Positions 1 to 64,000 of a DNA stretch of 64,000 bases are shown one piece after another. How positions within the stretch are numbered: the first letter of the stretch is position 1; the number at the start of each line of letters is the position of its first letter. This stretch comes from Parcubacteria group bacterium Athens0714_16 (lineage in GTDB: Bacteria > Patescibacteriota > Minisyncoccia > Phycocordibacterales > 21-14-all-36-13): assembly GCA_007376805.1 (NCBI GenBank), contig VMGX01000001.1, positions 1,034 through 65,033 of the forward strand, in the 5' to 3' direction. The position numbers were made by a program, and so were the translations under genes. The notes beneath the pieces were generated by a model. It had not been told where the DNA came from. It made no database searches and worked only from the letters and a program-made list of their open reading frames with translations.

Positions 1-298
1 GTAAAAAATCATTCGTCTTAAGTTTTTTTGCGGCGTCAGAAATTGTATTTGTGTTTACAAGTGCTGCTCTAATCGCAGTTAAATCTCCCTCTGGTTTTTC
101 GGGGTATTTATTATATAAAAATCTAGTTACAGCTAGCTCGAGAACGGCATCGCCTAAAAATTCTAATCTTTCATTGTGCCCAGTATTTCCTTTTCTATTT
201 TCGTTTAAATATGAACGATGGGTAAACGCTTGTTTTAGAATATCTTTATTTTTAAATTCTACTTTTATTATTTTCTCAAATTCTGCAAAATCAATCAT
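1..298 (-). CDS. rnc: Ribonuclease III, N-terminal part (3' end cut by window edge)
   Basis: Minus-strand reading from ATG at 296-298 gives MIDFAEFEKIIKVEFKNKDILKQAFTHRSYLNENRKGNTGHNERLEFLGDAVLELAV, which contains the RNase III signature ERLEFLGDA. The + ORF 51..374 in the track is its antisense shadow. Confidence 0.85.
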   Translation of the reverse strand, partial: MIDFAEFEKIIKVEFKNKDILKQAFTHRSYLNENRKGNTGHNERLEFLGDAVLELAVTRFLYNKYPEKPEGDLTAIRAALVNTNTISDAAKKLKTNDFL

Positions 299-306
299 AT
301 TTATGC

Positions 307-1221
307 CTATTTCTTGCCTAATAATATATTTATGGCCTTTGTCACAATTGGAAGAATATCATCATAAAGATTAAGGTCAACTATCTCTTTTAATTTAAAC
401 CATTTTGCATTATCAAGCCCACCGGATTTTCCAAGTTTTAATTCTTTATATTTTGCTTCTCCAAGAAAATACATAACCTGTTTTCTTATCTTTCCTTTTT
501 CTGGATCTGATGCAATATATTCATTGCTTCCTAATTTTTCTTTTATTTTTATATCAACACCTATTTCTTCTTTTATTTCTCTTACAGTCGCTTCTTTTTC
601 ATCTTCTCCTGCCTCTATTCTTCCTTTTGATAATGTCCAATGCCCAAACACATCATGCACAAATGCAAGATATATTTCATTTCCGGCCTGCGCGGGCAAA
701 TCTTTTTTGGCATAAACAACCGAACCACCAAGTTTTTCTATTGGCATTTCTTCATATGGAATATCTTTAATTTTTTTCTTTGTAGTTTCTTCCTTCCCTG
801 GTTCACCCAATTCTTTATATACAGAACCCAAAACTCCATTAACAAATCTACCACTACTTTCACCACCAAATCCTTTTGCAAGTTCTATGGATTCATTTAT
901 AGCAACCTTCGGAGGGACTTCTTTTCTACTAGAAAAAAGAAGTTCATACAAACCAATTCTTAAAATATTTCTATCAATAACCGCTATTTTTTCAATAGGC
1001 CATTCTGGGGCAGCCTTTGTTATGATACCGTCAAGTTTGGGTAAATTTTTAACAACACCTTTTGCAAGGTTTTTTATAAATTCACCATCATCAACACCAG
1101 GAGCAAACTCTTCTATATTTCGATTAATAATTTCATCCAATTCTTTTGTTTTTTTCCCAGAAAAATCCCACTCAAAAAGAGATTGCATTACTATTGACCG
1201 CGAAAGATGTCTGTTTGCCAT
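307..1221 (-). CDS. nusB: NusB antitermination factor fused to a C-terminal Nudix hydrolase domain
   Basis: N-terminal ~150 aa are NusB-like (RSIVMQSLFEWDF, RNILRIGLYELLF, PPKVAINESIELAK). After a Lys/Glu linker there is a Nudix fold with box GRIEAGEDEKEATVREIKEEIGV. Confidence 0.75.
   Translation of the reverse strand: MANRHLSRSIVMQSLFEWDFSGKKTKELDEIINRNIEEFAPGVDDGEFIKNLAKGVVKNLPKLDGIITKAAPEWPIEKIAVIDRNILRIGLYELLFSSRKEVPPKVAINESIELAKGFGGESSGRFVNGVLGSVYKELGEPGKEETTKKKIKDIPYEEMPIEKLGGSVVYAKKDLPAQAGNEIYLAFVHDVFGHWTLSKGRIEAGEDEKEATVREIKEEIGVDIKIKEKLGSNEYIASDPEKGKIRKQVMYFLGEAKYKELKLGKSGGLDNAKWFKLKEIVDLNLYDDILPIVTKAINILLGKK
683..706. repeat. GC-rich hairpin module H3 inside the nusB-Nudix CDS
   Basis: ccggcctgcgcgggcaaatctttt, encodes KKDLPAQAG on the minus strand. 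Confidence 0.8.
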
Positions 1222-1301
1222 AATAGATAAAGAACAAATTAAAAATTCTATTAAATTTTTTTAATAAATAACTTTTTGAAAAAAATTGTAGATCAAAGCT
1301 C

Positions 1302-1559
1302 TTACTCAGAGAGTTTTGATTTATCAGGCTCTTGTCCAAGTGCTTTTCTTTTTGCTTTTGTTCTTTTTGTTTTCTTTGCAATTTTCGATTGCATATCAAC
1401 AACGGTTCTTCCTCTATATTTACCACAGTTTTCACAAGCTCTGTGCATTACATGTAAAGAGCCACATTCTTTGCATTTTGAAAGTTGTGGTGCACTTATT
1501 GCGTGATGAGCTCTTCTATTGCCTGTGTGAGCTCTTGTATGTCTCATTCTTACTGTCAT
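1302..1559 (-). CDS. rpmF: 50S ribosomal protein L32 (with basic C-terminal tail)
   Basis: MTVRMRHTRAHTGNRRAHHAI followed by CKECGSLHVMHRACENCG. This is the typical L32 N-terminus plus Cys4 knuckle. Confidence 0.8.
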   Translation of the reverse strand: MTVRMRHTRAHTGNRRAHHAISAPQLSKCKECGSLHVMHRACENCGKYRGRTVVDMQSKIAKKTKRTKAKRKALGQEPDKSKLSE

Positions 1560-1820
1560 GATTTCATCCTAAAACCCAAAAAGGTTCGGACAAGCAACAG
1601 TATATAATATTCGTTTAAAAATATCAAATTGACTACCACACCACAGCCCCACTTTCTTATAACAAACCATAAATCTTAATTTTAAATTTTGTAACTCTTT
1701 TTCAGTTTTATGATACTTTGTCTTTTCTAGAAAAGTGGAGCTGGATCCTCAAAAAATATAGTCGCTCCGCTCCTTATTTTTTGGGAAATAAAAAAGACCC
1801 GAGATTAATCGGGCCTCCTA

Positions 1821-2405
1821 CTAAGTGTGGGAAAGTATTTTGCCAAGTCGGTTTTTTTGATAATCCGACTTTAATTTTTTTAATCTGGTTAAAAGACCAG
1901 ACATATGCGCTATCTGACAAAACAGCTTATCGTTGATTGAAAGTTCTTCAATCAATCTAATGAAAGCCACTTTGTGTTGACCATAGAGATTTGGTAAAAC
2001 CTCTATCGCCAACTCCCATCTTGGAAGTTCGGTGTCAACGTCAATTTTGGTTGGAGAACCAATTTCTTGGTCTTCTTCAACTAAAAAGAAAAACTGGATA
2101 TGCCCATCTTTTAAAATCTTATGATGAACATATCTTGCTTTTTTTACACGTCGTCCTGTTTCTTCCATCCATTCGTGTTCAAGTGTTTCAAAAGGCGTTT
2201 CTCCTACTTCAAAAGGAGTACCACCGTTTTCACTTTTCCCACCAGGAAATTTTGTTTGACTAAACCAGTTTTTGCCCAATACGGACACAACGAGAACAAA
2301 AATATGGCCGTTTTCAATTTTAAATTTTATTCCGGCCGAGAATGATTCTTTTTTGGCAAATTTCTTTGTCAAAAGTTCACCAATATTTAGTTGATTTAAC
2401 TCCAT
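1821..2405 (-). CDS. Nudix-family hydrolase (divergent)
   Basis: GGKSENGGTPFEVGETPFETLEHEWMEETG resembles an extended Nudix box (GX5EX7REXXEEXG). Confidence 0.5.
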   Translation of the reverse strand: MELNQLNIGELLTKKFAKKESFSAGIKFKIENGHIFVLVVSVLGKNWFSQTKFPGGKSENGGTPFEVGETPFETLEHEWMEETGRRVKKARYVHHKILKDGHIQFFFLVEEDQEIGSPTKIDVDTELPRWELAIEVLPNLYGQHKVAFIRLIEELSINDKLFCQIAHMSGLLTRLKKLKSDYQKNRLGKILSHT

Positions 2406-2480
2406 TATTTAAAGAACTCCATTTATTTTATCTAAGTACAGAATACCATATAATAAATAAAAAGTAAAGGGGGTCAAAAA

Positions 2481-3153
2481 TTACTTAATTTTGAAGTTTT
2501 TTAGGTATGTTTTTCTGTGTATTTTAGAAATTCCATATTTTTTTATATTTTTAATATGCAAAGCAGTCCCGTATCCCTTATGTTTGTGAAATTCATATTT
2601 TGGATATTTTTTTGATAAATCGCACATAACTTTGTCACGAGAGACTTTTGCAACAATTGATGCCAGAGCAATTACCTTTTCTTTCTCGTCACCTTTTATT
2701 ATTGTTTTTTGATTTAAAAATTTTTCAGGAGCTTTTATTCCTCCGTCTAACAAAACTCTGCATGTTTTAGGGTTGATATTTTCCAAACATTTATTAATTG
2801 CCTTTTGAATTGATTTTGAAATTCCTATTTTATCTATTTCTGAATTACTTACGTAAGCAATTTTATAATCAACAATCCCTTTCTTTTTCAGTTCTTTAAT
2901 TTTCTCAAACCACTCCTCTCTTTTTCCTGACGATAATTGTTTTGAATCCTTAACTCCACTAAAAACAGACATTTTAAAATTTTTTGCATTTATCTGCGCC
3001 TGCCCCGTAGCCAGAGCGTAACTCTGTCATCTGCGTTAATCTGCGATTTATTGGAACAATAAATGCACAAACACAAACAGGTCCAGCCAACGGTCCTCTC
3101 CCAACTTCATCAATTCCAATTAGATATTTTATTTTTCTAGAATTTGTGATCAT
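2481..3153 (-). pseudogene. rnhB: Ribonuclease HII split into two frames by a GC-rich repeat insertion and frameshift
   Basis: The N-terminal fragment from ATG 3151-3153 reads MITNSRKIKYLIGIDEVGRGPLAGPVCVCAFIV (catalytic DEVGRG) and then runs through the CGCAGAT-repeat insert to TAA at 2974-2976. The C-terminal ORF 2481..2972 (GVKDSKQLS...HKHKGYGT) is in the +1 frame. The break lies next to an A6/T4 homopolymer. Confidence 0.7.
2992..3047. repeat. CGCAGAT-repeat-containing GC-rich insert inside rnhB
   Basis: atctgcg occurs three times (2992, 3029, 3040) around gcctgccccgtagccagagcg. Confidence 0.75.
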
Positions 3154-3227
3154 ACTTAAATTATAAAGTTTTGAACCAGAAACTCAAAATTAAAAAAAAC
3201 TAACCAACTAAACTAAATATAAATCTC

Positions 3228-3265
3228 GGACCACCTATCTCTGCGATAGCAGAGATAGGTGGTCC
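3228..3265. repeat. Hairpin family H1 (stem N10 + tctctgc gatagc agaga)
   Basis: ggaccacctatctctgcgatagcagagataggtggtcc. Confidence 0.8.
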
Positions 3266-3288
3266 GTATAAAATATTTAAATATCATT

Positions 3289-3314
3289 AAAAAAGCACCA
3301 CATTCGTGGTGCCT
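3289..3314 (-). terminator. Terminator of 3322..3612
   Basis: gcaccac attc gtggtgc, with an A-run on the plus strand (U-run on the minus strand). Confidence 0.65.
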
Positions 3315-3321
3315 TAAAAAA

Positions 3322-3612
3322 TCAAAAAAGGAACTTTTTTCTTTTTACGAAAATAAACACGGAAGAAATAAAAAATAAAATTATACCAGACCATGTCAGA
3401 ATTATTCTGACATTTACAGGTAAATAAAGATTATCTTCTGGATCTTCATAAAAAAATAAGACCAAACAAATTCCAACAAATCCAACAATAACAACAGAAA
3501 GCATTATCCCAAACGTAACGGCAAAAAAGAGAGCCATTGGCTTGTTGTAGATTTCTGAATTGCCATTTTTTGCCAATTTAAAAATTGGCCCTGGCATTGG
3601 ATTAAAAATCAT
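3322..3612 (-). CDS. Small membrane protein, unknown function
   Basis: 96-aa ORF with two long hydrophobic segments, followed by a hairpin terminator. Confidence 0.4.
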   Translation of the reverse strand: MIFNPMPGPIFKLAKNGNSEIYNKPMALFFAVTFGIMLSVVIVGFVGICLVLFFYEDPEDNLYLPVNVRIILTWSGIILFFISSVFIFVKRKKFLF

Positions 3613-3770
3613 AAGACCTCCAAACTTTTTATAGAACTATTTAACTAAATTATACATATATTAAATATCTTGTCAATCTTTTGTGTTTTTAAATTTTGAC
3701 ATTTTTAACTGTTATTTTCCATTTTGATTTTTTCATTTTGAATTTTATTCGTCATGTTATACTATTAATA

Positions 3771-6700
3771 ATGAATCCCAAATTTACACATCTCCACACT
3801 CACTCTCATTACAGCTTGCTTAATGCATTACCAAAAATACCGGAACTTGTTTCTGCTACAAAAGAAAAAAATATGAGCGCCGTTGCTCTTACTGATAACG
3901 GAAATCTTTATGGTGCAATTGAATTTTATAAAGAATGTAAAAAAGAAAACATAAAACCAATTATAGGTGTTGATTTTTATGTTGCACTTCGCACACGGCA
4001 CGATAGACAACCAGGGATTGATAGTAAAAGATACAGATTGGTGTTGTTAGCAAAAAATCATGATGGATATAAAAATTTAATAAAATTAGTAAGTGATTCA
4101 CATCTTACTGGTTTCTATTACAAACCAAGAATAGACAAAGAACTAATGAAAAAATATTCTGAAGGACTTATTGCAATAATTCCATCTTTTAGTGGAGAAA
4201 TAATAGAAAAAGTAAAAAACAGTGATTTTGAAACAGCAAAGAAAATTTTAAATGAGTATGAAGAAATTTATGGAAAAGAAAATTTGTTTGTAGAAATTAC
4301 ACATCACCCAGAAATTGACGGACATAATTTTATAACGAAAAAAACAATTGAATTTGCAAAAGACCTGTCCGCCTCTGGCGGAAGTGGAGCAAATTTAGTG
4401 GCATCACATGATGTTTATTATATACACCCAGAAGATAGAGAGGCACGAAATACACTTTTATCTATACAAACAAATCTTGACTTTGGCTCCAATAAACGAC
4501 TAACAAGCGAAGATGAGGACTTTTCTTTTATAGGACAAGAACAGGCAGAAAAATATTTTGCTGAAATTCCCGAAGCACTTGAAAACACACAAAAAATTTC
4601 TAACATGTGTAATTTAGAAATTAGTCTTGGTGGCTGGATCTTCCCTGAGGCAAAATCTACCAACGGATTAAACCATGATGACGAATTGTATAAATTAATA
4701 TACGACGGTTTAATTGAAAGAAAATTGGAAAAAACAGAAGAAGTTTTAAAAAGAATTGAATACGAGTATGGAATAATAAAAAAGAAAGGATATTGTCCAT
4801 ACTTTTTGGTTGTTAGTGATTTATTAAAATTCGCATTAAAAAATAACATCTTTACAAACACCAGGGGTTCTGCTGCTGGCTCACTTGTTTCTTATTTAAT
4901 TGGAATAACAAATATAAATCCTCTTGAATATCAAATTCCATTTGAAAGATTTTTAAATCCCGATAGGCCTTCGCTCCCCGATATAGATATTGATATGGCA
5001 GATAACAGGCGAGATGAAATGGTTCAATATGCAAAAGAAAAATATGGAGAAGACAGAGTCGCACAAATTGGGACATTCGGAACAATGGCAGCACGAGGAG
5101 CAATTCGTGACACAGCACGAGCATTAGGTTATCAATATGAAATCGGAGATAAAATATCAAAACAGATTCCTCTTGGGAAACAAGGTTTCCCAATGACAAT
5201 AGATAGAGCACTGGATGAAAATTCTGATTTGAAAAAAATGTACGCGACAGATAAAGACGTTAAAAAAATTGTAGATATGGCAAGAAAAATTGAAGGATGT
5301 GCAAGACACATTTCCGTTCATGCAGCAGGTATCGTTATCTCTCCAATTCCAGTAACAGAGTTCACACCAATTCAATTTGATCCGAAGGGTGGAAAATTAA
5401 TAACACAATATGATATGTATTCTATAGACCCCGACTATGGTGGTGTAGGACTTTTAAAATTTGATTTTCTTGGTTTAAAAAATCTCTCAATACTCGCAAG
5501 CTCAGTTGATTTAGTAAAAAAAATAAAAGGTGTGGATATTGATATACAAAATATTCAAATTGATGACAAAAAAACATTTGAGATGTTGGCTCGTGGAGAA
5601 ACTATGGGCGTATTTCAAATGGGTAGTGATGGGATGACAAAATATTTAAAAGATTTAAGACCGACCGAAATAAGAGATATAAACGCAATGATTGCTCTTT
5701 ATCGTCCCGGCCCGATGGCTTTTATTCCTGAATATATTAAAAGAAAAAGAAATCCTAAACTTGTAAAATATATTGACGAGAGATTAAGAAAAATTCTTGA
5801 AAAAACTTATGGGATTTTGATTTACCAGGACGATATTCTACTTATAGTCACAGAGCTTGCTGGCTATTCTTGGGCAGAGGCAGATAAATTTAGAAAAGCT
5901 GTTGGGAAAAAAATTCCACAAGAGATGCAAGCGCAAAAAGAAAAGTTCACCAGTGGTTGTATCAAAAACGGGATGAAACCAGATGTTGCAAAACAACTTT
6001 GGGAAATGATTGAAACATTCGCGGCATATGGTTTTAATAAGGCCCATTCTGTAAGTTACGGCAGAGTTACATATCAAACTGCTTACATGAAAGCTAATTT
6101 CCCTGTTATTTATATGTCCGCACTTCTAACCGCAGATGCAGGAGATGTTGAAAAAATTTCCGAAACAATTAACGAATGTAAAAGAATGGGGATTGAAGTT
6201 TTGCCCCCAAACATAAATGAAAGTTTTGGTAATTTTACTGTTATAGAAGAAGACGGAAAAGACAAAATTCGTTTTGGACTTTACAGTATCAAAAACTTTG
6301 GGGAAGGTATCGCTGATAAAATTATTACTACAAGAAAAGAGAGCGGTAGATTTAACTCGCTGGAAGATTTTTTAAATAAAGTAAAAGATAAAAATGTAAA
6401 TAAAAAATCTTTAGAAGCACTCATAAAATGTGGTGCCATGGATGAACTTGGTGAACGAGGACAAATGTTTGAAAATGTAGAAGATTTATTGTTGTATCAT
6501 CGCGAAGGGAAAAAAACAGACGAATCACAGGAGTCGTTGTTTGGTTTGATGGCAGATAGTTCAACAATACCAAAACTAAAACTCAATGAATCAATGCCCG
6601 CAACACAAACTGATAAGCTAACATGGGAAAAGGAACTGCTTGGTTTATACATTTCCGGACACCCACTTGATAAATTCAAAAACCAGCTCGAAAAAAGACA

Positions 6701-6998
6701 ATATTCCATAAAAAGAGTTCTAGATGGTCTGGAAGATGGTATGCAAGTAGCCGTTGCGGGTATAATAAATGAAGTTAAATACATAAACACGAAAAGCGCC
6801 GAAAAAATGGCTTTTGTTAATTTTTCAGATTTTACGGGAACTATTGAGATTGTTGTATTCCCAAAAATATTTGAAAAATATAAAGAATTTTTAGAACCTA
6901 ATTTATGTGTAGTAATAAAAGGACGAATTTCTTACAGAAATGATTCAATAAGTTTGCTCGCGGAAGCTGTAAAAAAATTAGAGGAAGAAAAAAAATAA
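3771..6998 (+). CDS. dnaE: DNA polymerase III alpha subunit
   Basis: PHP motif FTHLHTHSHYSLL directly after ATG 3771. Conserved GSAAGSLVSY, PDIDID, YRPGPM and HSVSYG motifs are present. The track start at 3696 is an unlikely hydrophobic extension. Confidence 0.95.
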   Translation: MNPKFTHLHTHSHYSLLNALPKIPELVSATKEKNMSAVALTDNGNLYGAIEFYKECKKENIKPIIGVDFYVALRTRHDRQPGIDSKRYRLVLLAKNHDGYKNLIKLVSDSHLTGFYYKPRIDKELMKKYSEGLIAIIPSFSGEIIEKVKNSDFETAKKILNEYEEIYGKENLFVEITHHPEIDGHNFITKKTIEFAKDLSASGGSGANLVASHDVYYIHPEDREARNTLLSIQTNLDFGSNKRLTSEDEDFSFIGQEQAEKYFAEIPEALENTQKISNMCNLEISLGGWIFPEAKSTNGLNHDDELYKLIYDGLIERKLEKTEEVLKRIEYEYGIIKKKGYCPYFLVVSDLLKFALKNNIFTNTRGSAAGSLVSYLIGITNINPLEYQIPFERFLNPDRPSLPDIDIDMADNRRDEMVQYAKEKYGEDRVAQIGTFGTMAARGAIRDTARALGYQYEIGDKISKQIPLGKQGFPMTIDRALDENSDLKKMYATDKDVKKIVDMARKIEGCARHISVHAAGIVISPIPVTEFTPIQFDPKGGKLITQYDMYSIDPDYGGVGLLKFDFLGLKNLSILASSVDLVKKIKGVDIDIQNIQIDDKKTFEMLARGETMGVFQMGSDGMTKYLKDLRPTEIRDINAMIALYRPGPMAFIPEYIKRKRNPKLVKYIDERLRKILEKTYGILIYQDDILLIVTELAGYSWAEADKFRKAVGKKIPQEMQAQKEKFTSGCIKNGMKPDVAKQLWEMIETFAAYGFNKAHSVSYGRVTYQTAYMKANFPVIYMSALLTADAGDVEKISETINECKRMGIEVLPPNINESFGNFTVIEEDGKDKIRFGLYSIKNFGEGIADKIITTRKESGRFNSLEDFLNKVKDKNVNKKSLEALIKCGAMDELGERGQMFENVEDLLLYHREGKKTDESQESLFGLMADSSTIPKLKLNESMPATQTDKLTWEKELLGLYISGHPLDKFKNQLEKRQYSIKRVLDGLEDGMQVAVAGIINEVKYINTKSAEKMAFVNFSDFTGTIEIVVFPKIFEKYKEFLEPNLCVVIKGRISYRNDSISLLAEAVKKLEEEKK
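4368..4382. repeat. GC-rich hairpin H4 inside the dnaE CDS
   Basis: tccgcctctggcgga, encodes part of SASGGSG. Confidence 0.75.
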
Positions 6999-7073
6999 TC
7001 TCCCAACTTGGACACCGAGTGTCCAAGTGACCACAAATTTATTTACTTGCTGGAATAATAAAAGAAATGGAAT

Positions 7074-7104
7074 AAAAAAAGACGACCAAGCGATCGTCTT
7101 TTAT
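7074..7104. terminator. Bidirectional terminator between dnaE and 7113..7739
   Basis: aaaaaaagacga ccaagcga tcgtcttttatttt. Confidence 0.65.
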
Positions 7105-7112
7105 TTTCTAAT

Positions 7113-7739
7113 TTAATGAAAAAAATATGGACGCTTATTCTCAATAAAGCGAGAAAATAAAAAGAAATTTTCTGTTTCTAAAATTTCTCTTGAAATTTCT
7201 ACTGCATCGTCATGTGAAATATGACTCTGCAAAATTGCTAAAGCGAGCATAAGAATACTATCACCCCTATCTCTTTCTGGTAAACCAGAAAAAGAGTATC
7301 TCCGCATGGCTGGTCTTGCAAAAATTGCGCCACCAAATTCATTTTTTTCTTCCCTTTGTGACTCAAAACTAGTTACGTGGCCCTCCGGTAGATGAACAAA
7401 TAACCGTTCTCCTTTTTCTCGAGAATAAAATATGTATTTATTCTCTTTTTCGGGTCGAATAATACCAATTTCTGCCCAAAGTTGGACATCATACTGTTTT
7501 TCACCAAATATACATAGATACCCACCAGCCCTGTTTTCCCAATCTTTTTTTATCTCGTCTGAGAAATTACCATTTTGGAAAAAAAGAACCAATTCTTTCA
7601 AAAGAAAGTACGCCCTTTCTAAAATGAATGTTTCTTCATGTTTTGAATATAATGATTTGATTATCATTTTTATAACTCCCAATTTATTTGTGAAAGAAAT
7701 ATCTGTTTTATATATACACTTTAAAATAAGCCCCGTCAA
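7113..7739 (-). CDS. Hypothetical protein
   Basis: 208-aa ORF with no recognisable motif. Start codon uncertain. Confidence 0.35.
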   Translation of the reverse strand: MTGLILKCIYKTDISFTNKLGVIKMIIKSLYSKHEETFILERAYFLLKELVLFFQNGNFSDEIKKDWENRAGGYLCIFGEKQYDVQLWAEIGIIRPEKENKYIFYSREKGERLFVHLPEGHVTSFESQREEKNEFGGAIFARPAMRRYSFSGLPERDRGDSILMLALAILQSHISHDDAVEISREILETENFFLFSRFIENKRPYFFH

Positions 7740-7786
7740 TCCAGCACTTATTTTATATATTTAAAAAAAATGTTAATATAATTCTT

Positions 7787-9580
7787 ATGGAAAAAGACCA
7801 GAAAATACAAAATATAAGACATTCGCTTTCGCATTTACTCGCGTCAGCTGTTTTAAGCTTATATCCAGATACAAAAATGACAATCGGTCCAGCTATTGAA
7901 AACGGATTCTATTATGATTTTGATTTTACAACACCGATTTCAGACAAAGATTTGCCAAAGATAGAAAAGAAGACGAAAGAAATATTAAAAAAATGGGATA
8001 AATTTGAAAAAATTGATGTTTCAGAAAAAGAAGCAAAAGAAAAATTTAAAGATAATCCATACAAATTAGAACTTATAGAAGACCTAATAAAAGATGGACA
8101 AAAAATAACATTTTATAAATCAGGTGATTTTGTTGACCTATGTGGTGGTGGTCACGCAGAAAGTGCAAAAGATATAAAACCCGATTCTTTTAAATTAAAT
8201 AAAACTGCTGGTGCATATTGGAGAGGAAGTGAAAAAAATAAAATGCTCACTCGTATATATGGTCTTGCCTTTGAAACAAAAAAAGAACTTGATGAATATA
8301 TACAAATGCAAGAAGAGGCAAAAAAAAGAGACCACAGAAAATTAGGAAAAGAATTAGATTTGTTCCACATGGACGATATGGTTGGTTTGGGGCTTCCTCT
8401 TTGGCATCCTAAGGGTGCATTGTTATGGAGAGTTATTGAAGAATTTTGGTATAAAGAACATTTAAAAAATGGGTATGATTTAGTAAGAAGTCCACATATC
8501 GGAAATAGAACTCTTTGGGAAACATCTGGCCATTGGGGTTTTTATAATAAATCAATGTATCCACCACTTGAAGTTGGACAAACTTTGGAAGAAAGACAAC
8601 AAAATAAAAAAACCGAAGTTTCTGAAGAATATCTTTTGAAACCGATGAATTGTCCATTTCATATAGAAATTTACAAAAATAATCCAAAATCTTATAGGAA
8701 TTTACCATTGCGTTGGGCAGAGTGTGGAACCGTTTATAGATTTGAAAAAAGAGGAGAGCTTTCTGGATTAACAAGAGTCCGTGGTTTTACACAAGATGAT
8801 GCACACATAATATGCAGAAAGGACCAGGTAGAAGAAGAACTAAAAAGAGTCATTGATTTTATTTTGTTTATATACAAATCATTCGGTTTTGATATTGAAA
8901 AAGTAAAAGTGTATCTTTCGTTGAGAGACCCAAAAAATAAGGACAAATATGCCGGTGGAGATGCTGGTTGGGAGTTTACCGAGACTATGTTAAGGAAAGT
9001 TGCAATAGATAAAAAATTAAATTTTAAAGAGGAATTAGGTGAAGCTGCTTTTTATGGACCAAAACTTGATTTTAAAATTGAAGATGCTCTTGGACGGGAA
9101 TGGCAATGTTCAACACTACAATTTGATTTTAACTTAACAGAGAGATTTGATTTAACATTTGTAAACGCAAAAGGTGAACCGGAAAGACCTTATATGCTCC
9201 ATAGAGCATTGTTTGGAAGTTTTGAAAGGTTTATAGGTCTTTTGATAGAACATTACGCTGGAGCGTTTCCTGTGTGGCTATCACCTGTTCAGATTGTAGT
9301 TCTTCCTATTTCTGAAAAACATTTAGAATATGCAAAAAATATATTTGAAAAACTAAAAGAAAATGAATTGAGAGCTGAATTAGATGATTCAAATGAGACA
9401 CTTGGCAAAAAAATAAGAAATTCAAAATTACAGAAAAATCCTTATATGATTATTGTTGGCGATAATGAAGTAGAAAATAAATCTGTAACTCTTGAATCAC
9501 GAGACGGAACAGGTATGAAAGATATAAAATTAGAAGAAGCAATTGAAAAACTAAAAAAAGAAATTACCGAAAAAAAATGA
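7787..9580 (+). CDS. thrS: Threonyl-tRNA synthetase (lacks N-terminal TGS domain)
   Basis: SHLLA, CGGGH, class II motifs (FRNE-like YRFEKRGELSGLTRVRGFTQDDAHI), and a C-terminal anticodon-binding domain. Confidence 0.95.
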   Translation: MEKDQKIQNIRHSLSHLLASAVLSLYPDTKMTIGPAIENGFYYDFDFTTPISDKDLPKIEKKTKEILKKWDKFEKIDVSEKEAKEKFKDNPYKLELIEDLIKDGQKITFYKSGDFVDLCGGGHAESAKDIKPDSFKLNKTAGAYWRGSEKNKMLTRIYGLAFETKKELDEYIQMQEEAKKRDHRKLGKELDLFHMDDMVGLGLPLWHPKGALLWRVIEEFWYKEHLKNGYDLVRSPHIGNRTLWETSGHWGFYNKSMYPPLEVGQTLEERQQNKKTEVSEEYLLKPMNCPFHIEIYKNNPKSYRNLPLRWAECGTVYRFEKRGELSGLTRVRGFTQDDAHIICRKDQVEEELKRVIDFILFIYKSFGFDIEKVKVYLSLRDPKNKDKYAGGDAGWEFTETMLRKVAIDKKLNFKEELGEAAFYGPKLDFKIEDALGREWQCSTLQFDFNLTERFDLTFVNAKGEPERPYMLHRALFGSFERFIGLLIEHYAGAFPVWLSPVQIVVLPISEKHLEYAKNIFEKLKENELRAELDDSNETLGKKIRNSKLQKNPYMIIVGDNEVENKSVTLESRDGTGMKDIKLEEAIEKLKKEITEKK

Positions 9581-9598
9581 GGCCATGTTATTAAAAAT

Positions 9599-9632
9599 AA
9601 AAGCGAAGTTGTTAAACAACTTCGCTTTTTTA
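9599..9632 (+). terminator. thrS terminator
   Basis: agcgaagttg ttaaa caacttcgct followed by tttttt. Confidence 0.75.
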
Positions 9633-9857
9633 AACTCTTTGGTATTCAATCCCGTCAATAATGTCGGTAACAGATTTGGGTATTGGGTTATCTTTTATTC
9701 CACAACTTAACTCTTTTCTTAAATCATTTAGAATTTGTGGAATATATTCTTCTGGTATCTCAGTCCCAAGATAAACATTGTTTAATCGGGTTGTTGTTTT
9801 AACAGAACAAACAACTTTTCTCAAGACCCCAGATTTCATGGCCTCAACAATATTCAT
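9630..9857 (-). CDS. Hypothetical small protein
   Basis: 75-aa ORF only. Confidence 0.3.
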   Translation of the reverse strand: MNIVEAMKSGVLRKVVCSVKTTTRLNNVYLGTEIPEEYIPQILNDLRKELSCGIKDNPIPKSVTDIIDGIEYQRV

Positions 9858-9940
9858 AAATCCTCCTTTTTAATTATCTACAATCTAGAATAATCTTTCC
9901 TAATAAAAAGTCAATATATTAAAAATGTGTGCATAAATAC

Positions 9941-9976
9941 ATCAATGGTACCGTTCGTACGAACGGTACCATTGAT
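9941..9976. repeat. 36-bp perfect palindrome
   Basis: atcaatggtaccgttc gtac gaacggtaccattgat. Confidence 0.85.
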
Positions 9977-10030
9977 GGTTATAAACAAAAATTGTGGAGA
10001 AAAATAAAAAAATGCCCTTAAGGGCATTTT

Positions 10031-10156
10031 TTACACCTTTCTTCTATAACTTTGTTTGGTTTTTACTAATTTAAAACCAATAGAATTTTTGAAATTTGAA
10101 GGGGTTCTAAAAGCCGGCTTCCCTTTCTTATTCCCAACTTTTGCATAATTACGCAT
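10031..10156 (-). CDS. Possible small basic protein (41 aa)
   Basis: ATG 10154-10156 to TAA 10031-10033: MRNYAKVGNKKGKPAFRTPSNFKNSIGFKLVKTKQSYRRKV. Highly basic and followed by a hairpin terminator at 10006..10031. Not in the ORF track because it is under 60 aa. Confidence 0.25.
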   Translation of the reverse strand: MRNYAKVGNKKGKPAFRTPSNFKNSIGFKLVKTKQSYRRKV

Positions 10157-10214
10157 ATTTTTTTAATTAAATCTTAATAAACTTTTTGTTTAATATTATT
10201 TTTCGCTAGTAGAT

Positions 10215-10799
10215 TTATTGCTTTGTTGTTTTTTTGCATCTTGTATAACAAAAACAATTTGCTGTATGGTCATTTACCATACCAACTGCTTGCATATGAG
10301 CATACACGACAGTTGGCCCCAAAAACTTAAACCCTCTTTTTTTCAAATCCTTTGAAAAATCTTCTGCTTCTTTTGTAATTGCAGGTAAATCTTTCAATGT
10401 TTTTCTCTTTCCATCAATTTGTTTTCCTTTTACAAATCCCCACATATATTTACTAAAGCTTCCAAATTCCCTCTGAACTTCTAAAAATCTTTTTGCGTTA
10501 TTAATAGTCGATTCTATTTTTAACTTATTTCTAATTATACCTATGTTTTTTAATAATTTATTAACATCTTTTTTTGTAAATTTGGATATTTTTTTCGGAT
10601 TAAAATTTGCGAAGGCTCTTTTATATCCATTTCTCCTGTAAAGTATTGTTCTCCAAGATAGCCCGGCTTGTGCACTCTCTAACACAAGAAATTCAAAAAT
10701 CTTTTTATCATCCTTTATTGGCACACCCCACTCCTCATCGTGATATCTTATCATTAGCAAATCATTACCAGGCCAAACACAACGAGTTTTTTCTTTCAT
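10215..10799 (-). CDS. tag: DNA-3-methyladenine glycosylase I
   Basis: CVWPGNDLLMIRYHDEEWGVP, FLVLESAQAGLSWRTIL and a C-terminal H..C..C zinc site, typical of Tag. Confidence 0.9.
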   Translation of the reverse strand: MKEKTRCVWPGNDLLMIRYHDEEWGVPIKDDKKIFEFLVLESAQAGLSWRTILYRRNGYKRAFANFNPKKISKFTKKDVNKLLKNIGIIRNKLKIESTINNAKRFLEVQREFGSFSKYMWGFVKGKQIDGKRKTLKDLPAITKEAEDFSKDLKKRGFKFLGPTVVYAHMQAVGMVNDHTANCFCYTRCKKTTKQ

Positions 10800-10931
10800 C
10801 CTGTAGTGAAAAATGGCATTGCTCTAAGAGAGCACGGCTATTTTTGTTGTTAATATTGATAAAATTTTTTCTCTTAAATTATACATTTTAATATTTTTTT
10901 TATTAATGCCATTTTCTACTACGGGATTCAT
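10800..10931 (-). mobile_element. Family A inverted-repeat mini-element, copy A1 (abuts tag ATG)
   Basis: Ends cctgtagtgaaaaatggcat ... atgccattttctactacggg plus attcat. Starts at the base after the tag start codon. Confidence 0.8.
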
Positions 10932-10948
10932 AACTTTTGTTGAACATT

Positions 10949-11173
10949 CTACAATTTTCCAATTTCTTTTAAATCTTTATCGGGTATATATAAAACTAAA
11001 AGACCAATCACAATCCCAACAATTCCACTATATAATGGGTTTATATTAAAAAATGAGTCAAAACTATCTAAAATATACCAAACACCACGCCAAACAAGAA
11101 CAAGCCCAATAACTACGGCAACATTTTTAGAAAAATAATTAATTAGAGATATTTTTTTTTGTTCTGTATTCAT
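10949..11173 (-). CDS. Small two-TM membrane protein
   Basis: 74-aa ORF with two hydrophobic helices. Its ATG abuts repeat A2. Confidence 0.4.
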   Translation of the reverse strand: MNTEQKKISLINYFSKNVAVVIGLVLVWRGVWYILDSFDSFFNINPLYSGIVGIVIGLLVLYIPDKDLKEIGKL

Positions 11174-11391
11174 CCTGTAGTGAAAAATGGCATTATTCTA
11201 AAAGAACGCGACCATTCTTACTATTAATACTAATAAAAAACTTATCCTGTGGTAAAATTATTTTTAATATTTTATATTTACGAGCTAATTTTATAAAAAA
11301 TATTACCTGCCCCGTGAAATTTAAAAACTATTTCACTGGGGTGGATTCAAAAGCTCATTCATCGCTTTTGAATTTTTACTACGGGATTCAT
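11174..11391 (-). mobile_element. Family A element, copy A2 (218 bp, carries extra nested hairpins; abuts ATG of 10949..11173)
   Basis: Same left end and the same terminal ctactacgggattcat. The interior has ccccgtgaaat/atttcactgggg and attcaaaagc/gcttttgaat hairpins. Confidence 0.75.
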
Positions 11392-11430
11392 ATATTTTAA
11401 TTATATTAAATAAATAGTTTGAACACAAAT

Positions 11431-11552
11431 CAAAACTCTCTAAATGAGAGTTTTGATCCATAATGCTTTGTTTTTTTGAAACTCTCTAAATGAGAGTTTT
11501 GATCCATAATGCTTTGTTTTTTTGTTTTTTTGAAACTCTCTAAATGAGAGTT
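11431..11552. repeat. Tandem repeat (about 46-54 bp x 2.5) of hairpin plus GATCCATAAT motif
   Basis: aaactctctaaatgagagttttgatccataatgctttgttttttt repeated. ORF 11430..11612 over it is spurious. Confidence 0.85.
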
Positions 11553-11622
11553 ATAAGTATTTAAATTTGATTTGTGTTTAAAAAGAAAACGGCCATTTGG
11601 CCGTTTTATCAATAAAAAAATC

Positions 11623-11910
11623 CTATTTCTGAGATGGTAAAATATTATTTTTTACCAAACTCGCAACAAACACTTCGTTGTCATCATTCCCATTGTCATT
11701 TTGCCCGGGAAAAAGACGAAAACAATTGTTGCTTTTACAATCAATCAAAAAACCTTTTCTTTGGACCAAACAGGAACAGACACAACATTTTTTTTCTTGT
11801 GGAAGTATAGTCCCAGCATTTATAGATTCTCTGGGTTCTCCTAAAACTTCCGAAACAATTCCCATAACATCTCTGAATGTTCCATCAGCAATTGCTTGGT
11901 TCAGATCCAT
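11623..11910 (-). CDS. Hypothetical Cys-rich protein
   Basis: 95-aa ORF with a CCVCSC...C..NNC cluster. Terminator at 11581..11610. Confidence 0.35.
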   Translation of the reverse strand: MDLNQAIADGTFRDVMGIVSEVLGEPRESINAGTILPQEKKCCVCSCLVQRKGFLIDCKSNNCFRLFPGQNDNGNDDNEVFVASLVKNNILPSQK

Positions 11911-12002
11911 AACTCCTCTCCTTGTGTATTTTGGTTTTTAACAAAACAACGGTTCTTTTTGAATATATCACTGTTTTTAAACAAAAACAAACTCTGAAAT
12001 AT

Positions 12003-12033
12003 AAAAACACACAACTTTCTGTTGTGTGTTTTT
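12003..12033 (-). terminator. Rho-independent terminator after the tRNA-Ala 3' segment
   Basis: acacacaac tttct gttgtgtgt with a U-run on the minus strand. Confidence 0.7.
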
Positions 12034-12040
12034 ATATTTG

Positions 12041-12053
12041 TGGACCAGAGAGG
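12041..12053 (-). other. Detached 3' segment of tRNA-Ala(UGC): T-stem 3' strand, acceptor 3' strand and discriminator
   Basis: CCUCU CUGGUCC A pairs with GGGGG (two G:U) and with GGGCCAG, giving G3:U70. A terminator hairpin follows at 12003..12033. Confidence 0.7.
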
Positions 12054-12165
12054 ACTCGACACAGGTCTCTAATTCGCTACGCTCATAAGAGCCTGTCGTC
12101 ACGACTCGGCGACAAGCACTCGCTTTGCTCGTCTTGTATACCGCCTCCGTCTTTCGAGTCCTAAC
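12049..12165 (-). repeat. Repeat X, distal copy (117 bp), ends in the true tRNA-Ala T-stem strand
   Basis: 116/117 identical to 15909..16025; the single difference is 12064 g versus 15924 a. Confidence 0.95.
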
Positions 12166-12312
12166 ACATCATATAAAACTTCAAACCGCTTGAAAAGCTA
12201 TCTTTCTAGATTTTGGATCTATTATAATTCAAGTCCAAAACTACAAAATATGCTTATAAATGCTTAAGGAGTTATTTATGAAAGGGGCACAAAGAGAGTA
12301 TTGAATTATTTA

Positions 12313-14052
12313 TCAACTAATTTTAAGTTTTTCTGCCCAGCAGTTTTTATTTTCTTCGTCTGGCACTGCAATTACCAATAATCTGCTCGGACGAGATATT
12401 GCCACATAGACATTTCTTAATTCTTCCTCTTCAGATATTTTACTGTTAGCTAACATAGTTTTGTAAGATTTCATCACTTTCTTTTTAAGAAATACAAGAA
12501 CTGCTTCAAAAGTTTCTCCTTTCACTTTATGAATTGTGCTAGGTCTATAGTCTGTTGGGACACTGTCAATATGTTCTTGTGGAAAGAGTTGAGAAAATTG
12601 TGCCTCCTTTAGGTTTTGATTTATTTTTAATTCAAATTCGTAATTTTTAGAACTAATGACTAAATTTGCTTCAGCTATCCACGCTCCAAGTCTAGTTGCA
12701 CTAACTGCTTTTGGGAGTAATTTTACAAATTTATATAACTCTTTTCTTAAGTTGCTAAATCCTCGTTCTTCAACAAACATATTAAAATTTTCTTCTGAAA
12801 AGTATGAGATGTTCTGTGTTGCCTTTAAGAAACCTCTTTCAATATATTTCATACCTCTAATAAAATCATTTCTATCATATAGGAACTTACCAAGAGCAAA
12901 ATCTCTGGTAAATGGAGATCCAACTAGCCAAGGACTTTCTCTATTGGGATTAGAGATAGCTTGTGTAAAAAAACTTTTTGACCTAAATAACACAGCTACA
13001 TTTTTAGGATTAAATTCAATACCATATTCCTTACACTTATTCTTGAAACTATTTAAGGTGGATTTTTTACCAGTAATAGTCTCCTCGTATGTCCATATTT
13101 CAGGACAGATATCACAGTCTTTTACTTTTTTATTAGTGGCAATGATTTTTCTTTCTCCTAATGAAGAAAAATTATAGACGACATCACATATTTTTTGTGA
13201 ACTACGCCAACTTTCATCTAGAATAATAGAATTGTTTTTCCAGTCCTGTTCTTTTTCTATGAATAAACTGGGTTTTGCGTCATTCCACTCAAATATAGCT
13301 TGATCTGGGTCGCCCACAATCATTATATTTTCCAAACCAGATTTTACAATAATATCTATGATTTGCATTTGTATTTCGGTGGTATCTTGTGCTTCATCAA
13401 TAATGAAAACAGGAAATCTTAAAGCCAATGATCTAGCAATTTTAGGATACTGCTCTAATATCTTTAATGCAAAATAGTTTGCATCTGCTTGAGTTGCAAA
13501 ACCCTTCTCATTAAAATCTTTCTTCATTTTTTGTAGTTTTTCATAATGACCATTCACTGTTTTTCCATTAGCATTTATTTTATTAGGAAAACCACCGAAG
13601 AAGTATTGAGCATCATTTTTTGGACACAAATCACCGTCTATTTTGTAACTAACTTTATCAAAGTATCTATTATAGTCTCTTTCATAAGCACCACCATTCC
13701 AAATACCGTATGGTTCTCCAACCATTATTGGGCGTTTTTCACAACCCAGAACAAGATGTCCAAACGGGAGAAAAATATATTGATTTATAAAACTATCAAT
13801 CGTGCCTAAAAAATGTGGGTAAGAAATGTGTGTATCAAAATCTTTTATACAGTTATCTCTTATTTCTTGCCAAGCAGTATTGGTAAAAGATATAGTAGCT
13901 ATACCTTTATATTCTTCAGTCCATTCAGATATTAACTTTGAGAATTTAGCTGAAACGCAGTATGTTTTACCGCTACCTGGACAAGCACGAACAACAAATT
14001 TTCCAGTTTTTCCTAAAACCTCTCTTTGTTTGTCTGATAATTTACTGAACAT
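12313..14052 (-). CDS. gajB: UvrD-like superfamily 1 helicase, GajB-like
   Basis: Walker A ACPGSGKTY, DEAQD box (FIIDEAQDT), and C-terminal VHKVKGETFEAVLV. It starts 3 nt after the gajA stop. Confidence 0.75.
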   Translation of the reverse strand: MFSKLSDKQREVLGKTGKFVVRACPGSGKTYCVSAKFSKLISEWTEEYKGIATISFTNTAWQEIRDNCIKDFDTHISYPHFLGTIDSFINQYIFLPFGHLVLGCEKRPIMVGEPYGIWNGGAYERDYNRYFDKVSYKIDGDLCPKNDAQYFFGGFPNKINANGKTVNGHYEKLQKMKKDFNEKGFATQADANYFALKILEQYPKIARSLALRFPVFIIDEAQDTTEIQMQIIDIIVKSGLENIMIVGDPDQAIFEWNDAKPSLFIEKEQDWKNNSIILDESWRSSQKICDVVYNFSSLGERKIIATNKKVKDCDICPEIWTYEETITGKKSTLNSFKNKCKEYGIEFNPKNVAVLFRSKSFFTQAISNPNRESPWLVGSPFTRDFALGKFLYDRNDFIRGMKYIERGFLKATQNISYFSEENFNMFVEERGFSNLRKELYKFVKLLPKAVSATRLGAWIAEANLVISSKNYEFELKINQNLKEAQFSQLFPQEHIDSVPTDYRPSTIHKVKGETFEAVLVFLKKKVMKSYKTMLANSKISEEEELRNVYVAISRPSRLLVIAVPDEENKNCWAEKLKIS

Positions 14053-14055
14053 AAA

Positions 14056-15813
14056 TTATTCATTTTTAGCAACATATTTTATAGCTTTTTCAATATATTT
14101 AGGGATGATAAAGTTATCAAAAGCCGATTGATCATTTTCTAGTCTAACCGCTAATCTGTGAGCTAATTCTGATTTTGATTTTTGATCATCAACTTTGTCA
14201 GCAAAATTCTTTGCATAAATTTTTTCATCTTTGTCTGGTGTTATTACTGTTAATGGATGAAATTCTTTATATATTTCTAATAATAATGTTTGATTATATT
14301 TACTTGCCAAAAAAAGCTCATATTCAAAAGTCATTTCTCCAGTAAAAACTTTTAATAAGCCAGTTTCTAATGTTTTTACTTTTCCTGCTCTTGTAGAACC
14401 ATCATCATTGATATTTTTCCTATCATCATCTGTTATAACGGCACAACGATGATTTATTCTTTTTTGTGAGTCAGATGAATTAAAAAGTTTTGCAAAGTGT
14501 TCAAAAGCAACCCCGTTTATATTTACAACTTCAATTCCAAGATTGTTAAGAAAATAATTTATACCTATCTTTTTACTGAAAATTGGTAATAATAATGACT
14601 CTGATATTCCTTCTACTAGGATTGTTCCATTTGCAAAGAATAACTGTGATTTTGTGACATCTAAAAATTTTTGAAGGAATTTTTTATTATTTTCATTTAG
14701 TTCAGAGTTTATTACAGAAAGAGCAAAAGTTTCATTTGATATATGTTGTAAAACAATCAAGGAGTCTAGACCAGCTTTTGCTGTTATTGTTGGAGAATGA
14801 GACGAAACAAAGGTCTGAAAATTTTGATTAGTAGAAAGTTCTGACAAATAATTAAAAAATAGGTTTTGTAGCTGTGGATGTAAGTGAGCTTCTGGTTCTT
14901 CAATTAAAAGTGAAAAATAAGAGTTTGAGTCTTTTTCTTTTTTTTGTTTTATGTCTCCTAAAACAGTAGCTATATATATTAAATTGTTATACCCCAAACC
15001 ATTCTGCCAAATACTCAAATAGCGTTGTTCGTAAGTAGGGTCTTTATCAAGAATATCTTTATCAAAAACTGGTATTTGTATATGTAGATTGTTAAGTATT
15101 TCCGCAAAACCAAGTCCACTAAAACTAATTTCTATTTTTTGAGTTTTATCAGAAAATGTAGTTTTATCTAAATGTTCACAGACTTTTTCTTTACCTTTAT
15201 TTATAAAATCTTTCCAATTTTCATTTTCTAACACCGTTTTTATTTCTTTTACCAATCCTTTTTTCTGCTCTTCTGTGTATGTTTCAATCTCGGAATAAAG
15301 TCTAGATAATTTACTATCTTTAAATGGTTTCAAAAACTGTTCTGCGTCTCGGAGAGCTCCCAAATGAACATAGTTAATTAACTGTAATACCTCATTAGAT
15401 ATTTGCTGTCCTTCATTTTCTCCACCCCATATTTTATATTTTAACTTTCCTTTTACATCTAAATAATATCTTATATGTAATTGTAGACTTGTTTCTCCAT
15501 TATCCTCATCAATTGTTAACATTTCTCTAAAAATTGCAGTTTCTGACTCATCTTCTATAACAAAAAGTAAATCAAATTTAACTTCATTTGTAATTTGAGC
15601 TGGATTGGTTCTGTCAATGTGAAAATCATTTTCTTTTGAAAAATATATATCTCTTCGTAAACTTCCCCAACCAAGAGATAAGCGTAAAGCATCAACGATT
15701 GCAGTTTTTCCAACATTGTTTTCTCCTACTAAAATATTGAGTCCTTTCTTAAAATGGAGAATGAGGTCTTTTACTGTTCTATAGTTTTGTATTCTAAAAT
15801 CTCTTAAATACAT
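14056..15813 (-). CDS. gajA: OLD-family ATPase plus Toprim nuclease, GajA-like
   Basis: From ATG 15811-15813: MYLRDFRIQNYRTVKDL..LVGENNVGKTAIVDAL (ABC/AAA15-type Walker A), LLIEEPEAHLHP (Walker B/D-loop), and Toprim ILVEGISE ... AVITDDD. The track start at 15924 runs into repeat X and is rejected. Confidence 0.8.
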   Translation of the reverse strand: MYLRDFRIQNYRTVKDLILHFKKGLNILVGENNVGKTAIVDALRLSLGWGSLRRDIYFSKENDFHIDRTNPAQITNEVKFDLLFVIEDESETAIFREMLTIDEDNGETSLQLHIRYYLDVKGKLKYKIWGGENEGQQISNEVLQLINYVHLGALRDAEQFLKPFKDSKLSRLYSEIETYTEEQKKGLVKEIKTVLENENWKDFINKGKEKVCEHLDKTTFSDKTQKIEISFSGLGFAEILNNLHIQIPVFDKDILDKDPTYEQRYLSIWQNGLGYNNLIYIATVLGDIKQKKEKDSNSYFSLLIEEPEAHLHPQLQNLFFNYLSELSTNQNFQTFVSSHSPTITAKAGLDSLIVLQHISNETFALSVINSELNENNKKFLQKFLDVTKSQLFFANGTILVEGISESLLLPIFSKKIGINYFLNNLGIEVVNINGVAFEHFAKLFNSSDSQKRINHRCAVITDDDRKNINDDGSTRAGKVKTLETGLLKVFTGEMTFEYELFLASKYNQTLLLEIYKEFHPLTVITPDKDEKIYAKNFADKVDDQKSKSELAHRLAVRLENDQSAFDNFIIPKYIEKAIKYVAKNE

Positions 15814-15908
15814 AAGATATATTTTACCACATTTTGTCAAAAAAATCTTGAAAAAAATAGAAAAACTTACAAATACGATGTTGAAAACCAAAGAGAGAAT
15901 GAGATCAT

Positions 15909-16025
15909 AGAGGACTCGACACAAGTCTCTAATTCGCTACGCTCATAAGAGCCTGTCGTCACGACTCGGCGACAAGCACTCGCTTTGCTCGTCTTGTATA
16001 CCGCCTCCGTCTTTCGAGTCCTAAC
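15909..16025 (-). repeat. Repeat X, proximal copy (117 bp), fused to the tRNA-Ala T-loop
   Basis: It starts right after UUCGAGU of the tRNA. Its first bases (UAGGACUCGAA) are an inverted copy of the T-loop. It is followed by AUGAUCU, a decayed CUGGUCC. Confidence 0.95.
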
Positions 16026-16083
16026 TCGAACCCCCTACCTCCTCAGTGCAAGTGAGGCGCTCTACCAGGTGAGCTACTGGCCC
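16024..16083 (-). tRNA. tRNA-Ala(UGC), positions 1-60 only (interrupted after the T-loop)
   Basis: GGGCCAG UA GCUC ACCUGGUA GAGC G CCUCA CUUGCAC UGAGG AGGUA GGGGG UUCGAGU, then repeat X instead of the T-stem 3' strand. Confidence 0.8.
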
Positions 16084-16151
16084 ATTTGTTTTTATAACAC
16101 AATAATTCTACACGATTTTATTATAATTACAATAATAAACGTGTAAACAAA

Positions 16152-17147
16152 TTAATACAAAGTAAGATTTATAAGATGATTTATAAAACTTGGTAAACCT
16201 ACCCCAACCTCATTTAATTCTCTAACGAAAGGAGCATTTTCAGACAGGTCTGGCAAAGCATTCGTTTCCAACAAATAAATTCCCCTTCTTGGAGAAACAA
16301 TAAAATCAGATCTTGAGTAGTGTCTAAGATTCAAAACATTATGTGCTTTGTTCGCTATTTTTTGTACATCTTTTTTTAAACTTATGGGCAAACTTGTTGG
16401 ACATGAAAATGTTGTACCACCCGCCTGAGCGGGCAAGTCTTTTTTAGAATAATCAAAAAAATCTTCACCCTTATTTAATATTATTTCCAAAGGCATCAAC
16501 TCATATGTTTCTTCATTTCTAAAATTATCAATTACTCCACATGTGATTTGTTTTCCTTCTATAAATTCCTCAACTAAAATAGTCTCATATTTATTTAATA
16601 AATCTCCTAAAGAGAAAAGTAATGTATCGAAATCTCTCGCAACAAAAATATCATTTGAAGAGCCCCCAGAAACAGGCTTCATAATTAATGGTATACCAAA
16701 TCCCCTAAATATATCCAAAGCAATTTTTTCAACCTCCAAATCATTTTTTACAATTATATATCTAGGTGTTTTTAGCCCCGCATTTTCAAATATTTTTTTT
16801 GCAAAATATTTATTAAAACTCATAAGTGATGGCAACGCCCGAGAACCTGTGTATGGTATAGAAAAATTATTAAGAACTCTCTGTAGAGAACCGTCCTCAC
16901 CAAAATCACCGTGTATAGAATTTATAACTAAATCTACATCTCTCAATATTTTTTCTGGACTTGTTTGAACACCTCTAAGATTCCAAGATAAGTCTTTTGA
17001 AATAATTACATCTTTGACGATGTATTCTTTGGGTATATTTTTAATAAAGGATACGCCTGTATTTAAAGATAGTCCGCGTTCTTTCCCCGGACCACCCCGA
17101 AGAAGACCAATTTTTATTTCTTTTCCAGAATCAATAAAGTTTTTCAT
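16152..17147 (-). CDS. ddl: D-alanine--D-alanine ligase
   Basis: ATP-grasp fold (IPLIMKPVSGGSSNDIFV, LVEEFIEGKQITCGVI) and C-terminal SRSDFIV...YLLETNALP. Confidence 0.9.
   Translation of the reverse strand: MKNFIDSGKEIKIGLLRGGPGKERGLSLNTGVSFIKNIPKEYIVKDVIISKDLSWNLRGVQTSPEKILRDVDLVINSIHGDFGEDGSLQRVLNNFSIPYTGSRALPSLMSFNKYFAKKIFENAGLKTPRYIIVKNDLEVEKIALDIFRGFGIPLIMKPVSGGSSNDIFVARDFDTLLFSLGDLLNKYETILVEEFIEGKQITCGVIDNFRNEETYELMPLEIILNKGEDFFDYSKKDLPAQAGGTTFSCPTSLPISLKKDVQKIANKAHNVLNLRHYSRSDFIVSPRRGIYLLETNALPDLSENAPFVRELNEVGVGLPSFINHLINLTLY
16420..16443. repeat. GC-rich hairpin module H3 inside the ddl CDS
   Basis: cccgcctgagcgggcaagtctttt, 21/24 identical to 683..706, and also encodes KKDLPAQAG. 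Confidence 0.8.
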
Positions 17148-17282
17148 CCTGTAGTGAAAAATGGCATCGCTCTAAAAGAGCGCTGCTATTCTTGTTATTA
17201 ATATTGATAAATTTTCTTTCATGATATTACTTATTTTTGATATTTTCTTTCTCTTAATGCCATTTTCTACTACGGGATTCAT
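17148..17282 (-). mobile_element. Family A element, copy A3 (abuts ddl ATG)
   Basis: Same termini as A1, 135 bp. Confidence 0.8.
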
Positions 17283-17385
17283 CCACAATATTATACAATA
17301 AAAAATTTATTTAAATAAGTCTGCCGGTTGATTTTTCTCTAAAATAGGGATAATATCCAAAACAGAAAATATAGGAGTTTGGAAT

Positions 17386-18111
17386 ATGAACATTATTGAT
17401 TTTAGTACACCATTCAGAAAACAAAAGCGAGTACTTAAATTCATTAGATTTTTACTCAATGTTTTCTATGGTTTTAAGGTGATGGGTTTAGAAAACTTAG
17501 AAAAATTACCTAAAAACAAAGGCGTTATATTTGCGCCAATTCATTCGGTTTTTTTAGATGTTTTCTTTACTCCAGCGGCTCTTTATCAAAATCTTAATTT
17601 ATTACCCTTTTTTCATGTAATAAGAGAAAGAAGAGAATATAAACAAACTTTGCTAAAATGGATTTTGGGTGGAAAATTTATTAAAGGTTGGGGTGCTTAT
17701 TCTCTTTTATCACCTTTCCACAATACATTATTATCTTATTTTGAAAGCCTTAAAATTCACATAGAAATTCTGGAGGCGGGAAAAAGTTTGATAATTTTTC
17801 CCGAGGGTGCAGTGAGAAATGGAAAATGGGCTGTTAAAAACAAGAAAATACTCAAAGCTCAACCCGGCGTAGCAATACTTGCTTTTATTACAGGGTGTCC
17901 TGTTGTTCCAGTCCTTATAAAATTGAAAAACACAAAAAGCACTGGGCTTAAAAAATTTATTCCGTTTTTTGGCAAGGCAAGTGTTAAATTTGGAGAACCT
18001 TTATTTTTTGATCAATTATTTAACGGTGAATCAAATGGTGAAAATTTTGAAGATTTTTTAAATGCTTCAAAATTTATTGTTAAAAAAATTGATGAGCTAG
18101 GCGGTTTATGA
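17386..18111 (+). CDS. 1-acyl-sn-glycerol-3-phosphate acyltransferase family protein
   Basis: HX4D motif (PIHSVFLDV) and FPEGAV motif. SD AGGAG lies upstream. Confidence 0.7.
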   Translation: MNIIDFSTPFRKQKRVLKFIRFLLNVFYGFKVMGLENLEKLPKNKGVIFAPIHSVFLDVFFTPAALYQNLNLLPFFHVIRERREYKQTLLKWILGGKFIKGWGAYSLLSPFHNTLLSYFESLKIHIEILEAGKSLIIFPEGAVRNGKWAVKNKKILKAQPGVAILAFITGCPVVPVLIKLKNTKSTGLKKFIPFFGKASVKFGEPLFFDQLFNGESNGENFEDFLNASKFIVKKIDELGGL

Positions 18112-18126
18112 AAACCGCCTTTTTTA
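18099..18126 (+). terminator. Terminator of the first plsC paralog
   Basis: aggcggttt atga aaaccgcct tttttt. Confidence 0.65.
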
Positions 18127-18221
18127 ATTTTTGTAACACAACAAAAACACATGAATTAAGATGGTTGCTTTTTTCTTCCAAAAGAATAAGATTCATTCCA
18201 GATAATATAGGAGTTTGAAAT

Positions 18222-18968
18222 ATGAATAATAAGGTTAAATATTGTAAATTTTGGCCTTTGTTCTTACAACATTTGATTTGGATACCAACTAGAATTGCTT
18301 TAAAATTTTTTTTTGATTTTAAAGTAATTGGTTTAGAAAATGTAAAAAAGGTACCCAAAAAATATGGAATAATCTTTGCATCTAATCATGCGAGTGGTTT
18401 GGATCCGGTTTTCATTCCATCCGCACTTCCATTTTTATCAAGATTTCTTCCAACATACAATATGACTCGTGGGGAAGGAAAATTTTCATATAAAAATAAA
18501 CTTATGAATTTTCTCCTTGTAACCCTCAGGCCAATTTTCAAGTTGTGGGGTGCATATCCAGTATCGTTTTTAGTACATAAAACATTCGCGGGATATAAAA
18601 ACATACTGAGAACGCACATAAAGATGTTACATGAAAGAAAAAGTGTAATCATCTTCCCTGTTGGAGCAATAAAAGAAAGGAGAATACAAGAAAGGCCTGG
18701 CACCGGTATTTCATTTATTGCTCACACTGTTCAATGTAAAATAATCCCAACGAGAATTTGGATATATGGGCTTGATAAAAATGAAGGTATGACTCTTAAA
18801 AAAATTCTTTTGAGAAAATACAAGGTAAGAGTTTTTTTGGGAGAAATTTTAGAATCTGAAAATATTTTTTCCGGCGATGAAATAACTGAAAAAAATATGA
18901 CAGACGAGTATTTGTATACTGCAAATCAAATTGTTGATGCAATAGCAAAATTAGGCGACTCAAACTGA
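18222..18968 (+). CDS. 1-acyl-sn-glycerol-3-phosphate acyltransferase family protein (tandem paralog)
   Basis: NHASGLDP (HX4D) and FPVGAI motifs. The upstream region is nearly the same as that of 17386 (ataggagtttgaaatatg). Confidence 0.7.
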   Translation: MNNKVKYCKFWPLFLQHLIWIPTRIALKFFFDFKVIGLENVKKVPKKYGIIFASNHASGLDPVFIPSALPFLSRFLPTYNMTRGEGKFSYKNKLMNFLLVTLRPIFKLWGAYPVSFLVHKTFAGYKNILRTHIKMLHERKSVIIFPVGAIKERRIQERPGTGISFIAHTVQCKIIPTRIWIYGLDKNEGMTLKKILLRKYKVRVFLGEILESENIFSGDEITEKNMTDEYLYTANQIVDAIAKLGDSN

Positions 18969-19179
18969 GCCGCCTTTTTTAATCTTTATTGAATAAATTA
19001 ATTTTTTCTCTCATTTCCTTTTCTGGAGTCAAAAATTTAAGAAGATTTGAAAACCTTGTACCAGTTGACCCAACAAACTGAAATAAAAAAAGAACTATCT
19101 TTCTCATTTTTTCTCCCGTTGATTATAATAAATTTCTATTTTGATATTATCATCTAATTACTTCTTTATCAAGAGATGT

Positions 19180-20466
19180 TTAATATTTTTCACCTTTCAA
19201 ATATTTTCCCAAAAAATCTCTTTTAAATTCAAAAAAAGTATCGTCTAAGATAGATTGTCTCATTTTTTTAACAAGATTAACTATAAAATATAAATTGTGT
19301 ATGGAAGCGAGTGTTGCACCAAGCATTTCTTTTGATCTAAAAAGATGTGATAAATATGCCTTAGTGTAGCTTGCCCCGCCATGGCGGGATGAACATGTGT
19401 AACAATCACAATTTTCATCGAGTTTTGAAAAATCATTTTTATACTTAGCATTTAATATATTTATCTTTCCACTCGTTGTATACATAGTTCCATTTCTAGC
19501 AATTCTTGTTGGTGCAACACAATCAAACGTGTCTATTCCATTTTCAACGCCTATAAATAAATCTATCGGTTCGCCTATACCCAAAAGATGTCTAGATTTT
19601 TCTTCTGGCAAAATTGAATTAATCCAAACAAGTGATTTATCTATGTCATTTTTCTCAAATGAACCACCTATACCAAATCCATTGAAATCCATCGCTCCGA
19701 TTGTTTTTGCACTTTCCTTACGTAGTTTTTCATTATTACCACCTTGAACTATGCCATAAATCGCAGATGGACGCGGATCAGACGCAGATTTACGCAGATC
19801 AAAATTTAATTTTTTATGATGTATGAGACATCTGTCTGCCCAGCGGTGTGTTCTATTCATTGCCTCTTCAAGATATTTTTCAGAGTTGTTTGGAGACGTA
19901 CATTCATCAAACGCAAAAATTATATCCGCACCTATATTATGTTGAATTTCAATTGATTTTTCCGGAGTAAAAAAATGTGGACTCCCATCTATGTGTGATT
20001 TAAATTCGACTCCTTCTTCTTTTATTTTTATACTTCCCTTTTGTAAAAATTCTTCGTTTTTATAAATTTTTTTTGCTAATTCATCTACATCATTTGTTTG
20101 GTTATTTATTTTACTAACATCAGAATCAAAACCAGAACCAAGAGAAAATACTTGAAAACCACCTGAGTCAGTTATTGTCGGCCCGTCCCAATTCATAAAT
20201 TTTCCTAAACCACCGGCAGATTTTACAATTTTATCTCCGGGTTCCAAATATAAATGATAAGTATTGGCCAAAACAACTTCTGCACCTAAATCTTTTACTT
20301 GCTCAGGTGTGAGTGCTTTAACAGTTGCCTTTGTTCCCACAACAGAAAAAGCTGGAGTTTTTATTATTCCATGCGATGTTTTTATTTCGCCAACTCTTCC
20401 TAAATATTCTTTTCCGCCAGAGGCGGATCCGCCTCTGGCGGAAATTCTTTTTTCTATTCTAAACAT
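19180..20466 (-). CDS. tgt: Queuine tRNA-ribosyltransferase, enlarged by three repeat-derived inserts
   Basis: TPAFSVVGTKATVKALTPEQVKDLGAEVVLANTYHLYLEPG, FTDSGGFQVFSL, GIGGSF and CDCYTC zinc site. It is 428 aa, against my recollection of ~375 aa for E. coli Tgt. Confidence 0.9.
   Translation of the reverse strand: MFRIEKRISARGGSASGGKEYLGRVGEIKTSHGIIKTPAFSVVGTKATVKALTPEQVKDLGAEVVLANTYHLYLEPGDKIVKSAGGLGKFMNWDGPTITDSGGFQVFSLGSGFDSDVSKINNQTNDVDELAKKIYKNEEFLQKGSIKIKEEGVEFKSHIDGSPHFFTPEKSIEIQHNIGADIIFAFDECTSPNNSEKYLEEAMNRTHRWADRCLIHHKKLNFDLRKSASDPRPSAIYGIVQGGNNEKLRKESAKTIGAMDFNGFGIGGSFEKNDIDKSLVWINSILPEEKSRHLLGIGEPIDLFIGVENGIDTFDCVAPTRIARNGTMYTTSGKINILNAKYKNDFSKLDENCDCYTCSSRHGGASYTKAYLSHLFRSKEMLGATLASIHNLYFIVNLVKKMRQSILDDTFFEFKRDFLGKYLKGEKY
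19375..19388. repeat. GC palindrome inside the tgt CDS
   Basis: cccgccatggcggg (perfect), encodes RHGGA. Confidence 0.7.
19762..19800. repeat. CGCAGAT 10-nt periodic repeat inside the tgt CDS
   Basis: cgcagatggacgcggatcagacgcagatttacgcagatc. Confidence 0.8.
20413..20442. repeat. Two abutting H4 hairpins inside the tgt CDS
   Basis: tccgccagaggcgga + tccgcctctggcgga, encodes SARGGSASGG. Confidence 0.8.
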
Positions 20467-20550
20467 GTTAGTGAATAATATAACAAATCGAGCCCTTTTT
20501 AAAAGGGCTCGATAGTTTTTCTTTTTAACTTTTACTTTTCAAAAAATTTC

Positions 20551-21054
20551 TTATTGCGTATTTTCTGCTGGCAAACTTTCTACACTAATTAATTCAACTT
20601 TAAAATTCAAGTTTGAATTTGCTGGTATTGGACCTAATTCCTGATTACCATATCCAAGTGTTGGAGATATTTTTAATTCTCTTGTCCCACCAACTTTCAT
20701 GCCTTTAACTCCTAAATCCCATCCCTGTATAACTTCTCCTGCTCCAAGCACAAATTGAAATGGTTGATTTCTTTTATATGAAGAATCAAAAATTGTTCCA
20801 TCATCAAGTGTCCCCTCATAATTAACCGTGACCAACATTCCATTTTCTGCTACCAAACCATCTCCAACCTGAACATCTGTGGCTACCAAACCTTCAACTG
20901 TGGGTAAATTATTATTTGTTGCCATATTTTCATTTGTTTGATCATTTAAACCAATACTATTGAAATCAATAAAAGAATTTACTAAAAAAAACAAAACGAA
21001 TACCACAACCACTCCAACCACTATTGCTATGTTTTTATTTAATTTTTTATCCAT
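20551..21054 (-). CDS. Membrane-anchored FKBP-type peptidyl-prolyl isomerase
   Basis: N-terminal TM helix, then YEGTLDDGTIFDSSYKRNQPFQFVLGAGEVIQGWDLGVKGMKVGG. Confidence 0.85.
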   Translation of the reverse strand: MDKKLNKNIAIVVGVVVVFVLFFLVNSFIDFNSIGLNDQTNENMATNNNLPTVEGLVATDVQVGDGLVAENGMLVTVNYEGTLDDGTIFDSSYKRNQPFQFVLGAGEVIQGWDLGVKGMKVGGTRELKISPTLGYGNQELGPIPANSNLNFKVELISVESLPAENTQ

Positions 21055-21396
21055 ATTTTTTTATCTTGTAAGTTAATAATTATTAAAATGATGTTTTCGC
21101 CTGTTATATATTTTAACCCAAAAATGACACAACCTGCAAACTTTTGTGTATAAATGAAAAAGCAATCTAAATTTAAAACCTCTGGGAGAGGTTTTAAATC
21201 CATAATATCTTTGTGAAAGCTTTTTCATCCATAATTGATTTTTTAAATGAAAAAAGCCACCCGAAGGCAACTTTCTTCATGGCATCCGCCTTAACAAAAC
21301 CGAAGTAGTGCAAAGACGAACACCGATATAAATGATACTACGGACAGAGTAGATTACAAGGAATTTAATTCAAAACTGTGGATAACTTTTTATAAT

Positions 21397-21423
21397 AAAA
21401 AAGACGCGTTTTCACGCGTCTTT
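21397..21423 (-). terminator. Terminator of 21436..22365
   Basis: aaaaaagacgcg tttt cacgcgtcttt. Confidence 0.7.
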
Positions 21424-21435
21424 ATGAAATCTCCA

Positions 21436-22365
21436 TTAACTCCAAGAATCTATCTGCTCCTGGAGAGTTTTCGGAAAAATTCTACTCTCTCTAAGCAACA
21501 CGTTTATCATATAAAAACATGTGGCCATTTTATTTCCGCCCAATAGAGCATTCTTAAATGAAACTGGACCATTGTGATCTTTTATAGAATTAGCCAACTT
21601 TTTCATTGTTTCTATATCTTCAAGAGATAACAAATCCCAATTTTTTTGAAGAAAATCCAATTCATCCAGACCCCACAAAATTTTTATAAAATGTTCTCTA
21701 TTTTTTGCAAGAATTTTTGGTGTATGTCTATAATCACTAAAATTACATACCCACGCGTTCGTAGAAAGTTTGTAGAGAAAATCTATTGCAATTTTCCAAG
21801 AATGATTATCGGTACTTCTTCGGGGAATGTTTCTTATAAAAGAAAAAAATTCAATTGCTTTTGATAATATAATATATTCTTTTACATCTATAAGATAAGG
21901 CCACCATGACGGTTCATTGTATGCTTCTTTAAAATCGTTACCGCGTGTGTTATCTTTCAAAAATTTTTGACAGAGAACAGAAAAAGCTTTCATCGCTATT
22001 TTTTGTCTCAAAGATTGACGACTTATACTAACTTTTTTCCCTTCGTGATCGATATCAATTTCATTCTGGTCTTCTCTTGTTCCTGAAGAGAAAGAAGAAT
22101 AATTTGAATATCCGTAAGAATAATCGAAATACAATTTAATTACATCCGAGAAAGAAATGCCAAGATCGTCATACATATCTTCATCTAAACCATGGTGTAA
22201 TAAACTAAGAATTTCTTTGTACTCATTAGACATATTTAGCGTATCTCTCCAAATACAACGATTGCTAGTGTTTGTTATTTTTTTCCCCGGTAAAACTTCG
22301 TTTCGCTCAAATTCAATTTGAGACAAAAGTTCTTGTTTCTTCTGTTCTTCGTTTGTAGTTTCCAT
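21436..22365 (-). CDS. Hypothetical protein (309 aa)
   Basis: Long ORF with no motif recognised. Terminator at 21397..21423. Confidence 0.4.
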   Translation of the reverse strand: METTNEEQKKQELLSQIEFERNEVLPGKKITNTSNRCIWRDTLNMSNEYKEILSLLHHGLDEDMYDDLGISFSDVIKLYFDYSYGYSNYSSFSSGTREDQNEIDIDHEGKKVSISRQSLRQKIAMKAFSVLCQKFLKDNTRGNDFKEAYNEPSWWPYLIDVKEYIILSKAIEFFSFIRNIPRRSTDNHSWKIAIDFLYKLSTNAWVCNFSDYRHTPKILAKNREHFIKILWGLDELDFLQKNWDLLSLEDIETMKKLANSIKDHNGPVSFKNALLGGNKMATCFYMINVLLRESRIFPKTLQEQIDSWS

Positions 22366-22493
22366 TTTAAAAACTCCTTATTTATTTTAATGAACTATGC
22401 CCAGCTATTTAGGGCCTGTTTGAACAATACAGAAAAGACACAACTTTGTCAATTTCTCTATTTTATTATTTACAAGCTTTATTATTCAAAAAA

Positions 22494-22525
22494 CTATCCC
22501 CTTATTCGCTACAATTAGAGAATAG
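22494..22525. repeat. Hairpin family H2
   Basis: ctatccccttattcgctacaattagagaatag. Confidence 0.7.
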
Positions 22526-22569
22526 TTTATCTGTTTTAAAATAACATCTACGCTATAGCGTAGATGTTA

Positions 22570-22625
22570 TTTTTGTTTTCTTGTTTTCTTGTTTTATTGT
22601 TTTTTTTTGCTTTCTTGCTTTTTGA
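22570..22625. repeat. Degenerate 8-bp periodic T-rich tract (ttttcttg-like)
   Basis: ttttgttttcttgttttcttgttttattgtttttttttgctttcttgc. Confidence 0.5.
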
Positions 22626-22628
22626 TTC

Positions 22629-23027
22629 TTACTCCGTAGTTACTCCGTCAAACTCAGGCCCATCTGTATTTGCTTCTTCTTTTGTCGCACGAACAATTCC
22701 GTCTTTATGATGAGCTGGTGAATAAATTGTATAAAGTTTCAAGTTTTTTTTGTTTGATGTGTTTATAATATTGTGTTTTGCACCAGCTGGAACAACAACT
22801 GCAAAATCATCTTCAATCGCATATTCGTTTCTGTCTATAATGCATTTCCCCTTCCCTTTTTCAAATCTAAAAAATTGGTCATTGTCTTCATGAACTTCCA
22901 TACCAATTTCTTCTCCTGGTAATAAACTCATCAAAACTAATTGACTATGTTTACCAGTGTAAAGAACTTTACGAAAATTATTATTTTCTTCTGTTTCCTT
23001 TTCTATGTTTTTTACAAATCCTTTCAT
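22629..23027 (-). CDS. Cupin-domain protein
   Basis: GEEIGMEVHEDNDQFFRFEKGKG ... VVVPAGAKHNIIN matches the two-motif cupin pattern. Confidence 0.6.
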   Translation of the reverse strand: MKGFVKNIEKETEENNNFRKVLYTGKHSQLVLMSLLPGEEIGMEVHEDNDQFFRFEKGKGKCIIDRNEYAIEDDFAVVVPAGAKHNIINTSNKKNLKLYTIYSPAHHKDGIVRATKEEANTDGPEFDGVTTE

Positions 23028-23099
23028 AATTTTTTTGTGAGATTAGTTTTAATTAACTTGTAAAATTATATCACAAGAACCGTGAAAACATAAAAACAT

Positions 23100-23130
23100 C
23101 CCAGTTAAATATGCTTTGCATTTAACAGGG
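23100..23130. repeat. Minimal family B-like hairpin
   Basis: cccagttaaatatgctttgcatttaacaggg. Confidence 0.5.
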
Positions 23131-23162
23131 TAAGTAAAATCAAGAAAATACAAAAAACATTA

Positions 23163-23202
23163 GTGACGCCGTATCTCTGCTATAGCAGAGATACGGCGTC
23201 AC
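23163..23202. repeat. Hairpin family H1
   Basis: gtgacgccgtatctctgctatagcagagatacggcgtcac. Confidence 0.8.
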
Positions 23203-23223
23203 TTCATAAAACCAAAAATAAAC

Positions 23224-23256
23224 CATCCCCTTATTCCATTGGATTAGAGAACGAAT
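23224..23256. repeat. Hairpin family H2
   Basis: catccccttattccattggattagagaacgaat. Confidence 0.65.
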
Positions 23257-23278
23257 AAAAATTGAAAAAAACTAATTA

Positions 23279-23920
23279 CTATTTAATTATATTTTCCCAG
23301 ATATATTCTATATCTTGTTTTTCTTTCCATAATTTCACTATTTTTTCTCTTAATTCTTTATGTTGTGGATATCCTGTGTCTTCCAAATTCTCTGGCATTA
23401 AATCTTTACAAACAAAATTTAAAAGAATAGTGAGAGATTCTTTTATATCGTGATATTTTTGAGACCCCAGTTTATCAACCCAAGATTTTCCCCACCTATA
23501 CCAAGTATAAAAATGCCAAAGCTCGTGCATTATTGAATGTCTCTGAACTCCCTTACCGATACAGGCAAATGTATAATTTTCTTTAATGTTATATGGCAAC
23601 CTTTCATTGACTGTTAGATATATCGTTACATCTTCTTTTAGAAAAACTTTAAAAATTTCTTCTGCTCTTTTTTGAAATTTTTCGGAAATATTATCAAATT
23701 CTTTTTGATATTTTGATACATATTCGTTTACATTAAAATTGTTTTCTTTTAAATATTCATCTATAAATAGGGATGCGGATTTTTCGTCTGGATTTTCTCC
23801 AAATTTGGAAACTAATTTTGTATATGCAATAGTGGGTGATTGGGAAAGAATTGAACTTTTTCCTTTATTTAATAAACACCAAACATCTTTTTCTTTTTCA
23901 TATTTAAATTTTACTTTCAT
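23279..23920 (-). CDS. Hypothetical protein with HEXXH motif
   Basis: Contains HSIMHELWHFYTW (HEXXH). Otherwise unassigned. Confidence 0.4.
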   Translation of the reverse strand: MKVKFKYEKEKDVWCLLNKGKSSILSQSPTIAYTKLVSKFGENPDEKSASLFIDEYLKENNFNVNEYVSKYQKEFDNISEKFQKRAEEIFKVFLKEDVTIYLTVNERLPYNIKENYTFACIGKGVQRHSIMHELWHFYTWYRWGKSWVDKLGSQKYHDIKESLTILLNFVCKDLMPENLEDTGYPQHKELREKIVKLWKEKQDIEYIWENIIK

Positions 23921-23957
23921 ATTTTTTTATTATTTTTAAAAAATTTTTAAATCTTAT

Positions 23958-23989
23958 CTATCCCCCTATTCGCTACAATTAGAGGATAG
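23958..23989. repeat. Hairpin family H2
   Basis: ctatccccctattcgctacaattagaggatag. Confidence 0.7.
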
Positions 23990-24029
23990 AAAACTACAAT
24001 GAAGATAAAAAAAATATTTCAGATAAATT

Positions 24030-24287
24030 TTAATTTGGACAAGGAGCAAAATCGCAATTTGGTCCTGTTCTTCCCACACCCGAGCCGTCAGGGCAAAGTT
24101 TTGCCTCTGTAGTGCAAAAAATCTGTTCTCCACATTGCTCTGTTGGTATTGGAGAACTTGGATTACCGTGTTTAACCCACCCATTTCCTTCACAAATCCA
24201 ATTATCTTCGTCCCCACGAATAATAAACATTACTGCAAGTAATATTAATAAAACTATAATCGTTATAATTTGTTTTTTTGTTGTCAT
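24030..24287 (-). CDS. Small secreted or anchored Cys-rich protein
   Basis: N-terminal TM/signal helix followed by six Cys (CEGNGW...CGEQIFC...CPDG...CDFAPC). Confidence 0.4.
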   Translation of the reverse strand: MTTKKQIITIIVLLILLAVMFIIRGDEDNWICEGNGWVKHGNPSSPIPTEQCGEQIFCTTEAKLCPDGSGVGRTGPNCDFAPCPN

Positions 24288-24294
24288 ATTTAAT

Positions 24295-25263
24295 CTACTT
24301 CTTTAATTCTTTAATGAATAAATCTCTAAGAAGTTTTATCTCGTTATCGTCATATAGTGATATTGCAATAACAATTGGACATTTTTTCTCTAGTTTTTTA
24401 ATAATTTTATCTATTTGTTTTTTATCGTCAATTAAATCTGTTTTTGTTAAGACAACAATTTCTTTTTTATTCAAAAGTTCCTTATCAAATTGTTCAAGTT
24501 CTTTTCTTATTGTTTTATAAGCACCCTCAACATCTTCATTTTCCAAAGAAATTAAATGGACAAGCATTTTCGTTCGTCTAATGTGTTTTAAAAATTTATG
24601 CCCGAGTCCTTTCCCTTCTGATGCACCTTCAATAAGCCCCGGAATATCCGAAATTATATACCCATAAAATTCTCCGAGATTTGGTTCAAGTGTTGTGAAT
24701 GGATGCGCACCAACTTTTGCGTTAGCGTTTGTAATCGCATTCAACAAACTCGATTTGCCAGCATTTGGAAGTCCTATCAACCCAATATCTGCAACAAGCT
24801 CAACTTCAATATAAAAATCAGCTTCCTCTCCCGGCCACCCATTTGTAAATTCTTTTGGACTTCTGTTTGTTGAACTTTTATAGTGTTCGTTCCCGCGACC
24901 ACCGGCACCTCCTTTAAGTAATAATAATTTTTCGCCCTCTTCAAGAAGTGATACTTTTTCACCTGATCTTATATTTGTAATAACAGAGCCAATCGGAAGT
25001 AAAATTTCCAAGTCAGTCCCAACGGCGCCGTGCAAACTTTTTTTCATACCATCACCACCTCGTTCGGCAACAAATTCTTTTTTTGTGCGATATTTAGATA
25101 ATATTTGTGAATCACGAACAGCCGTGGCAATAACATTACCGCCGTAACCACCATCACCTCCCGAAGGACCGGCAAACTCTTTCCCCTTTTCATGACGCCA
25201 ACGAACAACACCGTCGCCACCATCACCAGCTTTCGCATGTATTTTTAATTCATCTATAAACAT
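24295..25263 (-). CDS. obg: GTPase Obg (short form)
   Basis: MFIDELKIHAKAGDGGDGVV Gly-rich Obg fold, then G1 GLPNAGKSS, DIPGLIEGA, TKTD. Confidence 0.9.
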   Translation of the reverse strand: MFIDELKIHAKAGDGGDGVVRWRHEKGKEFAGPSGGDGGYGGNVIATAVRDSQILSKYRTKKEFVAERGGDGMKKSLHGAVGTDLEILLPIGSVITNIRSGEKVSLLEEGEKLLLLKGGAGGRGNEHYKSSTNRSPKEFTNGWPGEEADFYIEVELVADIGLIGLPNAGKSSLLNAITNANAKVGAHPFTTLEPNLGEFYGYIISDIPGLIEGASEGKGLGHKFLKHIRRTKMLVHLISLENEDVEGAYKTIRKELEQFDKELLNKKEIVVLTKTDLIDDKKQIDKIIKKLEKKCPIVIAISLYDDNEIKLLRDLFIKELKK

Positions 25264-25292
25264 AACTTAATATTACATTATTAAATGAATAT

Positions 25293-26411
25293 TTAATAAT
25301 TTGTGATTTTTTCTAAAGTTGGCTTTGTCATCACATTTATAATATTAAAACGTAATCGCCCAACAACATCTCCATGTGAAGTTTCAACATTAACGCGCCA
25401 TTTGCCCGGAACTAACCCTTCTTGCATTGAGTATGTTCTATAGCCATTTTCACGCCCACCAGTGACCTTGAGGTCCACAGTGCTCACAGTGACCCATTTG
25501 CCACTTGTTTCATCATAGTGCTCCCAAACATGGATAATATCTGCATTTATGAGTGTCGGGGAAAATATTGAACTATATGCATAAATTGGAGAATTTGGCG
25601 TTTTGTGAAAATCTTCATAAAATTTAAAATAATCACTCCATTTTTTGTTTTCTTGTTCGGCTAAATAATTTCCACTCACGTCTCTAGTGATTGAGTGATA
25701 AACGCCAGCGTCTTTCAATGAAAGTGGAATTGGTGGAATAAGTTTCAAAAAATATAAAATGTTCGTAATGAAGAAAATTCCAAAAATTGAAATTAAAAGT
25801 ATTTTTTTACTCTTATGAAATTTTTCTCTACCAAAATACCCGAGAATTAAAATAAACAAACCAATCAAAACCAAACTCACGGCACCGCTTAATAAAAATA
25901 CATCCTGACCAATTCTGTGTAATACAACTGGAACTATAAAAATCGCAAACAAGAAAATAGACAAATAAAACAAAGTAATTTGAAAACTAATTCTAGAATA
26001 ATGTTTCTTAAGAGATTCGTTCGCTGTAAACGCCGCTAAAAGAATTAATAAGAATGGCCAGCTCACAAGCAGTGTTGAACTTCTGAAATAAAATACTAGA
26101 AAAACGCTCAACAGCCCACCAAATGTAAACTGTAAAATATTTATGAGCCAAAAATGAATCTTGTCTGGGTCTTTTGGATCAATACCCTCCATTTCCTTAC
26201 GATTTATCATCACTATACAAACCGCAACAACCAAGAAGTGAATTATAATCCAAAAATTTTCCCACAATGTGTCCACGCGTTTTAATGTGATCGCATCAAA
26301 AACGAATCCGCTCACAAGCGAAAAAGATGAAATTGGTCTTTCAAATCTCGTGAAAATTTTTACTGCATATTTAACAAAAAATAAATTTCTGATTTTATTT
26401 AAAAAATTCAT
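25293..26411 (-). CDS. Multi-pass membrane protein with C-terminal soluble domain
   Basis: About 7 hydrophobic helices, then a beta-rich C-terminus (GKWVTVSTVDLKVTGGRENGYRTY..GKWRVNVET). Reminiscent of DUF2914-type proteins, from memory only. Confidence 0.45.
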   Translation of the reverse strand: MNFLNKIRNLFFVKYAVKIFTRFERPISSFSLVSGFVFDAITLKRVDTLWENFWIIIHFLVVAVCIVMINRKEMEGIDPKDPDKIHFWLINILQFTFGGLLSVFLVFYFRSSTLLVSWPFLLILLAAFTANESLKKHYSRISFQITLFYLSIFLFAIFIVPVVLHRIGQDVFLLSGAVSLVLIGLFILILGYFGREKFHKSKKILLISIFGIFFITNILYFLKLIPPIPLSLKDAGVYHSITRDVSGNYLAEQENKKWSDYFKFYEDFHKTPNSPIYAYSSIFSPTLINADIIHVWEHYDETSGKWVTVSTVDLKVTGGRENGYRTYSMQEGLVPGKWRVNVETSHGDVVGRLRFNIINVMTKPTLEKITNY

Positions 26412-26485
26412 GATTATAATTAATAATTATATCATCTTCTTAAAATTTATTTTAAAAACAAAAAGGCATCATTTTATGATGCCTT

Positions 26486-27083
26486 TTATTTAACACATTC
26501 TCTAATTACAGAACAAAATTTTAAAAGTTCTTTTTTATCGTTTATAAGTCTTTCTCTCATACCACGACTTATTTCAATTTGAACACCTTTCAATTTGAAC
26601 ACCTTTCCCGGAGATACATTTGTTACAAATATTTTTAGGTGAATCGCCCATAACATTTTTTGTTGATTCAAGAACTTTAAACCCACCATTTGTTAGAACG
26701 TCTTCAATATCTTTAATAAGTGAGTAATCAAGTCCTCCCAACATAACAAAATCATCTAATTCGTGTTTTCCGTGTATTGAAATTACTTTTTTACTTTTAG
26801 AAACCAAATCAAGACATTTTGGTTCATCAAAAGTAGAACTTGAAACATGAAAAATTGTATTATTTTTTTCTTTTATTCCTTGAAAACTATAAAAAGCAAA
26901 AATGTTTCCAGCCAATTCTCTAGCAATTTCAGTTGTGTGTGGTTCTATTCTCCCGCCATGAATAGCAATTACAACACATGGTGTTTTTATGTCGTTTGTC
27001 TCAATTTGGAAATCAACACCCTCTGTCTCGTTTTCTTTTATTTCTTCAAAATTTTTGTATGTTCCTGACATTTTGTTCTCCAT
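26486..27083 (-). pseudogene. Poly-gamma-glutamate hydrolase-like (UPF0714/DUF867-like) gene, frameshifted by a 16-bp tandem duplication
   Basis: VVIAIHGGRIEPHTTEIARELA resembles that family. The reading frame ends at 26574 just after the duplicated 16-mer. Removing one copy joins it in frame to ORF 26486..26689 (..KGVQIEISRGMRERL..). Confidence 0.55.
26572..26603. repeat. 16-bp perfect tandem duplication (ttcaatttgaacacct x2)
   Basis: Read directly. It explains the frame change between ORFs 26574..27083 and 26486..26689. Confidence 0.9.
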
Positions 27084-27153
27084 TCAATGTTAAAAAACTA
27101 TTTTCAATGGTCTTTATATCACAAAATAATCATAAAAAGCAATTTTTCAAAAT

Positions 27154-27552
27154 TTATTTTTTTATTTTTTCTGCAATTTTAAGTTTACCAAGATAATATT
27201 GAACGCCCAATACGTGATTTGGCACATGCCACACGGCAACAGCTTGACCAGCTGAACGAGCTATAAATTTTGCAAAATCTGATTTAGATTTGCGAGCTGA
27301 CGCATGTGAGTCAAGTGAAAGTTTACGCACAGAGGGCATACCTAATTCCATTTTCCCCTGTGCCCATGCTCTGAGTAATTCTATAGCTTTGCGTGGATGT
27401 TTGTCTTTTGGATATTCCTTTTCAAAAATTGGTAGAACGCGCTCCACTTGTTTAACAACTTTGAGGGCTAATAATTTGTGTTCGTGTGAATTACGCACCA
27501 AAGATTTATAATCTTTAGATTTTGAAGGTTTTGAAAATTTTTTTGCTTTCAT
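27154..27552 (-). CDS. Hypothetical helical protein
   Basis: 132-aa ORF, basic N-terminus, no firm family assignment. Confidence 0.4.
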   Translation of the reverse strand: MKAKKFSKPSKSKDYKSLVRNSHEHKLLALKVVKQVERVLPIFEKEYPKDKHPRKAIELLRAWAQGKMELGMPSVRKLSLDSHASARKSKSDFAKFIARSAGQAVAVWHVPNHVLGVQYYLGKLKIAEKIKK

Positions 27553-27564
27553 TGGTTATTTTTT

Positions 27565-27596
27565 CTATTCTCTAATTCCGTTGGATTAGAGAATGG
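27565..27596. repeat. Hairpin family H2 (overlaps the arsR stop)
   Basis: ctattctctaattccgttggattagagaatgg. Confidence 0.8.
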
Positions 27597-27852
27597 ATAA
27601 AATATGTTTAATAAAAATATCATTTTTATCTGCTATAAAATAATATTGTTCCAAACCAACTTGTTCACTCTCAACAAAACCAGATGTTTTCAATACTTGC
27701 AGATGTCTAGATGTCGCATTGAATGATAGCTTCATTTTTTCTGCAATCACACCAACAGTGGATTTTGATTCTTTCGCCAAAAAATTAATTATTTCTAAAC
27801 GACGACGATTTGCTAATGCTTTGTATTTTCTTTCAACTTCACTATATTTCAT
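27586..27852 (-). CDS. ArsR-family winged-helix transcription regulator
   Basis: From ATG 27850-27852: MKYSEVERKYKALANRRRLEIINFL..STVGVIAEKMKLSFNATSRHLQVLKTSGFV. Its last codons lie inside hairpin repeat H2. Confidence 0.75.
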   Translation of the reverse strand: MKYSEVERKYKALANRRRLEIINFLAKESKSTVGVIAEKMKLSFNATSRHLQVLKTSGFVESEQVGLEQYYFIADKNDIFIKHILSIL

Positions 27853-27906
27853 ATTTAATATTATACAAAAATATATTATTAATAAAACCTTATACACATA
27901 TTATTT

Positions 27907-27938
27907 CCATTCTCTAATTCCGTTGGATTAGAGAATGG
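27907..27938. repeat. Hairpin family H2 (upstream of arsR)
   Basis: ccattctctaattccgttggattagagaatgg, 31/32 identical to 27565..27596. Confidence 0.8.
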
Positions 27939-27953
27939 AGATTTGTATGAAAA

Positions 27954-28415
27954 TCATTTTATAAACCCTCCGTGAAAAATTGCGTAATAAATAAGTTTCC
28001 CATCTTTCAGGATTTCTTCCCTTCCTTCAAATTTACCGAGTGTGCCTAAAGTGTTATTTTTATACTCATAATTCTCAATTTTAAAATTTTTTGGTCCGCG
28101 AACTGGAATAATGTCATCATAGTCTTGCGCAAGTGCTTTTCTTAAAAAAATGTAGATATCTTTCTCGTTCTCCTTTTCATCAATAATATATCCATTGTAA
28201 TTCATACCCCAAATTGGCTTTCCGTTTTCATATATAATTTCTTCGCCAATAAAATCGTGTGAACCGAAATATGTATCATGATATAAAAACTCTCCTTCTT
28301 TATATTCGTAATCTTTTGAACCAGATTTTTGCGAAGTAATTCTTTTTGCTTTTTCAGAAGCATAAGTATTTTTCTTCGCTGTCTTCAAAAAATTTGTTAG
28401 TTTATTTAAGTTCAT
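27954..28415 (-). CDS. Hypothetical protein (DUF5680-like, from memory)
   Basis: Start moved to ATG 28413-28415 (MNLNKLTNFLKTAKKNTYAS). Contains YHDTYFGSHDFIGEEII..GKPIWGMNYNGY. Confidence 0.45.
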   Translation of the reverse strand: MNLNKLTNFLKTAKKNTYASEKAKRITSQKSGSKDYEYKEGEFLYHDTYFGSHDFIGEEIIYENGKPIWGMNYNGYIIDEKENEKDIYIFLRKALAQDYDDIIPVRGPKNFKIENYEYKNNTLGTLGKFEGREEILKDGKLIYYAIFHGGFIK

Positions 28416-28932
28416 GGTTTTTGAGATTTCTGTAACCAATAATTGCAAACGGTATTGATATAATTTGAAGTATTAAAATTGAATAAGTTCCTAAAATGTA
28501 GGCATATGCGATTAAAATTATATGACCTGCTATATAGAGAAGCCAACCAATTGGATTTCGCAAAACTAAAAATACTGCACCAATGACAAACAATACAACC
28601 ATACTGTCTTCCAATACCCAATTTGGCGATCCTAAATTAAATAAAAAGATTACTACAATACCTATAATAGTTATACCACCCATAAGAAATGTGAGCCGTT
28701 TTTCCACTTTTTCAAATTTTTGCCATAAAAAAAATCCAAAAACAAATATAATGCCACTGGTAATTTCCAATATTGAATATGCAAAAGATCCTTTATGTAA
28801 AGTAACTAATGTAAAAGCAATTGAACCTAAAAATCCAAATAACCAACCCAATCTTTTTCCAGAACTCAAGAATACCTTTTGTATAAAATAAAAAATAGAA
28901 CCTAAAATTTCTATAATAACAAAATAATTCAT
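28402..28932 (-). CDS. Six-TM small membrane protein, possibly PnuC-like transporter
   Basis: 176 aa and very hydrophobic. The resemblance to nicotinamide riboside transporters is weak. Confidence 0.35.
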   Translation of the reverse strand: MNYFVIIEILGSIFYFIQKVFLSSGKRLGWLFGFLGSIAFTLVTLHKGSFAYSILEITSGIIFVFGFFLWQKFEKVEKRLTFLMGGITIIGIVVIFLFNLGSPNWVLEDSMVVLFVIGAVFLVLRNPIGWLLYIAGHIILIAYAYILGTYSILILQIISIPFAIIGYRNLKNHELK

Positions 28933-28935
28933 AAA

Positions 28936-29229
28936 CTATATTAGAAAAAGTGAAATCAAAAAGAGAATTACAAAACAAGCGAAAAATCCGACAGTTTTGA
29001 TGAAGAAAGAGAATGCTTCTTGTTTTTGATTTTCCATATAAAGATGAATTGGTTCAGACAGAAATAGAAATCCCATAATTGAAGCTGATAATACAAAAAG
29101 ACTCAACATAATCATAGGAATAATTATGGGGTCATCGTGCACCAAAATAAGGGTCACAATATTAATAACCAAAACAATAACAACAATATATAGTGCTGCT
29201 GCTATCGCATATAAAAATGGTTTCTTCAT
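28936..29229 (-). CDS. Small three-TM membrane protein
   Basis: 97-aa hydrophobic ORF. Its ATG abuts repeat A4. Confidence 0.4.
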   Translation of the reverse strand: MKKPFLYAIAAALYIVVIVLVINIVTLILVHDDPIIIPMIMLSLFVLSASIMGFLFLSEPIHLYMENQKQEAFSFFIKTVGFFACFVILFLISLFLI

Positions 29230-29363
29230 CCTGTAGTGAAAAATGGCATTACTCTAATAGAGTATTACTATTCTTGTTGTTAATGCTAATAAATTTTCTT
29301 TCGTAAAATTGTTCATTTTTTAATATTTTTTATATTCATGCCATTTTCTACTACGGAATTCAT
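29230..29363 (-). mobile_element. Family A element, copy A4 (abuts ATG of 28936..29229)
   Basis: Same termini (right end ctactacggaattcat), 134 bp. Confidence 0.8.
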
Positions 29364-29381
29364 AATAATTTAATTAAATTT

Positions 29382-29861
29382 TTAATCTTTAATAAATAAA
29401 ATTTTTCTACCAGTTTCATTTTGCATTGATTTAATTAAATTTTCTCCTTCTTTTGAATAAATCCAAGCATATAAAGATGCATTCTTAGCATTTGGAATTT
29501 TTTCGAAAGCTTCTTTTATTAATCCTTTTGCATATCCCCTTTGTCTATACTCTGGCAAAACAAAAACAGCGCAAAGATAAAGCGACTCAAACTTTTTTTC
29601 TTCTGTTGCAATATTCAAAAGTTCCTTTTCTGTAATTTCTTTTTTGAGAAATTTATTCATTGTATCTACACTTGTGGGAACAACAACAATCCACGCGATT
29701 GGATCTCCTTTTTCATTAAATTTGAAAATAATAGTGTCTTTGTGTATTAAATGAAGTTTATCTGTCGAATCTTGATTTATTGGAATTTGATTTGGGTCAT
29801 TCTGTGTACCAAAAAATTCTTCTGCAATTTTTCTTACTTTTTCTGAAGTACCTTGGTTCAT
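29382..29861 (-). CDS. GNAT-family N-acetyltransferase
   Basis: Acetyl-CoA motif A-like VLPEYRQRGYAKGLIKEAF. Confidence 0.7.
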   Translation of the reverse strand: MNQGTSEKVRKIAEEFFGTQNDPNQIPINQDSTDKLHLIHKDTIIFKFNEKGDPIAWIVVVPTSVDTMNKFLKKEITEKELLNIATEEKKFESLYLCAVFVLPEYRQRGYAKGLIKEAFEKIPNAKNASLYAWIYSKEGENLIKSMQNETGRKILFIKD

Positions 29862-29961
29862 AAAAATTAATTTCTAAGACAGAAAATAGGGACTCGGTCA
29901 CAAATCACTAATTATTTTTACAACAAAGTTGAAAAAATAAATAAGTGTTTGCCGACCCCAA

Positions 29962-30019
29962 CTCAGCGACAAGCACTCACTTTGCTCGTCTTGTATACCG
30001 CTTCCGTCTTTCGAGTTCC
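29962..30019 (-). repeat. Partial X-like repeat about 60 nt downstream of tRNA-Gln
   Basis: GGAACTCGAAAGACGGAAGCGGTATACAAGACGAGCAAAGTGAGTGCTTGTCGCTGAG matches the first ~58 nt of X with 5 mismatches by eye. Confidence 0.8.
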
Positions 30020-30079
30020 AATCCACACGAGCAATCGAGTGGAATTTTTAACACATAGCTATGTTAAAAATTTCGCTTG

Positions 30080-30150
30080 CTGGGGGATAGGGACTCGAAC
30101 CCCAATACCTTGCGCCAAAGGCAAGTGTCCTACCATTAGACGATCCCCCA
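30080..30150 (-). tRNA. tRNA-Gln(UUG)
   Basis: UGGGGGA UC GUCU AAUGGUA GGAC A CUUGC CUUUGGC GCAAG GUAU UGGGG UUCGAGU CCCUA UCCCCCA G. It has the U1:A72 pair that I recall as typical of bacterial tRNA-Gln. Confidence 0.85.
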
Positions 30151-30183
30151 AAATTCACTAAATCACTAAAACATAAAAACAAT
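30151..30183 (-). repeat. 8-bp phased tract directly upstream of tRNA-Gln
   Basis: aaattcact aaatcact aaaacata aaaacaat; 24 nt (aaatcactaaaacataaaaacaa) are identical to the parB copy. Confidence 0.7.
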
Positions 30184-30319
30184 TGTATAATATCACTATT
30201 TCCCAATTTTGTGGATAACTTTGACTTTTTTTTCTAATTCTTTATACTTATATATGTCTTATGGTTTAGTTATAAACTATAAGGGTATTACATCCAAGAG
30301 TAGCCCTCCGCGAGGAGGG

Positions 30320-30919
30320 CTACTTTTCTTTTTGTTCTCTGTGTTGTAACTCTCTCCCCCATATATCATCTTTTATTTTTAACACATCTTTATATCCATT
30401 TCCTCCAGTTCTTAATTCTTCGGAAATATTATTCTTTGAAGAATAAATATAAACTTTCTTGTTAGCATTTTTTAGATAATTCACCAATGCCAAAAAATCT
30501 GAATCGCCAGAAAATAGAATCGCTTCTTGATAATCTTTTTTAAAATGTAACATGTCTATAGTCATCTCAACATCCATATTTCCTTTTTCTTTTATAAAAT
30601 CTCCAATATTATTATGAATCGGTATTCTTTTCAATTCTTTTTTTCTCACAACAAACTCTAATCCCTTTTTTAAATAAGTATAAAACTTATGTTTCCCGTC
30701 TAAATCATAATCTCTGGTCCCATTTGCTGGATAAGCGGTGTAATAAAAAATTTTGATATTTTTTGCTTTGTGAGAATTTTTAAGAAAAAATTTTAATTTT
30801 TCATAGTTAAAAAATTTCCCTTTAGCCTTTTGTGCTTCCCACAAATTAGATGCATCAATAAAAACAAAAGCTGTTTTGTTTTTATTTTCATTTTCGTCTT
30901 TAGTAGTCACGTGATTCAT
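30320..30919 (-). CDS. NYN/LabA-like domain protein
   Basis: FIDASNLW ... MDVEMTIDM ... LFSGDSDF pattern of NYN ribonuclease-like domains. Confidence 0.7.
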   Translation of the reverse strand: MNHVTTKDENENKNKTAFVFIDASNLWEAQKAKGKFFNYEKLKFFLKNSHKAKNIKIFYYTAYPANGTRDYDLDGKHKFYTYLKKGLEFVVRKKELKRIPIHNNIGDFIKEKGNMDVEMTIDMLHFKKDYQEAILFSGDSDFLALVNYLKNANKKVYIYSSKNNISEELRTGGNGYKDVLKIKDDIWGRELQHREQKEK

Positions 30920-30946
30920 TTTTTATATTTATTTTATGGTTCAATA

Positions 30947-30978
30947 CTTTATTGCTTTATTGCTTTATTGCTTTATTG
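30947..30978. repeat. 8-bp tandem repeat ctttattg x4
   Basis: Read directly, upstream of the NYN gene start. Confidence 0.85.
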
Positions 30979-31006
30979 TTTTTTTGTTGAGCATATTATC
31001 ACAATG

Positions 31007-31102
31007 CTTTGTGCGGGAAAATTCATAGGATATCCGGCATCACTCCGGTTCAATTAAGAGCGGCTGACAACCTGACTCTTCCTTGAATTTTCCCGCACAA
31101 AG
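31007..31102. other. 96-nt element closed by a perfect 19-bp stem, with a GC-rich three-way interior; unassigned structured element or MITE
   Basis: ctttgtgcgggaaaattca ... tgaattttcccgcacaaag. Inner hairpins ccgg-catcact-ccgg and agag-cggctgacaacctga-ctct. Confidence 0.5.
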
Positions 31103-31131
31103 TATTATTTTTTATTATTTAAAATACTAAT

Positions 31132-32166
31132 CTACTCCTTTTGAATTATTTTTACCAGCGCCAACTCTACTGGCAATTGTGCAACTGCCGACTTCCCTAT
31201 CTGATTATAAACATCTATAAACTCTTTCAAAACTGATGACTTTATATTTGTATCTTTGTCATCTGCAATTTTTTTCAAAAAATTATAATCTTCTTCATTT
31301 ACTTCATCTTTAATTTCTTTACTCATTTCTTTTGAAAATCTAAGAAGCAAAATCATTCTCAATTTATGAAGAAGAAGTTTTGTAAAAACTTTCATATCTA
31401 TATTATTATTCACGGCTTCATTTACTGATTTTAAAGCATCACTCAATTTTTCTTCATTAATATTTTTTATCAAATCATTCACAAGCTCGCCCCGTGGAGC
31501 ACCTGTTATTCTTTCAACCTCTTCAACACTTATTTTTTTGTCGTCCGTTGACCTTATTATTTTTTGTAAAATTCCAATCGCATCTCTAAATGAGCCGTCG
31601 CCTAAAAGTGCAATCAAATCTGAAGATGATGGGTCAAGTGTAAAACCTTCCTTCTTCGTAATTTTTTCTATATTTTCTTTTATTATTGTTTGGTTTGGTT
31701 TTTTAAATTGATAAACTTCACATCTCGAAATAACCGTATCGGGTAATTTATACATTTCTGTTGTAGCCAAAATAAAAATCGCATACTTTGGTGGTTCTTC
31801 AAGTGTTTTGAGAAGTGCGTTAAAAGCTTCTTTTGTTAACATGTGAACTTCATCAATAATATAAACTTTATATGGCGATTCAAACGGAAGTGTATTGATT
31901 GATTCACGAAGCTCACGAATATCATCAATCCCACGATTTGAAGCGGCGTCAATTTCATAAAGATCATTTCCTGTGCACCCTATTTCTTTTGCCAAAATTC
32001 TCGCAACGGTAGTTTTCCCGGTCCCACGACTGCCAGCAAATAAATAAGCGTGTGATATTGAGTCATTTTTAATTGCTCCTTCAATTACATCGGTAACATG
32101 CTTTTGACCAAGCACATCCTTAAATTTTTCAGGACGATATTTACGATATAGTGCAATTTCGGACAT
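31132..32166 (-). CDS. dnaX: DNA polymerase III gamma/tau subunit (short, 344 aa)
   Basis: From ATG 32164-32166: MSEIALYRKYRPEKFKDVLGQ, GSRGTGKTT, IIDEVHML, SRC sensor motif. Confidence 0.9.
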   Translation of the reverse strand: MSEIALYRKYRPEKFKDVLGQKHVTDVIEGAIKNDSISHAYLFAGSRGTGKTTVARILAKEIGCTGNDLYEIDAASNRGIDDIRELRESINTLPFESPYKVYIIDEVHMLTKEAFNALLKTLEEPPKYAIFILATTEMYKLPDTVISRCEVYQFKKPNQTIIKENIEKITKKEGFTLDPSSSDLIALLGDGSFRDAIGILQKIIRSTDDKKISVEEVERITGAPRGELVNDLIKNINEEKLSDALKSVNEAVNNNIDMKVFTKLLLHKLRMILLLRFSKEMSKEIKDEVNEEDYNFLKKIADDKDTNIKSSVLKEFIDVYNQIGKSAVAQLPVELALVKIIQKE

Positions 32167-32282
32167 AAAGTAATTATAAAGCACCCTAAGTAAAATTGAA
32201 AGAATCGAAAAATTTTACCGGGCAAGAAAATTTCAGAATTTGGAATTTAAAAAAACCGATTATTAAACCGGTTTTAAAAAAT

Positions 32283-32642
32283 TCAAGGAACAAGATGTTT
32301 ATCAACGATCTGGTTGGGTTTTGTAGGCACAATTGGTTTTTCTTCTGAAAAGCCAAATAAATAATTATCCCACCCAAGTTGTTTGATATATTCGCTTGTT
32401 GCCGAACCATTAACATATTCTTCACGTTGATTTTCATTTTTTATTGAATCCATACGTTTTCGAATTTCATCAGTCACGTGTGGCATACCTCTTACATATT
32501 CTCTTTCTTCGTCTGTAAGTTCAGACCACCTGAGCTCAAAAGTCAAAAAACGTTGTAAACCTCTTATTTTTTCAATTCGTTCTTCATTAACAAATTGATT
32601 AGTATATTTCCTAATTTCTTCAACAATTTTTTCTTCTTTCAT
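32283..32642 (-). CDS. Hypothetical protein
   Basis: 119-aa charged ORF with no motif. Confidence 0.4.
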   Translation of the reverse strand: MKEEKIVEEIRKYTNQFVNEERIEKIRGLQRFLTFELRWSELTDEEREYVRGMPHVTDEIRKRMDSIKNENQREEYVNGSATSEYIKQLGWDNYLFGFSEEKPIVPTKPNQIVDKHLVP

Positions 32643-32711
32643 TTAAATTCTCCTTTTAATGTTAAAAAACTATTTATTTCAATCTCAATATATAGAAAGT
32701 TTTAAGAAAAG

Positions 32712-33698
32712 TCAATTTTTTAAATACTCGTGAATTATTTTTTCAACATCTTTTGCATTCTTTGTTTCCATTAATTTTGTTCTTAATTCTTTTGCGCCAT
32801 CCCAACCGTTTACATACGCTTTAAAATGTTTTTTCATAACATCAAAATGTTTCCTGCCTGCGCAGGCGGGTCCATCCCCAAAAATTTTTACAAAAAGTTT
32901 TGTGTGTTCTAAAAGAATTTTTAACTTTTGTTCTGTTGTCGGTTCAAAATTTTCATTCAAAAGCCACGGTTTACCAAAAAATCCTCTGCCTATCATTATT
33001 CCATCACAACCAGTTTCTTTGGCACGCGCCAATCCTTCTTTTCTGCTTTTTACATCCCCGTTTCCTATTATCAAAGTTTTTGATTTTAAACTATCACGAA
33101 TCTCAACGGCGCACATCACGACAGACCAATCGGCCGGAACTTTTGACATTTCTTTTTTGGTTCGCGCATGAATCGTAATCGTGACAGGATTTTCTGCGAG
33201 TAATTCTGGAAGCCATTTTTCAATTTCATTTTTGTTATAACCAATTCGTGTCTTTATAGACACCGGAATTTCTCCCGCCCCTTCTTTTGCAGAACAAATT
33301 ATTTGGCGAGCGAGTTTTGGATTTTTTATAAGTTCCGCCCCTGCTCCTTGTTTCAAAACACTTTTGTCTGGACATCCCATATTTATATCAATTCCATCAA
33401 AACCCATTTTTACAACAAGTTCACATGCCTTTTTTATTGTTTCTGGTTTTGAACCAAATAATTGTGCAACAATTGGTCTTTCGGTTTCAGAAAAAATTAA
33501 ATGTTGTTTTAAAACATCTTTTCCTTTGCTTAAAAGCCCATCAGCGGAAACAAATTCCGTAAACATAACGTCTGGCCCGCCTACGGACGGGTTAAATTTT
33601 CCATATTTAGCAATAATTTGTCTAAATGGTGCATCTGTAACATCATACATTGGTGCAACACAAAAAAATGGTTTTTTTAGTTTTGTCCAAAAAATCAT
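32712..33698 (-). CDS. dus: tRNA-dihydrouridine synthase
   Basis: APMYDVTDAPFR, GIDINMGCP, ITIHARTK, GNGDV motifs. Confidence 0.9.
   Translation of the reverse strand: MIFWTKLKKPFFCVAPMYDVTDAPFRQIIAKYGKFNPSVGGPDVMFTEFVSADGLLSKGKDVLKQHLIFSETERPIVAQLFGSKPETIKKACELVVKMGFDGIDINMGCPDKSVLKQGAGAELIKNPKLARQIICSAKEGAGEIPVSIKTRIGYNKNEIEKWLPELLAENPVTITIHARTKKEMSKVPADWSVVMCAVEIRDSLKSKTLIIGNGDVKSRKEGLARAKETGCDGIMIGRGFFGKPWLLNENFEPTTEQKLKILLEHTKLFVKIFGDGPACAGRKHFDVMKKHFKAYVNGWDGAKELRTKLMETKNAKDVEKIIHEYLKN
32853..32870. repeat. GC-rich hairpin H3 inside the dus CDS
   Basis: cctgcctgcgcaggcggg, encodes GPACAGR. Confidence 0.7.
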
Positions 33699-33792
33699 AA
33701 TCTCAAGATACTACCACGATAATAGAAGTTGACAATGATATTTAACAGAGTATTATCTTTTATAAATTTTGTTCACTGAGGAGGTTTTAAAC

Positions 33793-34032
33793 ATGTCTAA
33801 AGATAAAACAGTAATACAACTCGTTGATGAGCTGTATAGAAATTTTAACTATACGGTAGGACAATGTATTACAGATATGTTGTCCAATAGCAAAATAACT
33901 CTTGATGATTTGAAAAAAGACCGGAGTTTAAAGAAATTGGACTGGATGTCTGTAGAACAACAAACGGACTCGTGGGAAGTTAAAGAAATAGCCAAAATGA
34001 AAATCGAGGGTAAAAAAGCGGTGCCGATATAA
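33793..34032 (+). CDS. Hypothetical small protein
   Basis: ATG 33793 is preceded by GAGGAGG. 79 aa. Confidence 0.35.
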   Translation: MSKDKTVIQLVDELYRNFNYTVGQCITDMLSNSKITLDDLKKDRSLKKLDWMSVEQQTDSWEVKEIAKMKIEGKKAVPI

Positions 34033-34130
34033 ATCGGCATTTTTTTTATAAAAAATAAGTGCTGGATTTAAACTGTGGCAAAGATCTAAAAATCCACTGT
34101 CAAACATCGAGTGTTTGACATTTAGAAAGA

Positions 34131-34988
34131 TTATTTCAATCGATAAAACACCTTCTTACCAAACCTTAAATCAATATAATCCAACTGAACATTATCACTC
34201 AGCCCTTTTACTAATGTTCTTTCATTTAGAATAGTCATTAAATTATTAAAAATCTCTCCAAGGTTATCATCACTATTAAATATTATTTTTCCGTCATAAA
34301 AATTATAATTTTTTGAATTGTCACCCAAATATATTTCATAATCACCACTATCATTAGCAAAAAATGATATTGGGTTTACGTTGGCATCTTTTATAGATTT
34401 TACAAAAAAAGATATTCCTTTAAATTTTTCACTATTTAAAAAATTACTCCCTATCTGTTCTTTACCTGTTATGTTTCCATAATTTCTAAAAAAAACACTA
34501 CCAGAAAAAGTTGGGGCTTCGGTGTATATAAAACCATCTTCATCCAAAAAATAACACTGCTCTTCTGTATTTATTTTTTTACCACACCATAAACCAGCGG
34601 GGCTTCTTTCTTTTATTGTTATGTTAATTCCGTTAAAACCAATTCTTTCGATGTCTACGTTTTTTATTCTTTTAAATTTTTCATAAATATTTGTTTTTAT
34701 TTTTTCTTTTCCATAAATAAAAATATTTGTTTTTGGATACAAACTTAAATATTTTCCAACAATATTATTATTAGCTACCCCCAATATTTCTTTTTCGGTC
34801 ACAACTGAGCCTTCATTTTTTACAACTATATTTACTATATTTATACTACTAATTTTCGAAACAAAGATTGATGCAACAAAAAGTATCAACAAAATCAAAA
34901 CCACCAAAAGAATTCTGGTTAAAAATTTTTTTCTTCTTATCTCTGTTACTTTGGAGGAACTAATTCTGCTTTTTTTTCTAAATAACAT
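34131..34988 (-). CDS. FtsQ/DivIB-like cell-division protein
   Basis: Basic N-terminus, a single TM, then a POTRA-like segment (INIVNIVVKNEGSVVTEKEIL). Confidence 0.5.
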   Translation of the reverse strand: MLFRKKSRISSSKVTEIRRKKFLTRILLVVLILLILFVASIFVSKISSINIVNIVVKNEGSVVTEKEILGVANNNIVGKYLSLYPKTNIFIYGKEKIKTNIYEKFKRIKNVDIERIGFNGINITIKERSPAGLWCGKKINTEEQCYFLDEDGFIYTEAPTFSGSVFFRNYGNITGKEQIGSNFLNSEKFKGISFFVKSIKDANVNPISFFANDSGDYEIYLGDNSKNYNFYDGKIIFNSDDNLGEIFNNLMTILNERTLVKGLSDNVQLDYIDLRFGKKVFYRLK

Positions 34989-35003
34989 TTTCCTCTTTGT
35001 GTT

Positions 35004-36272
35004 TTACAATTTTTTTATAAGTTTTTTACCTAAATATTTTGCAAGTACATCCGGAATAATTATTGAGCCATCTTTTTGTTGGCCATTTTCAATTGCTGAT
35101 ATTAAAGCCCTGGATGTTATTGCGGTGTTGTTTAACGAATGAGCATATTTCATTTTCCCATCATCGTCTTTATATCTAATATTTAATCTTCTTGTTTGAA
35201 AATCGTGGAAATATGAACATGAATGAGTTTCTCTATATTTTTTTTCAGAAGGCATCCATGCTTCTATATCATATTTTTTAACCTGCCCAAGCCCAAGATC
35301 TCCAGAAGAACAAATAACAACTCTGTATGGGACATCCAAATCCTGCATAATTTCTTCTGAATTTTTTAAAAGCTCTTCGTGCCATTTTACACTTTCTTCG
35401 TGGCTTGCTTCACAAAGCACCACCTGTTCAACTTTATAAAACTCATGAACTCTAAATAATCCTTTCGTATCTTTTCCATGACTTCCTGCTTCGCGTCTGA
35501 AACAAGGAGAAAAAGAAATAAATTTTATTGGGAGAGATTTTTTATCAACAACTTCATTCATATAATAACCCATGGTAGCAACTTCAGCTGTTCCAGAAAG
35601 AAAATCTCCGTCTTGAGTTTTGTATAAATCCTCTTCGCCCTGTGGAAGATATCCCGTGCCAACAAAAGGTTCTCTAGAAACCATTGATGGAACTATCATG
35701 GGAGTAAAACCTTTTTTCGTAACAAATTTATCAATTGTGTATTGCCAAAGCGCAAGGTTTAAAAGAGCTCCTTCGTTTTTCATAAAATAACCACGAAATC
35801 CGGCAACCTTCGCACCTCTTTCAAAATCAACCATGTCAAGATTTTTCATAATCTCAACATGACTTTTGATATCAAAATCAAATTCAGGAATATCACCCCA
35901 TTTTCTTACTTCTTTATTATCTTCTTCTCCCTTACCATCGGGGACAGACATATCTGGTATGTTTGGAACCTGCAACATAATAATTTGCCACGCCTTTATC
36001 ACTTCCCTCATTTCATCTTCTTCTTTCTGCATTTCTATTTTAAGTTTCTGCATGTCTGCTATAAGAAAATTTCTTTCATTTTGATCTTTTGCTACTGATA
36101 TTCTTTTTGTAACTTCATTTTGTTCATTTCTTTTTTTATCAACCGACACAATAAGAGATTTTCTTTTTTCATCAAGACCAATAAGCTCATCAATATCTAC
36201 TTTGATTAACTTTTTCTTTGTGGCCTCTTTAATTAGGTCTTTATTTTCTCTTATAAACTTTATATCTAACAT
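35004..36272 (-). CDS. serS: Seryl-tRNA synthetase
   Basis: MLDIKFIRENKDLI coiled-coil arm, class II motifs FRREAGS and LNNTAITSRAL. Confidence 0.95.
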   Translation of the reverse strand: MLDIKFIRENKDLIKEATKKKLIKVDIDELIGLDEKRKSLIVSVDKKRNEQNEVTKRISVAKDQNERNFLIADMQKLKIEMQKEEDEMREVIKAWQIIMLQVPNIPDMSVPDGKGEEDNKEVRKWGDIPEFDFDIKSHVEIMKNLDMVDFERGAKVAGFRGYFMKNEGALLNLALWQYTIDKFVTKKGFTPMIVPSMVSREPFVGTGYLPQGEEDLYKTQDGDFLSGTAEVATMGYYMNEVVDKKSLPIKFISFSPCFRREAGSHGKDTKGLFRVHEFYKVEQVVLCEASHEESVKWHEELLKNSEEIMQDLDVPYRVVICSSGDLGLGQVKKYDIEAWMPSEKKYRETHSCSYFHDFQTRRLNIRYKDDDGKMKYAHSLNNTAITSRALISAIENGQQKDGSIIIPDVLAKYLGKKLIKKL

Positions 36273-36300
36273 ATATTTTTGTTATAATAAATATTAACAT

Positions 36301-37167
36301 ATGGAAAATAATATACAAAAACTCAACCCGCGCGAATTTCCAGAACTTTTGAAGGAAATTACCGATCCACCAAAACAACTTTTTATAAGAGGTACTTTCC
36401 CGAACGAAAAAGAAAACAAATTTTTATGTGTAGTTGGCTCAAGAAAATATACACCCTATGGGAAAGAGGCCTGTAGAAAAATTATCGAAGGACTCGCTGG
36501 ATATCCAATAGTCATAGTGTCTGGACTGGCGATCGGTATAGATAGCGTTGCTCACAAAACAGCTCTTGAGGTTGGTCTGAAAACAATTGCCGTTCCCGGT
36601 TCGGGATTGGATGACTCTGTTTTGTATCCATCTATGAATAAAATACTTGCAAAAAATATACTAGAAAAAAACGGTGCATTAATTTCAGAATTTGAACCCA
36701 CCTTCAAAGCTACCCCGTGGAGCTTTCCGCAGAGAAACAGAATTATGGCAGGAATGTCAAATGCAGTTCTTGTAATAGAAGCTGAGAAAATTTCTGGGAC
36801 ACTAATAACATCCCGCCTTGCGACTGAATATAACAGAGATGTTCTCACAATCCCTGGTTCTATATTTTCAAAAAATTCAGAAGGACCACACATGTTATTA
36901 AGAACCGGCGCCACACCAATAACATGTGCAGGGGATGTGTTAATCGCATTAAATATAGAAAGTGAACAAAACAAAAATAAAAAAACTTTATTTGAAAATT
37001 TATCAAAAGATGAAATTGCTGTTATAAATTTATTGAAAGAACCACTTATAAAAGATGAGTTGATAAGAAATTTAAATATACCAATCAGTTCCGCAAATAT
37101 ATTATTGAGTACGATGGAATTAAAGGGACTTATATCAGAAAGAATGGGAAAAATATTTCTGGTATAA
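36301..37167 (+). CDS. dprA: DNA-processing protein DprA
   Basis: VVGSRKYTPYG, VSGLAIGIDSVAHK, FPQRNRIMAG and a C-terminal winged helix. Confidence 0.9.
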   Translation: MENNIQKLNPREFPELLKEITDPPKQLFIRGTFPNEKENKFLCVVGSRKYTPYGKEACRKIIEGLAGYPIVIVSGLAIGIDSVAHKTALEVGLKTIAVPGSGLDDSVLYPSMNKILAKNILEKNGALISEFEPTFKATPWSFPQRNRIMAGMSNAVLVIEAEKISGTLITSRLATEYNRDVLTIPGSIFSKNSEGPHMLLRTGATPITCAGDVLIALNIESEQNKNKKTLFENLSKDEIAVINLLKEPLIKDELIRNLNIPISSANILLSTMELKGLISERMGKIFLV

Positions 37168-37209
37168 AAAACCGACCTTTGTTTTTCACAAAAGTCGGGA
37201 TTTAAAAAC

Positions 37210-37464
37210 TCATTGGTTCTCCAATACAAAATTTTTGTCGTCTTTCTCTATTTCTTTGTTTTGATTCCATAAAATAGAAAATATTACGGAAGCAACAAAA
37301 ATTATAAGAGCAAAAACAAGCAAACATATTAAAGAAATAGATGTTACCAAATTTAAATAATCGAGGAGCAAAAATGATAAAAAAATTATTACTCCATCAA
37401 GAATCAAAATTCTTGTAAAGAACCAAGTAAACGAAAACACTGAAACAGACCTGTAATTTTCCAT
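37210..37464 (-). CDS. Small membrane protein
   Basis: ATG 37462-37464 is preceded by TAGGAGTGGGT. Three hydrophobic helices. The track start at 37521 is a TTG extension. Confidence 0.35.
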   Translation of the reverse strand: MENYRSVSVFSFTWFFTRILILDGVIIFLSFLLLDYLNLVTSISLICLLVFALIIFVASVIFSILWNQNKEIEKDDKNFVLENQ

Positions 37465-37527
37465 ACCCACTCCTACGCTATATCTACAATAATTTATACC
37501 ACAAAAATTAAAGCAGAGCAATCATTC

Positions 37528-37678
37528 ACCCTGTTAAATAATTCTTATGTTTTATTTTTATAAAACATAAGAATTAAAAATTAATAATATAAATATGAAC
37601 AAAAATTTAAAAAATAAACTTTTAAAATTGAAAACATTCATAATTTTTTAATTATTTCTAATTTTTATTTAACAGGGT
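37528..37678. mobile_element. Family B inverted-repeat mini-element, copy B1
   Basis: accctgttaaata ... tatttaacagggt termini with an AT-rich interior. Confidence 0.7.
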
Positions 37679-37719
37679 AAAGTTTTGTAAATTTTAAATT
37701 AAGAGTTATACTCCTTTAA

Positions 37720-37762
37720 ACGCAGATATACGCGGATAGCAAACCGCAGATCAATGCAGATA
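37720..37762. repeat. CGCAGAT periodic repeat, intergenic copy upstream of topA
   Basis: acgcagatatacgcggatagcaaaccgcagatcaatgcagata. Confidence 0.75.
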
Positions 37763-37797
37763 TAAAAAATAAAAAAATAATTAACTAATAAATAATA

Positions 37798-37923
37798 TGA
37801 ATCCCGTTAGAGACAGCGGTCACGGGATTAAAAATAAAATTTAAAACAACATGAATTACGGTCGTAATATTATAAAAAATAAAAAGATAGATCGTGGGTT
37901 AACCGCGACCTGTCTCTAACGGG
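37798..37923 (+). mobile_element. Family A-like element with different stem sequence, abutting the topA ATG
   Basis: ATGAATCCCGTTAGAGACAG ... CTGTCTCTAACGGG then ATGAAA of topA. Same boundary logic (ATGAATCCCG ... CGGG|ATGAA). Confidence 0.65.
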
Positions 37924-40107
37924 ATGAAACTTTTAATCGTAGAATCACCAGCAAAATCAAAAACAATTTCAAAGTATCTCAACGATTTACCCGGAGATAC
38001 TGAGTATGTTGTAAAAGCAAGTGTTGGACATATAAGAGATCTACCAAAAAGTAACAAAAAGGCCATCGACATTGAGGCCGGCTTTATTCCTTATTACGAA
38101 ATAACAAAAGGCAAAGAAAAAATAATAAGTGAGTTAAAAAAATTTTCAAAAAAAGCAGACGAAGTTTTGTTGGCGACAGACCCCGACCGCGAGGGTGAAG
38201 CAATCGCGTGGCATATAAAAGAAGTTACCGGTTTAAAAAATCCTAAAAGAATTGTTTTCAACGAAATAACAAAGGAAGCCATTCAAGAAGCGATTAAACG
38301 TCCGCGTGAAATTGATGACGATCTAAGAAAGGCACAAGAAGCCAGAAGGGTTTTAGATCGACTCGTTGGCTATGATTTATCTGGATTAATTTGGAAAAAA
38401 GTAAGATACGGTCTTTCTGCTGGGAGAGTCCAGTCCCCGGCTCTTAGAATTGTAATGGAAAAAGAAAGAGAAATAAGAGCTTTCAAGCCAGAAGATTTTT
38501 GGACAATTACTGCTGATGTTGAAAACAAAGAAAAGTTTACATTAACTTGCGCTGAGGAACCGAGAGATAAAAAAGAGGTAGATAGAATCACCGAAGTCGG
38601 AGAAAAAGGAAAATGGATTGTTGGTGATATAAAAAAAACAGAAAGAAAACAATCCCCGAAAGCTCCATTTATAACTTCAACATTACAACAAACAGCAAGT
38701 AATAGATTGGGATTTTCTCCATCAAAGACAATGGGAGTTGCACAAAAATTATATGAATCGGGTTATATAACATATATGAGAACCGACAGTACTACACTGA
38801 GTTCAACCGCCATTGAACAAATGGAAAAAATAATCAAGAAAAAATATGGTGAAACATATTTTAAATTAAGAATTTATAAAAATAAGAGTAAGGTCGCACA
38901 GGAAGCACATGAAGCAATAAGACCTACAAATTTTAGCCTTGAAAATGCTGGTGCAAATGAAGAACAAAAAAGATTATACAAATTAATTTGGACAAGAACC
39001 GTTTCATCACAAATGGAAGATGCAAAAATATCTAACACAAAAATAATTGCAACAATAAATGATGGTGAAATACCAAATTTCAGTATAAACGGGTCAATCA
39101 TTCTTTTTGATGGATGGATGAAGATAGACAGAGATGATGGAGAAAAAAACAATGAACTACCAGACGTTTCTGTGGGTGAAAAACTAAAACTTCTTAAAAT
39201 AACTCCCGAAGCAAAACAAACACAACCACCCTCAAGATACACCGAAGCTGGCTTAATAAAAGAACTTGAAAAACGAGATATCGGCAGGCCGTCAACCTAC
39301 GCAACAATAATGAAAACTTTAAACGACCGTGGTTATGTTGAGAAAAAAAACAAAACACTTTTCCCCACCGACACTGGTGATGTGGTTAGTTCTTTTATTG
39401 AACAAAATTTTGAAAACTATGTGAGTGATTCTTTTACTGCTGAAATGGAAAATGAGCTTGATGAAATAGCAAACGGAAAAAGAGATTACACAAAAACATT
39501 AAAAGATTTTTATGGGCCATTTAATAAAATAGTTATGTCAAAAGAAAACATAGAAAAAATAACAAATATGGGCGATGCTCCAAGTGAATTTAAGTGCCCA
39601 GAATGTGGGGCTGATATGGTTATAAAATTAAGTAAAAATGGAAAATTTATGAGTTGTGGGAAATTCCCAGAATGTAATGGTGCAAGAACAATCGACGGAG
39701 GAATTATTGATCCACCCAAAGAAACCGGGGAACTTTGCCCTGATTGTAAAACAGGAAAACTGATAGAAAGACACGGCCGTTTTGGAAAATTTATTGCTTG
39801 TTCTAATTATCCAAAATGTAAATTTATAAAAGAAAGTGAAAATAATACTGAAAATCTAAAAAACGACACGGGCGTTGGTTGTCCAATTTGTAAGAAAGGA
39901 ACAATGGTAGAAAAGAAAGGAAAATTTGGAATATTTTATAGTTGTTCAAATTATCCAAAATGTAAGAACGCAATAAAAGCAAAACCAACTGGGGATATTT
40001 GTAAGGAATGCGGTTCTTTAATGATGGAAGGAACAAAAACAATACCGACCCGTTGTAGTAAAAAAGAATGTCCTAATCATAATCCTCATAAGCTGAAAAG
40101 CTCTTAG
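37924..40107 (+). CDS. topA: DNA topoisomerase I with C-terminal zinc ribbons
   Basis: MKLLIVESPAKSKTI Toprim, DPDREGE, active-site region YITYMRTDS, and three CxxC...CxxC ribbons. Confidence 0.95.
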   Translation: MKLLIVESPAKSKTISKYLNDLPGDTEYVVKASVGHIRDLPKSNKKAIDIEAGFIPYYEITKGKEKIISELKKFSKKADEVLLATDPDREGEAIAWHIKEVTGLKNPKRIVFNEITKEAIQEAIKRPREIDDDLRKAQEARRVLDRLVGYDLSGLIWKKVRYGLSAGRVQSPALRIVMEKEREIRAFKPEDFWTITADVENKEKFTLTCAEEPRDKKEVDRITEVGEKGKWIVGDIKKTERKQSPKAPFITSTLQQTASNRLGFSPSKTMGVAQKLYESGYITYMRTDSTTLSSTAIEQMEKIIKKKYGETYFKLRIYKNKSKVAQEAHEAIRPTNFSLENAGANEEQKRLYKLIWTRTVSSQMEDAKISNTKIIATINDGEIPNFSINGSIILFDGWMKIDRDDGEKNNELPDVSVGEKLKLLKITPEAKQTQPPSRYTEAGLIKELEKRDIGRPSTYATIMKTLNDRGYVEKKNKTLFPTDTGDVVSSFIEQNFENYVSDSFTAEMENELDEIANGKRDYTKTLKDFYGPFNKIVMSKENIEKITNMGDAPSEFKCPECGADMVIKLSKNGKFMSCGKFPECNGARTIDGGIIDPPKETGELCPDCKTGKLIERHGRFGKFIACSNYPKCKFIKESENNTENLKNDTGVGCPICKKGTMVEKKGKFGIFYSCSNYPKCKNAIKAKPTGDICKECGSLMMEGTKTIPTRCSKKECPNHNPHKLKSS

Positions 40108-40267
40108 TTTGAAACTTCTAAATGAAGTTTCAAAGAATCGTGCCAGATTTATCCATATTTTAACTTTTCAGCCCATAATTGAGGTTTTTAATCCCTTTTT
40201 CTTTTTTTTATTTTAAAATTTGGTATTTCCTACTTTTTAACAAATGGGGTTATAATCTAATAACCAC

Positions 40268-41788
40268 ATGAACACAGACGTAAAAAAACTAACTGATGGA
40301 TTTTCAGAAGAAGAAAGCTGCATAATAAAGAAAGCTTTTGAATTTGCTGAAAAACACCATAAACAACAAAAGAGACTCTCTGGTGAACCTTACTTTATCC
40401 ATCTATATAAAACCGCCTATATATTAAAAGAACTCGGTATGGGTCCAAAAACAATCGTTGCTGGGTTACTTCATGATGTTATAGAAGATGGTTGGACCGA
40501 TGAAAATATAATAAAAAAAGAATTCGGTGAAGAAATTATTTTTTTAATCGAGGGAGTAACAAAGCTTGGAAAAATAAAATTTGGAGGAGTAAAAAGATAT
40601 GTCGAAAGCTTAAGAAAATTACTTATAGCAACATCAGAAGACATTCGCGTACTCATAATAAAACTAGCTGACCGTTTACATAATATGAGAACGTTGGAAT
40701 ATATAAAAGATGACGAAAAAAGAAAAAGAATCGCAACTGAAACAATAGAAGTATATGCACCGATTGCCCATAGATTGGGTATGGGAAAATTAAAATGTGA
40801 ACTAGAAGATTTGTCTTTTAAATATTTATTTCCAGATGAATACAGCGCTGTAAAAAAAATGTTGGAAGACAAACATGGAAAAAACATCAAATCATTAAAA
40901 GAAATAAATGACGTTTTAAAAAAGAACTTGGAAAAAGAAAAGATTCACATTGAGGAAATGGGCTATAGAAAAAAACATTTGTATAGTTTGTATAAAAAAT
41001 TACAACAAAAAGAAATGGATATAGATAATGTTTTTGATGTTTTTGCTTTAAGGGTAATCGTTCCTACCATTGGAGACTGTTATAAAGTACTTGGTATTGT
41101 ACACAGTATATGGAAACCATTACTAGGAAAAATAAAAGATTACATCGCGACACCAAAACCAAATGGGTATAAAAGTATACATACAACTATATTTACCGGA
41201 AATGGAGATGTTGTAGAAATTCAGGTCAGAACAATGGAAATGCATAAGGAAGCCGAATACGGAATTGCCGCACATATTTCTTACAAAGAAAAAAACAATG
41301 AAAAAAACTCAAAGAAAGATTTGTTGTGGTTTAATAAAATTTCATCTTTGGCAAAAAAAGAAAGCTTAAATACTTCAACTGATGAAATTAAAAAAGAACC
41401 ACCAAAATGGATAAAGGACCTAGCTGAAATCCAAACAGAAATCCCAACATCAGAAGATTTTATGAACACTTTAAAAAATGATTTTTTTGAGAACAGAATT
41501 TTCGTATTTACACCAAATGGAGATGTTATTGATTTACCTATGAATTCGACACCATTGGATTTTGCATATCACATACACTCAGATATTGGAGACCACGCCT
41601 CTGGTGCAAAAGTAAATAATAAATTTGTATCACTTGATACGAATTTAAAAAACGGAGATATCGTTGAAATAACGGTAAACAAAAATGGTCACCCAACACA
41701 AAAATGGTTAAGCATCGTAAAAACATCAACAGCCAAAAGATTTATAAGACAATCTTTGTTAAAAAATTCAAATTCAAAACATTCTTAA
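40268..41788 (+). CDS. Bifunctional (p)ppGpp synthetase/hydrolase, RelA/SpoT homolog (HD-Synth-TGS)
   Basis: HD domain (LLHDVIEDG), synthetase (YKSIHTTI..EIQVRT) and a TGS domain at the C-terminus. Confidence 0.9.
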   Translation: MNTDVKKLTDGFSEEESCIIKKAFEFAEKHHKQQKRLSGEPYFIHLYKTAYILKELGMGPKTIVAGLLHDVIEDGWTDENIIKKEFGEEIIFLIEGVTKLGKIKFGGVKRYVESLRKLLIATSEDIRVLIIKLADRLHNMRTLEYIKDDEKRKRIATETIEVYAPIAHRLGMGKLKCELEDLSFKYLFPDEYSAVKKMLEDKHGKNIKSLKEINDVLKKNLEKEKIHIEEMGYRKKHLYSLYKKLQQKEMDIDNVFDVFALRVIVPTIGDCYKVLGIVHSIWKPLLGKIKDYIATPKPNGYKSIHTTIFTGNGDVVEIQVRTMEMHKEAEYGIAAHISYKEKNNEKNSKKDLLWFNKISSLAKKESLNTSTDEIKKEPPKWIKDLAEIQTEIPTSEDFMNTLKNDFFENRIFVFTPNGDVIDLPMNSTPLDFAYHIHSDIGDHASGAKVNNKFVSLDTNLKNGDIVEITVNKNGHPTQKWLSIVKTSTAKRFIRQSLLKNSNSKHS

Positions 41789-41819
41789 AAAACAAAAAAA
41801 ATATCGTGGATAAAAAAGC
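41787..41819. repeat. 33-bp direct repeat copy 1 containing CGTGGATAA
   Basis: aaaaaacaaaaaaaatatcgtggataaaaaagc, repeated at 41888..41920. Confidence 0.8.
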
Positions 41820-41887
41820 CCAAAATTGATTAAAATCAAGCACGACTCTTTAAAATCTCATTCGGAGATTTTAAAGTCAGAGCTTTA

Positions 41888-41920
41888 AAAAAACAAAAAA
41901 AATATCGTGGATAAAAAAGC
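41888..41920. repeat. 33-bp direct repeat copy 2 containing CGTGGATAA
   Basis: Identical 33-mer, adjacent to the parB terminator hairpin. Confidence 0.8.
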
Positions 41921-41937
41921 TCCCCCGGAGCTTTTTT
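41913..41937 (-). terminator. parB terminator
   Basis: aaaaaagctcc ccc ggagctttttt. Confidence 0.65.
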
Positions 41938-41939
41938 AT

Positions 41940-42962
41940 TTAAATAGAAAAATTTTTTATTGAATATATTTCTTCTTCATTTTCTGAATCGTTGTCTTCG
42001 TTTTTTTCAAAATAGAAATTATCACCAACATCTTTCATTTCTTCTTTTAAATTAATTCCTTCCGCTGAAACAATCTCTTCACCTCCATTTTCATGTATGT
42101 ATTTGTCCAACATATCTCCGACACCTTTTACACCACCAGTTGAATTTATCAAATCCAAAATTGTTCTTAAATCATTCGGAGAAAAATAATCTATAACTAT
42201 TTTCCCACCAATATCTTTTCTTTCTATTTGAACACGGGTTCCCAAAGATTGAGAAAGTTTACTTTCAATTTCAACAATTTCAGGATCATAATCATAATCT
42301 TTTTTACGAACCTTGTCCTGTGCAATCTTTCTCGCAATATGTTCTGCTTCTCTAACGGTAATTTTTTTATACAAAACTTCTTTAAACAACGTCTCTTGTT
42401 CTTCTGGTCTATCTTTTAACATCATCATAGGCCTTGCGTGACCTTCTGAAACTTTTCCGCAAACAATTGCCTCTTGCATTTTATCTGGTAATGAAAGTAA
42501 ACGAATTGTGTTTGAAACATATTCCCTACTTTTTCCTAACTTTCTTGCAATTTCATGATGTTTAAAATTAAATTCTGACGCCAGTTGGAAAAAAGCTCTT
42601 GCTCTATCAATTGGATTCAAATCCTCTCTTTGGAGATTTTCTATTATTGCCATTTCAAGTTTCATTCTTCCATCTTCTTCCCCACTTCTTATAATTGCAG
42701 GAACCTGTGAAAGCCCAGCGATTTTTGCAGCTCGATATCTTCTTTCACCAGCGATTAATTCATATTGGGTCATCAAGCCACCATCGTCTCTTGTAATTTC
42801 TAAACGAGTAACAACAAGCGGTTGAAGAATCCCATATTGTTTTATAGATTCAGCTAAATCATTGAGTCGATTTTGGTCAAACTCAGTTCTTGGTTGATAT
42901 GGATTTGGTCTTATTTTATTTACCTCTATCCAAAATATTGAATTGTCTTGAAAGTTGGACAT
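41940..42962 (-). CDS. parB: Chromosome partitioning protein ParB/Spo0J
   Basis: GILQPLVV, ELIAGERRYRAA, IIENLQREDLNPID, HTH SREYVSNTIRLL. Confidence 0.9.
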   Translation of the reverse strand: MSNFQDNSIFWIEVNKIRPNPYQPRTEFDQNRLNDLAESIKQYGILQPLVVTRLEITRDDGGLMTQYELIAGERRYRAAKIAGLSQVPAIIRSGEEDGRMKLEMAIIENLQREDLNPIDRARAFFQLASEFNFKHHEIARKLGKSREYVSNTIRLLSLPDKMQEAIVCGKVSEGHARPMMMLKDRPEEQETLFKEVLYKKITVREAEHIARKIAQDKVRKKDYDYDPEIVEIESKLSQSLGTRVQIERKDIGGKIVIDYFSPNDLRTILDLINSTGGVKGVGDMLDKYIHENGGEEIVSAEGINLKEEMKDVGDNFYFEKNEDNDSENEEEIYSIKNFSI

Positions 42963-42965
42963 AAT

Positions 42966-43005
42966 AAATCATGAAATCACAAAATCACTAAAACATAAAA
43001 ACAAA
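42966..43005 (-). repeat. 8-bp phased tract directly upstream of the parB ATG
   Basis: Plus strand reads aaatcatg aaatcaca aaatcact aaaacata aaaacaaa. Confidence 0.7.
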
Positions 43006-43074
43006 AATACTATCTAACAGAGTTAATTTTAACATTTTATTTTTGTAAAATGAATAGTGAGTTCAAAATATATG

Positions 43075-43156
43075 TGCCGCGGGAGAGAATCGAACTCTCA
43101 TGAATTACTTCACACGATTTTGAGTCGTGCGCGTCTACCAATTCCGCCACCGCGGC
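43075..43156 (-). tRNA. tRNA-Leu(CAA)
   Basis: GCCGCGG UG GCGGAAUUGGUAGACGC G CACGA CUCAAAA UCGUG, long variable arm, GAGAG UUCGAUU CUCUC CCGCGGC A. Confidence 0.85.
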
Positions 43157-43274
43157 ATATAATCAGATTACTTAATTTTTAACTAAAAATCAATCAAATA
43201 TTGTTTTTACATAAAACCGAATTATAATAGAAAAAGAGCAAAATTTTAAAATAAAAAATCTTGCTCTTATATTC

Positions 43275-43604
43275 TTAATCTTTACTTACTTTTTTGTTGG
43301 TTGCTATGAATTCAACGTCATAATACCAAAAAGAAAAATAGTGGTCTTTTTTAGGATATCCTTTATTTTTCCACCATAGATAAGCTTCTTCATTACTGTT
43401 TTTCAAAACATCCAGCGCTGTTTTCTGGTCTACAAAAAAACAACTCTTTTTGGGTTTTTTAACAGACTTCTTGCTAACAATATTATAGGCTGTTCTTTTT
43501 TCATCATCAAAGAATGATATTGGTAATAAAAGACCAACCCAAGCTTCTTTTACCCACTGTGGCTTCCCAGTTGGTGCTCTTTCTACTTTTATACTTCCAA
43601 TCAT
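43275..43604 (-). CDS. Hypothetical protein
   Basis: 109-aa ORF only. Confidence 0.35.
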   Translation of the reverse strand: MIGSIKVERAPTGKPQWVKEAWVGLLLPISFFDDEKRTAYNIVSKKSVKKPKKSCFFVDQKTALDVLKNSNEEAYLWWKNKGYPKKDHYFSFWYYDVEFIATNKKVSKD

Positions 43605-43674
43605 TAAATCCTCCGGATTATTATTTTAATTTTAAATTTTACAAAATCTGTTTCAGAATATAACATATTCAATA

Positions 43675-44616
43675 ATGACAAACAAGAAACAAAAAATCAT
43701 TGTAATCCTCGGACCGACGGCTTCTGGAAAGAGTGATTTGGCTGTAAAACTCGCTAAAAAAATTAATGGTGAGATTATTTCTGCTGATTCAAGGCAGGTT
43801 TATAAAGGAATGAATATTGGAACTGGGAAAATCACATCAAAAGAAATGGGTAAAATCCCACACCATTTACTTGATATTAAAGACCCCAAAAAACAATTTA
43901 CAGTCGTTGATTTTAAAAAATTAACAGAGAAGGAAATCCAAGAAATATTAAAGAGAAACAAAACACCAATAATCTGTGGTGGGACTGGTTTTTATATAGA
44001 TGCGATTGTTAAGAATATAAATTTCACACAAGTTGGACCTGACAAAAAGTTAAGAAAAGAATTAGAAAAAAAATCTGTTGAAGAATTGTTTAGGATGTTA
44101 AAAAAATTAAATCCAGCTCGTTCTAAAAACATTGATTCAAAAAATAAGAGACGGCTCATTCGGGCTATAGAAATAGCAAAAAATCATAAAATCACAAAAT
44201 CACAAAACCATAAAATCAAAGAAAACAAACTGTCCCCCTATTCGCTACAATTAGGGGATAAACAAAAATATGAGTTTTTAGAGATTGGAGCAAAAACCGA
44301 AAATGAAAAATTGAGAAAATTAATTCATGACCGACTTATAAAAAGAATTAAAAAAGGAATGATAAACGAAGTTAAAAAGCTCCACGAAAATGGCGTGAGT
44401 TGGAAAAGATTAGATGACTTTGGTCTTGAGTACAGATTTATTTCTCGTTATCTTCGTGGCTTATTATCAAAAGATGAAATGATTCAACAATTAGAAACAA
44501 AAATTTGGCAATTTTCCAAACGCCAAAAAACATGGTTTAAAAGAAATAAAAATATAAAGTGGTTTGAATTAAAGGATTATAAAAAGATTGAAAAAGAACT
44601 AAAAGAGTTTCTATAA
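43675..44616 (+). CDS. miaA: tRNA dimethylallyltransferase with repeat-derived internal insert
   Basis: GPTASGKS P-loop, ISADSRQVYKGMNIGTGK, PHHLLD, GGTGFY. Confidence 0.9.
   Translation: MTNKKQKIIVILGPTASGKSDLAVKLAKKINGEIISADSRQVYKGMNIGTGKITSKEMGKIPHHLLDIKDPKKQFTVVDFKKLTEKEIQEILKRNKTPIICGGTGFYIDAIVKNINFTQVGPDKKLRKELEKKSVEELFRMLKKLNPARSKNIDSKNKRRLIRAIEIAKNHKITKSQNHKIKENKLSPYSLQLGDKQKYEFLEIGAKTENEKLRKLIHDRLIKRIKKGMINEVKKLHENGVSWKRLDDFGLEYRFISRYLRGLLSKDEMIQQLETKIWQFSKRQKTWFKRNKNIKWFELKDYKKIEKELKEFL
44181..44220. repeat. 8-bp phased tract inside the miaA CDS
   Basis: aaatcata aaatcaca aaatcaca aaaccata aaatcaaa, translated as KNHKITKSQNHKIK. Confidence 0.7.
44233..44258. repeat. Hairpin family H2 inside the miaA coding sequence
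   Basis: tccccctattcgctacaattagggga, translated as SPYSLQLG. Confidence 0.7.
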
Positions 44617-44695
44617 AACAGTAAGTGTCATTCGGTTTTGAAACTTATTATTAATAAATAAGAGTAAAATAGAATTCTAATCTATATTTTATTTT

Positions 44696-45604
44696 TTATT
44701 TAAGTAATTCGTCTTTCACAAATTTACCCCATTCTGAAAAGTCCTCTGGGGAATAAGAATTGAGCATAACTGGTTGTCTTACTGGATGATAGCACCATGC
44801 AAACCAGCTAAAGCCATTCTCAATAATAAATTTTTTTAAAGGTAGAGCATATTCCTCTCTTGTAGATTTCATCATTTCTTCTTTAGGATTTAATCGTTCA
44901 TAACCACATTCCGTTATAATAATTGCGTGATTCTCTTTTAATTTTTTAACATTTATTTTGTCTAAATCCTTACTCCCAGGATAAATCATTATTCCAAAAA
45001 CAATATTATTTCCTTCAAATTGATTATCAAACAATGCATTAAGATTTTGTGGCCAATTCATGGCAGCAATAACAACAATATTTTCAGAATATTTTCTAAT
45101 TATACTAACAATAGAAGATGCAAACTCAACCCATTCTTTACCATTTATTCCTAAATAAAGAGCGGAAAGGATTTCAAAAAGTACATGGGATTCGTTGCCA
45201 TATCTTTTGGCTAATATCTCCGCAGTTTTTTTAGCTATTTCTGGTCTAGCATCATATTTCATATAACCCTCAATCAAAGTACCAGGCTGTCTTGTCTCTC
45301 CAGTAATAGGATTTCCTTGTCCGTGCCAGTCAAGAAGACAATACATATTGAGTTCTTTACATAAAGACACAATGGGATCCAATATATCTTCACAGTAATT
45401 TTCTCTCGACTGAAAATAGGCAGGACAAATTGGAACAGTAATAGCATTGGCTCCTATTTTTTTGATATTCTTGATATCTTCTAAGAAATCGTGATTCTCT
45501 TGATACTTTAAAACGCACGGGGAATTAATATTAACTCCCTTAAGAATTACCTCGTTGTTAGATTGATTTAATATTTTGTTTAATTCTATGTGTATTTTTT
45601 TCAT
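44696..45604 (-). CDS. Glycoside hydrolase, family 5-like (TIM barrel)
   Basis: LLDWHGQG and IITECGY (candidate nucleophile Glu) resemble GH5. The acid/base NEP motif is not clear. Confidence 0.5.
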   Translation of the reverse strand: MKKIHIELNKILNQSNNEVILKGVNINSPCVLKYQENHDFLEDIKNIKKIGANAITVPICPAYFQSRENYCEDILDPIVSLCKELNMYCLLDWHGQGNPITGETRQPGTLIEGYMKYDARPEIAKKTAEILAKRYGNESHVLFEILSALYLGINGKEWVEFASSIVSIIRKYSENIVVIAAMNWPQNLNALFDNQFEGNNIVFGIMIYPGSKDLDKINVKKLKENHAIIITECGYERLNPKEEMMKSTREEYALPLKKFIIENGFSWFAWCYHPVRQPVMLNSYSPEDFSEWGKFVKDELLK

Positions 45605-45619
45605 TTATTCATTGCTATG

Positions 45620-45690
45620 CGGGTCCACGAGGATTTGAACCTCGATCTTCGGTTTTGGAGACCGAAATTCTACCATTGAACTATAGACCC
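45620..45690 (-). tRNA. tRNA-Trp(CCA)
   Basis: GGGUCUA UA GUUC AAUGGUA GAAU U UCGGU CUCCAAA ACCGA AGAU CGAGG UUCAAAU CCUCG UGGACCC G. Confidence 0.85.
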
Positions 45691-45748
45691 TTATTTAAGA
45701 TAATATCACAAAAAAATAACTTAAAAACCTCTGGGAGAGGTTTTTAAG

Positions 45749-46099
45749 TTATTTTTTTGTTATGTGTTCTAAACGGTCAACACGAGTTTTCAGCAGTTTA
45801 AATTCATCACGAGTAATTTGATTATGTCTTATTATCGATAATTCTTTTTTTACAGTCCCCATATCATTCTCTACATTTTCAAGTCGATTTTCTACACCGC
45901 CAAGTTGATTTTCTACACCGCCAAGTCTATTTTCTACATTTTCAAGTCTAGCCGTATGTTCTGTCACAATTTCTTTAACATCACCCAATACCTCACCAAA
46001 TACTTTAAATTGAGATCTTATATCTTCAAGTACAACAGTATATTCATCTCTAGAATGATGATTTTGAGTACTTTCTTTTTTGATTATCTTCTTCGTCAT
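45749..46099 (-). CDS. Coiled-coil protein with short tandem repeats
   Basis: LENVENRLGGVENQLGGVENRLENVEND repeat encoded by nucleotide tandem repeats near 45880-45950. Confidence 0.4.
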   Translation of the reverse strand: MTKKIIKKESTQNHHSRDEYTVVLEDIRSQFKVFGEVLGDVKEIVTEHTARLENVENRLGGVENQLGGVENRLENVENDMGTVKKELSIIRHNQITRDEFKLLKTRVDRLEHITKK

Positions 46100-46136
46100 G
46101 ATTTTATAATATCATAACTATTAATTACAAAACAAA

Positions 46137-46298
46137 TTACTTCTTACTCTCTTTATGTGGTGTATGTGCCTTGCACCATTTACAATACTTCTTTAATTCT
46201 ATTTTTTCAACAGTAGTTTTTTTATTTTTCCTTGTATAGTAATTAACCCTCTTGCAAGTGGTACATTGAAGTTTTATAAGATTTTTCTGTGAAGCCAT
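46137..46298 (-). CDS. rpmG: 50S ribosomal protein L33
   Basis: ATG 46296-46298 to TAA 46137-46139: MASQKNLIKLQCTTCKRVNYYTRKNKKTTVEKIELKKYCKWCKAHTPHKESKK. This is the L33 CxxC...CxxC pattern. Not in the ORF track (53 aa). Confidence 0.8.
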   Translation of the reverse strand: MASQKNLIKLQCTTCKRVNYYTRKNKKTTVEKIELKKYCKWCKAHTPHKESKK

Positions 46299-46399
46299 AT
46301 CCAAGGAGAATACTATATTTTATCAAATCGTGCAAATATTAAAATAATAAAAAAAATCGAGGCAATTTTAATGCCTCGATTCAAACACAAAGAACTTTG

Positions 46400-47392
46400 T
46401 TAATTAAATGTCAATCTCAATGAACCAAAAACAGCCCAATCTTTCTTTTCTTCACCGAGAGGTGTTTGATAGTCAATAATTAATTTATTATTGACTAAAT
46501 CCCCGACGTTGAAATTAAACGAAACACCGGTAGTAATAAAACTTCTTTTCCCAGTGGAACTCTCTAAACCATTTTCAGCTTGAACATGCCAATCAAAATT
46601 ATTAAATTTTAATCCAGTAGCCATTCTATAGCTAAAAAGAGCTTCTTCAAAAAAAACATCCCCGTTGAAAAAAAATGGGCCACTTTTTGAATTGTACAAA
46701 TCAAAACCAGCTCCCCATCTTAATCTTTCATTTGAATATTCAAAAGAAGATTCAATGGTTAAATCATAGTTAATAATATTAACTATGAGTAGCCCAGATG
46801 TTTGGAGATTCGTATTTTTACCTTCACCATAAAAAGGTTTTTGCCCTATTGGATATGCAAGATTTGTTACATCAAATATAAATTTGACATTTTTCTGTGC
46901 CTGTAATTCTATCTGAACTCCGCCGGCATAAAGACCAAAAAATGGTTCTCCAACTCCCAACCCTTTCGCTGTGTATGTTTCGTATTCATAAGGAACAGAC
47001 AAAGCAGCTGCGGTTTTAAATCTACCAATTTTTATACTAACTGGTAATTCAACAGCAAAACTGGTTTGGATATAAATTTGATTTACAAAATCTTGAGAAA
47101 GAATTTCCATTTTGTCTTCACTTTTTTTAAGTGAAACATCTGTTTTCAATTCCAAAAAATTATATTTCAATCCAACAAGTACTCTTAATTCATTGAATTG
47201 AATCGATGCCGAATCGTTCTTTATTTTTTTAAAATCAGCCACTAAAAAACCAGCCGACGAAACAGAAAATAAATCTTTAGAAAAAAGAATATTGTGTTCT
47301 TTTCCGTTTAAAATTTGTTTCTGTGAAAAAATGTTTGACGAAATAAATATCGTCAAGAGTAAGAAGTGGGTTAGAAAAATACTTTTTTTCAT
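46400..47392 (-). CDS. Secreted protein with beta-barrel-like alternating pattern
   Basis: Signal peptide MKKSIFLTHFLLLTIFISSNIFS, many amphipathic beta-strand-like segments rich in G/Y/F, and a C-terminus ..GSLRLTFN. Confidence 0.45.
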   Translation of the reverse strand: MKKSIFLTHFLLLTIFISSNIFSQKQILNGKEHNILFSKDLFSVSSAGFLVADFKKIKNDSASIQFNELRVLVGLKYNFLELKTDVSLKKSEDKMEILSQDFVNQIYIQTSFAVELPVSIKIGRFKTAAALSVPYEYETYTAKGLGVGEPFFGLYAGGVQIELQAQKNVKFIFDVTNLAYPIGQKPFYGEGKNTNLQTSGLLIVNIINYDLTIESSFEYSNERLRWGAGFDLYNSKSGPFFFNGDVFFEEALFSYRMATGLKFNNFDWHVQAENGLESSTGKRSFITTGVSFNFNVGDLVNNKLIIDYQTPLGEEKKDWAVFGSLRLTFN

Positions 47393-47602
47393 TTTGAAAC
47401 TCCTATATTGTTTTTGGTTTGTTATTTTAAAAAACTCAATCTAATGAAAAAGTAATACAAAATGAGAAGCTAGTCAATTATAATTTTAAAAATTATTTTT
47501 TTATAACAAAAATAATCATATTTAGAGCCATTTTTTTAATTATTATTTAATTTATAAAAAACGCGTGTAAAATTTACACGCGTTTTTTATTTGTTTTCAA
47601 AA

Positions 47603-47674
47603 CCCTGTTAAATCCTGCTTCACTCAACATAGACAAAGCAGTAATCCGACCAACTGGCGGATTATTTAACAGGG
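47603..47674. mobile_element. Family B-like short element, copy B2
   Basis: ccctgttaaat ... atttaacaggg termini around two small GC hairpins. Confidence 0.6.
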
Positions 47675-47678
47675 CGAG

Positions 47679-47927
47679 TTATTTAACAAGATAAACAATC
47701 GCCCCCTCCTTGGTTTCTTCAGATAATTTTATAGCGACATCATCCCCTTTCTTCGCAGAATTTACATCCTTATGATCTATTTGCATTGAATCTATGGTTT
47801 CCTCAAACTCTATATCTCCTTTCATAATTTTTATCTTGTCGCCTTTTTTAAGAGAACCATTTAGTTTTATCACGGCAACATTTATCTTATCAAACCAGTG
47901 TGTAATTACACCTATTTCTTTTTCCAT
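47679..47927 (-). CDS. Small beta-barrel protein resembling translation-factor domain II
   Basis: GVITHWFDKINVAVIKL..LKKGDKIKI...KKGDDVAIKL pattern. Confidence 0.4.
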   Translation of the reverse strand: MEKEIGVITHWFDKINVAVIKLNGSLKKGDKIKIMKGDIEFEETIDSMQIDHKDVNSAKKGDDVAIKLSEETKEGAIVYLVK

Positions 47928-48348
47928 ATTAAAATTTTAAAATCCAATAACTTCTATTAAGTGAGGTTGCCCATGTCGACCATAAGCATGGAAACTGCAA
48001 TTAATTATATCAGATACAAAAAAGGAGTTAAGCAAACAATTTTATTAACTATTTAAATGGCTTTAACTGGGCTTAAAATATATCTCAAGAAGAGACTTAT
48101 TTAAAAAAATATTGTGGATTAAAATTCTCTAATGGAGAGTTTTTTAAAAAAAAATAAAAAATTATGGATGAAAACTCTCCAGTGAAGAGTTTTCATTTGT
48201 GCAGTATATTGAAATTAGTCCGAACGCATTTTTCCGAAAAATCCCCCCCGCGAAAATCCGAAAATACGGCGGAGCCGTATCGCTAACAATTTTCACCCTA
48301 CGGGTGATCTGCCTCTGGCATGACAAGTTTTTCTTTGGCGGCAATCAA

Positions 48349-49059
48349 TTAATTACTCGGAGCAATACCAACCCGTTCAGGATTATCAAAAATGACATTC
48401 TCACAAAATTCAACAAATTTTTTTTTAATCTCCGTCGTCTCCGGACTACTCGAAGGAAAAGGCGGACGAGAATCCATAAATGGTTTCTCAATCCATTTTT
48501 GTCCGCCTCTTACAAAATTTTCTCTCAATCCGGCAGACCCCAAATCCCACTTATGTCTTTTAACCGAATTCTCTAACTTGTTAGCTTCCGTATATATTTC
48601 ATTTATGTATCGGCTATATGCATCTATGAGTTTCTTCTCAGAATACATTTCTCCAAATTCGTGGGTGCTGTCTTCTACTTGTTTTTCGGAAAGTTTAGAA
48701 AAGAAGCCGGCTCTCCTTGCCAAATCCATTGCCCCAGCGTGTTTCTTGAACAGGGCGAAAATTTCATTTTTGTGTTCCGCTAAAAATCCTTTGGCAATCA
48801 ATACACGATCTCTTTTTCGAATTAGTCCGATATCAAAAATTTTCGATAGTATTCTGAAAATAAAACTTAAGGCAAAATTGATTATAGCGCCGACCACAAA
48901 AATACCGATTAACAAACCCCATATGCCGAAAAACAAAAATCCAAAAATACCAACGACCAACATTAAACCCCAAGGAAAAGCGTCATAATCCCAACTTTTC
49001 TTTATGATAATTAAAGAAATAACTGTCGCAATTATGAATATCCAAAGTCCAGTTTCCAT
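48349..49059 (-). CDS. Hypothetical membrane protein (3 TM plus cytoplasmic domain)
   Basis: The N-terminal 75 aa are hydrophobic and the rest is charged. The antisense ORF 48392..48988 is rejected. Confidence 0.4.
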   Translation of the reverse strand: METGLWIFIIATVISLIIIKKSWDYDAFPWGLMLVVGIFGFLFFGIWGLLIGIFVVGAIINFALSFIFRILSKIFDIGLIRKRDRVLIAKGFLAEHKNEIFALFKKHAGAMDLARRAGFFSKLSEKQVEDSTHEFGEMYSEKKLIDAYSRYINEIYTEANKLENSVKRHKWDLGSAGLRENFVRGGQKWIEKPFMDSRPPFPSSSPETTEIKKKFVEFCENVIFDNPERVGIAPSN

Positions 49060-49068
49060 AAAAATAAA

Positions 49069-49320
49069 TTAAGCTAACGCTGGGTATGAGCCATTACATT
49101 TTATATCTAAACAACTGTTACAAATCTGATGGAAAATTCCGGTTTCTACGGTTTTTTCATCGCAGAACTTTTTCTCCATTTCGTTTAATGGCTTTTGGCA
49201 AAATTCGCATTTTTCAAATATGAAACCGGATTTTGATTCGTATATCATAGGATTAAAAAATTTTCTTTCCCCAAAATGCGAAACCGCCAATTCGTTTTTG
49301 CCCCCAAAATTGAATACCAA
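49069..49320 (-). CDS. Hypothetical Cys-rich (zinc-ribbon-like) small protein, start uncertain
   Basis: CEFC..17 aa..C..then CNSC..C. The track start is a TTG; an internal ATG (MIYESKS, 49246-49248) is an alternative. Confidence 0.3.
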   Translation of the reverse strand: MVFNFGGKNELAVSHFGERKFFNPMIYESKSGFIFEKCEFCQKPLNEMEKKFCDEKTVETGIFHQICNSCLDIKCNGSYPALA

Positions 49321-49397
49321 TTAGTAGCCGAGTCCGCCGAAATGGCGGATAAACTCCGCGAGGCGAACCTTCAAAACTTGCAATTTCCTCAATGGTG

Positions 49398-49464
49398 GAA
49401 CCTACGTAGCCCAAAGGGCGACAGATTTACAGTCTGTTGCGATTGACCGCTCCGCCACCGACGC
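49398..49464 (-). tRNA. tRNA-Tyr(GUA)-like gene, canonical to T-loop position 56 with no matching 3' end found in the window
   Basis: GCGUCGG UG GCG GAGCGGUCAAU CGC A ACAGA CUGUAAA UCUGU CGCCCUUUGGGCUAC GUAGG UUC, then unrelated GC-hairpin sequence. The D-arm, anticodon arm and long variable arm closely parallel bacterial tRNA-Tyr. Confidence 0.55.
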
Positions 49465-49473
49465 AACAGGTGT

Positions 49474-49501
49474 ATAATAACAAAAAAAAATACATTTTCA
49501 A
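49474..49501 (-). promoter_or_regulatory. Promoter for the tRNA-Tyr-like gene
   Basis: Minus strand TTGAAA-N16-TATTAT. The predicted start is 3-4 nt before G1 of the tRNA-like sequence. Confidence 0.5.
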
Positions 49502-49518
49502 AATATAAATAATTATTT

Positions 49519-52224
49519 TTACACTCCGACTTTCCTTTTCTGGGGTTCTTTCAAAATAGGGCTTTTTTTCTTTGAGATATTTTTGCTCTCTTTTTTAACA
49601 TCAAAAATTAATTCATTTTTATCATCAATACCAATAGCAACCGTTCCCCCCTCTGCAACACTCCTTGATACCATTATATTGGCCATAGGAGTCAAAATCT
49701 TGCTTTGTATGAGCCTTTTTAGTGGTCTAGCACCATATTGTGGGCTATATCCTTCACTGGCAATAAATGTCAAAACTTCTGGTTTTATTTCCATATTTAT
49801 ATTTTTATCAAACAATCTTTTTTGAACCATACCAATTTGAATATTAACAATTTCTCTTATTGCTTCTTTGCTCAAAACATTAAATACAATTATTTCATCC
49901 AAACGATTTAAAAATTCTGGTCTAAAATAATCTTTCAGTGCGTTTGTTACTCTTTTCTTTGCATCTTCGTATTCTTCACCGTCGTCGCTATTATCAAACC
50001 CTATGGTCTGCATCTTATCTATAAATTCACTTCCAATATTTGATGTCAAAATAATAACCGTGTTTTTAAAATTAACCACCCTTCCCTTTGAATCGGTTAA
50101 TCTTCCGTTATCAAGAACCTGTAAAAGAATATTAAACACTTCTGGATGTGCTTTTTCTATTTCATCAAATAAAATAACAGAATAAGGTCTATGTCTAACC
50201 ATCTCTGTTAAAATTCCACCCTCTTCATATCCAACATAACCGGCCGGCGAACCTATCATTTTTGAAACGGAATGTCTTTCCATAAATTCAGACATATCCA
50301 CACGAATAAGTGCCTTATCATCACTAAACAAAAATCTAGCGAGTGTTTTTGTAAGTTCCGTTTTCCCAACACCTGTTGGTCCAAGAAACATAAAAGAACC
50401 TATCGGTTTTTCTGGGTCAGAAATTCCAACACGAGATCTTTTAATTGCATCTGTAATTTTTCTCACAGCTTCGTCCTGACCAATAACACTTTTTTTGAGT
50501 TCTTCTTCCATTCTCGAAAGTTTTTGAACTTCCCCTTCAAGCATCTTCGTAACAGGTATCCCGGTCCACTTTGAAACAACCTCGGCTATATCCGATTCAA
50601 CAACTTCTTCTCTAAGTATTCTTCTTGAACTTTGTAGTTTTTTTAATTTTTTTGTTTTTGTTTCAAGTTTCTTTTCTAGTGCGGGAATTTCACCATATCT
50701 TATTTCTGCAACACGAGAAAGGTCGGATAAAATCTCCGCATTATCTGCATTGATTCTTGACTTCTCTAAATCTTTTTTTATTTCTTTTATTTCTGAATAT
50801 GTATCTTTTTCTCCAAGCCACTTTAATTCAAGTTCTGAAGTTTTTTCTCTCAAATCAGCAATTTCTTTTTCAATTTCTTTTACTCTTTCTTTTGCTTTTT
50901 TACCACCCGAAGAAGTACTGGCTTCTTTCTTAAGAGCTTGTTTCTCTATTTCTAAACGAAGAATTTTTCTATGGGTTTCTTCAAGAATTGGTGGTTTATT
51001 TTCCAAAGACATTCTTAGTGAAGAACATGCTTCGTCTATGAGATCGACAGCCTTATCGGGCATAAATCTATCACTTATATATCTGCTACTTAAATTAACA
51101 GCAGAAACTATTGCTTCATCTAAAATTTTAACTCCGTGAAAAATTTCATATTTTTCTTTTAAACCACGAAGAATTGCAATTGCATCTTCAAGAGATGGTT
51201 CTTGAACATAAACTGGTTGAAATCTTCTGGTTAGTGCTGGATCTTTTTCTATGTGTTTTTGGTACTCCTTTAATGTCGTTGCCCCAACGGCTCTAAGTTC
51301 CCCCCGAGAAAGTGCTGGCTTTAACATGTTTGAAGCATCCATGGCTCCTTCGGCGGCACCCGCACCAACAATCGTATGAATTTCATCAATAAATAATATT
51401 ATTTTACCTTTTGATTTTTCGATATCTTTTATTATTCCCTTTAATCTTTCTTCAAACTCGCCTCTGTATTTTGTTCCTGCAATAAGTGAACCTAAATCAA
51501 GAGAAACAATGTCTTTGTCTTTTAATGATTCCGGCACGTCTCCACTGCTCATCCTTTGTGCGAGTCCTTCAATAATTGCAGTTTTGCCAACTCCCGCTTC
51601 TCCTATCAATATAGGATTATTTTTTGTTCTTCTGGATAATATTTGTATTATTCTATTTATTTCTTTATCTCTTCCGATAACTGGGTCAAGTTTATTTTCT
51701 GAAGCAAGTTTTGTTAAACTTCTTGTATATTTACCAATAGATCTTAATTTTTTAGGTGCTTCAACTTCTGTATCTTTATTATTTCTTATTTCTTCAAGAG
51801 CTTTTAAAACCATTTCTTGAGTTATTTTAAAACGAGACAAAACAGTTTTTGCTGAACTTTCAACACTAAACATTGAAAGAAAAATATGTTCCGTAGAAAC
51901 AAATTCATCATTCAATCTTTGTGCAACCTTTGATGATTCTTCAAGAATTCTTGCAAACTCTGGTGTTAAATACATTTGATATGATGGGGATAAAACAGTT
52001 GAACTTTCTGGCCTATCAAGCATTTCAATGACAGAATCAGTTAGCAATACGATATCAACGTCCAAAATTTCCAATATTGAAAAAACCATACTTTCTTCTT
52101 GTAAAATCAGAGCAGCCAAAAGATGCGCTGGATTTACACTGTTTTGACCACGTTCAATAGCTAGCTCGTGAGCTCTTTTGATTGCTTCTTTTCCTTTTGT
52201 TGTAAAATTATGAAATGGTGGCAT
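49519..52224 (-). CDS. clpB: Chaperone ClpB (two AAA+ modules plus middle coiled coil)
   Basis: [24 protein letters not shown], sensor motifs, and a long coiled-coil M domain. Confidence 0.95.
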
Positions 52225-52303
52225 AACAATAAATGATTTTAATACTAAATTTAAAACTAGTCAGATAGAAATATTATACGACAATTCTAAATTGTAGTCA
52301 ATT

Positions 52304-53209
52304 CTATTTTTTTACAGAATCTTTTGGGTCGGGCAATTTAACAAGACCTAATTGTTCTATTATATAATCTGAGGGAATAATAATAAATCCATCTTTTGAA
52401 ATTACATTTAAACCAACGACTTCTCCAAAAAGATTAAGTAATGGGACTCCCATAATTTTTATTGGTTGTATAGATGTTTGAATTTCTGACGTTATTGTTT
52501 TTTTAACTTCCGGTGTTGCATCCTTACCATTTGCTTTCTCAACAGCTTCTTTAACTACAATATTTTCCTGTAAAATACTTGAAACAATTCCTTCTGTAAC
52601 AGAATCTCTATCTTCCCCGCCTATGGCAATCACCGTTTGCCCTAATTTCAAATTTTTTGAATCTGAAAAAGACACTGGATTAAATACATAATTTTCTTTA
52701 TCTTTTACACTTGTTATATCTCCTATAAAAATATTGCTCCCATCGTTACTTTTATCTTCTATAGAAAATGTCCTGTTATCATATGTTGAAATAATATAAT
52801 TTTTTTGTTTATTAAAAAAACTACCATCCGAAATTATTCTTCCGTCTTTAGATACAACAACACCTATTGATACAAAAGCTCCGAGTTTATTATTTTCTTC
52901 TTTGGTGCCCGTGTCTAATTTTTCATATATTCTTACAATACTTTTTGAACCATTTTCAATAGATTTTGTTATTAAATCTTCCTCTTTAACAACAACGGTT
53001 TTTTCTGAGGTTATAACTGATGCGCCCTGTTTATCTGGAACAATTTTTTCAATAGTTCTTTCCAAAATTCTATTAACGGTTTGGGTGGTGCCTGGAGGAG
53101 TTTGGCCTAAAAGAGTGACGGTCACTATTCCGGTTGCAATAGAAGTAACAAAGCTTACAAGTAGTGTAAGAAGTATTATTTGTTGTTTTGTTAGTTCTTC
53201 AAGCTTCAT
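52304..53209 (-). CDS. Membrane-anchored trypsin-fold (HtrA-like) protein, catalytic residues not evident
   Basis: LKLGQTVIAIGGEDRDSVTEGIVSSI and IQTSIQPIKIMGVPLLNLFGEVVGLNV align by eye to the HtrA core. The GNSGGP serine and the TNxHV histidine are replaced. Confidence 0.45.
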   Translation of the reverse strand: MKLEELTKQQIILLTLLVSFVTSIATGIVTVTLLGQTPPGTTQTVNRILERTIEKIVPDKQGASVITSEKTVVVKEEDLITKSIENGSKSIVRIYEKLDTGTKEENNKLGAFVSIGVVVSKDGRIISDGSFFNKQKNYIISTYDNRTFSIEDKSNDGSNIFIGDITSVKDKENYVFNPVSFSDSKNLKLGQTVIAIGGEDRDSVTEGIVSSILQENIVVKEAVEKANGKDATPEVKKTITSEIQTSIQPIKIMGVPLLNLFGEVVGLNVISKDGFIIIPSDYIIEQLGLVKLPDPKDSVKK

Positions 53210-53259
53210 TGGAACTTATTGTATTTTATTATTTATAAAATATCAAGCCCTTTCTTGGT

Positions 53260-54459
53260 TTATACGAATTTTTTGAGCTTTTCCACAACAAAATCCAAAT
53301 CCTCTTTCGTTGTTTCTTTTCCTAGAGAAAATCTCACACCCCCCATTTTTACTTTATCTCTATTTATGGCATTTAAAACATAAGAATCGCCATCCTTATT
53401 ATTTAAACAAGAGCTTTTCGTTGAACAAAAAATTTTGTTTTCATCAAGTTGAACCACAAGAAATTCGTGGTCTACATTTTTAAATGAAATATTTATATTA
53501 TTTGGAGTTCTTTGTTCTATGCTTCCATTTAATTTAGAATCTGGAATTTCTTTTAAGATTCTATCTATAAAATATTCGCGTAATTTTAAAATTTTATTTG
53601 AAATCTCTTCTCTTTCGTTTGATGCAATTTCAAGAGCTTTAGATAAACCAACAATGAGTGGAATATTTTCTGTCCCGGACCTTAACCCAAATTCTTGAGA
53701 GCCACCAAAAAATAGTGGTTGAATTTTTATTCCATTTTTAATATACAGAGCACCAACTCCTTTTGGCCCGTATATCTTTTGCCCATCTATGGTTAACATA
53801 TCAACGCCAAGTTTTTTAACATCCAAACCAAAAAATAAAGGTGCCTGACTTGCATCTGTGTGAAATATTGGAAATTCTAAATTTGGGAATATTGAATTTT
53901 TAGAATTAATTTTTCTGTGTTTTCTGATTATTTTTGCAATTTCTGAAATTGGTTGTATTGTTCCTATTTCATTATTTACCATCATTATAGAAACAAAAAT
54001 TGTTTTTTCTTTAATACTTGCTGTAAATTCTTTTAAATCAACAAGTCCTTGCTCATTAACTTTTACATAACTCACGCTAAGCCCATCTTCTTCCAAATGT
54101 TTAAAAGTTTTTAAAACTGATGAATGTTCAATTTCACTCGTAATTGCATGATAACCATTTAATGTTCCTGTCTCTTTTTTTATTTGATTAAAAAATCCAA
54201 GAATCGCTAAATTATTTGATTCTGTCCCGCCGGATGTAAAAATTATTTCTTTCGCGTTTGCACCAAAAATTTTAGCAATTTTTTCTCGTGATTCATCAAG
54301 TGTTTTTTTTGCATCTCTGCCAAACTTGTGATTTTCACCAGCATTTCCATATTTTTCATTCCAGTATGATTTCATTACGTCTAAAACCTCCCTGCTTACA
54401 GGTGTTGATGAAACATAATCTAAACATATTTCTTTTTCTTTTTTGCTAAAAAAATTCAT
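53260..54459 (-). CDS. Cysteine desulfurase / class V aminotransferase
   Basis: From ATG 54457-54459. Motifs FTSGGTESNN, HTDASQA, DGQKIYGPKGVGALY and GTENIP. Confidence 0.85.
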   Translation of the reverse strand: MNFFSKKEKEICLDYVSSTPVSREVLDVMKSYWNEKYGNAGENHKFGRDAKKTLDESREKIAKIFGANAKEIIFTSGGTESNNLAILGFFNQIKKETGTLNGYHAITSEIEHSSVLKTFKHLEEDGLSVSYVKVNEQGLVDLKEFTASIKEKTIFVSIMMVNNEIGTIQPISEIAKIIRKHRKINSKNSIFPNLEFPIFHTDASQAPLFFGLDVKKLGVDMLTIDGQKIYGPKGVGALYIKNGIKIQPLFFGGSQEFGLRSGTENIPLIVGLSKALEIASNEREEISNKILKLREYFIDRILKEIPDSKLNGSIEQRTPNNINISFKNVDHEFLVVQLDENKIFCSTKSSCLNNKDGDSYVLNAINRDKVKMGGVRFSLGKETTKEDLDFVVEKLKKFV

Positions 54460-54544
54460 AAATAATATATTATCAAAATAACACATTAATAACTGTTTTA
54501 AAAATAAAAAAAACACGCTCAATGGAGCGTGTTTAAACATAAAC

Positions 54545-54910
54545 CTAGTGGATTTTTTTATCTTTTAATAACTTTGTATCCACCGCCACAATATCAATAG
54601 AAATTTCATCTTTTATTATAGGAAAATTTCCGTCCGACTGAACAAACAAAAGAAAATTTTTATTTTCTCTTTTTGCCAATACTACGTAATCAAAATATTC
54701 TCTTTTCCCATTATTTTCCTTTACAAAATATGCCGAGATCGCGGAGGGAGGTTCTGTTTTTACTTCAACAATTTTAGTAATATCAGAGTATCCCTTACCA
54801 TTCAGAAATACTTTAATTTCATCTTCGTTTTGATCAGGTGTGGTCCCACATGCCTGGAACAAAACTAGTGAAGAAACTAACAAAACAAACAAAACTGCTA
54901 ACTTTTTCAT
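54545..54910 (-). CDS. Lipoprotein, unknown function
   Basis: Signal peptide plus lipobox LFQAC. Confidence 0.5.
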   Translation of the reverse strand: MKKLAVLFVLLVSSLVLFQACGTTPDQNEDEIKVFLNGKGYSDITKIVEVKTEPPSAISAYFVKENNGKREYFDYVVLAKRENKNFLLFVQSDGNFPIIKDEISIDIVAVDTKLLKDKKIH

Positions 54911-55002
54911 TTGAATACTCCCTTTTGTGAATGAATTTTATTGAACTATTTATATATATAATATACCTATTTAAAAATTCTGTCAAGCTTTTATTTCTTA
55001 AA

Positions 55003-55042
55003 CTGACGTCCTATTTTTGCTATCGCAGAAATAGGACGTCAG
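55003..55042. repeat. Hairpin family H1 (variant)
   Basis: ctgacgtcctatttttgctatcgcagaaataggacgtcag. Confidence 0.75.
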
Positions 55043-55070
55043 TTCTTTACTTTTTACTTCGCTGTTTCTT

Positions 55071-55118
55071 TGATTTAGTGATTTGGTGATTTAGTGATTT
55101 CCTGATTTTGAGATTTTG
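55071..55118 (+). repeat. 8-bp phased tract (TGATTTNN x6) upstream of infB
   Basis: tgatttag tgatttgg tgatttag tgatttcc tgattttg agattttg, then tggtattat (extended -10-like). Confidence 0.7.
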
Positions 55119-55163
55119 TGGTATTATTCTTCATATCAAGCACTATTGTGCTTGTTTTATTTT

Positions 55164-56675
55164 ATGCCAAACAAAGAAGAAAAAAACATAACCGAACGAC
55201 CCCCTATTATTGTTGTAATGGGTCATGTTGACCATGGAAAATCAACTTTGTTAGATTACATAAGAAAGACAAATATTGTCGCCTCAGAAGCCGGTGGTAT
55301 AACCCAACACATATCTGCCTATGAAGTCGCTCATAAGAACAAGCAAGGTGCAGAACAAAAAATAACATTTCTTGATACTCCCGGGCACCAAGCATTTTCC
55401 GCAATGCGTTCAAGGGGGGCAAATGTTGCAGATATGGCAATTTTAGTTGTTTCAGCAGAAGACGGTGTAAAAACACAGACAATGGAAGCATATGAGGCAA
55501 TCAAAAAAGCTGACGTTCCGTTTGTTGTTGCAATAAACAAAATAGACAGACCACAAGCAAATTTAAATAAAGCAATATCTGATTTAATTGAAAATGGAAT
55601 TTATATTGAAGGATATGGTGGTGATATTCCATATGTTCCAATTTCTGCTAAAACAGGCGAAGGCGTTGATAAATTATTAGATATAATTTTATTGGTTTCT
55701 CAAATGGAAGAATTAAAAGGTGATAATTCTAAAAACGCAGAAGGTTTTGTTATTGAAACAAATGTTGACCCCAAAAAAGGTATTTCAGCAACTTTGATAA
55801 TAACAAATGGAAAAATAAAAAATGGTATGCACATAGCAGTTGGAGAAAGCATGGCACCCGTAAGAATAATGGAAGATTTTTCTGGTAAAAAAATTACAGA
55901 GGCAACATTTTCTTCTCCAATAAGAATAACTGGTTTTACAAAAGCACCAGAAATTGGATTACCTTTTAAAACATTTGAATCAAAAAAAGAAGCCGAACAA
56001 TATGCAGTCGAACATAAGGAACTAATTTGCAAAGAAAATAATAGTGGCATTCAAAATCAAAATTCATACAAAACAATTGTTCCCGTAGTTATCAAAGCCG
56101 ATGTTCTTGGAAGTGTTGAAGCGATTAAAAATGAAATAAGTAAATTGGCTAACGAAAAAATTTGTATCAGATTTGTTCAAACCGGTGTTGGTTCAATATC
56201 AGAAAACGATGTAAAAAACGTTGGTAATGACAAAAACACGTTGATTATAGGTTTTAATGTTTTAGTTGAAGACCTCGCAAATCAGATAGCAGAAAAATTT
56301 GAAACAAAAATAAAAGTTTTCAACATAATATATGAACTCACAGATTGGGTTAAGGGTGAAATAGAAAGAATCACACCAAAAATAAAAACTGAGGAAATTA
56401 CGGGCGTTGCAAAAATAATTAGAGTTTTCAGTAAAACAAGAGATAAACAAATTATAGGAGGACGAGTTGATGAAGGCACTTTGAAAATAAAAGAGAGTGT
56501 GAAAATTTTGAGAAGAGATGAAGAAATTGGGACTGGAGTCATTATAGAATTACAACAACAAAGAGCTGACATAAAAGAAGCTTCTGTTGGTACAGAGTTT
56601 GGTGCTAAAATAGAATCTAAGATTACAATCGCTCAGGGAGATAAAATAAAATCTTTCAACATCGTTGAAATTTAA
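55164..56675 (+). CDS. infB: Translation initiation factor IF-2 (short form, G domain onward)
   Basis: From ATG 55164: MPNKEEKNITERPPIIVVMGHVDHGKSTLLD, DTPGH, NKID. Confidence 0.9.
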   Translation: MPNKEEKNITERPPIIVVMGHVDHGKSTLLDYIRKTNIVASEAGGITQHISAYEVAHKNKQGAEQKITFLDTPGHQAFSAMRSRGANVADMAILVVSAEDGVKTQTMEAYEAIKKADVPFVVAINKIDRPQANLNKAISDLIENGIYIEGYGGDIPYVPISAKTGEGVDKLLDIILLVSQMEELKGDNSKNAEGFVIETNVDPKKGISATLIITNGKIKNGMHIAVGESMAPVRIMEDFSGKKITEATFSSPIRITGFTKAPEIGLPFKTFESKKEAEQYAVEHKELICKENNSGIQNQNSYKTIVPVVIKADVLGSVEAIKNEISKLANEKICIRFVQTGVGSISENDVKNVGNDKNTLIIGFNVLVEDLANQIAEKFETKIKVFNIIYELTDWVKGEIERITPKIKTEEITGVAKIIRVFSKTRDKQIIGGRVDEGTLKIKESVKILRRDEEIGTGVIIELQQQRADIKEASVGTEFGAKIESKITIAQGDKIKSFNIVEI

Positions 56676-56814
56676 ATTCAAAAGCCCTGGGAGGGCTTTT
56701 GAATCCATAATTATTTTTTTGTGTTATGCCCTGACTTTAAAATCTCTAAATGAGATTTTAAAGAAACGTGTTGGTTTTTAGACCGTTATGGGCTTTTGAA
56801 TCCATAATTATTTT

Positions 56815-57141
56815 ATGACATTAAGACAAGAAAAAGTAAGGGGACTTATAACAGAGCTTTCTGCTGAATTTATACAATACCAAGCAAACACAAAATCAAT
56901 GATAACAGTTACTGATTGTAATGTTTCTAGTGATTTGAAAAAATCTACAATATTTGTAACTGTCTTCCCTGCTGAAAATGAAAAAGAAGCAATGGATTTT
57001 TTAAAAAGAAAACGAAGAGAGTTTAGAGAATTTATTAAATCAAAAATGAAGTTTATGAGAAGTGTTCCATTTTTTGATTTTGAAATAGATAAAGGGGAAA
57101 AGAACAGACAAAGAATTGATGAAATCTCAAATAAAATATAG
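56815..57141 (+). CDS. rbfA: Ribosome-binding factor A
   Basis: 108 aa, in the conserved position after infB, with the ITVTDCNVSSDLKKSTIFV pattern. Confidence 0.8.
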   Translation: MTLRQEKVRGLITELSAEFIQYQANTKSMITVTDCNVSSDLKKSTIFVTVFPAENEKEAMDFLKRKRREFREFIKSKMKFMRSVPFFDFEIDKGEKNRQRIDEISNKI

Positions 57142-57166
57142 AATAGATTGTGTTTCTTTGATAAAC

Positions 57167-57241
57167 GGCCGCGTAGCCAAGTGGTAAGGCGAGAGTCTGC
57201 AAAACTCTTACACATGGGTTCGATTCCCGTCGCGGCCTCCA
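57167..57241 (+). tRNA. tRNA-Cys(GCA), CCA encoded
   Basis: GGCCGCG UA GCC AAGUGGUAA GGC G AGAGU CUGCAAA ACUCU UACAC AUGGG UUCGAUU CCCGU CGCGGCC U CCA. Confidence 0.9.
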
Positions 57242-57256
57242 TAGCATGTTGAAATT

Positions 57257-57338
57257 GCCCGGGTGGCGGAACTGGTATACGCGCACGACTTAAAATCGTG
57301 TCCTGTATGGGATGCGGGTTCGATTCCCGCCCCGGGCA
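57257..57338 (+). tRNA. tRNA-Leu(UAA)
   Basis: GCCCGGG UG GCG GAACUGGUAUA CGC G CACGA CUUAAAA UCGUG UCCUGUAUGGGAU GCGGG UUCGAUU CCCGC CCCGGGC A. Confidence 0.9.
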
Positions 57339-57507
57339 CAAAGTAATTGGGGAATAAGCAAATTTCCTCCAGAGACGGACAAGTATTTGCTTATGTCGGG
57401 AATCGAATGATTTTTTATGTTGAGCGTAGCGAAACAAAAAATCACGGGTGAGCAAAGCGAAATTCCCCCTGCCTGCGCAGGCAGGGCCCCGGGCACAAAG
57501 TGATTGG
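57339..57507 (+). repeat. tRNA-Leu(UAA) 3'-flank element ending in a duplicate of the tRNA 3' end
   Basis: 57329..57350 (gccccgggcacaaagtaattgg) recurs at 57486..57507 with 1 mismatch. The interior has stems ATAAGCAAAT/ATTTGCTTAT, TGATTTTTT/AAAAAATCA and GGGAAT/ATTCCC. Confidence 0.8.
57467..57486. repeat. GC-rich hairpin H3 (perfect 7-bp stem) inside the tRNA-Leu(UAA) flank element
   Basis: ccctgcctgcgcaggcaggg. Confidence 0.75.
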
Positions 57508-57562
57508 AGAGAAAACAAATTCAAAATGTTTTTTTGATTTTTTAATTAAAAACTTTTTATAT

Positions 57563-57635
57563 CCGCCCGTAGCTCAGTTGGTAGAGCAGCTGCCTCTTAA
57601 GCAGACGGTCGTAGGTTCAAATCCTACCGGGCGGA
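57563..57635 (+). tRNA. tRNA-Lys(CUU), C1:G72 acceptor
   Basis: CCGCCCG UA GCUC AGUUGGUA GAGC A GCUGC CUCUUAA GCAGA CGGUC GUAGG UUCAAAU CCUAC CGGGCGG A. Confidence 0.85.
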
Positions 57636-57778
57636 CATGAAGTGTCCTGCGCGAGAAAACAAATTTATTTGTTTTTGTGTAGGATTTGAAAGGAATTTCG
57701 TTATTGAGTCCGAGTTTTTGCAAGGACGAAATCGAAATTCACCAGCGACCGTTGGGCGAAAATCCTACCGGGCGGACA
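57636..57778 (+). repeat. tRNA-Lys 3'-flank element ending in a duplicate of the tRNA 3' end
   Basis: 57619..57637 (aaatcctaccgggcggaca) recurs exactly at 57760..57778. Confidence 0.85.
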
Positions 57779-57838
57779 AAAAATAGTATAGTGGTCATAA
57801 AATATAAGTTTATTTTCAATTATTTTTTTAAATTAATA

Positions 57839-57868
57839 TTGGCAAACGCTATGTGTCTTAGGTATAAT
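57839..57868 (+). promoter_or_regulatory. Promoter of the LAGLIDADG gene (TTGGCA-N18-TATAAT), probably giving a leaderless transcript
   Basis: ttggcaaacgctatgtgtcttaggtataat. The ATG is 6 nt downstream of the -10 element. Confidence 0.55.
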
Positions 57869-57874
57869 ATAAAT

Positions 57875-58507
57875 ATGGAAAGATTAAAAAAAGTAAAAAT
57901 AAAATGGAGTGCAAATTTCGCTTATGCAATTGGTTTAATTACTACTGATGGTAATTTATCGCCAGATGGAAGGCATTTAAACATCACATCAAAAGATTTA
58001 AAATTGATTACGGATTTTAAAAAATGCCTCAATATCAAAAATAAAATTGGAAAAAAAGCACGAGGACATAGTAAAGAAAAAAAATATTTTGTTGTACAAT
58101 TTGGAGATGTTAATTTTTATGAGTTTTTGTTATCTATAGGATTAATGGCAGCAAAATCAAAAACATTATCTAAAATAGATATACCTAAAAAATATTTTGT
58201 TGATTTTTTAAGAGGATGTATAGACGGGGATGGGAATATTAGTATAAGTTATCATCCAGAAAGTAAACACCCGCAATTAAAAATAAGATTGGCTTCTGCA
58301 AGTTTAAATTTTCTTGAGTGGATTGAGAATGAAGTTTATAAACATATAAAAACAAACGGTGGTTGGATTTCTAAAGATAAATCAGTGTTTACTCTAAATT
58401 ATGCTAAAAAGGACTCTGTTAAATTATTAAAATTCATGTATTATAAAGGAGATTATTATTATTTAAAAAGAAAGTATCGGATTGGAAGAATGTTCTTAAA
58501 TAAATAA
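57875..58507 (+). CDS. Free-standing LAGLIDADG homing endonuclease (double motif)
   Basis: FAYAIGLITTDGNL and FLRGCIDGDGNI motifs. ATG 57875 lies 6 nt after TATAAT (57863-57868), so the mRNA is probably leaderless. The track start at 57686 overlaps tRNA-flank sequence and is rejected. Confidence 0.8.
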   Translation: MERLKKVKIKWSANFAYAIGLITTDGNLSPDGRHLNITSKDLKLITDFKKCLNIKNKIGKKARGHSKEKKYFVVQFGDVNFYEFLLSIGLMAAKSKTLSKIDIPKKYFVDFLRGCIDGDGNISISYHPESKHPQLKIRLASASLNFLEWIENEVYKHIKTNGGWISKDKSVFTLNYAKKDSVKLLKFMYYKGDYYYLKRKYRIGRMFLNK

Positions 58508-58526
58508 TTGGTTTTTAATGTTTTAT

Positions 58527-58607
58527 GCCGGGGTGGCGAAATGGTAGACGCGCTACGCTTAGGACGTAGTTTCGAAAGGAGTGGAGGTTCAAGTCCTCTC
58601 CCCGGCA
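58527..58607 (+). tRNA. tRNA-Leu(UAG)
   Basis: GCCGGGG UG GCG AAAUGGUAGA CGC G CUACG CUUAGGA CGUAG UUUCGAAAGGAGU GGAGG UUCAAGU CCUCU CCCCGGC A. Confidence 0.9.
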
Positions 58608-58758
58608 CATGAACGAAGTGAGAGTGACGAGAGTAAACAAATTTATTTGTTTGCGAGAGAGGATTTGAAAATCTTTTCGTTATTTATGAAGAGCTTTGCT
58701 CTGAATAAATCGAAAAGATGAACAGAATCTGTAAGATTCAAGTCCTCTCCCCGGCACC
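58608..58758 (+). repeat. tRNA-Leu(UAG) 3'-flank element ending in a duplicate of the tRNA 3' end (distal copy followed by CCA)
   Basis: 58588..58608 (ttcaagtcctctccccggcac) recurs exactly at 58738..58758. Homologous to the Lys element. Confidence 0.85.
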
Positions 58759-58811
58759 AGTAGTAACTTGTTGAAAATTGAAAATTAAAAAATTAAAATA
58801 AGAAATTTGCT

Positions 58812-58834
58812 TTGGCAAACGCTATGTGTCTTAG
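58812..58834 (+). promoter_or_regulatory. Second copy of the 23-nt promoter-like box, with no gene behind it
   Basis: ttggcaaacgctatgtgtcttag is identical to 57839..57861, followed by catatag. Confidence 0.4.
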
Positions 58835-58898
58835 CATATAGAAACAATCTTAGCAAAAAATAAGCTTAATTGAAAGATTTGAATGTTCTTTAAAAAAC

Positions 58899-58925
58899 AA
58901 AATCCGCATAATGCGGATTTTGTTT
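58899..58925. terminator. Hairpin terminator between the tRNA cluster and the pilin-like array
   Basis: aaaatccgcat aa tgcggatttt with flanking A/T runs. Confidence 0.65.
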
Positions 58926-58949
58926 TTAAATTTCAAATTTAAATTTTGT

Positions 58950-59186
58950 TTATGCTCCTATTGTATTTTTTATGATTCCTATAATCCCATAAACAGCAAA
59001 CATGATAAACATCCCGACTATTCCCCATATCATATGTTGCTTACCCTGTTCTCTTTGTTCATCACTATCAGCCTTTATAACATACTGGGTAACTCCCCAG
59101 ATGAAATAAATCAGCGCAAAAACAAAAAGTAAGAGTATTATCGGATTTATTATTTGATCACTTATTTTATTCAATAGGTCTGTCAT
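58950..59186 (-). CDS. TrbC/VirB2-like small two-TM protein (paralog 1, no signal peptide)
   Basis: Shares ...A.SDEQREQGKQHMIWGIVGMFIMF with the five genes upstream. Confidence 0.5.
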   Translation of the reverse strand: MTDLLNKISDQIINPIILLLFVFALIYFIWGVTQYVIKADSDEQREQGKQHMIWGIVGMFIMFAVYGIIGIIKNTIGA

Positions 59187-59226
59187 AAATATATAATTTC
59201 TATAAGCCTAAGACTTTTATACTTTT

Positions 59227-59583
59227 CTAGTAGGTTGTGCCTGGAAGTGTAACAGTTGTGTCTGCGTCTCCTGGTACTTCAAGTGTTCCTTGTAGTAAGT
59301 AAACTACTCCCCAGACTGAAACCATAACAAACAAAGCAATTATCCCGTATATCATTATGCTTTTTCCTTCCTTTGCTTTTGCTTCATCTCCCGCATTCAA
59401 GATATATTGTGCAAGGCCGTAGAAGAAATATAGAAGAGCCAATGTCATAATTATAGGAACAAGTGTATCAATCCATCCTCCTACTTTTTCAATTATAGTC
59501 AATGGAGCATTATCATTAGTAACAGCAAGAGTAACAAATGGTAATAAAAACGCCATTGAAGATATTGATAGTATTTTTTTCAT
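59227..59583 (-). CDS. TrbC/VirB2-like small membrane protein (paralog 2)
   Basis: Signal peptide, TM, NAGDEAKAKEGKSIMIYGIIALFVMVSVWG. Confidence 0.55.
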   Translation of the reverse strand: MKKILSISSMAFLLPFVTLAVTNDNAPLTIIEKVGGWIDTLVPIIMTLALLYFFYGLAQYILNAGDEAKAKEGKSIMIYGIIALFVMVSVWGVVYLLQGTLEVPGDADTTVTLPGTTY

Positions 59584-59656
59584 AATTATTATTATTTACT
59601 AATTGTTAATTTAAATTTTACGACCTTTTTTATTTTACACAATAACGTGTTAATAA

Positions 59657-60004
59657 TTAATCGACTTGTATGGTTGGAACTGTCGGCGATATTGATTCTG
59701 TTACTCCAAACGTTCTCTGTAGAAAACCAACCAATCCCCACACTGAAATCATAACAAACAAGGCAATTATTCCATATATCATTATGCTTTTCCCTTCTTT
59801 TGCTTTTGATTCGTCCCCCGCATTCATAATATATGTTGCAAGACCATAAAAGAAGTATAAAAGGGCTAAGGTCATAACTATGGGAACAAGCGCTTCAACC
59901 CATGCTTGTAATTTCCCAATCAAAGTTTCGGCCGTTGTTGAATCGGCTGCAAATAAAAATAATGGAGCTAAAAAAATTGATGATACTAAAGCTATTTTTT
60001 TCAT
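59657..60004 (-). CDS. TrbC/VirB2-like small membrane protein (paralog 3)
   Basis: From ATG 60002-60004 (MKKIALVSS). NAGDESKAKEGKSIMIYGIIALFVMISVWG is nearly identical to the core of paralog 2. Confidence 0.55.
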   Translation of the reverse strand: MKKIALVSSIFLAPLFLFAADSTTAETLIGKLQAWVEALVPIVMTLALLYFFYGLATYIMNAGDESKAKEGKSIMIYGIIALFVMISVWGLVGFLQRTFGVTESISPTVPTIQVD

Positions 60005-60177
60005 AATATTTTTGTGTTTTTTTAACACATTTTTGATTAAAATCTCCTAATTTTTTTATCAAAAGATTATATTAATAATAATGTAATAAAGCCCTTTAAT
60101 CAATAATAAACTGTGGATTAAACAGACATAATTCTTTAAAATCTCATTAAGAGATTTTAAAGTCAAAGATTTTCAAA

Positions 60178-60492
60178 CTAAATACCAAATGTTTTTCTGA
60201 GAACACCCACCAGCGCCCAAATCGAGAAAATAACAAACAAACCAACTACCCCATAAAGCATTTTATTTCTACCCTCTTCTAATGCCTTCGTATCTCCTGC
60301 AGAACGAATAAATTCTGTAAGACCAAACAAAAACCATAAAAAAGAAAGACTGATTAGCAATGGAACAATAGAATTAATTAAAAGTTCTGCCGTGCTGTTT
60401 GCTATCTCTTTAAAATTACTTCCCGTTATAGTTGCCGCGCCAACAATCGAAGGTATCGTAAAAGAAAAAATGAGTAAGATTATTTTTTTCAT
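60178..60492 (-). CDS. TrbC/VirB2-like small membrane protein (paralog 4)
   Basis: Signal peptide, SAGDTKALEEGRNKMLYGVVGLFVIFSIWA. Confidence 0.55.
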   Translation of the reverse strand: MKKIILLIFSFTIPSIVGAATITGSNFKEIANSTAELLINSIVPLLISLSFLWFLFGLTEFIRSAGDTKALEEGRNKMLYGVVGLFVIFSIWALVGVLRKTFGI

Positions 60493-60562
60493 GATTTTGA
60501 TATATTGTAAATATTAAAAAATTTAACACCCTCCTTTAAAAGCTCTGGACGAGCTTTTAAAG

Positions 60563-60937
60563 TTATTTAAGATTATTAATAGTTCCACTAACAACAGCAG
60601 CTATCAAATTTGCCCCCAAAATAACAGCCGCGCCAATAACAACATAAAGTAATATTTCTTTTGCTTTTGTTATTTCTTCTGGCTTCCCCTGGGCCTTCAC
60701 AAACAAAAAACCAGCATAAATTATAAAAAATATAATTACCACACTACCTATGGGTGTCACTATATCTGTCAAAATTTTTGTTATTAGAGCCGGAACGGTT
60801 TTGGTTGTGCCCAGCGGATTAGTTAATTGTCCTGTCACATTTACATCCTCAGCATTAGCCCAGTATAAAGGAAAAAGCAACAAAAAAGATGCCATGCCCC
60901 ATGCTACTATTTTAATTTTTTCTATTTTAAAATACAT
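60563..60937 (-). CDS. TrbC/VirB2-like small membrane protein (paralog 5)
   Basis: AQGKPEEITKAKEILLYVVIGAAVILGA. Same architecture, more divergent. Confidence 0.5.
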   Translation of the reverse strand: MYFKIEKIKIVAWGMASFLLLFPLYWANAEDVNVTGQLTNPLGTTKTVPALITKILTDIVTPIGSVVIIFFIIYAGFLFVKAQGKPEEITKAKEILLYVVIGAAVILGANLIAAVVSGTINNLK

Positions 60938-60989
60938 ATTTTTTAATTGTTAAATCTATTAATTTAAATTAAATATTGTGAGTTAAATA

Positions 60990-61415
60990 TTATTTTAAAA
61001 CTTTTAAATAACTACCATCAATAAGTAATGCGTTCGCAATTGTATTAACGATAAGCCACGCAGCTAAAACTATAATAAATCCTATTAAAACATTCAAAAA
61101 AATTGTATGGGCTTTTTCTATTTGTCCCGGTTTCCCGCCGGCTGTTAAATATAAAACACCTGCATATGTAAACATTCCTACCGCAATTGGAGCAGCTATA
61201 TAAAAGGCAAATGTCATTATATTTTGAACAAGTGTTATCATGTCATTAAAACCACATCCACCGTTTGCATTTGTGCAAGTAGAAGCATCAATTATACCAT
61301 TTGGTGGTGGCGGAGCAGTTTCTGTCGCAAATAAGATAACTGGACTAAGTAATATAAATAACAAAACCAAAAACATTGGCAAAAAAAAGAGAATTTTTTT
61401 ATTTTTATTTATCAT
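60990..61415 (-). CDS. TrbC/VirB2-like small membrane protein (paralog 6)
   Basis: TAGGKPGQIEKAHTIFLNVLIGFIIVLAAW. Same architecture, with a Cys pair in the exposed segment. Confidence 0.5.
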   Translation of the reverse strand: MINKNKKILFFLPMFLVLLFILLSPVILFATETAPPPPNGIIDASTCTNANGGCGFNDMITLVQNIMTFAFYIAAPIAVGMFTYAGVLYLTAGGKPGQIEKAHTIFLNVLIGFIIVLAAWLIVNTIANALLIDGSYLKVLK

Positions 61416-61438
61416 ATTTTTAATTTATTTTGTAAATA

Positions 61439-62776
61439 TTATCGGCTTATGGGCTCTCCAGAAATTTTTGATGTCAAATTTTGTATCTCCATACTTGCTC
61501 TTTTAATAGAATCACTCACTCTAAATCTACTGGAAGTAACATTTTCAATCATATCTTTAAATATTGTGTTTGTCTCCGTAGAACTTGGATCCAACCAAGC
61601 CTTACCAATTATAGCAGAATCATAAAAAACACCCCTGTATGCATCTACCTGTTTTTCAGCAAGCAATGTTCTTTTTACTGGAGGCAAATTAAAATATTTG
61701 CTAAACAATAAAGAAGCATCGTCTCCAATTAAATAGCCGGCCACATTTATAACACTAGTTACATTAGCAGAACTTTTTAAAGCCGCTATGGCATTCATAT
61801 TTGCAAATGTTTTGTTTATTTTACTATTTCTTATTTGTGGTAATTTTGCTACATCAAAATTAAGGTTTGGATTTTTTTGTCTTAACACATTCAACTCGCT
61901 TGAAAAACCAAAATAAAATGCAAGATTACCAGCCAAAAATTCTTTTGAAGAATTACTGATTGATCTATTCCACGTATACATTTCCTTTGATGGATTTGAA
62001 AACTCGGTATAAAATCTAATTGCTGATTCTGTCGCGGGTACAACATTTCCTGTTTTTTCATCCAGCGCACTCTGAACTTTATTGTTAATATTTCTTGTTG
62101 TTACTAAATTACCGGCTTGCATAATTAATGCAGAAATAATTTCTTTAGCATTGTTAACATTGCTAAATTCACCGAATGCAATTGTTTCTCTCTGTAAATT
62201 TTGTGCATTATCTTTTAGAGTAATTTTTTTGACCATTGAATAAATTTCATCCCAATATACCGGCGGTTTAACAATTCCCGCATTTGATAACATATCTCTA
62301 TTCCAATACATAACCAGTGGGTCAATCGTAATTGGAAATGCTATAACGCCTTCATTGTTTAAAAAAATCTCTGCACCTTCTACAAAACTATCTTTAAAAT
62401 TTCTTTCAGAAAAACTAGAAAATGGAATACTAAATATTTTATTTTCGTATTTTAAAATTTTATCCTGAGAAAGAATAATCGCGTCTGGCCCAACACCTGA
62501 GGCAATGGCCTCTATTAATTGGCTATCAAAATTTTCTTTATCAATTTGTTTGTAGTTTATTTTAAATGGTGTTAAATCACTTGATCCAATTTCATTTGAA
62601 ATTTGATTGAATGTGTTTTTGTCCATTGTACCCCACAAAGATATTTCTGCCGTAATGATGCCCGAGTTTGGTTTTTGTGTCGCAAAGAAAATAACGCCAA
62701 TGACGGCAAAAACTGCGAAAACTGCAATTACTATTGTTTGAAAATTTTTCACCCCGTTAGAGATAGAGAGCCCCAA
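61439..62776 (-). CDS. Membrane-anchored extracellular solute-binding-protein-like protein
   Basis: N-terminal TM anchor, then a ~400-aa periplasmic-binding-protein-like sequence. Assignment is by overall pattern only. Confidence 0.5.
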   Translation of the reverse strand: MGLSISNGVKNFQTIVIAVFAVFAVIGVIFFATQKPNSGIITAEISLWGTMDKNTFNQISNEIGSSDLTPFKINYKQIDKENFDSQLIEAIASGVGPDAIILSQDKILKYENKIFSIPFSSFSERNFKDSFVEGAEIFLNNEGVIAFPITIDPLVMYWNRDMLSNAGIVKPPVYWDEIYSMVKKITLKDNAQNLQRETIAFGEFSNVNNAKEIISALIMQAGNLVTTRNINNKVQSALDEKTGNVVPATESAIRFYTEFSNPSKEMYTWNRSISNSSKEFLAGNLAFYFGFSSELNVLRQKNPNLNFDVAKLPQIRNSKINKTFANMNAIAALKSSANVTSVINVAGYLIGDDASLLFSKYFNLPPVKRTLLAEKQVDAYRGVFYDSAIIGKAWLDPSSTETNTIFKDMIENVTSSRFRVSDSIKRASMEIQNLTSKISGEPISR

Positions 62777-62876
62777 GCTCTCGTTGATTAATTAATAAAT
62801 TGCGACTTTTTAATTTAATTTTATATTTATTCATTATATTTGATAAATTATTACTCTGTGCAATCTCTAGCGGGGT

Positions 62877-63407
62877 TCATTGATTTTTTCTCAAAATAAA
62901 CCCGTAATGATATTCTCCAGCAGAAATCTTTTTTTCAACCAAAAAACCAGCTTCTTCTAAAAGTTTTTTCGCTGTTTCTTCTAATACAATACTTTCTTCT
63001 GAGGGGCCTATACCACCAAAAGAACCACTCCATTCTATAAAAAGTAGTCTTCCTCTTGATTTTATTATTCTAAAAACTTCTTTTAAAAAAGATTTCTTAT
63101 TTTCTACTTGAAAAAAAAGATTTGAAACAATCGCCGCATCGACTGATTCATTCCCCAAACGAGTACCATTTTCCTTTTCTGCATCACCCCAAATTATTTC
63201 TATGTTGAAAATATTGTTTTTTCTGGATTCGTTTTTTATTTTTGACAATAAATCGTTTTGAATATCAATTGCATAAACAACTCCGAGCTCTCCAACTTCC
63301 TTTGCTGCGGCAAAACTATTAAAACCAGAACCGGCACCAATATCAGCCACCTTCATTCCGTGACTTAAATTAAATTGTTTTATGTTGTTCTGTGGATCTA
63401 TAAACAT
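62877..63407 (-). CDS. Class I SAM-dependent methyltransferase
   Basis: Motif I VADIGAGSGFNS, motif II AIDIQ, post-I acidic residue. Confidence 0.75.
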   Translation of the reverse strand: MFIDPQNNIKQFNLSHGMKVADIGAGSGFNSFAAAKEVGELGVVYAIDIQNDLLSKIKNESRKNNIFNIEIIWGDAEKENGTRLGNESVDAAIVSNLFFQVENKKSFLKEVFRIIKSRGRLLFIEWSGSFGGIGPSEESIVLEETAKKLLEEAGFLVEKKISAGEYHYGFILRKNQ

Positions 63408-63555
63408 TTACCCTGTTAAATAAAATTTGAACTTTTTTTCAAATTTTAATTTTAAATTTTTAATTATTAAAAATATGACCATTGTGTTCTCCTGTCTTTC
63501 TTTATTACACTCATAAAAATACCACTTTTTATTTAAAATTATTTAACAGGGTAAA
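63408..63555. mobile_element. Family B element, copy B3, between SD and ATG of the methyltransferase gene
   Basis: tttaccctgttaaataa ... ttatttaacagggtaaa perfect termini. AAGGAG at 63556..63561, ATG at 63405..63407. Confidence 0.75.
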
Positions 63556-63608
63556 CTCCTTAATTATAAACCAAAACAAATCTTTTGGGTTAAAAAGTGG
63601 GGAAAAGA

Positions 63609-64000
63609 TTACAAACAAATTAAGGATACAATACTATCTCCTTCTCTAAGTTTCATTATTCTGACTCCCTGTGTTTGTCTCCCAAGTGTTGGAATTTCTT
63701 CAATATCTATTCTTATAACTTGGCCTTTTTTTGATATTGATATTATTTCTTCTTCTATCGTAGTAACAAGTTTTGATGACATCAATTCACCCGTTTTTGG
63801 GGTTATTTTTGCCGTTTTAATGCCACTTCCTCCTCTTTTCTGTACTTTATACTCTTTTAGTGGGGTTTTCTTGCCGTAGCCATTTTTTGTTATAACGAGC
63901 AAATTAATATCTTTCAAATCTTTCTTAGCAATATCAATACCGACAACTTCATCCTGTTTCCCAAGTTTTATAGCACGAACTCCCGCTGCGGTTCTTCCCA
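63609..64000 (-). CDS. gyrA: DNA gyrase subunit A, C-terminal beta-pinwheel (5' part beyond window)
   Basis: The frame stays open to the window edge (..GRTAAGVRAIKLGKQDEVVGI..). GyrA CTD repeats: TKNGYGKKTPLKEYKVQKRGGSGIKT, GRQTQGVRIMKL. Confidence 0.85.
   Translation of the reverse strand, partial: GRTAAGVRAIKLGKQDEVVGIDIAKKDLKDINLLVITKNGYGKKTPLKEYKVQKRGGSGIKTAKITPKTGELMSSKLVTTIEEEIISISKKGQVIRIDIEEIPTLGRQTQGVRIMKLREGDSIVSLICL

Follow-up and report, generated by a model that had tools for sequence, protein, structure and literature searches.

Why should two unrelated enzymes contain the same nine residues, encoded by nearly the same DNA? In the window, by which we mean the whole 64-kb stretch of DNA that was analysed, ccggcctgcgcgggcaaatctttt at positions 683-706 and cccgcctgagcgggcaagtctttt at positions 16420-16443 are identical in 21 of 24 nucleotides, and both encode KKDLPAQAG in minus-strand ORFs, as residues 172-180 of a NusB-Nudix fusion protein and as residues 235-243 of the D-Ala-D-Ala ligase Ddl. 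In these respects the preliminary description of the sequence was accurate, as it was for the related copies that it had listed in dus (32853-32870, GPACAGR) and in the flank of tRNA-Leu(taa) (57467-57486), both of which are present. The window is AT-rich (29-35% GC), and GC-rich islands are conspicuous in it. With at most one mismatch the 12-mer core GCCTGNGCNGGC is found at four loci of the window, where 0.21 would be expected according to shuffled sequences, and the 18-mer consensus, with at most three mismatches, is matched twice against an expectation of 0.00. As the window has a low GC content and the counts are far above expectation, the resemblance between the four loci cannot be attributed to chance.

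We consider it probable that each 24-nt stretch holds a copy of an 18-bp palindromic insertion module free of stop codons, which we call PAL. The insertions are exactly 18 nt long, produce no target duplication, are missing from close orthologs and lie in flexible surface loops. The consensus, CCTGCCTGCGCAGGCAGG, is a perfect, GC-rich palindrome of 18 bp, with a 7-bp stem around a 4-nt GCGC loop and a predicted folding energy of -6.5 kcal/mol. It contains no stop codon in any reading frame and corresponds to six codons, so that its insertion into any gene keeps the frame open. Four PAL-type copies are found in the window (about 1 per 16 kb), three of them inside genes (Table 1). In six comparisons of an empty with a filled site (NusB, Ddl, dus site 1, dus site 2, DnaE and Tgt) the length difference was exactly 18 or 30 nt, and a target duplication was found in none. 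Insertion of a mobile module rather than protein convergence had already been proposed for the shared residues, and this explanation is borne out, as close orthologs do not have the 18 nt and the 18-mer recurs in unrelated genes and genomes. The proposed module length of 24 nt, however, has to be corrected: the insertion comprises 18 nt (six codons), and Lys-Lys-(Asp/Glu) is native target sequence.

Table 1. Positions in the window of the hairpin insertions, their native flanks and the two ORFs that encode KKDLPAQAG
Feature	Position	Strand	Remarks
ORF, NusB-NUDIX fusion	307-1221	-	intact; Pfam NusB (aa 7-136) and NUDIX (aa 193-285)
PAL-derived 18-nt insertion, NusB-Nudix	683..700	-	TTTGCCCGCGCAGGCCGG, read (D)LPAQA(G); 4 mismatches to consensus
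Native target flank, NusB-Nudix	701..708	-	AAAAAAGA (Lys-Lys + GA); AAAAAA(A) in the empty sites of L002 and L150
B-family 18-nt in-frame insertion, DnaE	4364..4381	+	CCTGTCCGCCTCTGGCGG, LSASGG, behind AAAGA; stem TCCGCC/GGCGGA
ORF, D-Ala-D-Ala ligase (Ddl)	16152-17147	-	intact; Pfam Dala_Dala_lig_N and Dala_Dala_lig_C (aa 120-326)
PAL-derived 18-nt insertion, Ddl	16420..16437	-	CTTGCCCGCTCAGGCGGG, read LPAQAG; 4 differences from consensus, all synonymous
Native target flank, Ddl	16438..16445	-	AAAAAAGA (Lys-Lys-Asp); present in the empty site of L151; SKKD/SKRN in insert-free orthologs
Two B hairpins head to head, Tgt N-terminus	20413..20442	-	30-nt perfect palindrome; adds SARGGSASGG
PAL copy in dus (site 1)	32853..32870	-	CCCGCCTGCGCAGGCAGG, 1 mismatch, phase 0, read PACAGR
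Perfect PAL, non-coding	57468..57485	.	CCTGCCTGCGCAGGCAGG, 0 mismatches; within 20-nt palindrome 57467-57486; 128 nt downstream of tRNA-Leu(taa)

The comparison of orthologs had been named as a check that could refute the insertion hypothesis. For the NusB-Nudix protein, the residues are found in none of 120 homologs, among them proteins of 96% and 92% identity, which read AKK-TGD and AKK-GN, respectively, compared to AKK-DLPAQA-GN in the window; the two lysines are conserved in these nearest homologs. The DNA alignment has an exact 18-nt gap in one relative (L002), while a second one (L150, 92% DNA identity) shows a gap of 15 nt rather than 18. The register of the insert is ambiguous by 2 nt and would correspond to positions 685-702 if the ancestral sequence was AAAAAAGGAAAT. 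With respect to its age, the copy is missing from a relative with 92% DNA identity and 30% divergence at four-fold sites, and it carries 4 differences from the consensus where about 1.1 would be expected (p about 0.03). The site had been assigned to the Nudix domain; it is located N-terminal to the stretch that is aligned to the Pfam NUDIX model but does belong to the first beta-hairpin of the fold in the AF2 model, where the insert forms a loop between strands 161-172 and 183-190 (pLDDT below 50 at residues 176-178). The term "hairpin" is likewise correct for the consensus, which folds, and only historically true for the NusB copy, which at -2.0 kcal/mol folds no better than shuffled sequences.

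The Ddl stretch is located, as reported earlier, in the C-terminal region of the protein, within the Pfam domain Dala_Dala_lig_C. Two relatives (L151 and L152) are without exactly 18 nt at this position, and the empty site in the former reads tcaAAAAAAGA^Tagc, that is AAAAAAGA^T. At the protein level, LPAQAG was found only in the window and in one other lineage (P0003), which both have SKKD-LPAQAG-Gxxx-SCP, while in the proteins without the insert (P0002, 88% identity; P0004, 83%; P0005-P0008, 71-78%) SKKD or SKRN leads directly to xxxYSCP. The sequence is also missing from E. coli DdlB and from 50+ distant Ddl proteins. The relative L001 has a perfect CCTGCCTGCGCAGGCAGG in Ddl at the very nucleotide where the window has its insert. 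In a neighbour-joining tree of Ddl the two carriers do not group together (95-96% bootstrap for their clades), and the sister of each is without the insert, which requires two insertions at one and the same nucleotide or, alternatively, a single gain with at least three precise losses. The pattern could also be due to one gain and subsequent transfer of the allele by homologous recombination between related lineages. The AF2 model of Ddl has a mean pLDDT of 92, with the lowest internal confidence (pLDDT 70) at residues 231-240, which is the insert loop; in both proteins the insert is thus found in a low-confidence loop. By alignment to E. coli DdlB, this block of residues directly follows the Lys-Tyr of what we take to be the omega-loop.

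Since Lys-Lys-(Asp) is present in the insert-free NusB and Ddl orthologs and in the empty sites, it is native. That KKD might be part of the element can be ruled out, as AAAAAA(GA) already exists in the empty sites. Both inserts are placed after a second codon base, directly behind a pre-existing AAAAAAGA. This position, after the second base of an Asp or Glu codon, converts GA|N into GAC/T (Asp) and adds L-P-A-Q-A together with the GG of a Gly codon. As both insertions have this position, both genes acquire the same frame, (D)-L-P-A-Q-A-G, and PAL insertion in the same frame after two native lysines probably explains the nine residues that are common to the two unrelated enzymes.

In dus, the window and a relative have PAL at different sites. 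At site 1 the window reads FGDG-PACAGR-KHF, with an exact 18-nt gap in L001. At site 2, which is 17 codons downstream, a perfect PAL exists in L001 (SGW-PACAGR-DGAKE) and the window is without it, again a clean difference of 18 nt. Among 120 Dus homologs, none but the window protein has an insert at site 1, and four carry one at site 2 (85, 82, 62 and 59% identical to the query). The copy downstream of tRNA-Leu is directly followed by a duplicate of the 3' end of this tRNA, in which PAL takes the place of the T-arm hairpin. A tRNA-like function of this copy can be ruled out, as ARAGORN and Rfam identify only four normal tRNAs. In five genomes, PAL is found inside 5' fragments of tRNA-Gln, and a Sphingobacteriales MAG has a small set of flank modules that recur on either side of PAL in varying combinations.

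The preliminary description dealt with the copies in the window, but the element extends well beyond this genome. PAL represents a repeat family that is spread through the Patescibacteria and also occurs in some low-GC Bacteroidota. A scan for exact PAL in one genome per species identified at least 120 stretches, compared to an estimated chance expectation of about 9 for uniform composition and of far below 1 for all genomes of 35-45% GC together. Among the matches listed, about 70 are assigned to Patescibacteria by record title and cover many classes, including WWE3, Microgenomates groups, Paceibacteria groups, Saccharibacteria and Dojkabacteria; about 15 are from low-GC Bacteroidota, several from low-GC bins designated "uncultured Gammaproteobacteria", and the rest from high-GC genomes. 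The latter (Streptomyces, Burkholderiales, Terriglobia) were treated as chance matches, as such an 18-mer is to be expected at high GC. Viral contigs have 25 matches, all but three of them at GC 0.50-0.67, which is in the chance range, so that these contigs give no evidence for a phage vector.

Metagenomes were scanned for DNA encoding K-K-D-L-P-A-Q-A-G, with synonymous positions left free. Among the 38 stretches found, 33 consist of exactly AAAAAAGA followed by PAL, at about 28 distinct sites. The coincidence of nine residues is therefore a recurrent outcome and not a peculiarity of the window. The genes concerned are those for PolA (DNA polymerase I), YebC, SecA, ClpB, TsaD, TopA (topoisomerase I), SHMT, RsmA, a DUF2779 protein and others; 10 or more unrelated families of proteins share the nucleotides themselves and not just the residues. 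As these metagenomic copies mostly have the perfect consensus, there must be a "master" sequence or a strong homogenisation.

PAL has been inserted at identical sites more than once, preferentially after a purine (position -1) and especially after ...AGA^. In a set of genomes that is unbiased with respect to the flanks, the base adjoining PAL is a purine in 80% of the half-sites; AGA^ is enriched 4.5-fold (p 1.6e-6), and AAAAAGA^ and AAAAAAGA^ are enriched 18-22-fold, on the basis of very few counts. The preference for GA^ is one-sided, being found on one side in 26 sites and on both sides in 0. Copies preceded by AAAAAAGA on the 5' side are followed by a sequence that is likewise rich in A and G, so that these insertions sit in A-rich purine runs coding for Lys and Glu. 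Such flanks could partly reflect tolerance (surface loops) rather than a landing preference.

In real genes, PAL survives mainly in the xLPAQAG frame. Within ORFs of at least 250 aa in loci with GC below 0.46, the xLPAQAG frame was found 26 times, PACAGR 6 times and CLRRQ 0 times (p 3e-8). Patescibacteria genomes are roughly 90% coding; of the 88 sites in loci with GC below 0.46, 59 are within an ORF of at least 100 aa and 29 in none. The frame bias, together with the non-coding share of the sites, indicates that the inserts are probably translated and filtered by selection.

A second family of hairpins, which we designate B, shows the same behaviour in DnaE and Tgt (Table 1). L002 is shorter by 18 nt at the place of the DnaE insert, and the aligned L150 protein is without the same six residues, SASGGS; the insert has a predicted folding energy of -6.4 kcal/mol (z -3.35). 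For the double hairpin in Tgt (-20.2 kcal/mol, z -7.65) there is a 30-nt gap in L001, the Tgt of which has two other inverted-repeat inserts. The window contains 3-4 copies of the B type, and other genomes have both the PAL stem with other loops and the B family with varied loops, sometimes adjacent to each other. When indels of 2 aa or more were counted in the orthologs that the window shares with its relatives, most of the longer ones turned out to be GC-rich hairpin modules, namely PAL in dus (twice), Ddl and NusB, and the B family in DnaE and Tgt. Short in-frame differences in length among close members of this lineage seem to stem mainly from the repeat family.

Of several possible explanations for the origin of new copies, we favour, if tentatively, a process where a resident copy is recopied during replication or repair by template switching that is primed by microhomology. 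A 3' end finishing in an A-rich sequence and GA would pair with the identical flank of a donor copy, copy the donor hairpin and then return; the NusB-Nudix copy would be derived from a Ddl-like resident copy. No enzyme encoded by the element would be required, and selection would retain only those insertions that are in frame, located in loops and innocuous. We favour this process because the one-sided short match (...A-rich GA) also precedes many existing copies, because PAL is found at the junctions of duplicated fragments (tRNA-Leu, tRNA-Gln), and because flank modules are combined in different ways around PAL in the Sphingobacteriales MAG. It is also consistent with the fact that the young NusB copy is non-consensus and has two derived bases (T2, C7) as well as the 8-nt flank in common with the Ddl copy, which is 15.7 kb apart on the same strand.

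Lineages that have been separate for a very long time share an identical consensus, an observation that counts against passive copying alone and is more easily explained by a sequence-specific machinery or by horizontal spread. The main alternative, which we regard as somewhat unlikely, is that PAL is a true miniature transposon, where an enzyme acting in trans, such as an HUH/Y1 transposase of the IS200/IS605-RAYT type or a nuclease-ligase, recognises the single-stranded DNA hairpin and inserts it 3' of ...AGA without duplication. The exact unit length, the missing target duplication, the one-sided target and the recurrent matches at identical nucleotides would be expected from such an enzyme, and it would better account for the identical consensus in distant lineages, across many classes of Patescibacteria and some Bacteroidota, and for the mostly perfect copies of AAAAAAGA plus PAL. 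Also in its favour, the same genomes harbour another family of hairpins, the stem of which is conserved while the loop varies. However, there is no GTAG, CGTC or other conserved unpaired tetranucleotide beside PAL (in a flank profile of 192 half-sites the only conserved position is the purine at -1), and no RAYT or other transposase-like gene is found among the seven proteins scanned in the window. A search of about 1.2 Mb of loci for longer elements between CCTGCCTGC and GCAGGCAGG yielded just hairpins with a different loop, and the recent NusB copy is not a consensus copy.

A related possibility, which we regard as doubtful, is that the PAL and B hairpins are the product of a candidate sequence-specific insertion machinery common to the Patescibacteria and some Bacteroidota. 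If it exists, this machinery would act at replication forks or breaks and place an 18-bp palindrome after ...AGA. In that case no mobile DNA unit smaller than PAL would be known, and the proteins of these reduced genomes would gain new surface loops to a large extent through it.

It is improbable that PAL is kept for a function at the DNA or RNA level, as a binding site for a conserved dimeric protein, as a DNA-uptake signal of these competent bacteria or as an mRNA hairpin, with the coding insertions as mere by-products. An 18-bp palindrome that is perfect at the nucleotide level across deep lineages would fit such a function, as would the one third of low-GC sites outside ORFs, which in genomes with about 90% coding sequence would represent a non-coding excess. 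However, presence and absence of PAL vary between close relatives and between sites of the same gene, and copies decay by synonymous drift, to the extent that the fold of the NusB copy is lost. Isolated 9-nt half-sites are not enriched, contrary to what is expected for an uptake signal (none is found beyond the four copies in 64 kb), and the density of PAL is low.

It is very unlikely that the nine residues are ancestral, or a result of functional convergence, and have been lost in the relatives. The occurrence of the Ddl insert at the same nucleotide in two clades could fit one old gain followed by losses, but these would have to include at least three precise 18-nt losses, and the insert is found neither in the 120 NusB-Nudix homologs nor in E. 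coli DdlB and the 50+ distant Ddl proteins. The recurrence of the same nucleotides in unrelated families, and an identity that extends to synonymous positions and to a non-coding copy, also argue against it. Finally, it is extremely unlikely that PAL is an artefact of assembly or sequencing, an adapter or a chimeric junction, as might be suspected for a short and palindromic element whose examined carriers are all MAGs or metagenome contigs: the same insert-bearing proteins, that of NusB-Nudix among them, are on record from independent NCBI, ENA and Logan assemblies and the copies have diverged synonymously, which excludes an assembly artefact, while the carriers come from many studies and assemblers, the coding inserts compared are 18 or 30 nt long and in frame, those located on AF2 models are in loops, and the copies show a reading-frame bias.

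Insertion of PAL explains the identical peptides in unrelated essential enzymes through a concrete and testable process. That an 18-bp element is conserved at the nucleotide level across a superphylum and is found at the same sites repeatedly raises the question of the copying agent. The PAL and B inserts add the recurrent peptides DLPAQAG, PACAGR and SASGG to the proteomes; being homoplastic, PAL insertions mislead indel-based phylogeny and the clustering of orthologs. They could also mark recent genome dynamics in organisms that are mostly unculturable. In the searchable literature, the coverage of which is incomplete, we found no description of the PAL sequence, of its peptides or of such insertions in Patescibacteria.

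Among known systems, PAL resembles the Rickettsia palindromic elements (RPEs) in that these are palindromic repeats located in frame inside intact genes, in tolerant parts of the protein; the PAL-bearing ORFs are intact, and the inserts are in low-pLDDT loops. In 2000, Ogata et al. reportedly described RPE insertions in an AT-rich reduced genome, which are probably located at protein surfaces. RPEs and intragenic REPs are in-frame insertions in genes that are apparently still functional, and the short RPE-4 and RPE-6 are now classed as CGTC-type REPs (PMC3733652). RPEs differ, however, in being about 25 to 150 bp long, restricted to Rickettsia and, as far as the short ones are concerned, CGTC-tagged, whereas PAL is an untagged, perfect palindrome of 18 bp with another sequence, another host (Patescibacteria) and a preference for ...AGA^, and is common, nucleotide for nucleotide, to many classes of Patescibacteria.

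With REPs and REPINs, PAL shares the features of short GC-rich stem-loops that are repeated, dispersed and sometimes intragenic. REP superfamilies are defined by a GTAG or CGTC tag, and REPs are sometimes found inside genes, including those for replication and repair (PMC3733652); REPINs are regarded as mobile (PMC3116915). These elements are imperfect palindromes of 20-40 bp, tagged, mostly extragenic, often present as inverted pairs and linked to RAYTs, whereas PAL has no tag, is within an ORF of at least 100 aa at about 2/3 of the low-GC sites, and is usually solitary. On account of tag and location, PAL is thus outside the REP/REPIN group. By size and target duplication it is also outside the MITEs, which have about 50-500 bp with terminal inverted repeats matching those of a full-length IS, while PAL consists of 18 bp, is entirely inverted repeat and generates no target-site duplication.

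Mitochondrial genomes provide another parallel, as the GC clusters of yeast and the repetitive hairpin elements (RHE) of sponge and placozoan are proliferating GC-rich hairpins in very AT-rich, small genomes, occasionally within coding sequence. The GC clusters of yeast mitochondria are GC-rich hairpins in an AT-rich genome and are associated with short target duplications. To our knowledge, distant lineages do not have such mitochondrial elements in common. The RHE of sponge mitochondria are GC-rich hairpin modules (PMC2800124). These elements are organellar and have 30-60+ bp, and PAL differs also by the lack of target duplications.

Short palindromes that are abundant within genes are represented by the cyanobacterial HIP1 (PMC5861425). 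HIP1 has only 8 bp and accumulates by substitution and selection, whereas PAL is a discrete 18-nt indel. DNA-uptake signals (DUS/USS) are signals of 9-12 nt that are strongly over-represented as single copies, with a density of about 1 per kb, compared to about 1 per 16 kb for PAL. Both the HIP1-like and the uptake-signal model fail, given the indel nature of PAL and the lack of enrichment of its half-sites. Small dispersed repeats (SDR) of 21-27 nt are said to have been described in cyanobacteria by Elhai et al. in 2008, and we know of no other mobile-looking bacterial repeats of a size comparable to PAL. The SDRs are cyanobacterial and are not perfect palindromes, in contrast to PAL. PAL is a very small insertion element of REP/RPE-like character and represents an extremely small and widely shared variant of the palindromic repeats.

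Two tRNA genes have PAL, the 18-bp GC-rich palindrome, lodged in or beside partial copies of themselves. At tRNA-Leu(taa) the repeated unit CCCCGGGCACAAAGTRATTGG comprises the final 11 nt of the gene and 10 nt downstream, and its second copy, 156 nt further on, begins immediately after PAL, which stands where the T-arm hairpin of the tRNA would be. In five Patescibacteria genomes PAL occupies an identical position within an additional tRNA-Gln copy or a 5' fragment of that gene, the junction reading ...GGATCG^PAL^TCTAATGGTAGGAC, and in all five an intact tRNA-Gln lies within ~400 nt.

In the Bacteroidota loci (see table) PAL is intergenic and is flanked by a few recurring sequence modules in various combinations. 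L109 and L116 also have a B-type hairpin, TCCGCCAGCTGGCGGA, at a distance of 50–70 nt from PAL. The B-family-like hairpin upstream of the ClpB-like gene is overlapped by another short inverted repeat.

Coordinates of the features discussed (window positions unless a locus from another genome is named)
Feature	Position	Strand	Context
Polymorphic insertion	~2987-3054	minus	inside RNase HII gene, ~2481-3110
Gene pair	12313-15924	minus	adjacent genes
Palindrome CCCGCCATGGCGGG	19375-19388	minus	Tgt
Hairpin TCCGCCGAAATGGCGGA, B-family-like	49333-49359		intergenic
Duplicated tRNA-Leu(taa) 3' end	57327-57351 and 57483-57507		
PAL in tRNA-Gln	L031:1735, L041:3540, L042:6792, L046:372, L114:728		5' fragment or extra copy
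PAL, Sphingobacteriales MAG bin43	L016, L037, L075, L081, L087, L106		
PAL, Bacteroidota MAG	L109, L116		
Two Tgt insertions	L001:7655-9010 (relative's Tgt)		missing from window

The Tgt palindrome codes for part of SSRHGGAS, which has the CxCxxC zinc motif on one side and YTKAYLSHL on the other; at this position E. coli Tgt has only RN. As the relative L001 carries a diverged version, SSRYGGTS, the palindrome probably goes back to an earlier insertion, broadly similar in type to the other modules. The two further in-frame insertions in the L001 gene, of 48 and 57 nt, hold 12-bp and 8-bp inverted repeats, and match neither the GC-rich PAL nor B units.

The RNase HII insertion, in which CGCAGAT words recur, is different from both families. 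Its site, flanked by CVCAFIV and KNFxMSVF, is empty in the relative L150, carries 90 nt in frame in the relative L002, and ~67 nt in the window, where the N-terminal DEVGRG part is consequently out of frame with the remainder; this means either that RNase HII in the window is a pseudogene or split gene, or that the assembly is wrong here.

The adjacent gene pair encodes an AAA_15 plus OLD-like TOPRIM protein (622 aa) and a UvrD-like helicase (579 aa), and looks like a candidate Gabija-type defence pair.

Follow-up and report, generated by a model that had tools for sequence, protein, structure and literature searches.

A mobile, hairpin-forming repeat at the start codons of Patescibacteria

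Why should a repeat of about 130 nt end exactly at the base before a start codon, several times over, in a single stretch of bacterial DNA? The stretch analysed here, called the window below, is 64 kb long, and four such repeats had been picked out in a sequence-only reading of it. All four are present, on the minus strand. Each runs up to the base just before the ATG of a real gene (tag, a 74-aa membrane ORF, ddl and a 97-aa ORF), and the ATGAAT described at the far end is found in every one. Across the window, the terminal 20-mer pattern has seven matches, against 0.02 expected.

The first of these family-1 copies, c1, spans 10799..10926 (-), with a core at 10800-10925 and a terminal pair formed by T 10926 and A 10799. 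This A is also base 1 of the start codon of tag (10215..10799, minus strand), a 194-aa DNA-3-methyladenine glycosylase I (Adenine_glyco) that begins directly after the element. The start site is found twice, as a proximal copy at 10799..10795 (-) and as a distal ATGAA at 10927..10931 (-), the target duplication being TGAA 10930..10927. Copy c3 (17147..17277 (-), core 17148-17276) precedes ddl (331 aa) and lies between a distal ATGAAT at 17282..17277 and the gene ATG at 17147..17145; TATAAT and 7 nt stand directly upstream of this ATGAAT. Copy c4 (29229..29358 (-), core 29230-29357) lies between the ATGAAT at 29363..29358 and the ATG at 29229..29227 of the 97-aa ORF, and its distal repeat opens TCCG, not CCCG. 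Copy c2 (11173..11386 (-)), taken at first for a full copy like the rest, is indeed present between ATGAAT 11391..11386 and the ATG of the 74-aa membrane ORF at 11173..11171, but within its core (11174-11385) most of the distal repeat is lost: the proximal repeat is intact, whereas nested small hairpins have left only CCCGTAGTA of the distal one. Adjoining the proximal repeat on its 5' side, c1 has a small gene-proximal hairpin, GCTCT-CTT-AGAGC, at 10820..10834 (-), with equivalents at about 11194-11210 in c2, 17168-17183 in c3 and 29250-29265 in c4.

Two more copies belong to a sister family, family 2, and have the same flank architecture as family 1. One, at 37802..37924 (+) with its core at 37803-37923 and repeats CCCGTTAGAGACAG..., separates a distal ATGAAT (37797-37802) from the ATG of topA (37924-37926; 727 aa). 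The other, at 62752..62875 (-) with C...G termini and its core at 62874..62753, has a distal ATGAA at 62880..62876 and a proximal GTG at 62752..62750, in front of a solute-binding protein gene; the G of this GTG is the element's own last base. The distal ATGA overlaps the TGA stop of the gene upstream, so that this copy is operon-internal. The window load is therefore six copies for about 66 ORFs.

Is placement at start codons general? A repeat-only scan of one genome per species found at least 116 loci in 46 assemblies plus the window, nearly all of them Patescibacteria MAGs. Because the scans demanded exact terminal repeats and the counts cover the matches listed, the sample is weighted towards young, intact copies, and degenerate ones far from genes could escape. 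Among the matches listed, nhmmer gave 111 full-length copies; an ATG or GTG directly follows the proximal repeat in 103 of these, the ORFs downstream are mostly longer than 100 codons, and with respect to the gene about 109 copies point one way and 2 the other. A second ATG or GTG stands 5-7 nt before the distal repeat in 90 of the 103, the distal ATG having been lost in 13 (again among the matches listed). Thus, for the matches listed, the start-codon placement and fixed orientation proposed from the window are upheld across 46 genomes, and copies do not lie mostly elsewhere. The start-codon share is 93%, against about 33% predicted if tolerated ATGNA sites were used uniformly. The genes served are functionally unrelated (tag, ddl, topA, scpA-like and transport genes).

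These repeats are non-autonomous, non-coding, hairpin-forming, MITE-like mobile DNA elements. They have terminal inverted repeats and a target-derived duplication, are small (usually 120-135 bp, with a range of 108-179 bp among the matches listed), occur in many copies and have no coding capacity. The inverted repeats at the two ends read T-CCCGTAGTAGAAAATGGCAT and ATGCCATTTTTCACTACAGG-A; a whole unit has the form T-CCCGTAG...CTACGGG-A and lies between 4-bp duplicates of its target, TGNA. The wider superfamily, with the termini N'CCCGT(T)AG...CT(A)ACGGGN, is abundant in Paceibacteria-type Patescibacteria. The repeats are 20 nt long, or 22 once the terminal pair and the base after it are counted, and 99.4% of cells are paired over 76 copies. 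The sequence-only reading had proposed a MITE with an ATGAA duplication; the MITE-like character, the mobility and the origin of the duplication in the target were borne out, but the duplication is four bases of TGNA, not ATGAA. It is occasionally 3 or 5 bp, and a 4-bp duplication is left after removal of the terminal pair in 75 of 126 family-2 elements.

Mobility can be read from the flanks. Flank positions 4-5 co-vary (ATGAA, ATGGA, ATGCA, ATGTA, ATGAG, ATGTT), and two loci in one MAG, L063 and L073, are 100% identical over 161 nt in front of different genes, with the flanks ATGAA and ATGGA, respectively. Empty sites in orthologous genes define the insertion, for example L013 (empty) against L054 and L095 (filled), and one gene start has been struck independently with unequal duplication lengths (L007 and L033). 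Tandem and nested copies are present. Base 1 of the start codon is supplied by the element: T...A termini turn GTG into ATG, and C...G termini turn ATG into GTG. Six T...A copies have a distal GTG and a proximal ATG (L013, L053, L069, L072, L090, L030), and four C...G copies have a distal ATG and a proximal GTG (the window copy at 62880..62750, L172, L237, L224). A palindromic P-nucleotide origin of the extra T was considered and rejected, the extra base being the complement of the repeat's first base rather than of its last.

The same evidence bears on a different view, also raised in the sequence-only reading, that the repeat is passed down vertically, either as a cis-regulatory leader (such as an attenuator, a thermometer or an RNA of riboswitch type) or as a small conserved gene encoding MNPVVENGI.... 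A leader would account for the conserved structure, always in the 5' leader, and for the small gene-proximal hairpin. In 87 of the 102 copies examined, that hairpin folds more stably than shuffled sequence; as first noticed in the window, it has compensatory substitutions: double-sided changes occur at all five pairs in an alignment not fitted to structure. It has no mirror at the distal end, and neighbouring segments permit alternative pairings. Against this stand the empty orthologous sites, the identical copies at unrelated genes with different duplications, the tandem and nested copies and the unrelated functions of the genes served. In Rfam 15, only tRNAs reach the gathering score, with only chance-level miRNA matches at E up to 5. 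The peptide is shared only over the repeat-encoded residues M[NDHY]PVVENGI, while its stop and frame are scattered, which disposes of the small gene. Filled orthologous sites are more conserved than synonymous sites, but paralogous copies are equally similar, so constraint in place is inseparable from re-insertion. Vertical inheritance of either kind is, in our judgement, extremely improbable.

A further question is which class of enzyme moves the element. Instead of a DDE-type MITE, it could be a REP/REPIN-type element moved as single-stranded hairpin DNA by a RAYT (an HUH Y1 enzyme). The inverted doublet folding into one long hairpin suggests this, as do the GTAG motifs in the termini and the 31-nt mini hairpins with the same termini that these genomes also contain, scattered or nested. 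In addition, target positions 1, 2 and 5 can pair with the terminal base and with one another across the junction, extending the hairpin by 2 bp, and insertion by IS200/IS605 elements is likewise orientation-specific. However, the flanks are true co-varying target duplications, which are not a product of Y1 transposition, and REPINs are extragenic by description; we consider the RAYT route quite improbable. Co-variation of the flanks, together with identical copies whose flanks differ, rules out insertion of the IS200/IS605 type, without duplication.

The search for a cognate transposase or autonomous element with matching termini, an obvious check, found none in 1.6 Mb of loci, in the ten longest window ORFs or in the viral, phage and plasmid sequence searched. 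Autonomous candidates were taken as termini paired 400-5000 nt apart; at L050 and L067 the candidates resolved into two distinct small elements, and L098 consists of unrelated mini hairpins on either side of a gene. The loci searched contained no multi-copy ORF family. Viral contigs gave one chance match, within a coding region, and phage and plasmid records only AT-rich chance matches.

At the DNA level, the element integrates at A|TGNA with a 4-bp duplication, a step that is largely demonstrated. Because this is the target, the element sits on the start codon; because its terminal A precedes the gene-side TGNA, the ORF retains both an ATG and the native N-terminus. The ATG that was there first still stands beside the gene's own initiation signals, which at half or more of the sites appear to be a leaderless promoter whose -10 box lies 6-8 nt upstream. 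TANNNT is found 6-8 nt before the distal ATG at 42 of 84 sites, compared to 156 of 669 control genes (50% versus 23%; p = 1e-6), and the genes with this box are therefore predicted to be leaderless, the insertion point being +1/+5 of the predicted transcript. Shine-Dalgarno (SD)-like motifs occur at 2% of element sites versus 8% of controls. Target position 5 is A at 92% of sites versus 42% in controls; otherwise, it is G at 5% of family-1 sites, T at 3% and C at 0%, and G at this position recurs in family-2 flanks. The reconstructed target profile has no extra conserved positions and is that of ordinary ATGRA gene starts, and no extended motif beyond ATGRA separates real starts from other ATGRA sites.

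How, then, does the exclusivity arise? It could reflect active targeting, with the machinery guided to leaderless gene starts by, for example, the promoter open complex or RNA polymerase; an analogous case is Ty3, which integrates at Pol III start sites. The enriched -10 box, the insertion point at +1/+5 and the extreme exclusivity of both placement and orientation are what guided insertion would give. On the other hand, one window copy (62880..62750) lies within an operon, a -10 box at that spacing is missing from roughly half of the sites, and among the matches listed there are no insertions at the transcription starts of leadered genes, where the flanks would not be ATG. One copy, of type F1b, has gone into another element at an ATGAA that is internal and not a start, duplicating the ATGAA, and this points to recognition of sequence. 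We regard guided insertion as unlikely.

The nested copy, which lies in the neutral DNA of another element, fits better with the idea that selection alone is responsible: the transposase would read roughly TGRA/ATGRA and insert anywhere, and only start-codon copies would persist. Copies within genes would be lethal, and copies in what little intergenic DNA these compact genomes have would be harmful or quickly deleted; an intergenic hairpin would block or terminate expression unless a ribosome entered it. The ordinary target profile agrees with this. So do the C...G relatives, which have the same termini and are also intergenic, at G|TAAA, showing that the insertion machinery is not intrinsically gene-bound, and the few T...A copies at A|TAAA or displaced by 2 nt (L168, L233, L036, L222). 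(Targeting of stop codons by the C...G relatives was also considered and rejected: among 31 copies, just 6 have a TAA that ends a long ORF.) The cost of the idea is that copies at 687 non-coding ATGNA sites must be at a disadvantage of at least 20-fold relative to those at 332 start sites, and that the orientation bias of about 109 to 2 must also come from selection; moreover, MITEs of other bacteria are mostly intergenic. Selection as the sole cause could well be right, though we hold it to fall somewhat short of probable. Most likely, exclusivity combines an ATGRA preference of the putative transposase with strong loss of copies elsewhere.

The remaining question is how a gene is expressed from behind the element. 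At the RNA level, the element would form the first ~130 nt of the mRNA, with the stem computed to begin 4 nt from the 5' end. RNA folds give dG values of -28 to -42 kcal/mol with z-scores of -4.2 to -6.5, and they agree with the pairing of the 20-nt termini noted in the window: the predicted transcript stem has 20-22 bp, and at its base the A and U of the true AUG are paired. The stem sequence is invariant rather than co-varying. Matched AUG(AA) repeats flank the hairpin; the distal codons are not followed by a stop, and the ORF upstream runs on into the arm. No -10 box is present in the proximal repeat at leaderless distance from the proximal start, and no sense intrinsic terminator was detected; an internal outward promoter was dismissed, as -10-like hexamers show no positional peak within the element. 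The antisense strand of c1 contains a weak terminator-like hairpin.

From the window, it had been suggested that a TAG in the loop of the small hairpin brings the upstream ORF to an end some 20 nt ahead of the gene's ATG, and that termination-reinitiation there keeps the gene expressed. Among the matches listed, this TAG is used in 4 of 90 copies, and within the window the upstream ORF stops there only in copies 1 and 3; it stops after 10 codons in copy 2 and after 16 in copy 4. Stops are scattered 4-146 nt before the gene ATG, and the frame relative to that ATG is 26/34/30 over 90 copies (among the matches listed). Since the TAG is rare and both stops and frames are scattered, reinitiation at the TAG is not a general mechanism. 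The frame counts also speak against an in-frame N-terminal extension or stop-codon readthrough. A frame test for selection on the upstream ORF, which compared in families 1 and 2 the duplication-length classes that close it, was significant (p = 0.0025) but is confounded, as gene-distant C...G copies of family 2 likewise have no 5-bp duplications.

In the model that we prefer, ribosomes starting at the distal AUG would translate a short, non-conserved ORF into the 5' arm; the stem would melt, and the proximal AUG would be opened to SD-independent initiation, so that the original initiation site would still drive the gene. There are two alternatives: the transcript may be processed by RNase III or RNase J to a near-leaderless mRNA, or the initiating ribosome may bridge the hairpin in its folded state. 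The unmasking model is not universal, given the 13 of 103 copies without a distal ATG (among the matches listed), c2 without an intact stem, and L106 and L160, in which a TATAAT box adjoins the element directly.

Processing deserves separate treatment: RNase III would cut the stem, RNase J would trim, and the AUG would be left near a monophosphorylated 5' end for leaderless translation, the distal ATG being irrelevant once the element had inserted. The minimal RNase III substrate is a stem of about 20-22 bp, the size of the near-perfect stem here, which ends exactly at the AUG; copies without the distal ATG retain an intact stem and the gene. Leaderless starts are widespread in the genomes examined, where SD motifs are rare, and at least 90% of CPR genomes keep RNase III and RNase J, two of the few ribonucleases so widely retained (PMC12641178). 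Conversely, RNase III cuts inside a stem and not at its base, so a leader of about 10 nt would be left; c2 and copies of the L106/L160 type have no full stem, and an invariant stem fits recognition of the DNA by a protein as well or better. Such punctuation of the RNA is possible, but we think it rather doubtful.

Returning to the unmasking model and joining it to the DNA steps, we arrive at a start-codon-inserting mobile hairpin with a restored ATG, in which ribosomes from the distal AUG would unmask the gene; taken whole, this account is probably correct, and we hold it with some reserve. More tentatively, the element may be specialised for start codons and transparent to translation, its hairpin melted, bridged or clipped, a form of intron-like stealth that might reach about a tenth of the genes in some Patescibacteria. 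The protein is untouched because the element's last base rebuilds the start codon; a stem beginning 4 nt from the 5' end could also make the element a 5' stabiliser of leaderless mRNAs. Compact genomes offer mobile elements almost no safe landing sites, and landing on and restoring a start codon would be a new way for selfish DNA to live beside essential genes (ddl, topA, tag). For bacteria poor in SD motifs and rich in leaderless genes, the copies form a natural repeated experiment on start-codon choice behind a 130-nt hairpin. There are practical uses as well. Gene callers may choose the distal ATG or stretch ORFs into the element, and the element type can switch a start codon between ATG and GTG. 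The invariant termini provide a handle for locating the transposition enzyme in Patescibacteria.

No description of a mobile element that inserts at start codons, and no comparable case, was found in the full-text literature searched, but several known systems resemble this one in part. Correia elements (CREE) of Neisseria are closest in form: they are about 100-150 bp long with terminal inverted repeats, a duplication, no ORF and many copies, and they are co-transcribed with neighbouring genes (here, a prediction), their repeats forming a long RNA stem that in Neisseria is cleaved by RNase III. They differ in duplicating TA at varied intergenic positions, whereas here TGNA is duplicated on a start codon, the orientation is fixed, and the last base completes the codon. 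REPINs share the inverted doublet that folds into one hairpin, the GTAG-containing heads, and the hundreds of genomic copies accompanied by small single hairpins of like kind; they are extragenic and have no reported target duplication, in contrast to the 4-bp duplication on start codons seen here. Rickettsia palindromic elements (RPE) are likewise mobile palindromes of about 100-150 bp in reduced genomes, tolerated in transcribed regions, but they lie in frame inside ORFs and are translated, while here the frame is random (26/34/30), there are internal stops and the protein is unchanged. PATEs derived from IS200/IS605 are small, hairpin-rich and strictly oriented to a short asymmetric target; IS200/IS605 elements, however, have neither the terminal inverted repeats nor the duplication that are present here with co-varying flanks.

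A second group of comparisons concerns expression. T4 gene 60, mitochondrial byp elements, IStrons and inteins are also selfish inserts in expressed genes that leave the protein unchanged. Those inserts are removed by hopping or splicing, whereas here there is nothing to remove from the ORF, because the insert precedes the rebuilt start codon; in contrast to T4 gene 60, there is no stop right after the take-off codon and no nascent-peptide signal. The ompA, ermC and phage T4 gene 38 leaders have 5'-terminal stems, or stem bases that bridge initiation signals to the AUG. Like the ompA and ermC stabiliser hairpins, the stable stem here is predicted to begin within 4 nt of the 5' end, and, like the bridging hairpins of T4 gene 38, its base is predicted to bring upstream initiation signals beside the AUG. 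Those are fixed leaders, each specific to its gene; here, the leader is a mobile cassette.

The four inverted-repeat copies that the sequence-only reading had placed at start codons are present on the minus strand of the window (c1, 10799..10926; c2, 11173..11386; c3, 17147..17277; c4, 29229..29358), each abutting the ATG of a gene: tag, a 74-aa membrane ORF, ddl and a 97-aa ORF, respectively. In gene orientation, used throughout, each copy comprises ATGAAT, a distal (far-end) repeat CCCGTAGTAGAAAATGGCAT, an interior that is A-rich on the sense strand, a small hairpin and a proximal (gene-side) repeat ATGCCATTTTTCACTACAGG, followed by the gene ATG. The 20-mer repeat pattern has 7 matches in the window versus 0.02 expected. 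Nested small hairpins in c2 (ATTCAAAAGC..GCTTTTGAAT and CCCCAGTGAAAT..ATTTCACGGGG, window 11194-11385) break up the distal repeat and have cost most of it; the proximal repeat and the ATG of the gene behind are still intact despite them. The spacer 5' of c2 contains two identical 46-nt units in tandem (11433-11524), each with a small hairpin (AAACTCTC..GAGAGTTT). A sister family (family 2, repeats CCCGTTAGAGA...) with matching flank architecture contributes two copies, 5' of topA (37797-37926) and 5' of a solute-binding protein gene (62880..62750). With four family-1 and two sister-family copies, ~6 of the ~66 ORFs in the window thus carry an element.

To count further copies, the family-1 repeat alone, without flank, was used as the scan pattern, with one genome per species. 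The scan returned at least 116 loci; among those listed, 6 are single chance matches in other phyla, and the remainder come from Patescibacteria MAGs in 46 assemblies, with the names Paceibacterota, Nomurabacteria, Zambryskiibacteria, Wolfebacteria and Minisyncoccia. An nhmmer profile delimits 121 elements among the listed loci, 111 of them full length. In 103 of these 111, an ATG (rarely GTG) directly follows the proximal repeat and mostly opens an ORF of >100 codons; a second ATG or GTG lies 5-7 nt 5' of the distal repeat in 90 of the 103. The start-codon share is 93%, compared with ~33% expected if all ATGNA sites at which insertion leaves ORFs unbroken were equally likely targets. Orientation relative to the gene, as read from the interior and the small hairpin, is the same in ~109 copies and inverted in 2; the fixed orientation first noticed in four copies holds across the 46 assemblies. 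Because the scans matched exact repeats only and the locus counts are lower bounds, intact copies are over-represented.

The family-1 repeats are mobile DNA, neither a conserved leader nor a gene. Variable positions co-vary between the two flanks (ATGAA/ATGAA, ATGGA/ATGGA, ATGCA, ATGTA, ATGAG, ATGTT). One MAG contains a pair of copies with no difference across 161 nt, a stretch that includes a nested 31-nt mini hairpin, and the two stand at different genes with flanks ATGAA and ATGGA. Orthologs lacking the element show the undisturbed site in other species (e.g. L013 versus L054/L095; L-numbers denote loci retrieved from other assemblies and metagenomes), and one gene start has been hit independently with differing duplication lengths (L007 versus L033). 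The elements also occur in tandem and nested. The 31-nt mini hairpins (TCCCAGTAGCAGAGC-AAA-GCTCGCTACGGGA and CCCCAGTAGTAGAGC..; L063 90-125, L073, L050 215-245 and L104 960-990) have the same termini as the large elements, in which they are nested and with which they move. The alternative of a conserved small gene or leader was rejected: conservation of the upstream ORF is confined to repeat-encoded residues (M-N/D/H/Y-PVVENGI), its stop is scattered from 4 to 146 nt 5' of the gene ATG, and the three possible frames with respect to the gene are represented 26/34/30. The loop TAG previously taken as the conserved stop of this ORF serves as such in just 4 of 90 copies, and no Rfam family matches the element. 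Interiors of orthologous copies are 68-82% identical, with third codon positions saturated; this similarity may reflect constraint or re-insertion, paralogous copies being just as similar.

The sister family helps to define the inserted unit. A metagenome scan yielded 126 elements with two terminus types, 47 with T...A termini (42 of these on ATG) and 68 with C...G termini. The latter (among L118-L237, e.g. L126 2286-2399 and L186 1188-1317) are mostly at intergenic G|TAAA, away from both start and stop codons and often just 5' of an SD. The terminal pair correlates with the base that comes just ahead of the duplication, A for T...A elements and G for C...G ones. Once one terminal base per side is removed, 75 of the 126 have a perfect 4-bp duplication; 3 or 5 bp is rare. 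The mismatched cases are decisive, namely C...G elements at ATG sites, which read distal ATGAA-C and proximal G-TGAA (window 62880..62750, L172, L237, L224), and T...A elements at GTG sites, with distal GTG and proximal ATG (L013, L053, L069, L072, L090, L030). They define N'CCCG...CGGGN as the mobile unit and TGNA as its target duplication, with the element's final base opening the start codon of the gene. The earlier proposal of a start-site duplication was right in that the flanks co-vary and are target-derived, but its unit, ATGAA, gives way to the 4-bp TGNA.

A occupies target position 5 at 92% of sites versus 42% of control starts; G accounts for 5% of family-1 sites and recurs in family-2 flanks (e.g. 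ATGAGT, ATGCGT), and T (3%) and C (0%) are rare. In the folded strand, distal A5 and T6 are paired with proximal T2 and A1. No further target motif separating element sites from ordinary ATGRA gene starts was found. Start-codon exclusivity may come from targeting, or from loss of insertions elsewhere. In L104 (715-1050), a family-1b element (F1b, repeats CCCGTAGTAGAATTTCAAAT) sits inside a family-1 element at an internal, non-start ATGAA, which is duplicated; thus, the sequence itself is recognized.

A TATAAT-like box ends 6-8 nt before the A of the distal ATG at 42 of 84 sites, compared with 156 of 669 control genes (p = 1e-6). SD-like motifs are rare (2% of element sites, 8% of controls), and empty orthologous sites have the same box-to-ATG spacing. 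Together, these features indicate that many element-bearing genes are leaderless, as judged from sequence; at such hosts, transcription is predicted to begin at the distal ATG, and the element would make up the first ~130 nt of the mRNA. Exceptions exist: the window copy at 62880 lies within an operon, since its distal ATGA overlaps the upstream stop. Two copies independent of each other and from different families, in L106 (~1273) and L160 (~2522), have lost the distal ATG and carry a TATAAT box immediately next to the distal repeat; their transcripts probably begin within the 5' arm. Neither an internal promoter peak nor a sense-strand terminator was found within the element. The IF-2 homolog of the window (55164-56675) has just 503 aa and no long N-terminal region, consistent with reduction of the translation apparatus in an organism that has few SDs and many leaderless genes.

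The computed transcript fold is a 20-22-bp stem (-28 to -42 kcal/mol, z-scores -4 to -6.5); it would begin 4 nt inside the predicted 5' end, with A and U of the gene's real AUG among its paired bases. The stem sequence is almost invariant, so covariation is uninformative on it; this is the pattern that transposase recognition would be expected to produce. The inner hairpin with compensatory changes described earlier is confirmed directly 5' of the proximal repeat, with no counterpart at the distal end. Three routes to the gene AUG can be envisaged: (a) ribosomes from the distal AUG would read into the 5' arm, unmasking the proximal AUG; (b) the stem would be processed to a near-leaderless mRNA by RNase III and RNase J, which CPR genomes keep (PMC12641178); or (c) the folded hairpin would be bridged by the initiating ribosome. 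The upstream ORF is open through the 5' arm in both common duplication classes, and a test of its frame, at first sight in favor of (a), gives p = 0.0025 but is confounded by family-specific duplication lengths. We weakly prefer route (a) as a model. It is not the sole route, given 13 copies without a distal ATG, 2 in which a -10 box directly adjoins the element, and c2 with its incomplete stem.

Other repeats and loci were also observed. A further inverted-repeat family, with termini (TA)CCCTGTTAAATAA...TTATTTAACAGGG(TA), occurs at window 37530-37676 and 63412-63550. A 176-aa gene on the minus strand has the second copy between an AGGAG and its ATG (63407..63405); with the copy taken out, AGGAG-N5-7-ATG would remain, so that a 139-nt hairpin appears to separate SD and start codon. 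A 23-nt inverted repeat at 31003-31106 (AATGCTTTGTGCGGGAAAATTCA, 96% complementary, 58 nt between arms) is unrelated to the start-codon and other element families. At 12313-15813 (minus strand), a UvrD-like helicase (579 aa) adjoins an OLD/TOPRIM AAA ATPase (585 aa), a Gabija-like pair that may be a defense system. In L098 (1283-2690), a conserved 366-aa gene lies between inverted repeats of ~110 nt, composed of CCC-TTCG-GGG and CCC-GTA-GGG mini hairpins and GGAGATCTCC palindromes.

As to classification, the element agrees with the proposal of a MITE and with the structural definition of that class, except for a cognate transposase: the 1.6 Mb of retrieved loci, viral contigs, and phage and plasmid records yielded neither such an enzyme nor an autonomous partner. 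Full-text literature searches gave no account of hairpin elements specific to start codons or of the present repeats, and the start-codon placement is an unusual, testable property. An IS200/IS605 derivative, an RPE-type in-frame insert and a known RNA family were each ruled out as the identity of the element. In architecture it resembles REPINs, but it differs from them in making duplications.

What the first reader, a model, noticed from the sequence alone, without database searches (positions are those of the whole stretch)
12041..16083. Gabija-type gajA/gajB pair sits inside a split tRNA-Ala(UGC) gene, bracketed by 117-bp near-identical direct repeats
On the minus strand, 16083 to 16024 is a textbook tRNA-Ala(UGC) from G1 through the T-loop. 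The T-stem 3' strand is then replaced by a 117-nt sequence, repeat X (15909..16025). The missing CCUCU CUGGUCC A, which restores the T-stem, the acceptor stem and the G3:U70 alanine identity pair, lies 4 kb away at 12053..12041. That segment is directly preceded by a second copy of X (12049..12165, 116/117 identical) and followed by a clean terminator. Between the two X copies are only an OLD-family ATPase/Toprim gene and a UvrD-like helicase gene 3 nt apart, which is the Gabija architecture, plus an extended -10 promoter. No integrase or transposase is present. The proximal X copy is followed by AUGAUCU, which looks like a decayed copy of the acceptor strand CUGGUCC. X itself begins with an inverted copy of the T-loop (UUCGAGU / ACUCGAA). 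Two readings are possible. X may be a recombination landing pad in a tRNA T-loop that captured a defence cassette. Alternatively X may be an intervening sequence of the tRNA that has been duplicated around the cassette. I do not know of either arrangement being described.
Basis: partly seen in the sequence, partly recalled or inferred. Interest (0 to 1): 0.8.

Follow-up and report, generated by a model that had tools for sequence, protein, structure and literature searches.

The report
Gabija island splitting a tRNA gene
A Gabija anti-phage operon has been inserted into the T-loop of a tRNA-Ala gene between two copies of a 117-nt structured repeat, and that repeat belongs to a large, apparently undescribed family of elements that sit just after tRNA genes across the Patescibacteria and carry arms matched to the neighbouring tRNA's 3' end.

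Summary
On the minus strand, 16083..16024 plus 12053..12041 make a tRNA-Ala(UGC) that is 73/73 identical to the intact gene in the closest relative. Between the two pieces lie 3,970 nt: repeat X, gajA, gajB, repeat X. Both proteins hit the PADLOC Gabija models (GajA 1.8e-153, GajB 3.5e-184).

X is neither a locus-specific landing pad nor a tRNA intron. It is one member of a family found in more than 117 stretches of Patescibacteria genomes, and Rfam 15 has no model for it. Most pattern hits lie 60-70 nt downstream of an intact tRNA or tmRNA gene, on the same strand. The canonical unit has three parts:
- a 5' arm that is the reverse complement of tRNA positions 54-73;
- a conserved three-way-junction core with strong covariation;
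- a 3' arm that copies the last 10-19 nt of the tRNA.

There are several copies per genome, tandem arrays and decayed copies. No protein gene is shared between loci. The window holds a third X after tRNA-Gln and a second family (Y) with the same layout.

The T-loop fusion is unique among 40 X copies that lack an adjacent tRNA. I read it as recombination at the CGAGT|CCTCT site, with Gabija as cargo and the tRNA gene disabled. The family's mechanism is unproven.

The parts
16120..16147 (-). Promoter-like site upstream of tRNA-Ala (TTTACA, 16 nt, TATAAT)
   Evidence: 11 of 12 matches. The same upstream sequence precedes the intact tRNA-Ala in L128 and L129.
16024..16083 (-). tRNA-Ala(UGC) 5' portion, positions 1-60 (acceptor 5' strand, D arm, anticodon arm, T-stem 5' strand, T-loop)
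   Evidence: Identical to positions 1-60 of the intact L128 gene.
15909..16025 (-). X copy 1 (proximal), fused directly to the T-loop. Its 5' arm is only AGGACUCG. Its 3' arm, CGAGUCCUCU, is followed by non-tRNA sequence.
   Evidence: covariance model R1 gives 98.8 bits.
15821..15840 (-). Likely gajA promoter: TTGACA and an extended -10, TGgTAAAAT
   Evidence: Read directly. Not flagged by the simple scan.
14056..15813 (-). gajA (OLD-family ATPase with Toprim domain)
   Evidence: Pfam AAA_15 and OLD-like_TOPRIM; PADLOC GajA 1.8e-153.
12313..14052 (-). gajB (UvrD-like superfamily 1 helicase)
   Evidence: Pfam UvrD-helicase; PADLOC GajB 3.5e-184.
12166..12200 (-). Spacer before X copy 2: a small hairpin (TTCAAgcggtTTGAA) followed by TTTTAT, like the spacers of canonical units
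   Evidence: compared with the canonical units and with L128.
12049..12165 (-). X copy 2 (distal). Its 3' arm runs on into the original tRNA 3' end.
   Evidence: R1 gives 114.4 bits.
12041..12053 (-). tRNA-Ala 3' portion, positions 61-73 (CCUCU CUGGUCC A)
12003..12036 (-). Native tRNA-Ala terminator hairpin plus T-run
   Evidence: The homologous hairpin directly follows the intact tRNA in L128.
29878..30034 (-). X copy 3, about 45 nt downstream of the intact tRNA-Gln (30150..30079). Its arms are degenerate and it is followed by accessory genes.
   Evidence: 113.6 bits.
57340..57500 (+). Y-type element after tRNA-Leu(taa): same layout (5' arm GUCGGGAAUCGAA, hairpin core, copy of the tRNA 3' end) but a different core
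57637..57780 (+). Y-type element after tRNA-Lys(ctt), with a 19-nt copy of the tRNA 3' end
58609..58760 (+). Y-type element after tRNA-Leu(tag), with a 21-nt copy of the tRNA 3' end

Best explanation
What it is. The locus is a tRNA-Ala(UGC) gene split between T-loop position 60 and T-stem position 61 by a 3,970-nt insertion (shown). The six bases TCGAGT occur on both sides of the insertion, so the exact breakpoint is ambiguous by 6 nt. The insertion consists of a self-contained Gabija operon (gajA, gajB, own promoter) bracketed by two copies of X (shown).

What X is. X belongs to a multi-copy family of structured elements in Patescibacteria (shown). Its normal layout is: tRNA, then a spacer with a terminator-like hairpin, then a 5' arm that is the reverse complement of tRNA positions 54-73, then a conserved three-way-junction core, then a 3' arm copying the tRNA's last 10-19 nt.

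How it probably works (inferred). The family behaves like a non-autonomous, recombination-active repeat aimed at tRNA 3' ends, rather than a single-copy housekeeping RNA. Here the shared site CGAGT|CCTCT, present in the tRNA T-loop/T-stem and in the X 3' arm, was used twice. One event brought in an X-plus-gajAB unit and the other an X alone. Because neither unit carried a replacement for tRNA positions 61-73, the gene was broken instead of being restored as it is at canonical sites. The two X copies now allow the cassette to loop out or be swapped by homologous recombination, but excision would still leave one X in the T-loop. The Gabija proteins should act as in other bacteria. The split tRNA gene is most likely dead, and another tRNA-Ala(UGC) gene should exist elsewhere in the genome.

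A mechanistic guess (inferred). The layout 'site, rest, inverted site, core, site' is exactly the product expected when a circular single strand integrates through a folded hairpin that mimics its target. CTX-phi does this with XerCD, and integron attC sites work in a similar way.
For: The split is derived:
- L128 (Ddl 88% identical) has the same promoter, a 73/73 identical intact tRNA-Ala and the same terminator.
- L129, L130 and L006 also have an intact gene.

The cargo is Gabija.

X is a family:
The records that carry a lineage name are Patescibacteria, and a few are titled only 'bacterium'.
- Most pattern hits lie 60-70 nt after an intact tRNA or tmRNA on the same strand.
- Model R1 finds 127 hits in 100 loci. 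The extra ones again lie 41-45 nt after other tRNAs.

X is structured:
- 88.6% of cells are paired, against 34-39% when partners are slid.
- The covariation score is 0.427 against 0.07-0.13, and 0 of 500 shuffles reach it.
- G-U pairs (16) far outnumber A-C (3), so the tRNA-sense strand is the one that folds.
- X is 54% GC in a window that is 31.5% GC.

The arms are target-matched:
- Cognate 5' arm and 3' arm duplexes average -20.7 kcal/mol, against -10.9 for non-cognate pairs.
- The 5' arm tracks the tRNA even where the 3' arm is short, in 29 of 30 cases.
- 59 of 192 tRNAs have a complementary run of at least 14 of 18 bases 40-60 nt downstream, against 0 of 192 upstream.
- The exact copy of the tRNA 3' end is mostly 18-19 nt.

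The family behaves like a mobile repeat:
- Tandem arrays occur (L102, L008, L081, L014).
- Decayed copies occur.
- X is absent at orthologous tRNA-Gln and tRNA-Ala sites in relatives.
- The variable domain is more alike within a genome at different tRNAs than between genomes (median 0.32 against 0.16, p = 2e-8).
- A second core family has the same layout.
- No protein family is shared between loci.

Defence cargo lies next to X elsewhere: LmuB-like in L035 between tRNA-Ser and its cognate X pair, Old in L112, and a type II restriction enzyme in L062.
Against: - No recombinase, reverse transcriptase or transposase is linked to X, so there is no known engine for mobility.
- No X was found in viral, phage or plasmid collections, and no excised circle or empty/filled pair with exact boundaries was seen.
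- The T-loop fusion is a single case, and the proximal junction was not found in any JGI metagenome contig. It therefore rests on one assembly.
- Two insertion events are needed to explain two X copies.
- The core's invariant unpaired bases and the constant co-orientation with tRNAs would fit a functional RNA co-transcribed with tRNAs equally well.
- A consensus genome with a dead tRNA-Ala(UGC) is only acceptable if a second copy exists, and I could not check that.
- The closest GajB homologues (no more than 59% identity) sit in unrelated contexts without X, so a travelling 'X-gajAB cassette' has not been seen twice.
Confidence: 0.55

Rival explanations
1. X and Y are resident functional RNAs of tRNA transcription units rather than mobile DNA. 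They would be 3'-trailer RNAs whose closing helix mimics the acceptor/T-stem minihelix of the upstream tRNA, so that RNase P, RNase Z and the CCA-adding enzyme process them, or so that they buffer or regulate maturation of that tRNA. On this view the Gabija operon landed between two units of a tandem X array by ordinary illegitimate or homologous recombination, and a later deletion fused the T-loop to X1.
For: - Invariant unpaired core bases, strong covariation and a G-U bias on the tRNA-sense strand.
- The hits with an adjacent tRNA are on the same strand as it, at a fixed 40-45 nt distance.
- The arm boundaries coincide with tRNA position 54 and the mature 3' end.
- No mobility gene is nearby.
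- Tandem X-X arrays that could accept cargo exist.
- The proximal junction has a 2-nt GT microhomology of the kind seen at deletions.
Against: - Dozens of copies per genome, decayed copies, and absence at orthologous sites in relatives.
- Cores are more alike within a genome than between genomes.
- A terminator-like hairpin usually lies between the tRNA and X.
- Two unrelated cores share the layout, which points to a common insertion process rather than one RNA function.
- A deletion that killed the only local tRNA-Ala would be selected against.
Confidence: 0.25
2. The arrangement is partly an assembly product. The chromosome would carry tRNA(1-60)-X-tRNA(61-73), or even the intact gene, while X-gajAB is a separate circular or differently located element. 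The assembler then threaded both through the shared 123-nt repeat.
For: - A repeat with two entries and two exits, one of which loops back, gives the same assembly graph for the integrated and the 'chromosome plus circle' states (inference).
- The only base that differs between the copies lies within about 20 nt of the right-hand flank, so it does not link left and right flanks.
- The junction was not recovered in any other dataset.
Against: - The tRNA T-loop and X share only 2-6 nt at the proximal junction and 11 nt at the distal one, too little for a k-mer misjoin.
- Even in this scenario X interrupts the T-loop.
- A 3.86-kb circle with no replication or integration gene would not persist.
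Confidence: 0.1
3. X is an intervening sequence of tRNA-Ala that is removed at the RNA level, and it was duplicated around the cassette. The locus would still yield a tRNA.
For: - The exon halves are perfectly preserved: 73/73 identity with the relative's intact gene, G3:U70 kept.
- TCGAGT is repeated at both ends of X.
- Patescibacteria are rich in tRNA introns (PMC13011429).
Against: - None of 39 other X copies without a nearby tRNA sits inside a tRNA. The canonical position is outside intact tRNAs.
- Rfam finds no group I or group II intron or small self-cleaving ribozyme model in X.
- The known Patescibacteria tRNA introns are group I introns in the anticodon loop.
- Here the two exons are 4 kb apart, with a separately promoted operon between them.
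- Bacteria are not known to have the archaeal bulge-helix-bulge splicing endonuclease (general knowledge).
Confidence: 0.04

Closest known systems
Genomic or defence islands integrated into tRNA genes by tyrosine integrases (att direct repeats that include the tRNA 3' end; T-loop crossover sublocation, Williams 2002; from my own knowledge)
   Same: Cargo sits in a tRNA gene and is flanked by direct repeats that contain the T-loop-to-3'-end segment. The breakpoint is in the T-loop. tRNA-adjacent sites collect defence genes.
   Different: No integrase lies in or near the insert. The repeats are 117-123 nt structured units rather than a simple att core. The tRNA is not restored. The repeat family mostly occurs with no cargo at all.
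Folded single-strand recombination sites: CTX-phi attP(+) hairpin used by XerCD, and integron attC sites (from my own knowledge)
   Same: An inverted copy of the target next to a direct copy, able to fold into a hairpin that mimics the duplex target. The integrated order 'site, rest, inverted site, loop, site' matches canonical X units. Cassettes bracketed by two folded sites resemble integron cassettes.
   Different: The target is a tRNA 3' end, not dif or attI. No IntI or Xer link was tested. The 'loop' is the most conserved part of X, with covariation typical of a folded RNA. Most units are only about 200 nt. No single-stranded intermediate is known.
E. coli tyrT distal repeats / rtT RNA (Rfam RF00391; from my own knowledge)
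   Same: Tandem units downstream of a tRNA gene, each ending with a 19-nt copy of the tRNA's 3' end.
   Different: No Rfam family, rtT included, matched X. rtT has no arm complementary to the tRNA, is confined to one tRNA locus, and is unrelated in sequence.
Archaeal split and intron-containing tRNA genes (Nanoarchaeum split tRNAs; non-canonical T-loop introns in Thermoproteales; from my own knowledge)
   Same: The two halves of a tRNA are encoded apart, with an interruption in the T-loop.
   Different: This is a bacterium, and no bulge-helix-bulge motif or complementary leader sequences are present. The flanking repeats are direct, not complementary. The state is derived and seen only once.
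Gabija defence system (GajA and GajB)
   Same: Both proteins match full-length Gabija profiles and are adjacent in the order gajA then gajB.
   Different: Nothing unusual in the proteins themselves. The closest GajB in 5.8 billion proteins is 59% identical.
REPIN/RAYT and MITE-type non-autonomous repeats (from my own knowledge)
   Same: Short, structured, multi-copy, protein-less intergenic repeats with tandem and decayed copies, more alike within a genome.
   Different: The X arms are re-written for each neighbouring tRNA. No RAYT or transposase partner was seen.

Membership tests
Gabija | GajA: OLD-family ABC ATPase with a C-terminal Toprim nuclease domain | tested here: met
   Pfam AAA_15 6.1e-35 and OLD-like_TOPRIM 3.7e-14. 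PADLOC GajA 1.8e-153, residues 1-584.
Gabija | GajB: UvrD-like superfamily 1 helicase encoded immediately downstream of gajA | tested here: met
   PADLOC GajB 3.5e-184, residues 1-576. The genes are 3 nt apart on the same strand.
Gabija | Protects against phage | not testable with these tools
   Needs infection assays.
tRNA-Ala(UGC) gene | Cloverleaf with anticodon UGC and the G3:U70 identity pair | tested here: met
   Met only after joining 16083..16024 to 12053..12041: ARAGORN then calls tRNA-Ala(tgc), 74 nt. The uninterrupted window sequence is not called.
tRNA-Ala(UGC) gene | Contiguous gene, or an intron of a kind that a bacterium can remove | tested here: not met
   3,970 nt separate the halves. 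Rfam finds no intron or ribozyme model in X.
Group I or group II self-splicing intron | Match to the catalytic core models | tested here: not met
   cmscan at E up to 10 over 11500-16600, and at E up to 1 over eight canonical loci: nothing on X.
Integrase-type tRNA-integrated island | Direct repeats containing the tRNA 3' segment at both ends | tested here: met
   Both X copies end in CGAGTCCTCT, and the distal one continues into the tRNA 3' end.
Integrase-type tRNA-integrated island | An integrase or recombinase gene inside the island | tested here: not met
   Only gajA and gajB lie between the repeats. No recombinase cluster was found next to about 100 X loci.
Any Rfam 15 RNA family (rtT, ribozymes, tRNA-like elements and the rest) | Covariance-model match to X | tested here: not met
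Folded-hairpin recombination site (CTX-phi attP or attC type) | Inverted plus direct copy of the target in the order site, rest, inverted site, loop, site | tested here: met
Folded-hairpin recombination site (CTX-phi attP or attC type) | A cognate tyrosine recombinase (Xer or IntI) and a single-stranded intermediate | not tested
   Whole genomes and experiments are needed.
X family (defined here) | Conserved core GAAAGACGG-N4-GGUAUACAAGA...CUUGU...GAGUC and the three-way junction | tested here: met
   R1 bit scores of 114.4, 98.8 and 113.6 for the three window copies.
X family (defined here) | Located about 45 nt after an intact cognate tRNA, with a 5' arm of about 20 nt complementary to it | tested here: not met
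   Both Ala copies have only an 8-nt arm (AGGACUCG). Copy 1 abuts the T-loop and copy 2 follows gajB. The tRNA-Gln copy does meet this feature.

The most novel reading that the evidence does not exclude
X, and the differently cored Y, are a new class of protein-less mobile elements of Patescibacteria that home to the 3' ends of tRNA and tmRNA genes. They would do so through a 20-nt arm pair that copies the target in both orientations, integrating as a folded single strand or under RNA guidance with a recombinase supplied in trans. They can carry cargo, such as this Gabija operon. This would amount to a programmable, tRNA-directed insertion system.
Probability: 0.3. Interest if true: 0.9.

Novelty: new variant of a known kind. 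Interest (0 to 1): 0.75.

Why it matters
Three reasons.

1. It shows how a defence operon can enter a tiny, streamlined candidate-phyla-radiation (CPR) genome without any visible integrase, and at the cost of a tRNA gene.

2. The repeat that brackets it exposes a phylum-wide family of elements that is absent from Rfam 15. Each copy is tailored to the tRNA next to it. If the family is mobile, it is a new way of targeting safe-harbour sites and possibly a programmable one. If it is a functional RNA, it is an unrecognised layer of tRNA biology in Patescibacteria.

3. These elements leave tRNA 3' fragments and, in this one case, a split gene that standard tRNA finders miss. That affects tRNA inventories and 'missing tRNA' claims for CPR genomes.

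Tried and rejected
- Viral contig scan with the core pattern: 0 hits.
- Phage and plasmid BLAST with X: no match.
- Metagenome scan for the proximal junction: 0 hits.
- Second metagenome scan, for the X-Ala sub-lineage: one ordinary canonical copy next to tRNA-Ser sequences, which does not bear on this locus.
- Rfam at permissive thresholds on the locus, on eight canonical loci and on L035: tRNAs and noise only.
- Neighbour-gene clustering around about 100 X loci for a shared recombinase, reverse transcriptase or nuclease: housekeeping families only. A full Pfam survey of all neighbours was not run.
- Closest GajB homologues (no more than 59% identity; L124-L127): no X and no tRNA-Ala context.
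- Displaced tRNA 3' ends kilobases downstream of short-armed X copies, which would mark island far ends: none.
- Other T-loop-fused copies: none.
- Hammerhead, K-turn and sso-like readings of the core, and the resemblance of GTTAGGA to the integron core site GTTRRRY: considered from memory. I judged each too weak to claim.
- A retroviral-type primer-binding-site reading of the 5' arm: rejected. The arm stops at the discriminator base and never includes the complement of CCA, and no reverse transcriptase gene was seen next to X.
- Six literature searches found no description of these elements. The nearest paper concerns group I introns in anticodon loops.

Full report
**1. The observation**

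On the minus strand, 16083..16024 reads as tRNA-Ala(UGC) from G1 to the last T-loop base. ARAGORN does not call it, and the Rfam tRNA model reaches only 24.8 bits. When 16083..16024 is joined to 12053..12041, ARAGORN calls a 74-nt tRNA-Ala(tgc) with G3:U70.

The two X copies are 12043-12165 and 15903-16025, 123 nt at 98% identity. The 117-nt X differs at one base, and that difference turns a G-C pair into G-U in a helix supported by covariation.

Between the copies lie gajA (15813..14056) and gajB (14052..12313). They hit PADLOC GajA at 1.8e-153 and GajB at 3.5e-184, and Pfam finds AAA_15, OLD-like_TOPRIM and UvrD-helicase. A TTTACA-16-TATAAT promoter match precedes the tRNA. The terminator hairpin after 12041 is visible by eye and conserved in a relative, although the simple terminator scan did not flag it.

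**2. The split is derived**

The D-Ala-D-Ala ligase encoded upstream (Ddl) is 100% identical to a protein of 'Parcubacteria group bacterium Athens0714_16'. Four relatives carry an intact tRNA-Ala(UGC) at this position:
- L128 (Ddl 88% identical) has the same promoter, an intact tRNA-Ala 73/73 identical to the joined halves, and the same terminator.
- L129 (83%), L130 (71%) and L006 (78%) also have an intact gene next to ddl.

The window therefore carries a 3,970-nt insertion between tRNA positions 60 and 61. Because TCGAGT occurs on both sides, the breakpoint is ambiguous by 6 nt.

**3. X is a family, not a local repeat**

A third X lies downstream of the intact tRNA-Gln in the window. The records that carry a lineage name are Patescibacteria (Paceibacteria groups and Saccharibacteria), and a few are titled only 'bacterium'.

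Most of the 125 pattern hits lie 60-70 nt after the 3' end of an intact tRNA on the same strand. The tRNAs are of about 19 specificities, and two hits lie downstream of tmRNA genes.

A covariance model (R1) finds 127 hits in 100 of these loci. The additional, more diverged copies again lie 41-45 nt after other tRNAs. Examples are Met, Asp and Thr all within L054, and at least six copies in the genome UBA3458.

Rfam 15 has no match. Viral, phage and plasmid collections have none. Six literature searches found no description.

**4. Anatomy of a canonical unit**

The order is:
1. the tRNA;
2. a spacer that usually holds a terminator-like hairpin;
3. a 5' arm;
4. the core;
5. a 3' arm.

- *The core* is a three-way junction. 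It has invariant single-stranded stretches (GAAAGACGGA, GGUAUACAAGA, GAGUC) and helices that covary. 88.6% of cells are paired, against 34-39% for slid partners. The covariation score is 0.427 against 0.07-0.13, and 0 of 500 shuffles reach it. G-U pairs (16) far outnumber A-C (3), so the folding strand is the tRNA-sense strand.
- *The 3' arm* is an exact copy of the tRNA's last 18-19 nt in most cases. In a second class it is a shorter copy ending near position 65/66. Both short arms in the window belong to that second class.
- *The 5' arm*, including the GAA of GAAAG, is the reverse complement of tRNA positions 54-73. Cognate arm pairs average -20.7 kcal/mol against -10.9 for non-cognate pairs. 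Where the 3' arm is short or diverged, the 5' arm still matches the tRNA in 29 of 30 cases.
- *A core-independent test*: 59 of 192 tRNAs have a complementary run of at least 14 of 18 bases 40-60 nt downstream, against 0 of 192 in the upstream control.

**5. Behaviour of the family**

- Tandem arrays exist (L102 with a 139-nt period, L008, L081, L014).
- Truncated or decayed units exist (the window's tRNA-Gln copy, L029, L035).
- X is absent at the orthologous tRNA-Gln and tRNA-Ala sites of relatives.
- The variable second hairpin is more alike between copies at different tRNAs within one genome than between genomes (median 0.32 against 0.16, p = 2e-8).
- A second family (Y) with an unrelated core but the same layout follows tRNA-Leu(taa), tRNA-Lys and tRNA-Leu(tag) in the window, and a Y-like unit follows tRNA-Ala in L128. 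tRNA-Leu(caa) and tRNA-Trp have no such element.
- No protein family recurs next to X.

Taken together this looks more like a non-autonomous, recombination-active repeat than a single housekeeping RNA. The conserved core would nevertheless suit an RNA or a protein-binding site equally well.

**6. How this locus probably arose (inference)**

The layout 'tRNA site, rest, inverted site, core, site' is what results when a circle integrates through a hairpin that mimics its target. CTX-phi with XerCD and integron attC sites work this way (from my own knowledge).

In the window both junction types use the same point, CGAGT|CCTCT:
- One unit is TAGGACTCG...GTGTCGAGT alone (X1).
- The other is CCTCTATGATCTC-gajAB-spacer-X2.

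Two successive insertions at this site, in either order, reproduce the sequence exactly. Neither unit carried a replacement for positions 61-73, so the tRNA was broken rather than restored as at canonical sites.

Alternatively, gajAB landed inside a tandem X array, and a deletion at a 2-nt GT microhomology then fused the T-loop to X1.

Defence genes lie beside X elsewhere too: an LmuB-like ATPase between tRNA-Ser(gct) and its cognate X pair in L035, Old in L112, and a type II restriction enzyme in L062. However, the closest GajB homologues (no more than 59% identity) are in unrelated contexts, so a travelling X-gajAB cassette has not been seen twice.

**7. What I reject or doubt**

- *The intron reading.* Of 40 X copies without a nearby tRNA, only the window's copy yields a tRNA when X is removed in silico. 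X has no intron or ribozyme signature. The known Patescibacteria tRNA introns are group I introns in the anticodon loop (PMC13011429).
- *AUGAUCU as a decayed acceptor strand.* It matches at 4 of 7 positions, which is not significant.
- *Assembly.* The fusion is a single case and its junction is absent from JGI metagenome contigs. The 123-nt repeat makes 'integrated' and 'chromosome plus circle' states indistinguishable without spanning reads. The junctions themselves share too little sequence for a k-mer misjoin.
- *Whether another tRNA-Ala(UGC) exists* in the genome could not be checked.

**8. Verdict**

The Gabija operon and the idea of a defence island in a tRNA gene are ordinary. What is unusual is the bracket: a member of a large, apparently undescribed family of tRNA-matched structured elements. 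The unique T-loop fusion is also unusual.

I file it as a new variant of a known kind (tRNA-targeted insertion with cargo). I give a 0.3 chance that X and Y are a new type of tRNA-directed mobile element.

Noticed in passing
window 57340-57500, 57637-57780, 58609-58760 (+); L128 1235-1385: A second family (Y) follows tRNA-Leu(taa), tRNA-Lys and tRNA-Leu(tag), and tRNA-Ala in the closest relative. The layout is the same as X: an arm complementary to the tRNA 3' end, a hairpin core, and a 10-21-nt copy of the tRNA end. The core sequence is different.
   Followed up: partly
window 57875-58507 (+): A free-standing LAGLIDADG homing endonuclease gene (Pfam LAGLIDADG_3, 3.7e-09) lies between two tRNA-plus-Y units. 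The promoter-like string TTGGCAAACGCTATGTGTCTTAG precedes it (about 57840) and recurs at about 58805.
   Followed up: partly
window 29878-30034 (-) and 24300-29870: The X copy after tRNA-Gln has degenerate arms. It is followed by a run of accessory genes: GNAT, NMN transporter, DUF5680, ArsR, Imm5-like and poly-gamma-glutamate hydrolase. The relative L001 has tRNA-Gln without X but also has DUF5680 and HTH genes downstream.
   Followed up: partly
window 11169-11237 and 17143-17211; inverted partner 17255-17300: A 69-nt direct repeat (84% identical) brackets the whole ddl, tRNA-Ala and Gabija region. Each copy lies just upstream of a minus-strand ORF (ddl, and the 74-aa ORF at 10949-11173). It may be a shared leader or promoter.
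   Followed up: no
window 11433-11578: Two perfect copies and one diverged copy of a 46-nt tandem unit containing a hairpin (AAACTCTCTAAATGAGAGTTT), just downstream of the locus.
   Followed up: no
L035 2345-6172 (-): The order here is tRNA-Ser(gct), its terminator, a partial complementary arm (GGGATTCGAACC), an 819-aa LmuB-like SMC ATPase (PADLOC 2.1e-27), and then two tandem X units cognate to that tRNA. This is the nearest parallel to 'defence gene between X-type units'.
   Followed up: partly
L112 about 1050-2900; L062 about 5330-6300: An Old-family nuclease (PADLOC 1.2e-62) and a type II restriction enzyme (1.4e-24) start within 40-400 nt of the 3' arm of X copies.
   Followed up: partly
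X terminal loops, for example window 15944-15950 and 15966-15972; many loci: The apical loops of two X hairpins, and of the Y unit after tRNA-Leu(taa), are GC-GNA-GC mini-hairpins flanked by tandem G-A pairs (GAGCGNAGCGA). The DNA version, d(GCGAAGC), is known for exceptional stability (from my own knowledge). This leaves open whether the element folds as RNA or as single-stranded DNA.
   Followed up: no
L003, L004, L005 ends; L001 end: Several independent assemblies of relatives break within 70-340 nt after ddl, at or just after a terminator hairpin. This hints that the region is variable or repeat-rich in related populations.
   Followed up: no
L131 540-860 (-): The same X sub-lineage (GAGUCGUGAC...) occurs in a metagenome contig after tRNA-Ser(gga). 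A tRNA 3'-half fragment lies between the tRNA and the X unit. The second hairpin shows compensatory changes relative to the window copy (ACAGG/CCUGU versus ACGAG/CUCGU).
   Followed up: no
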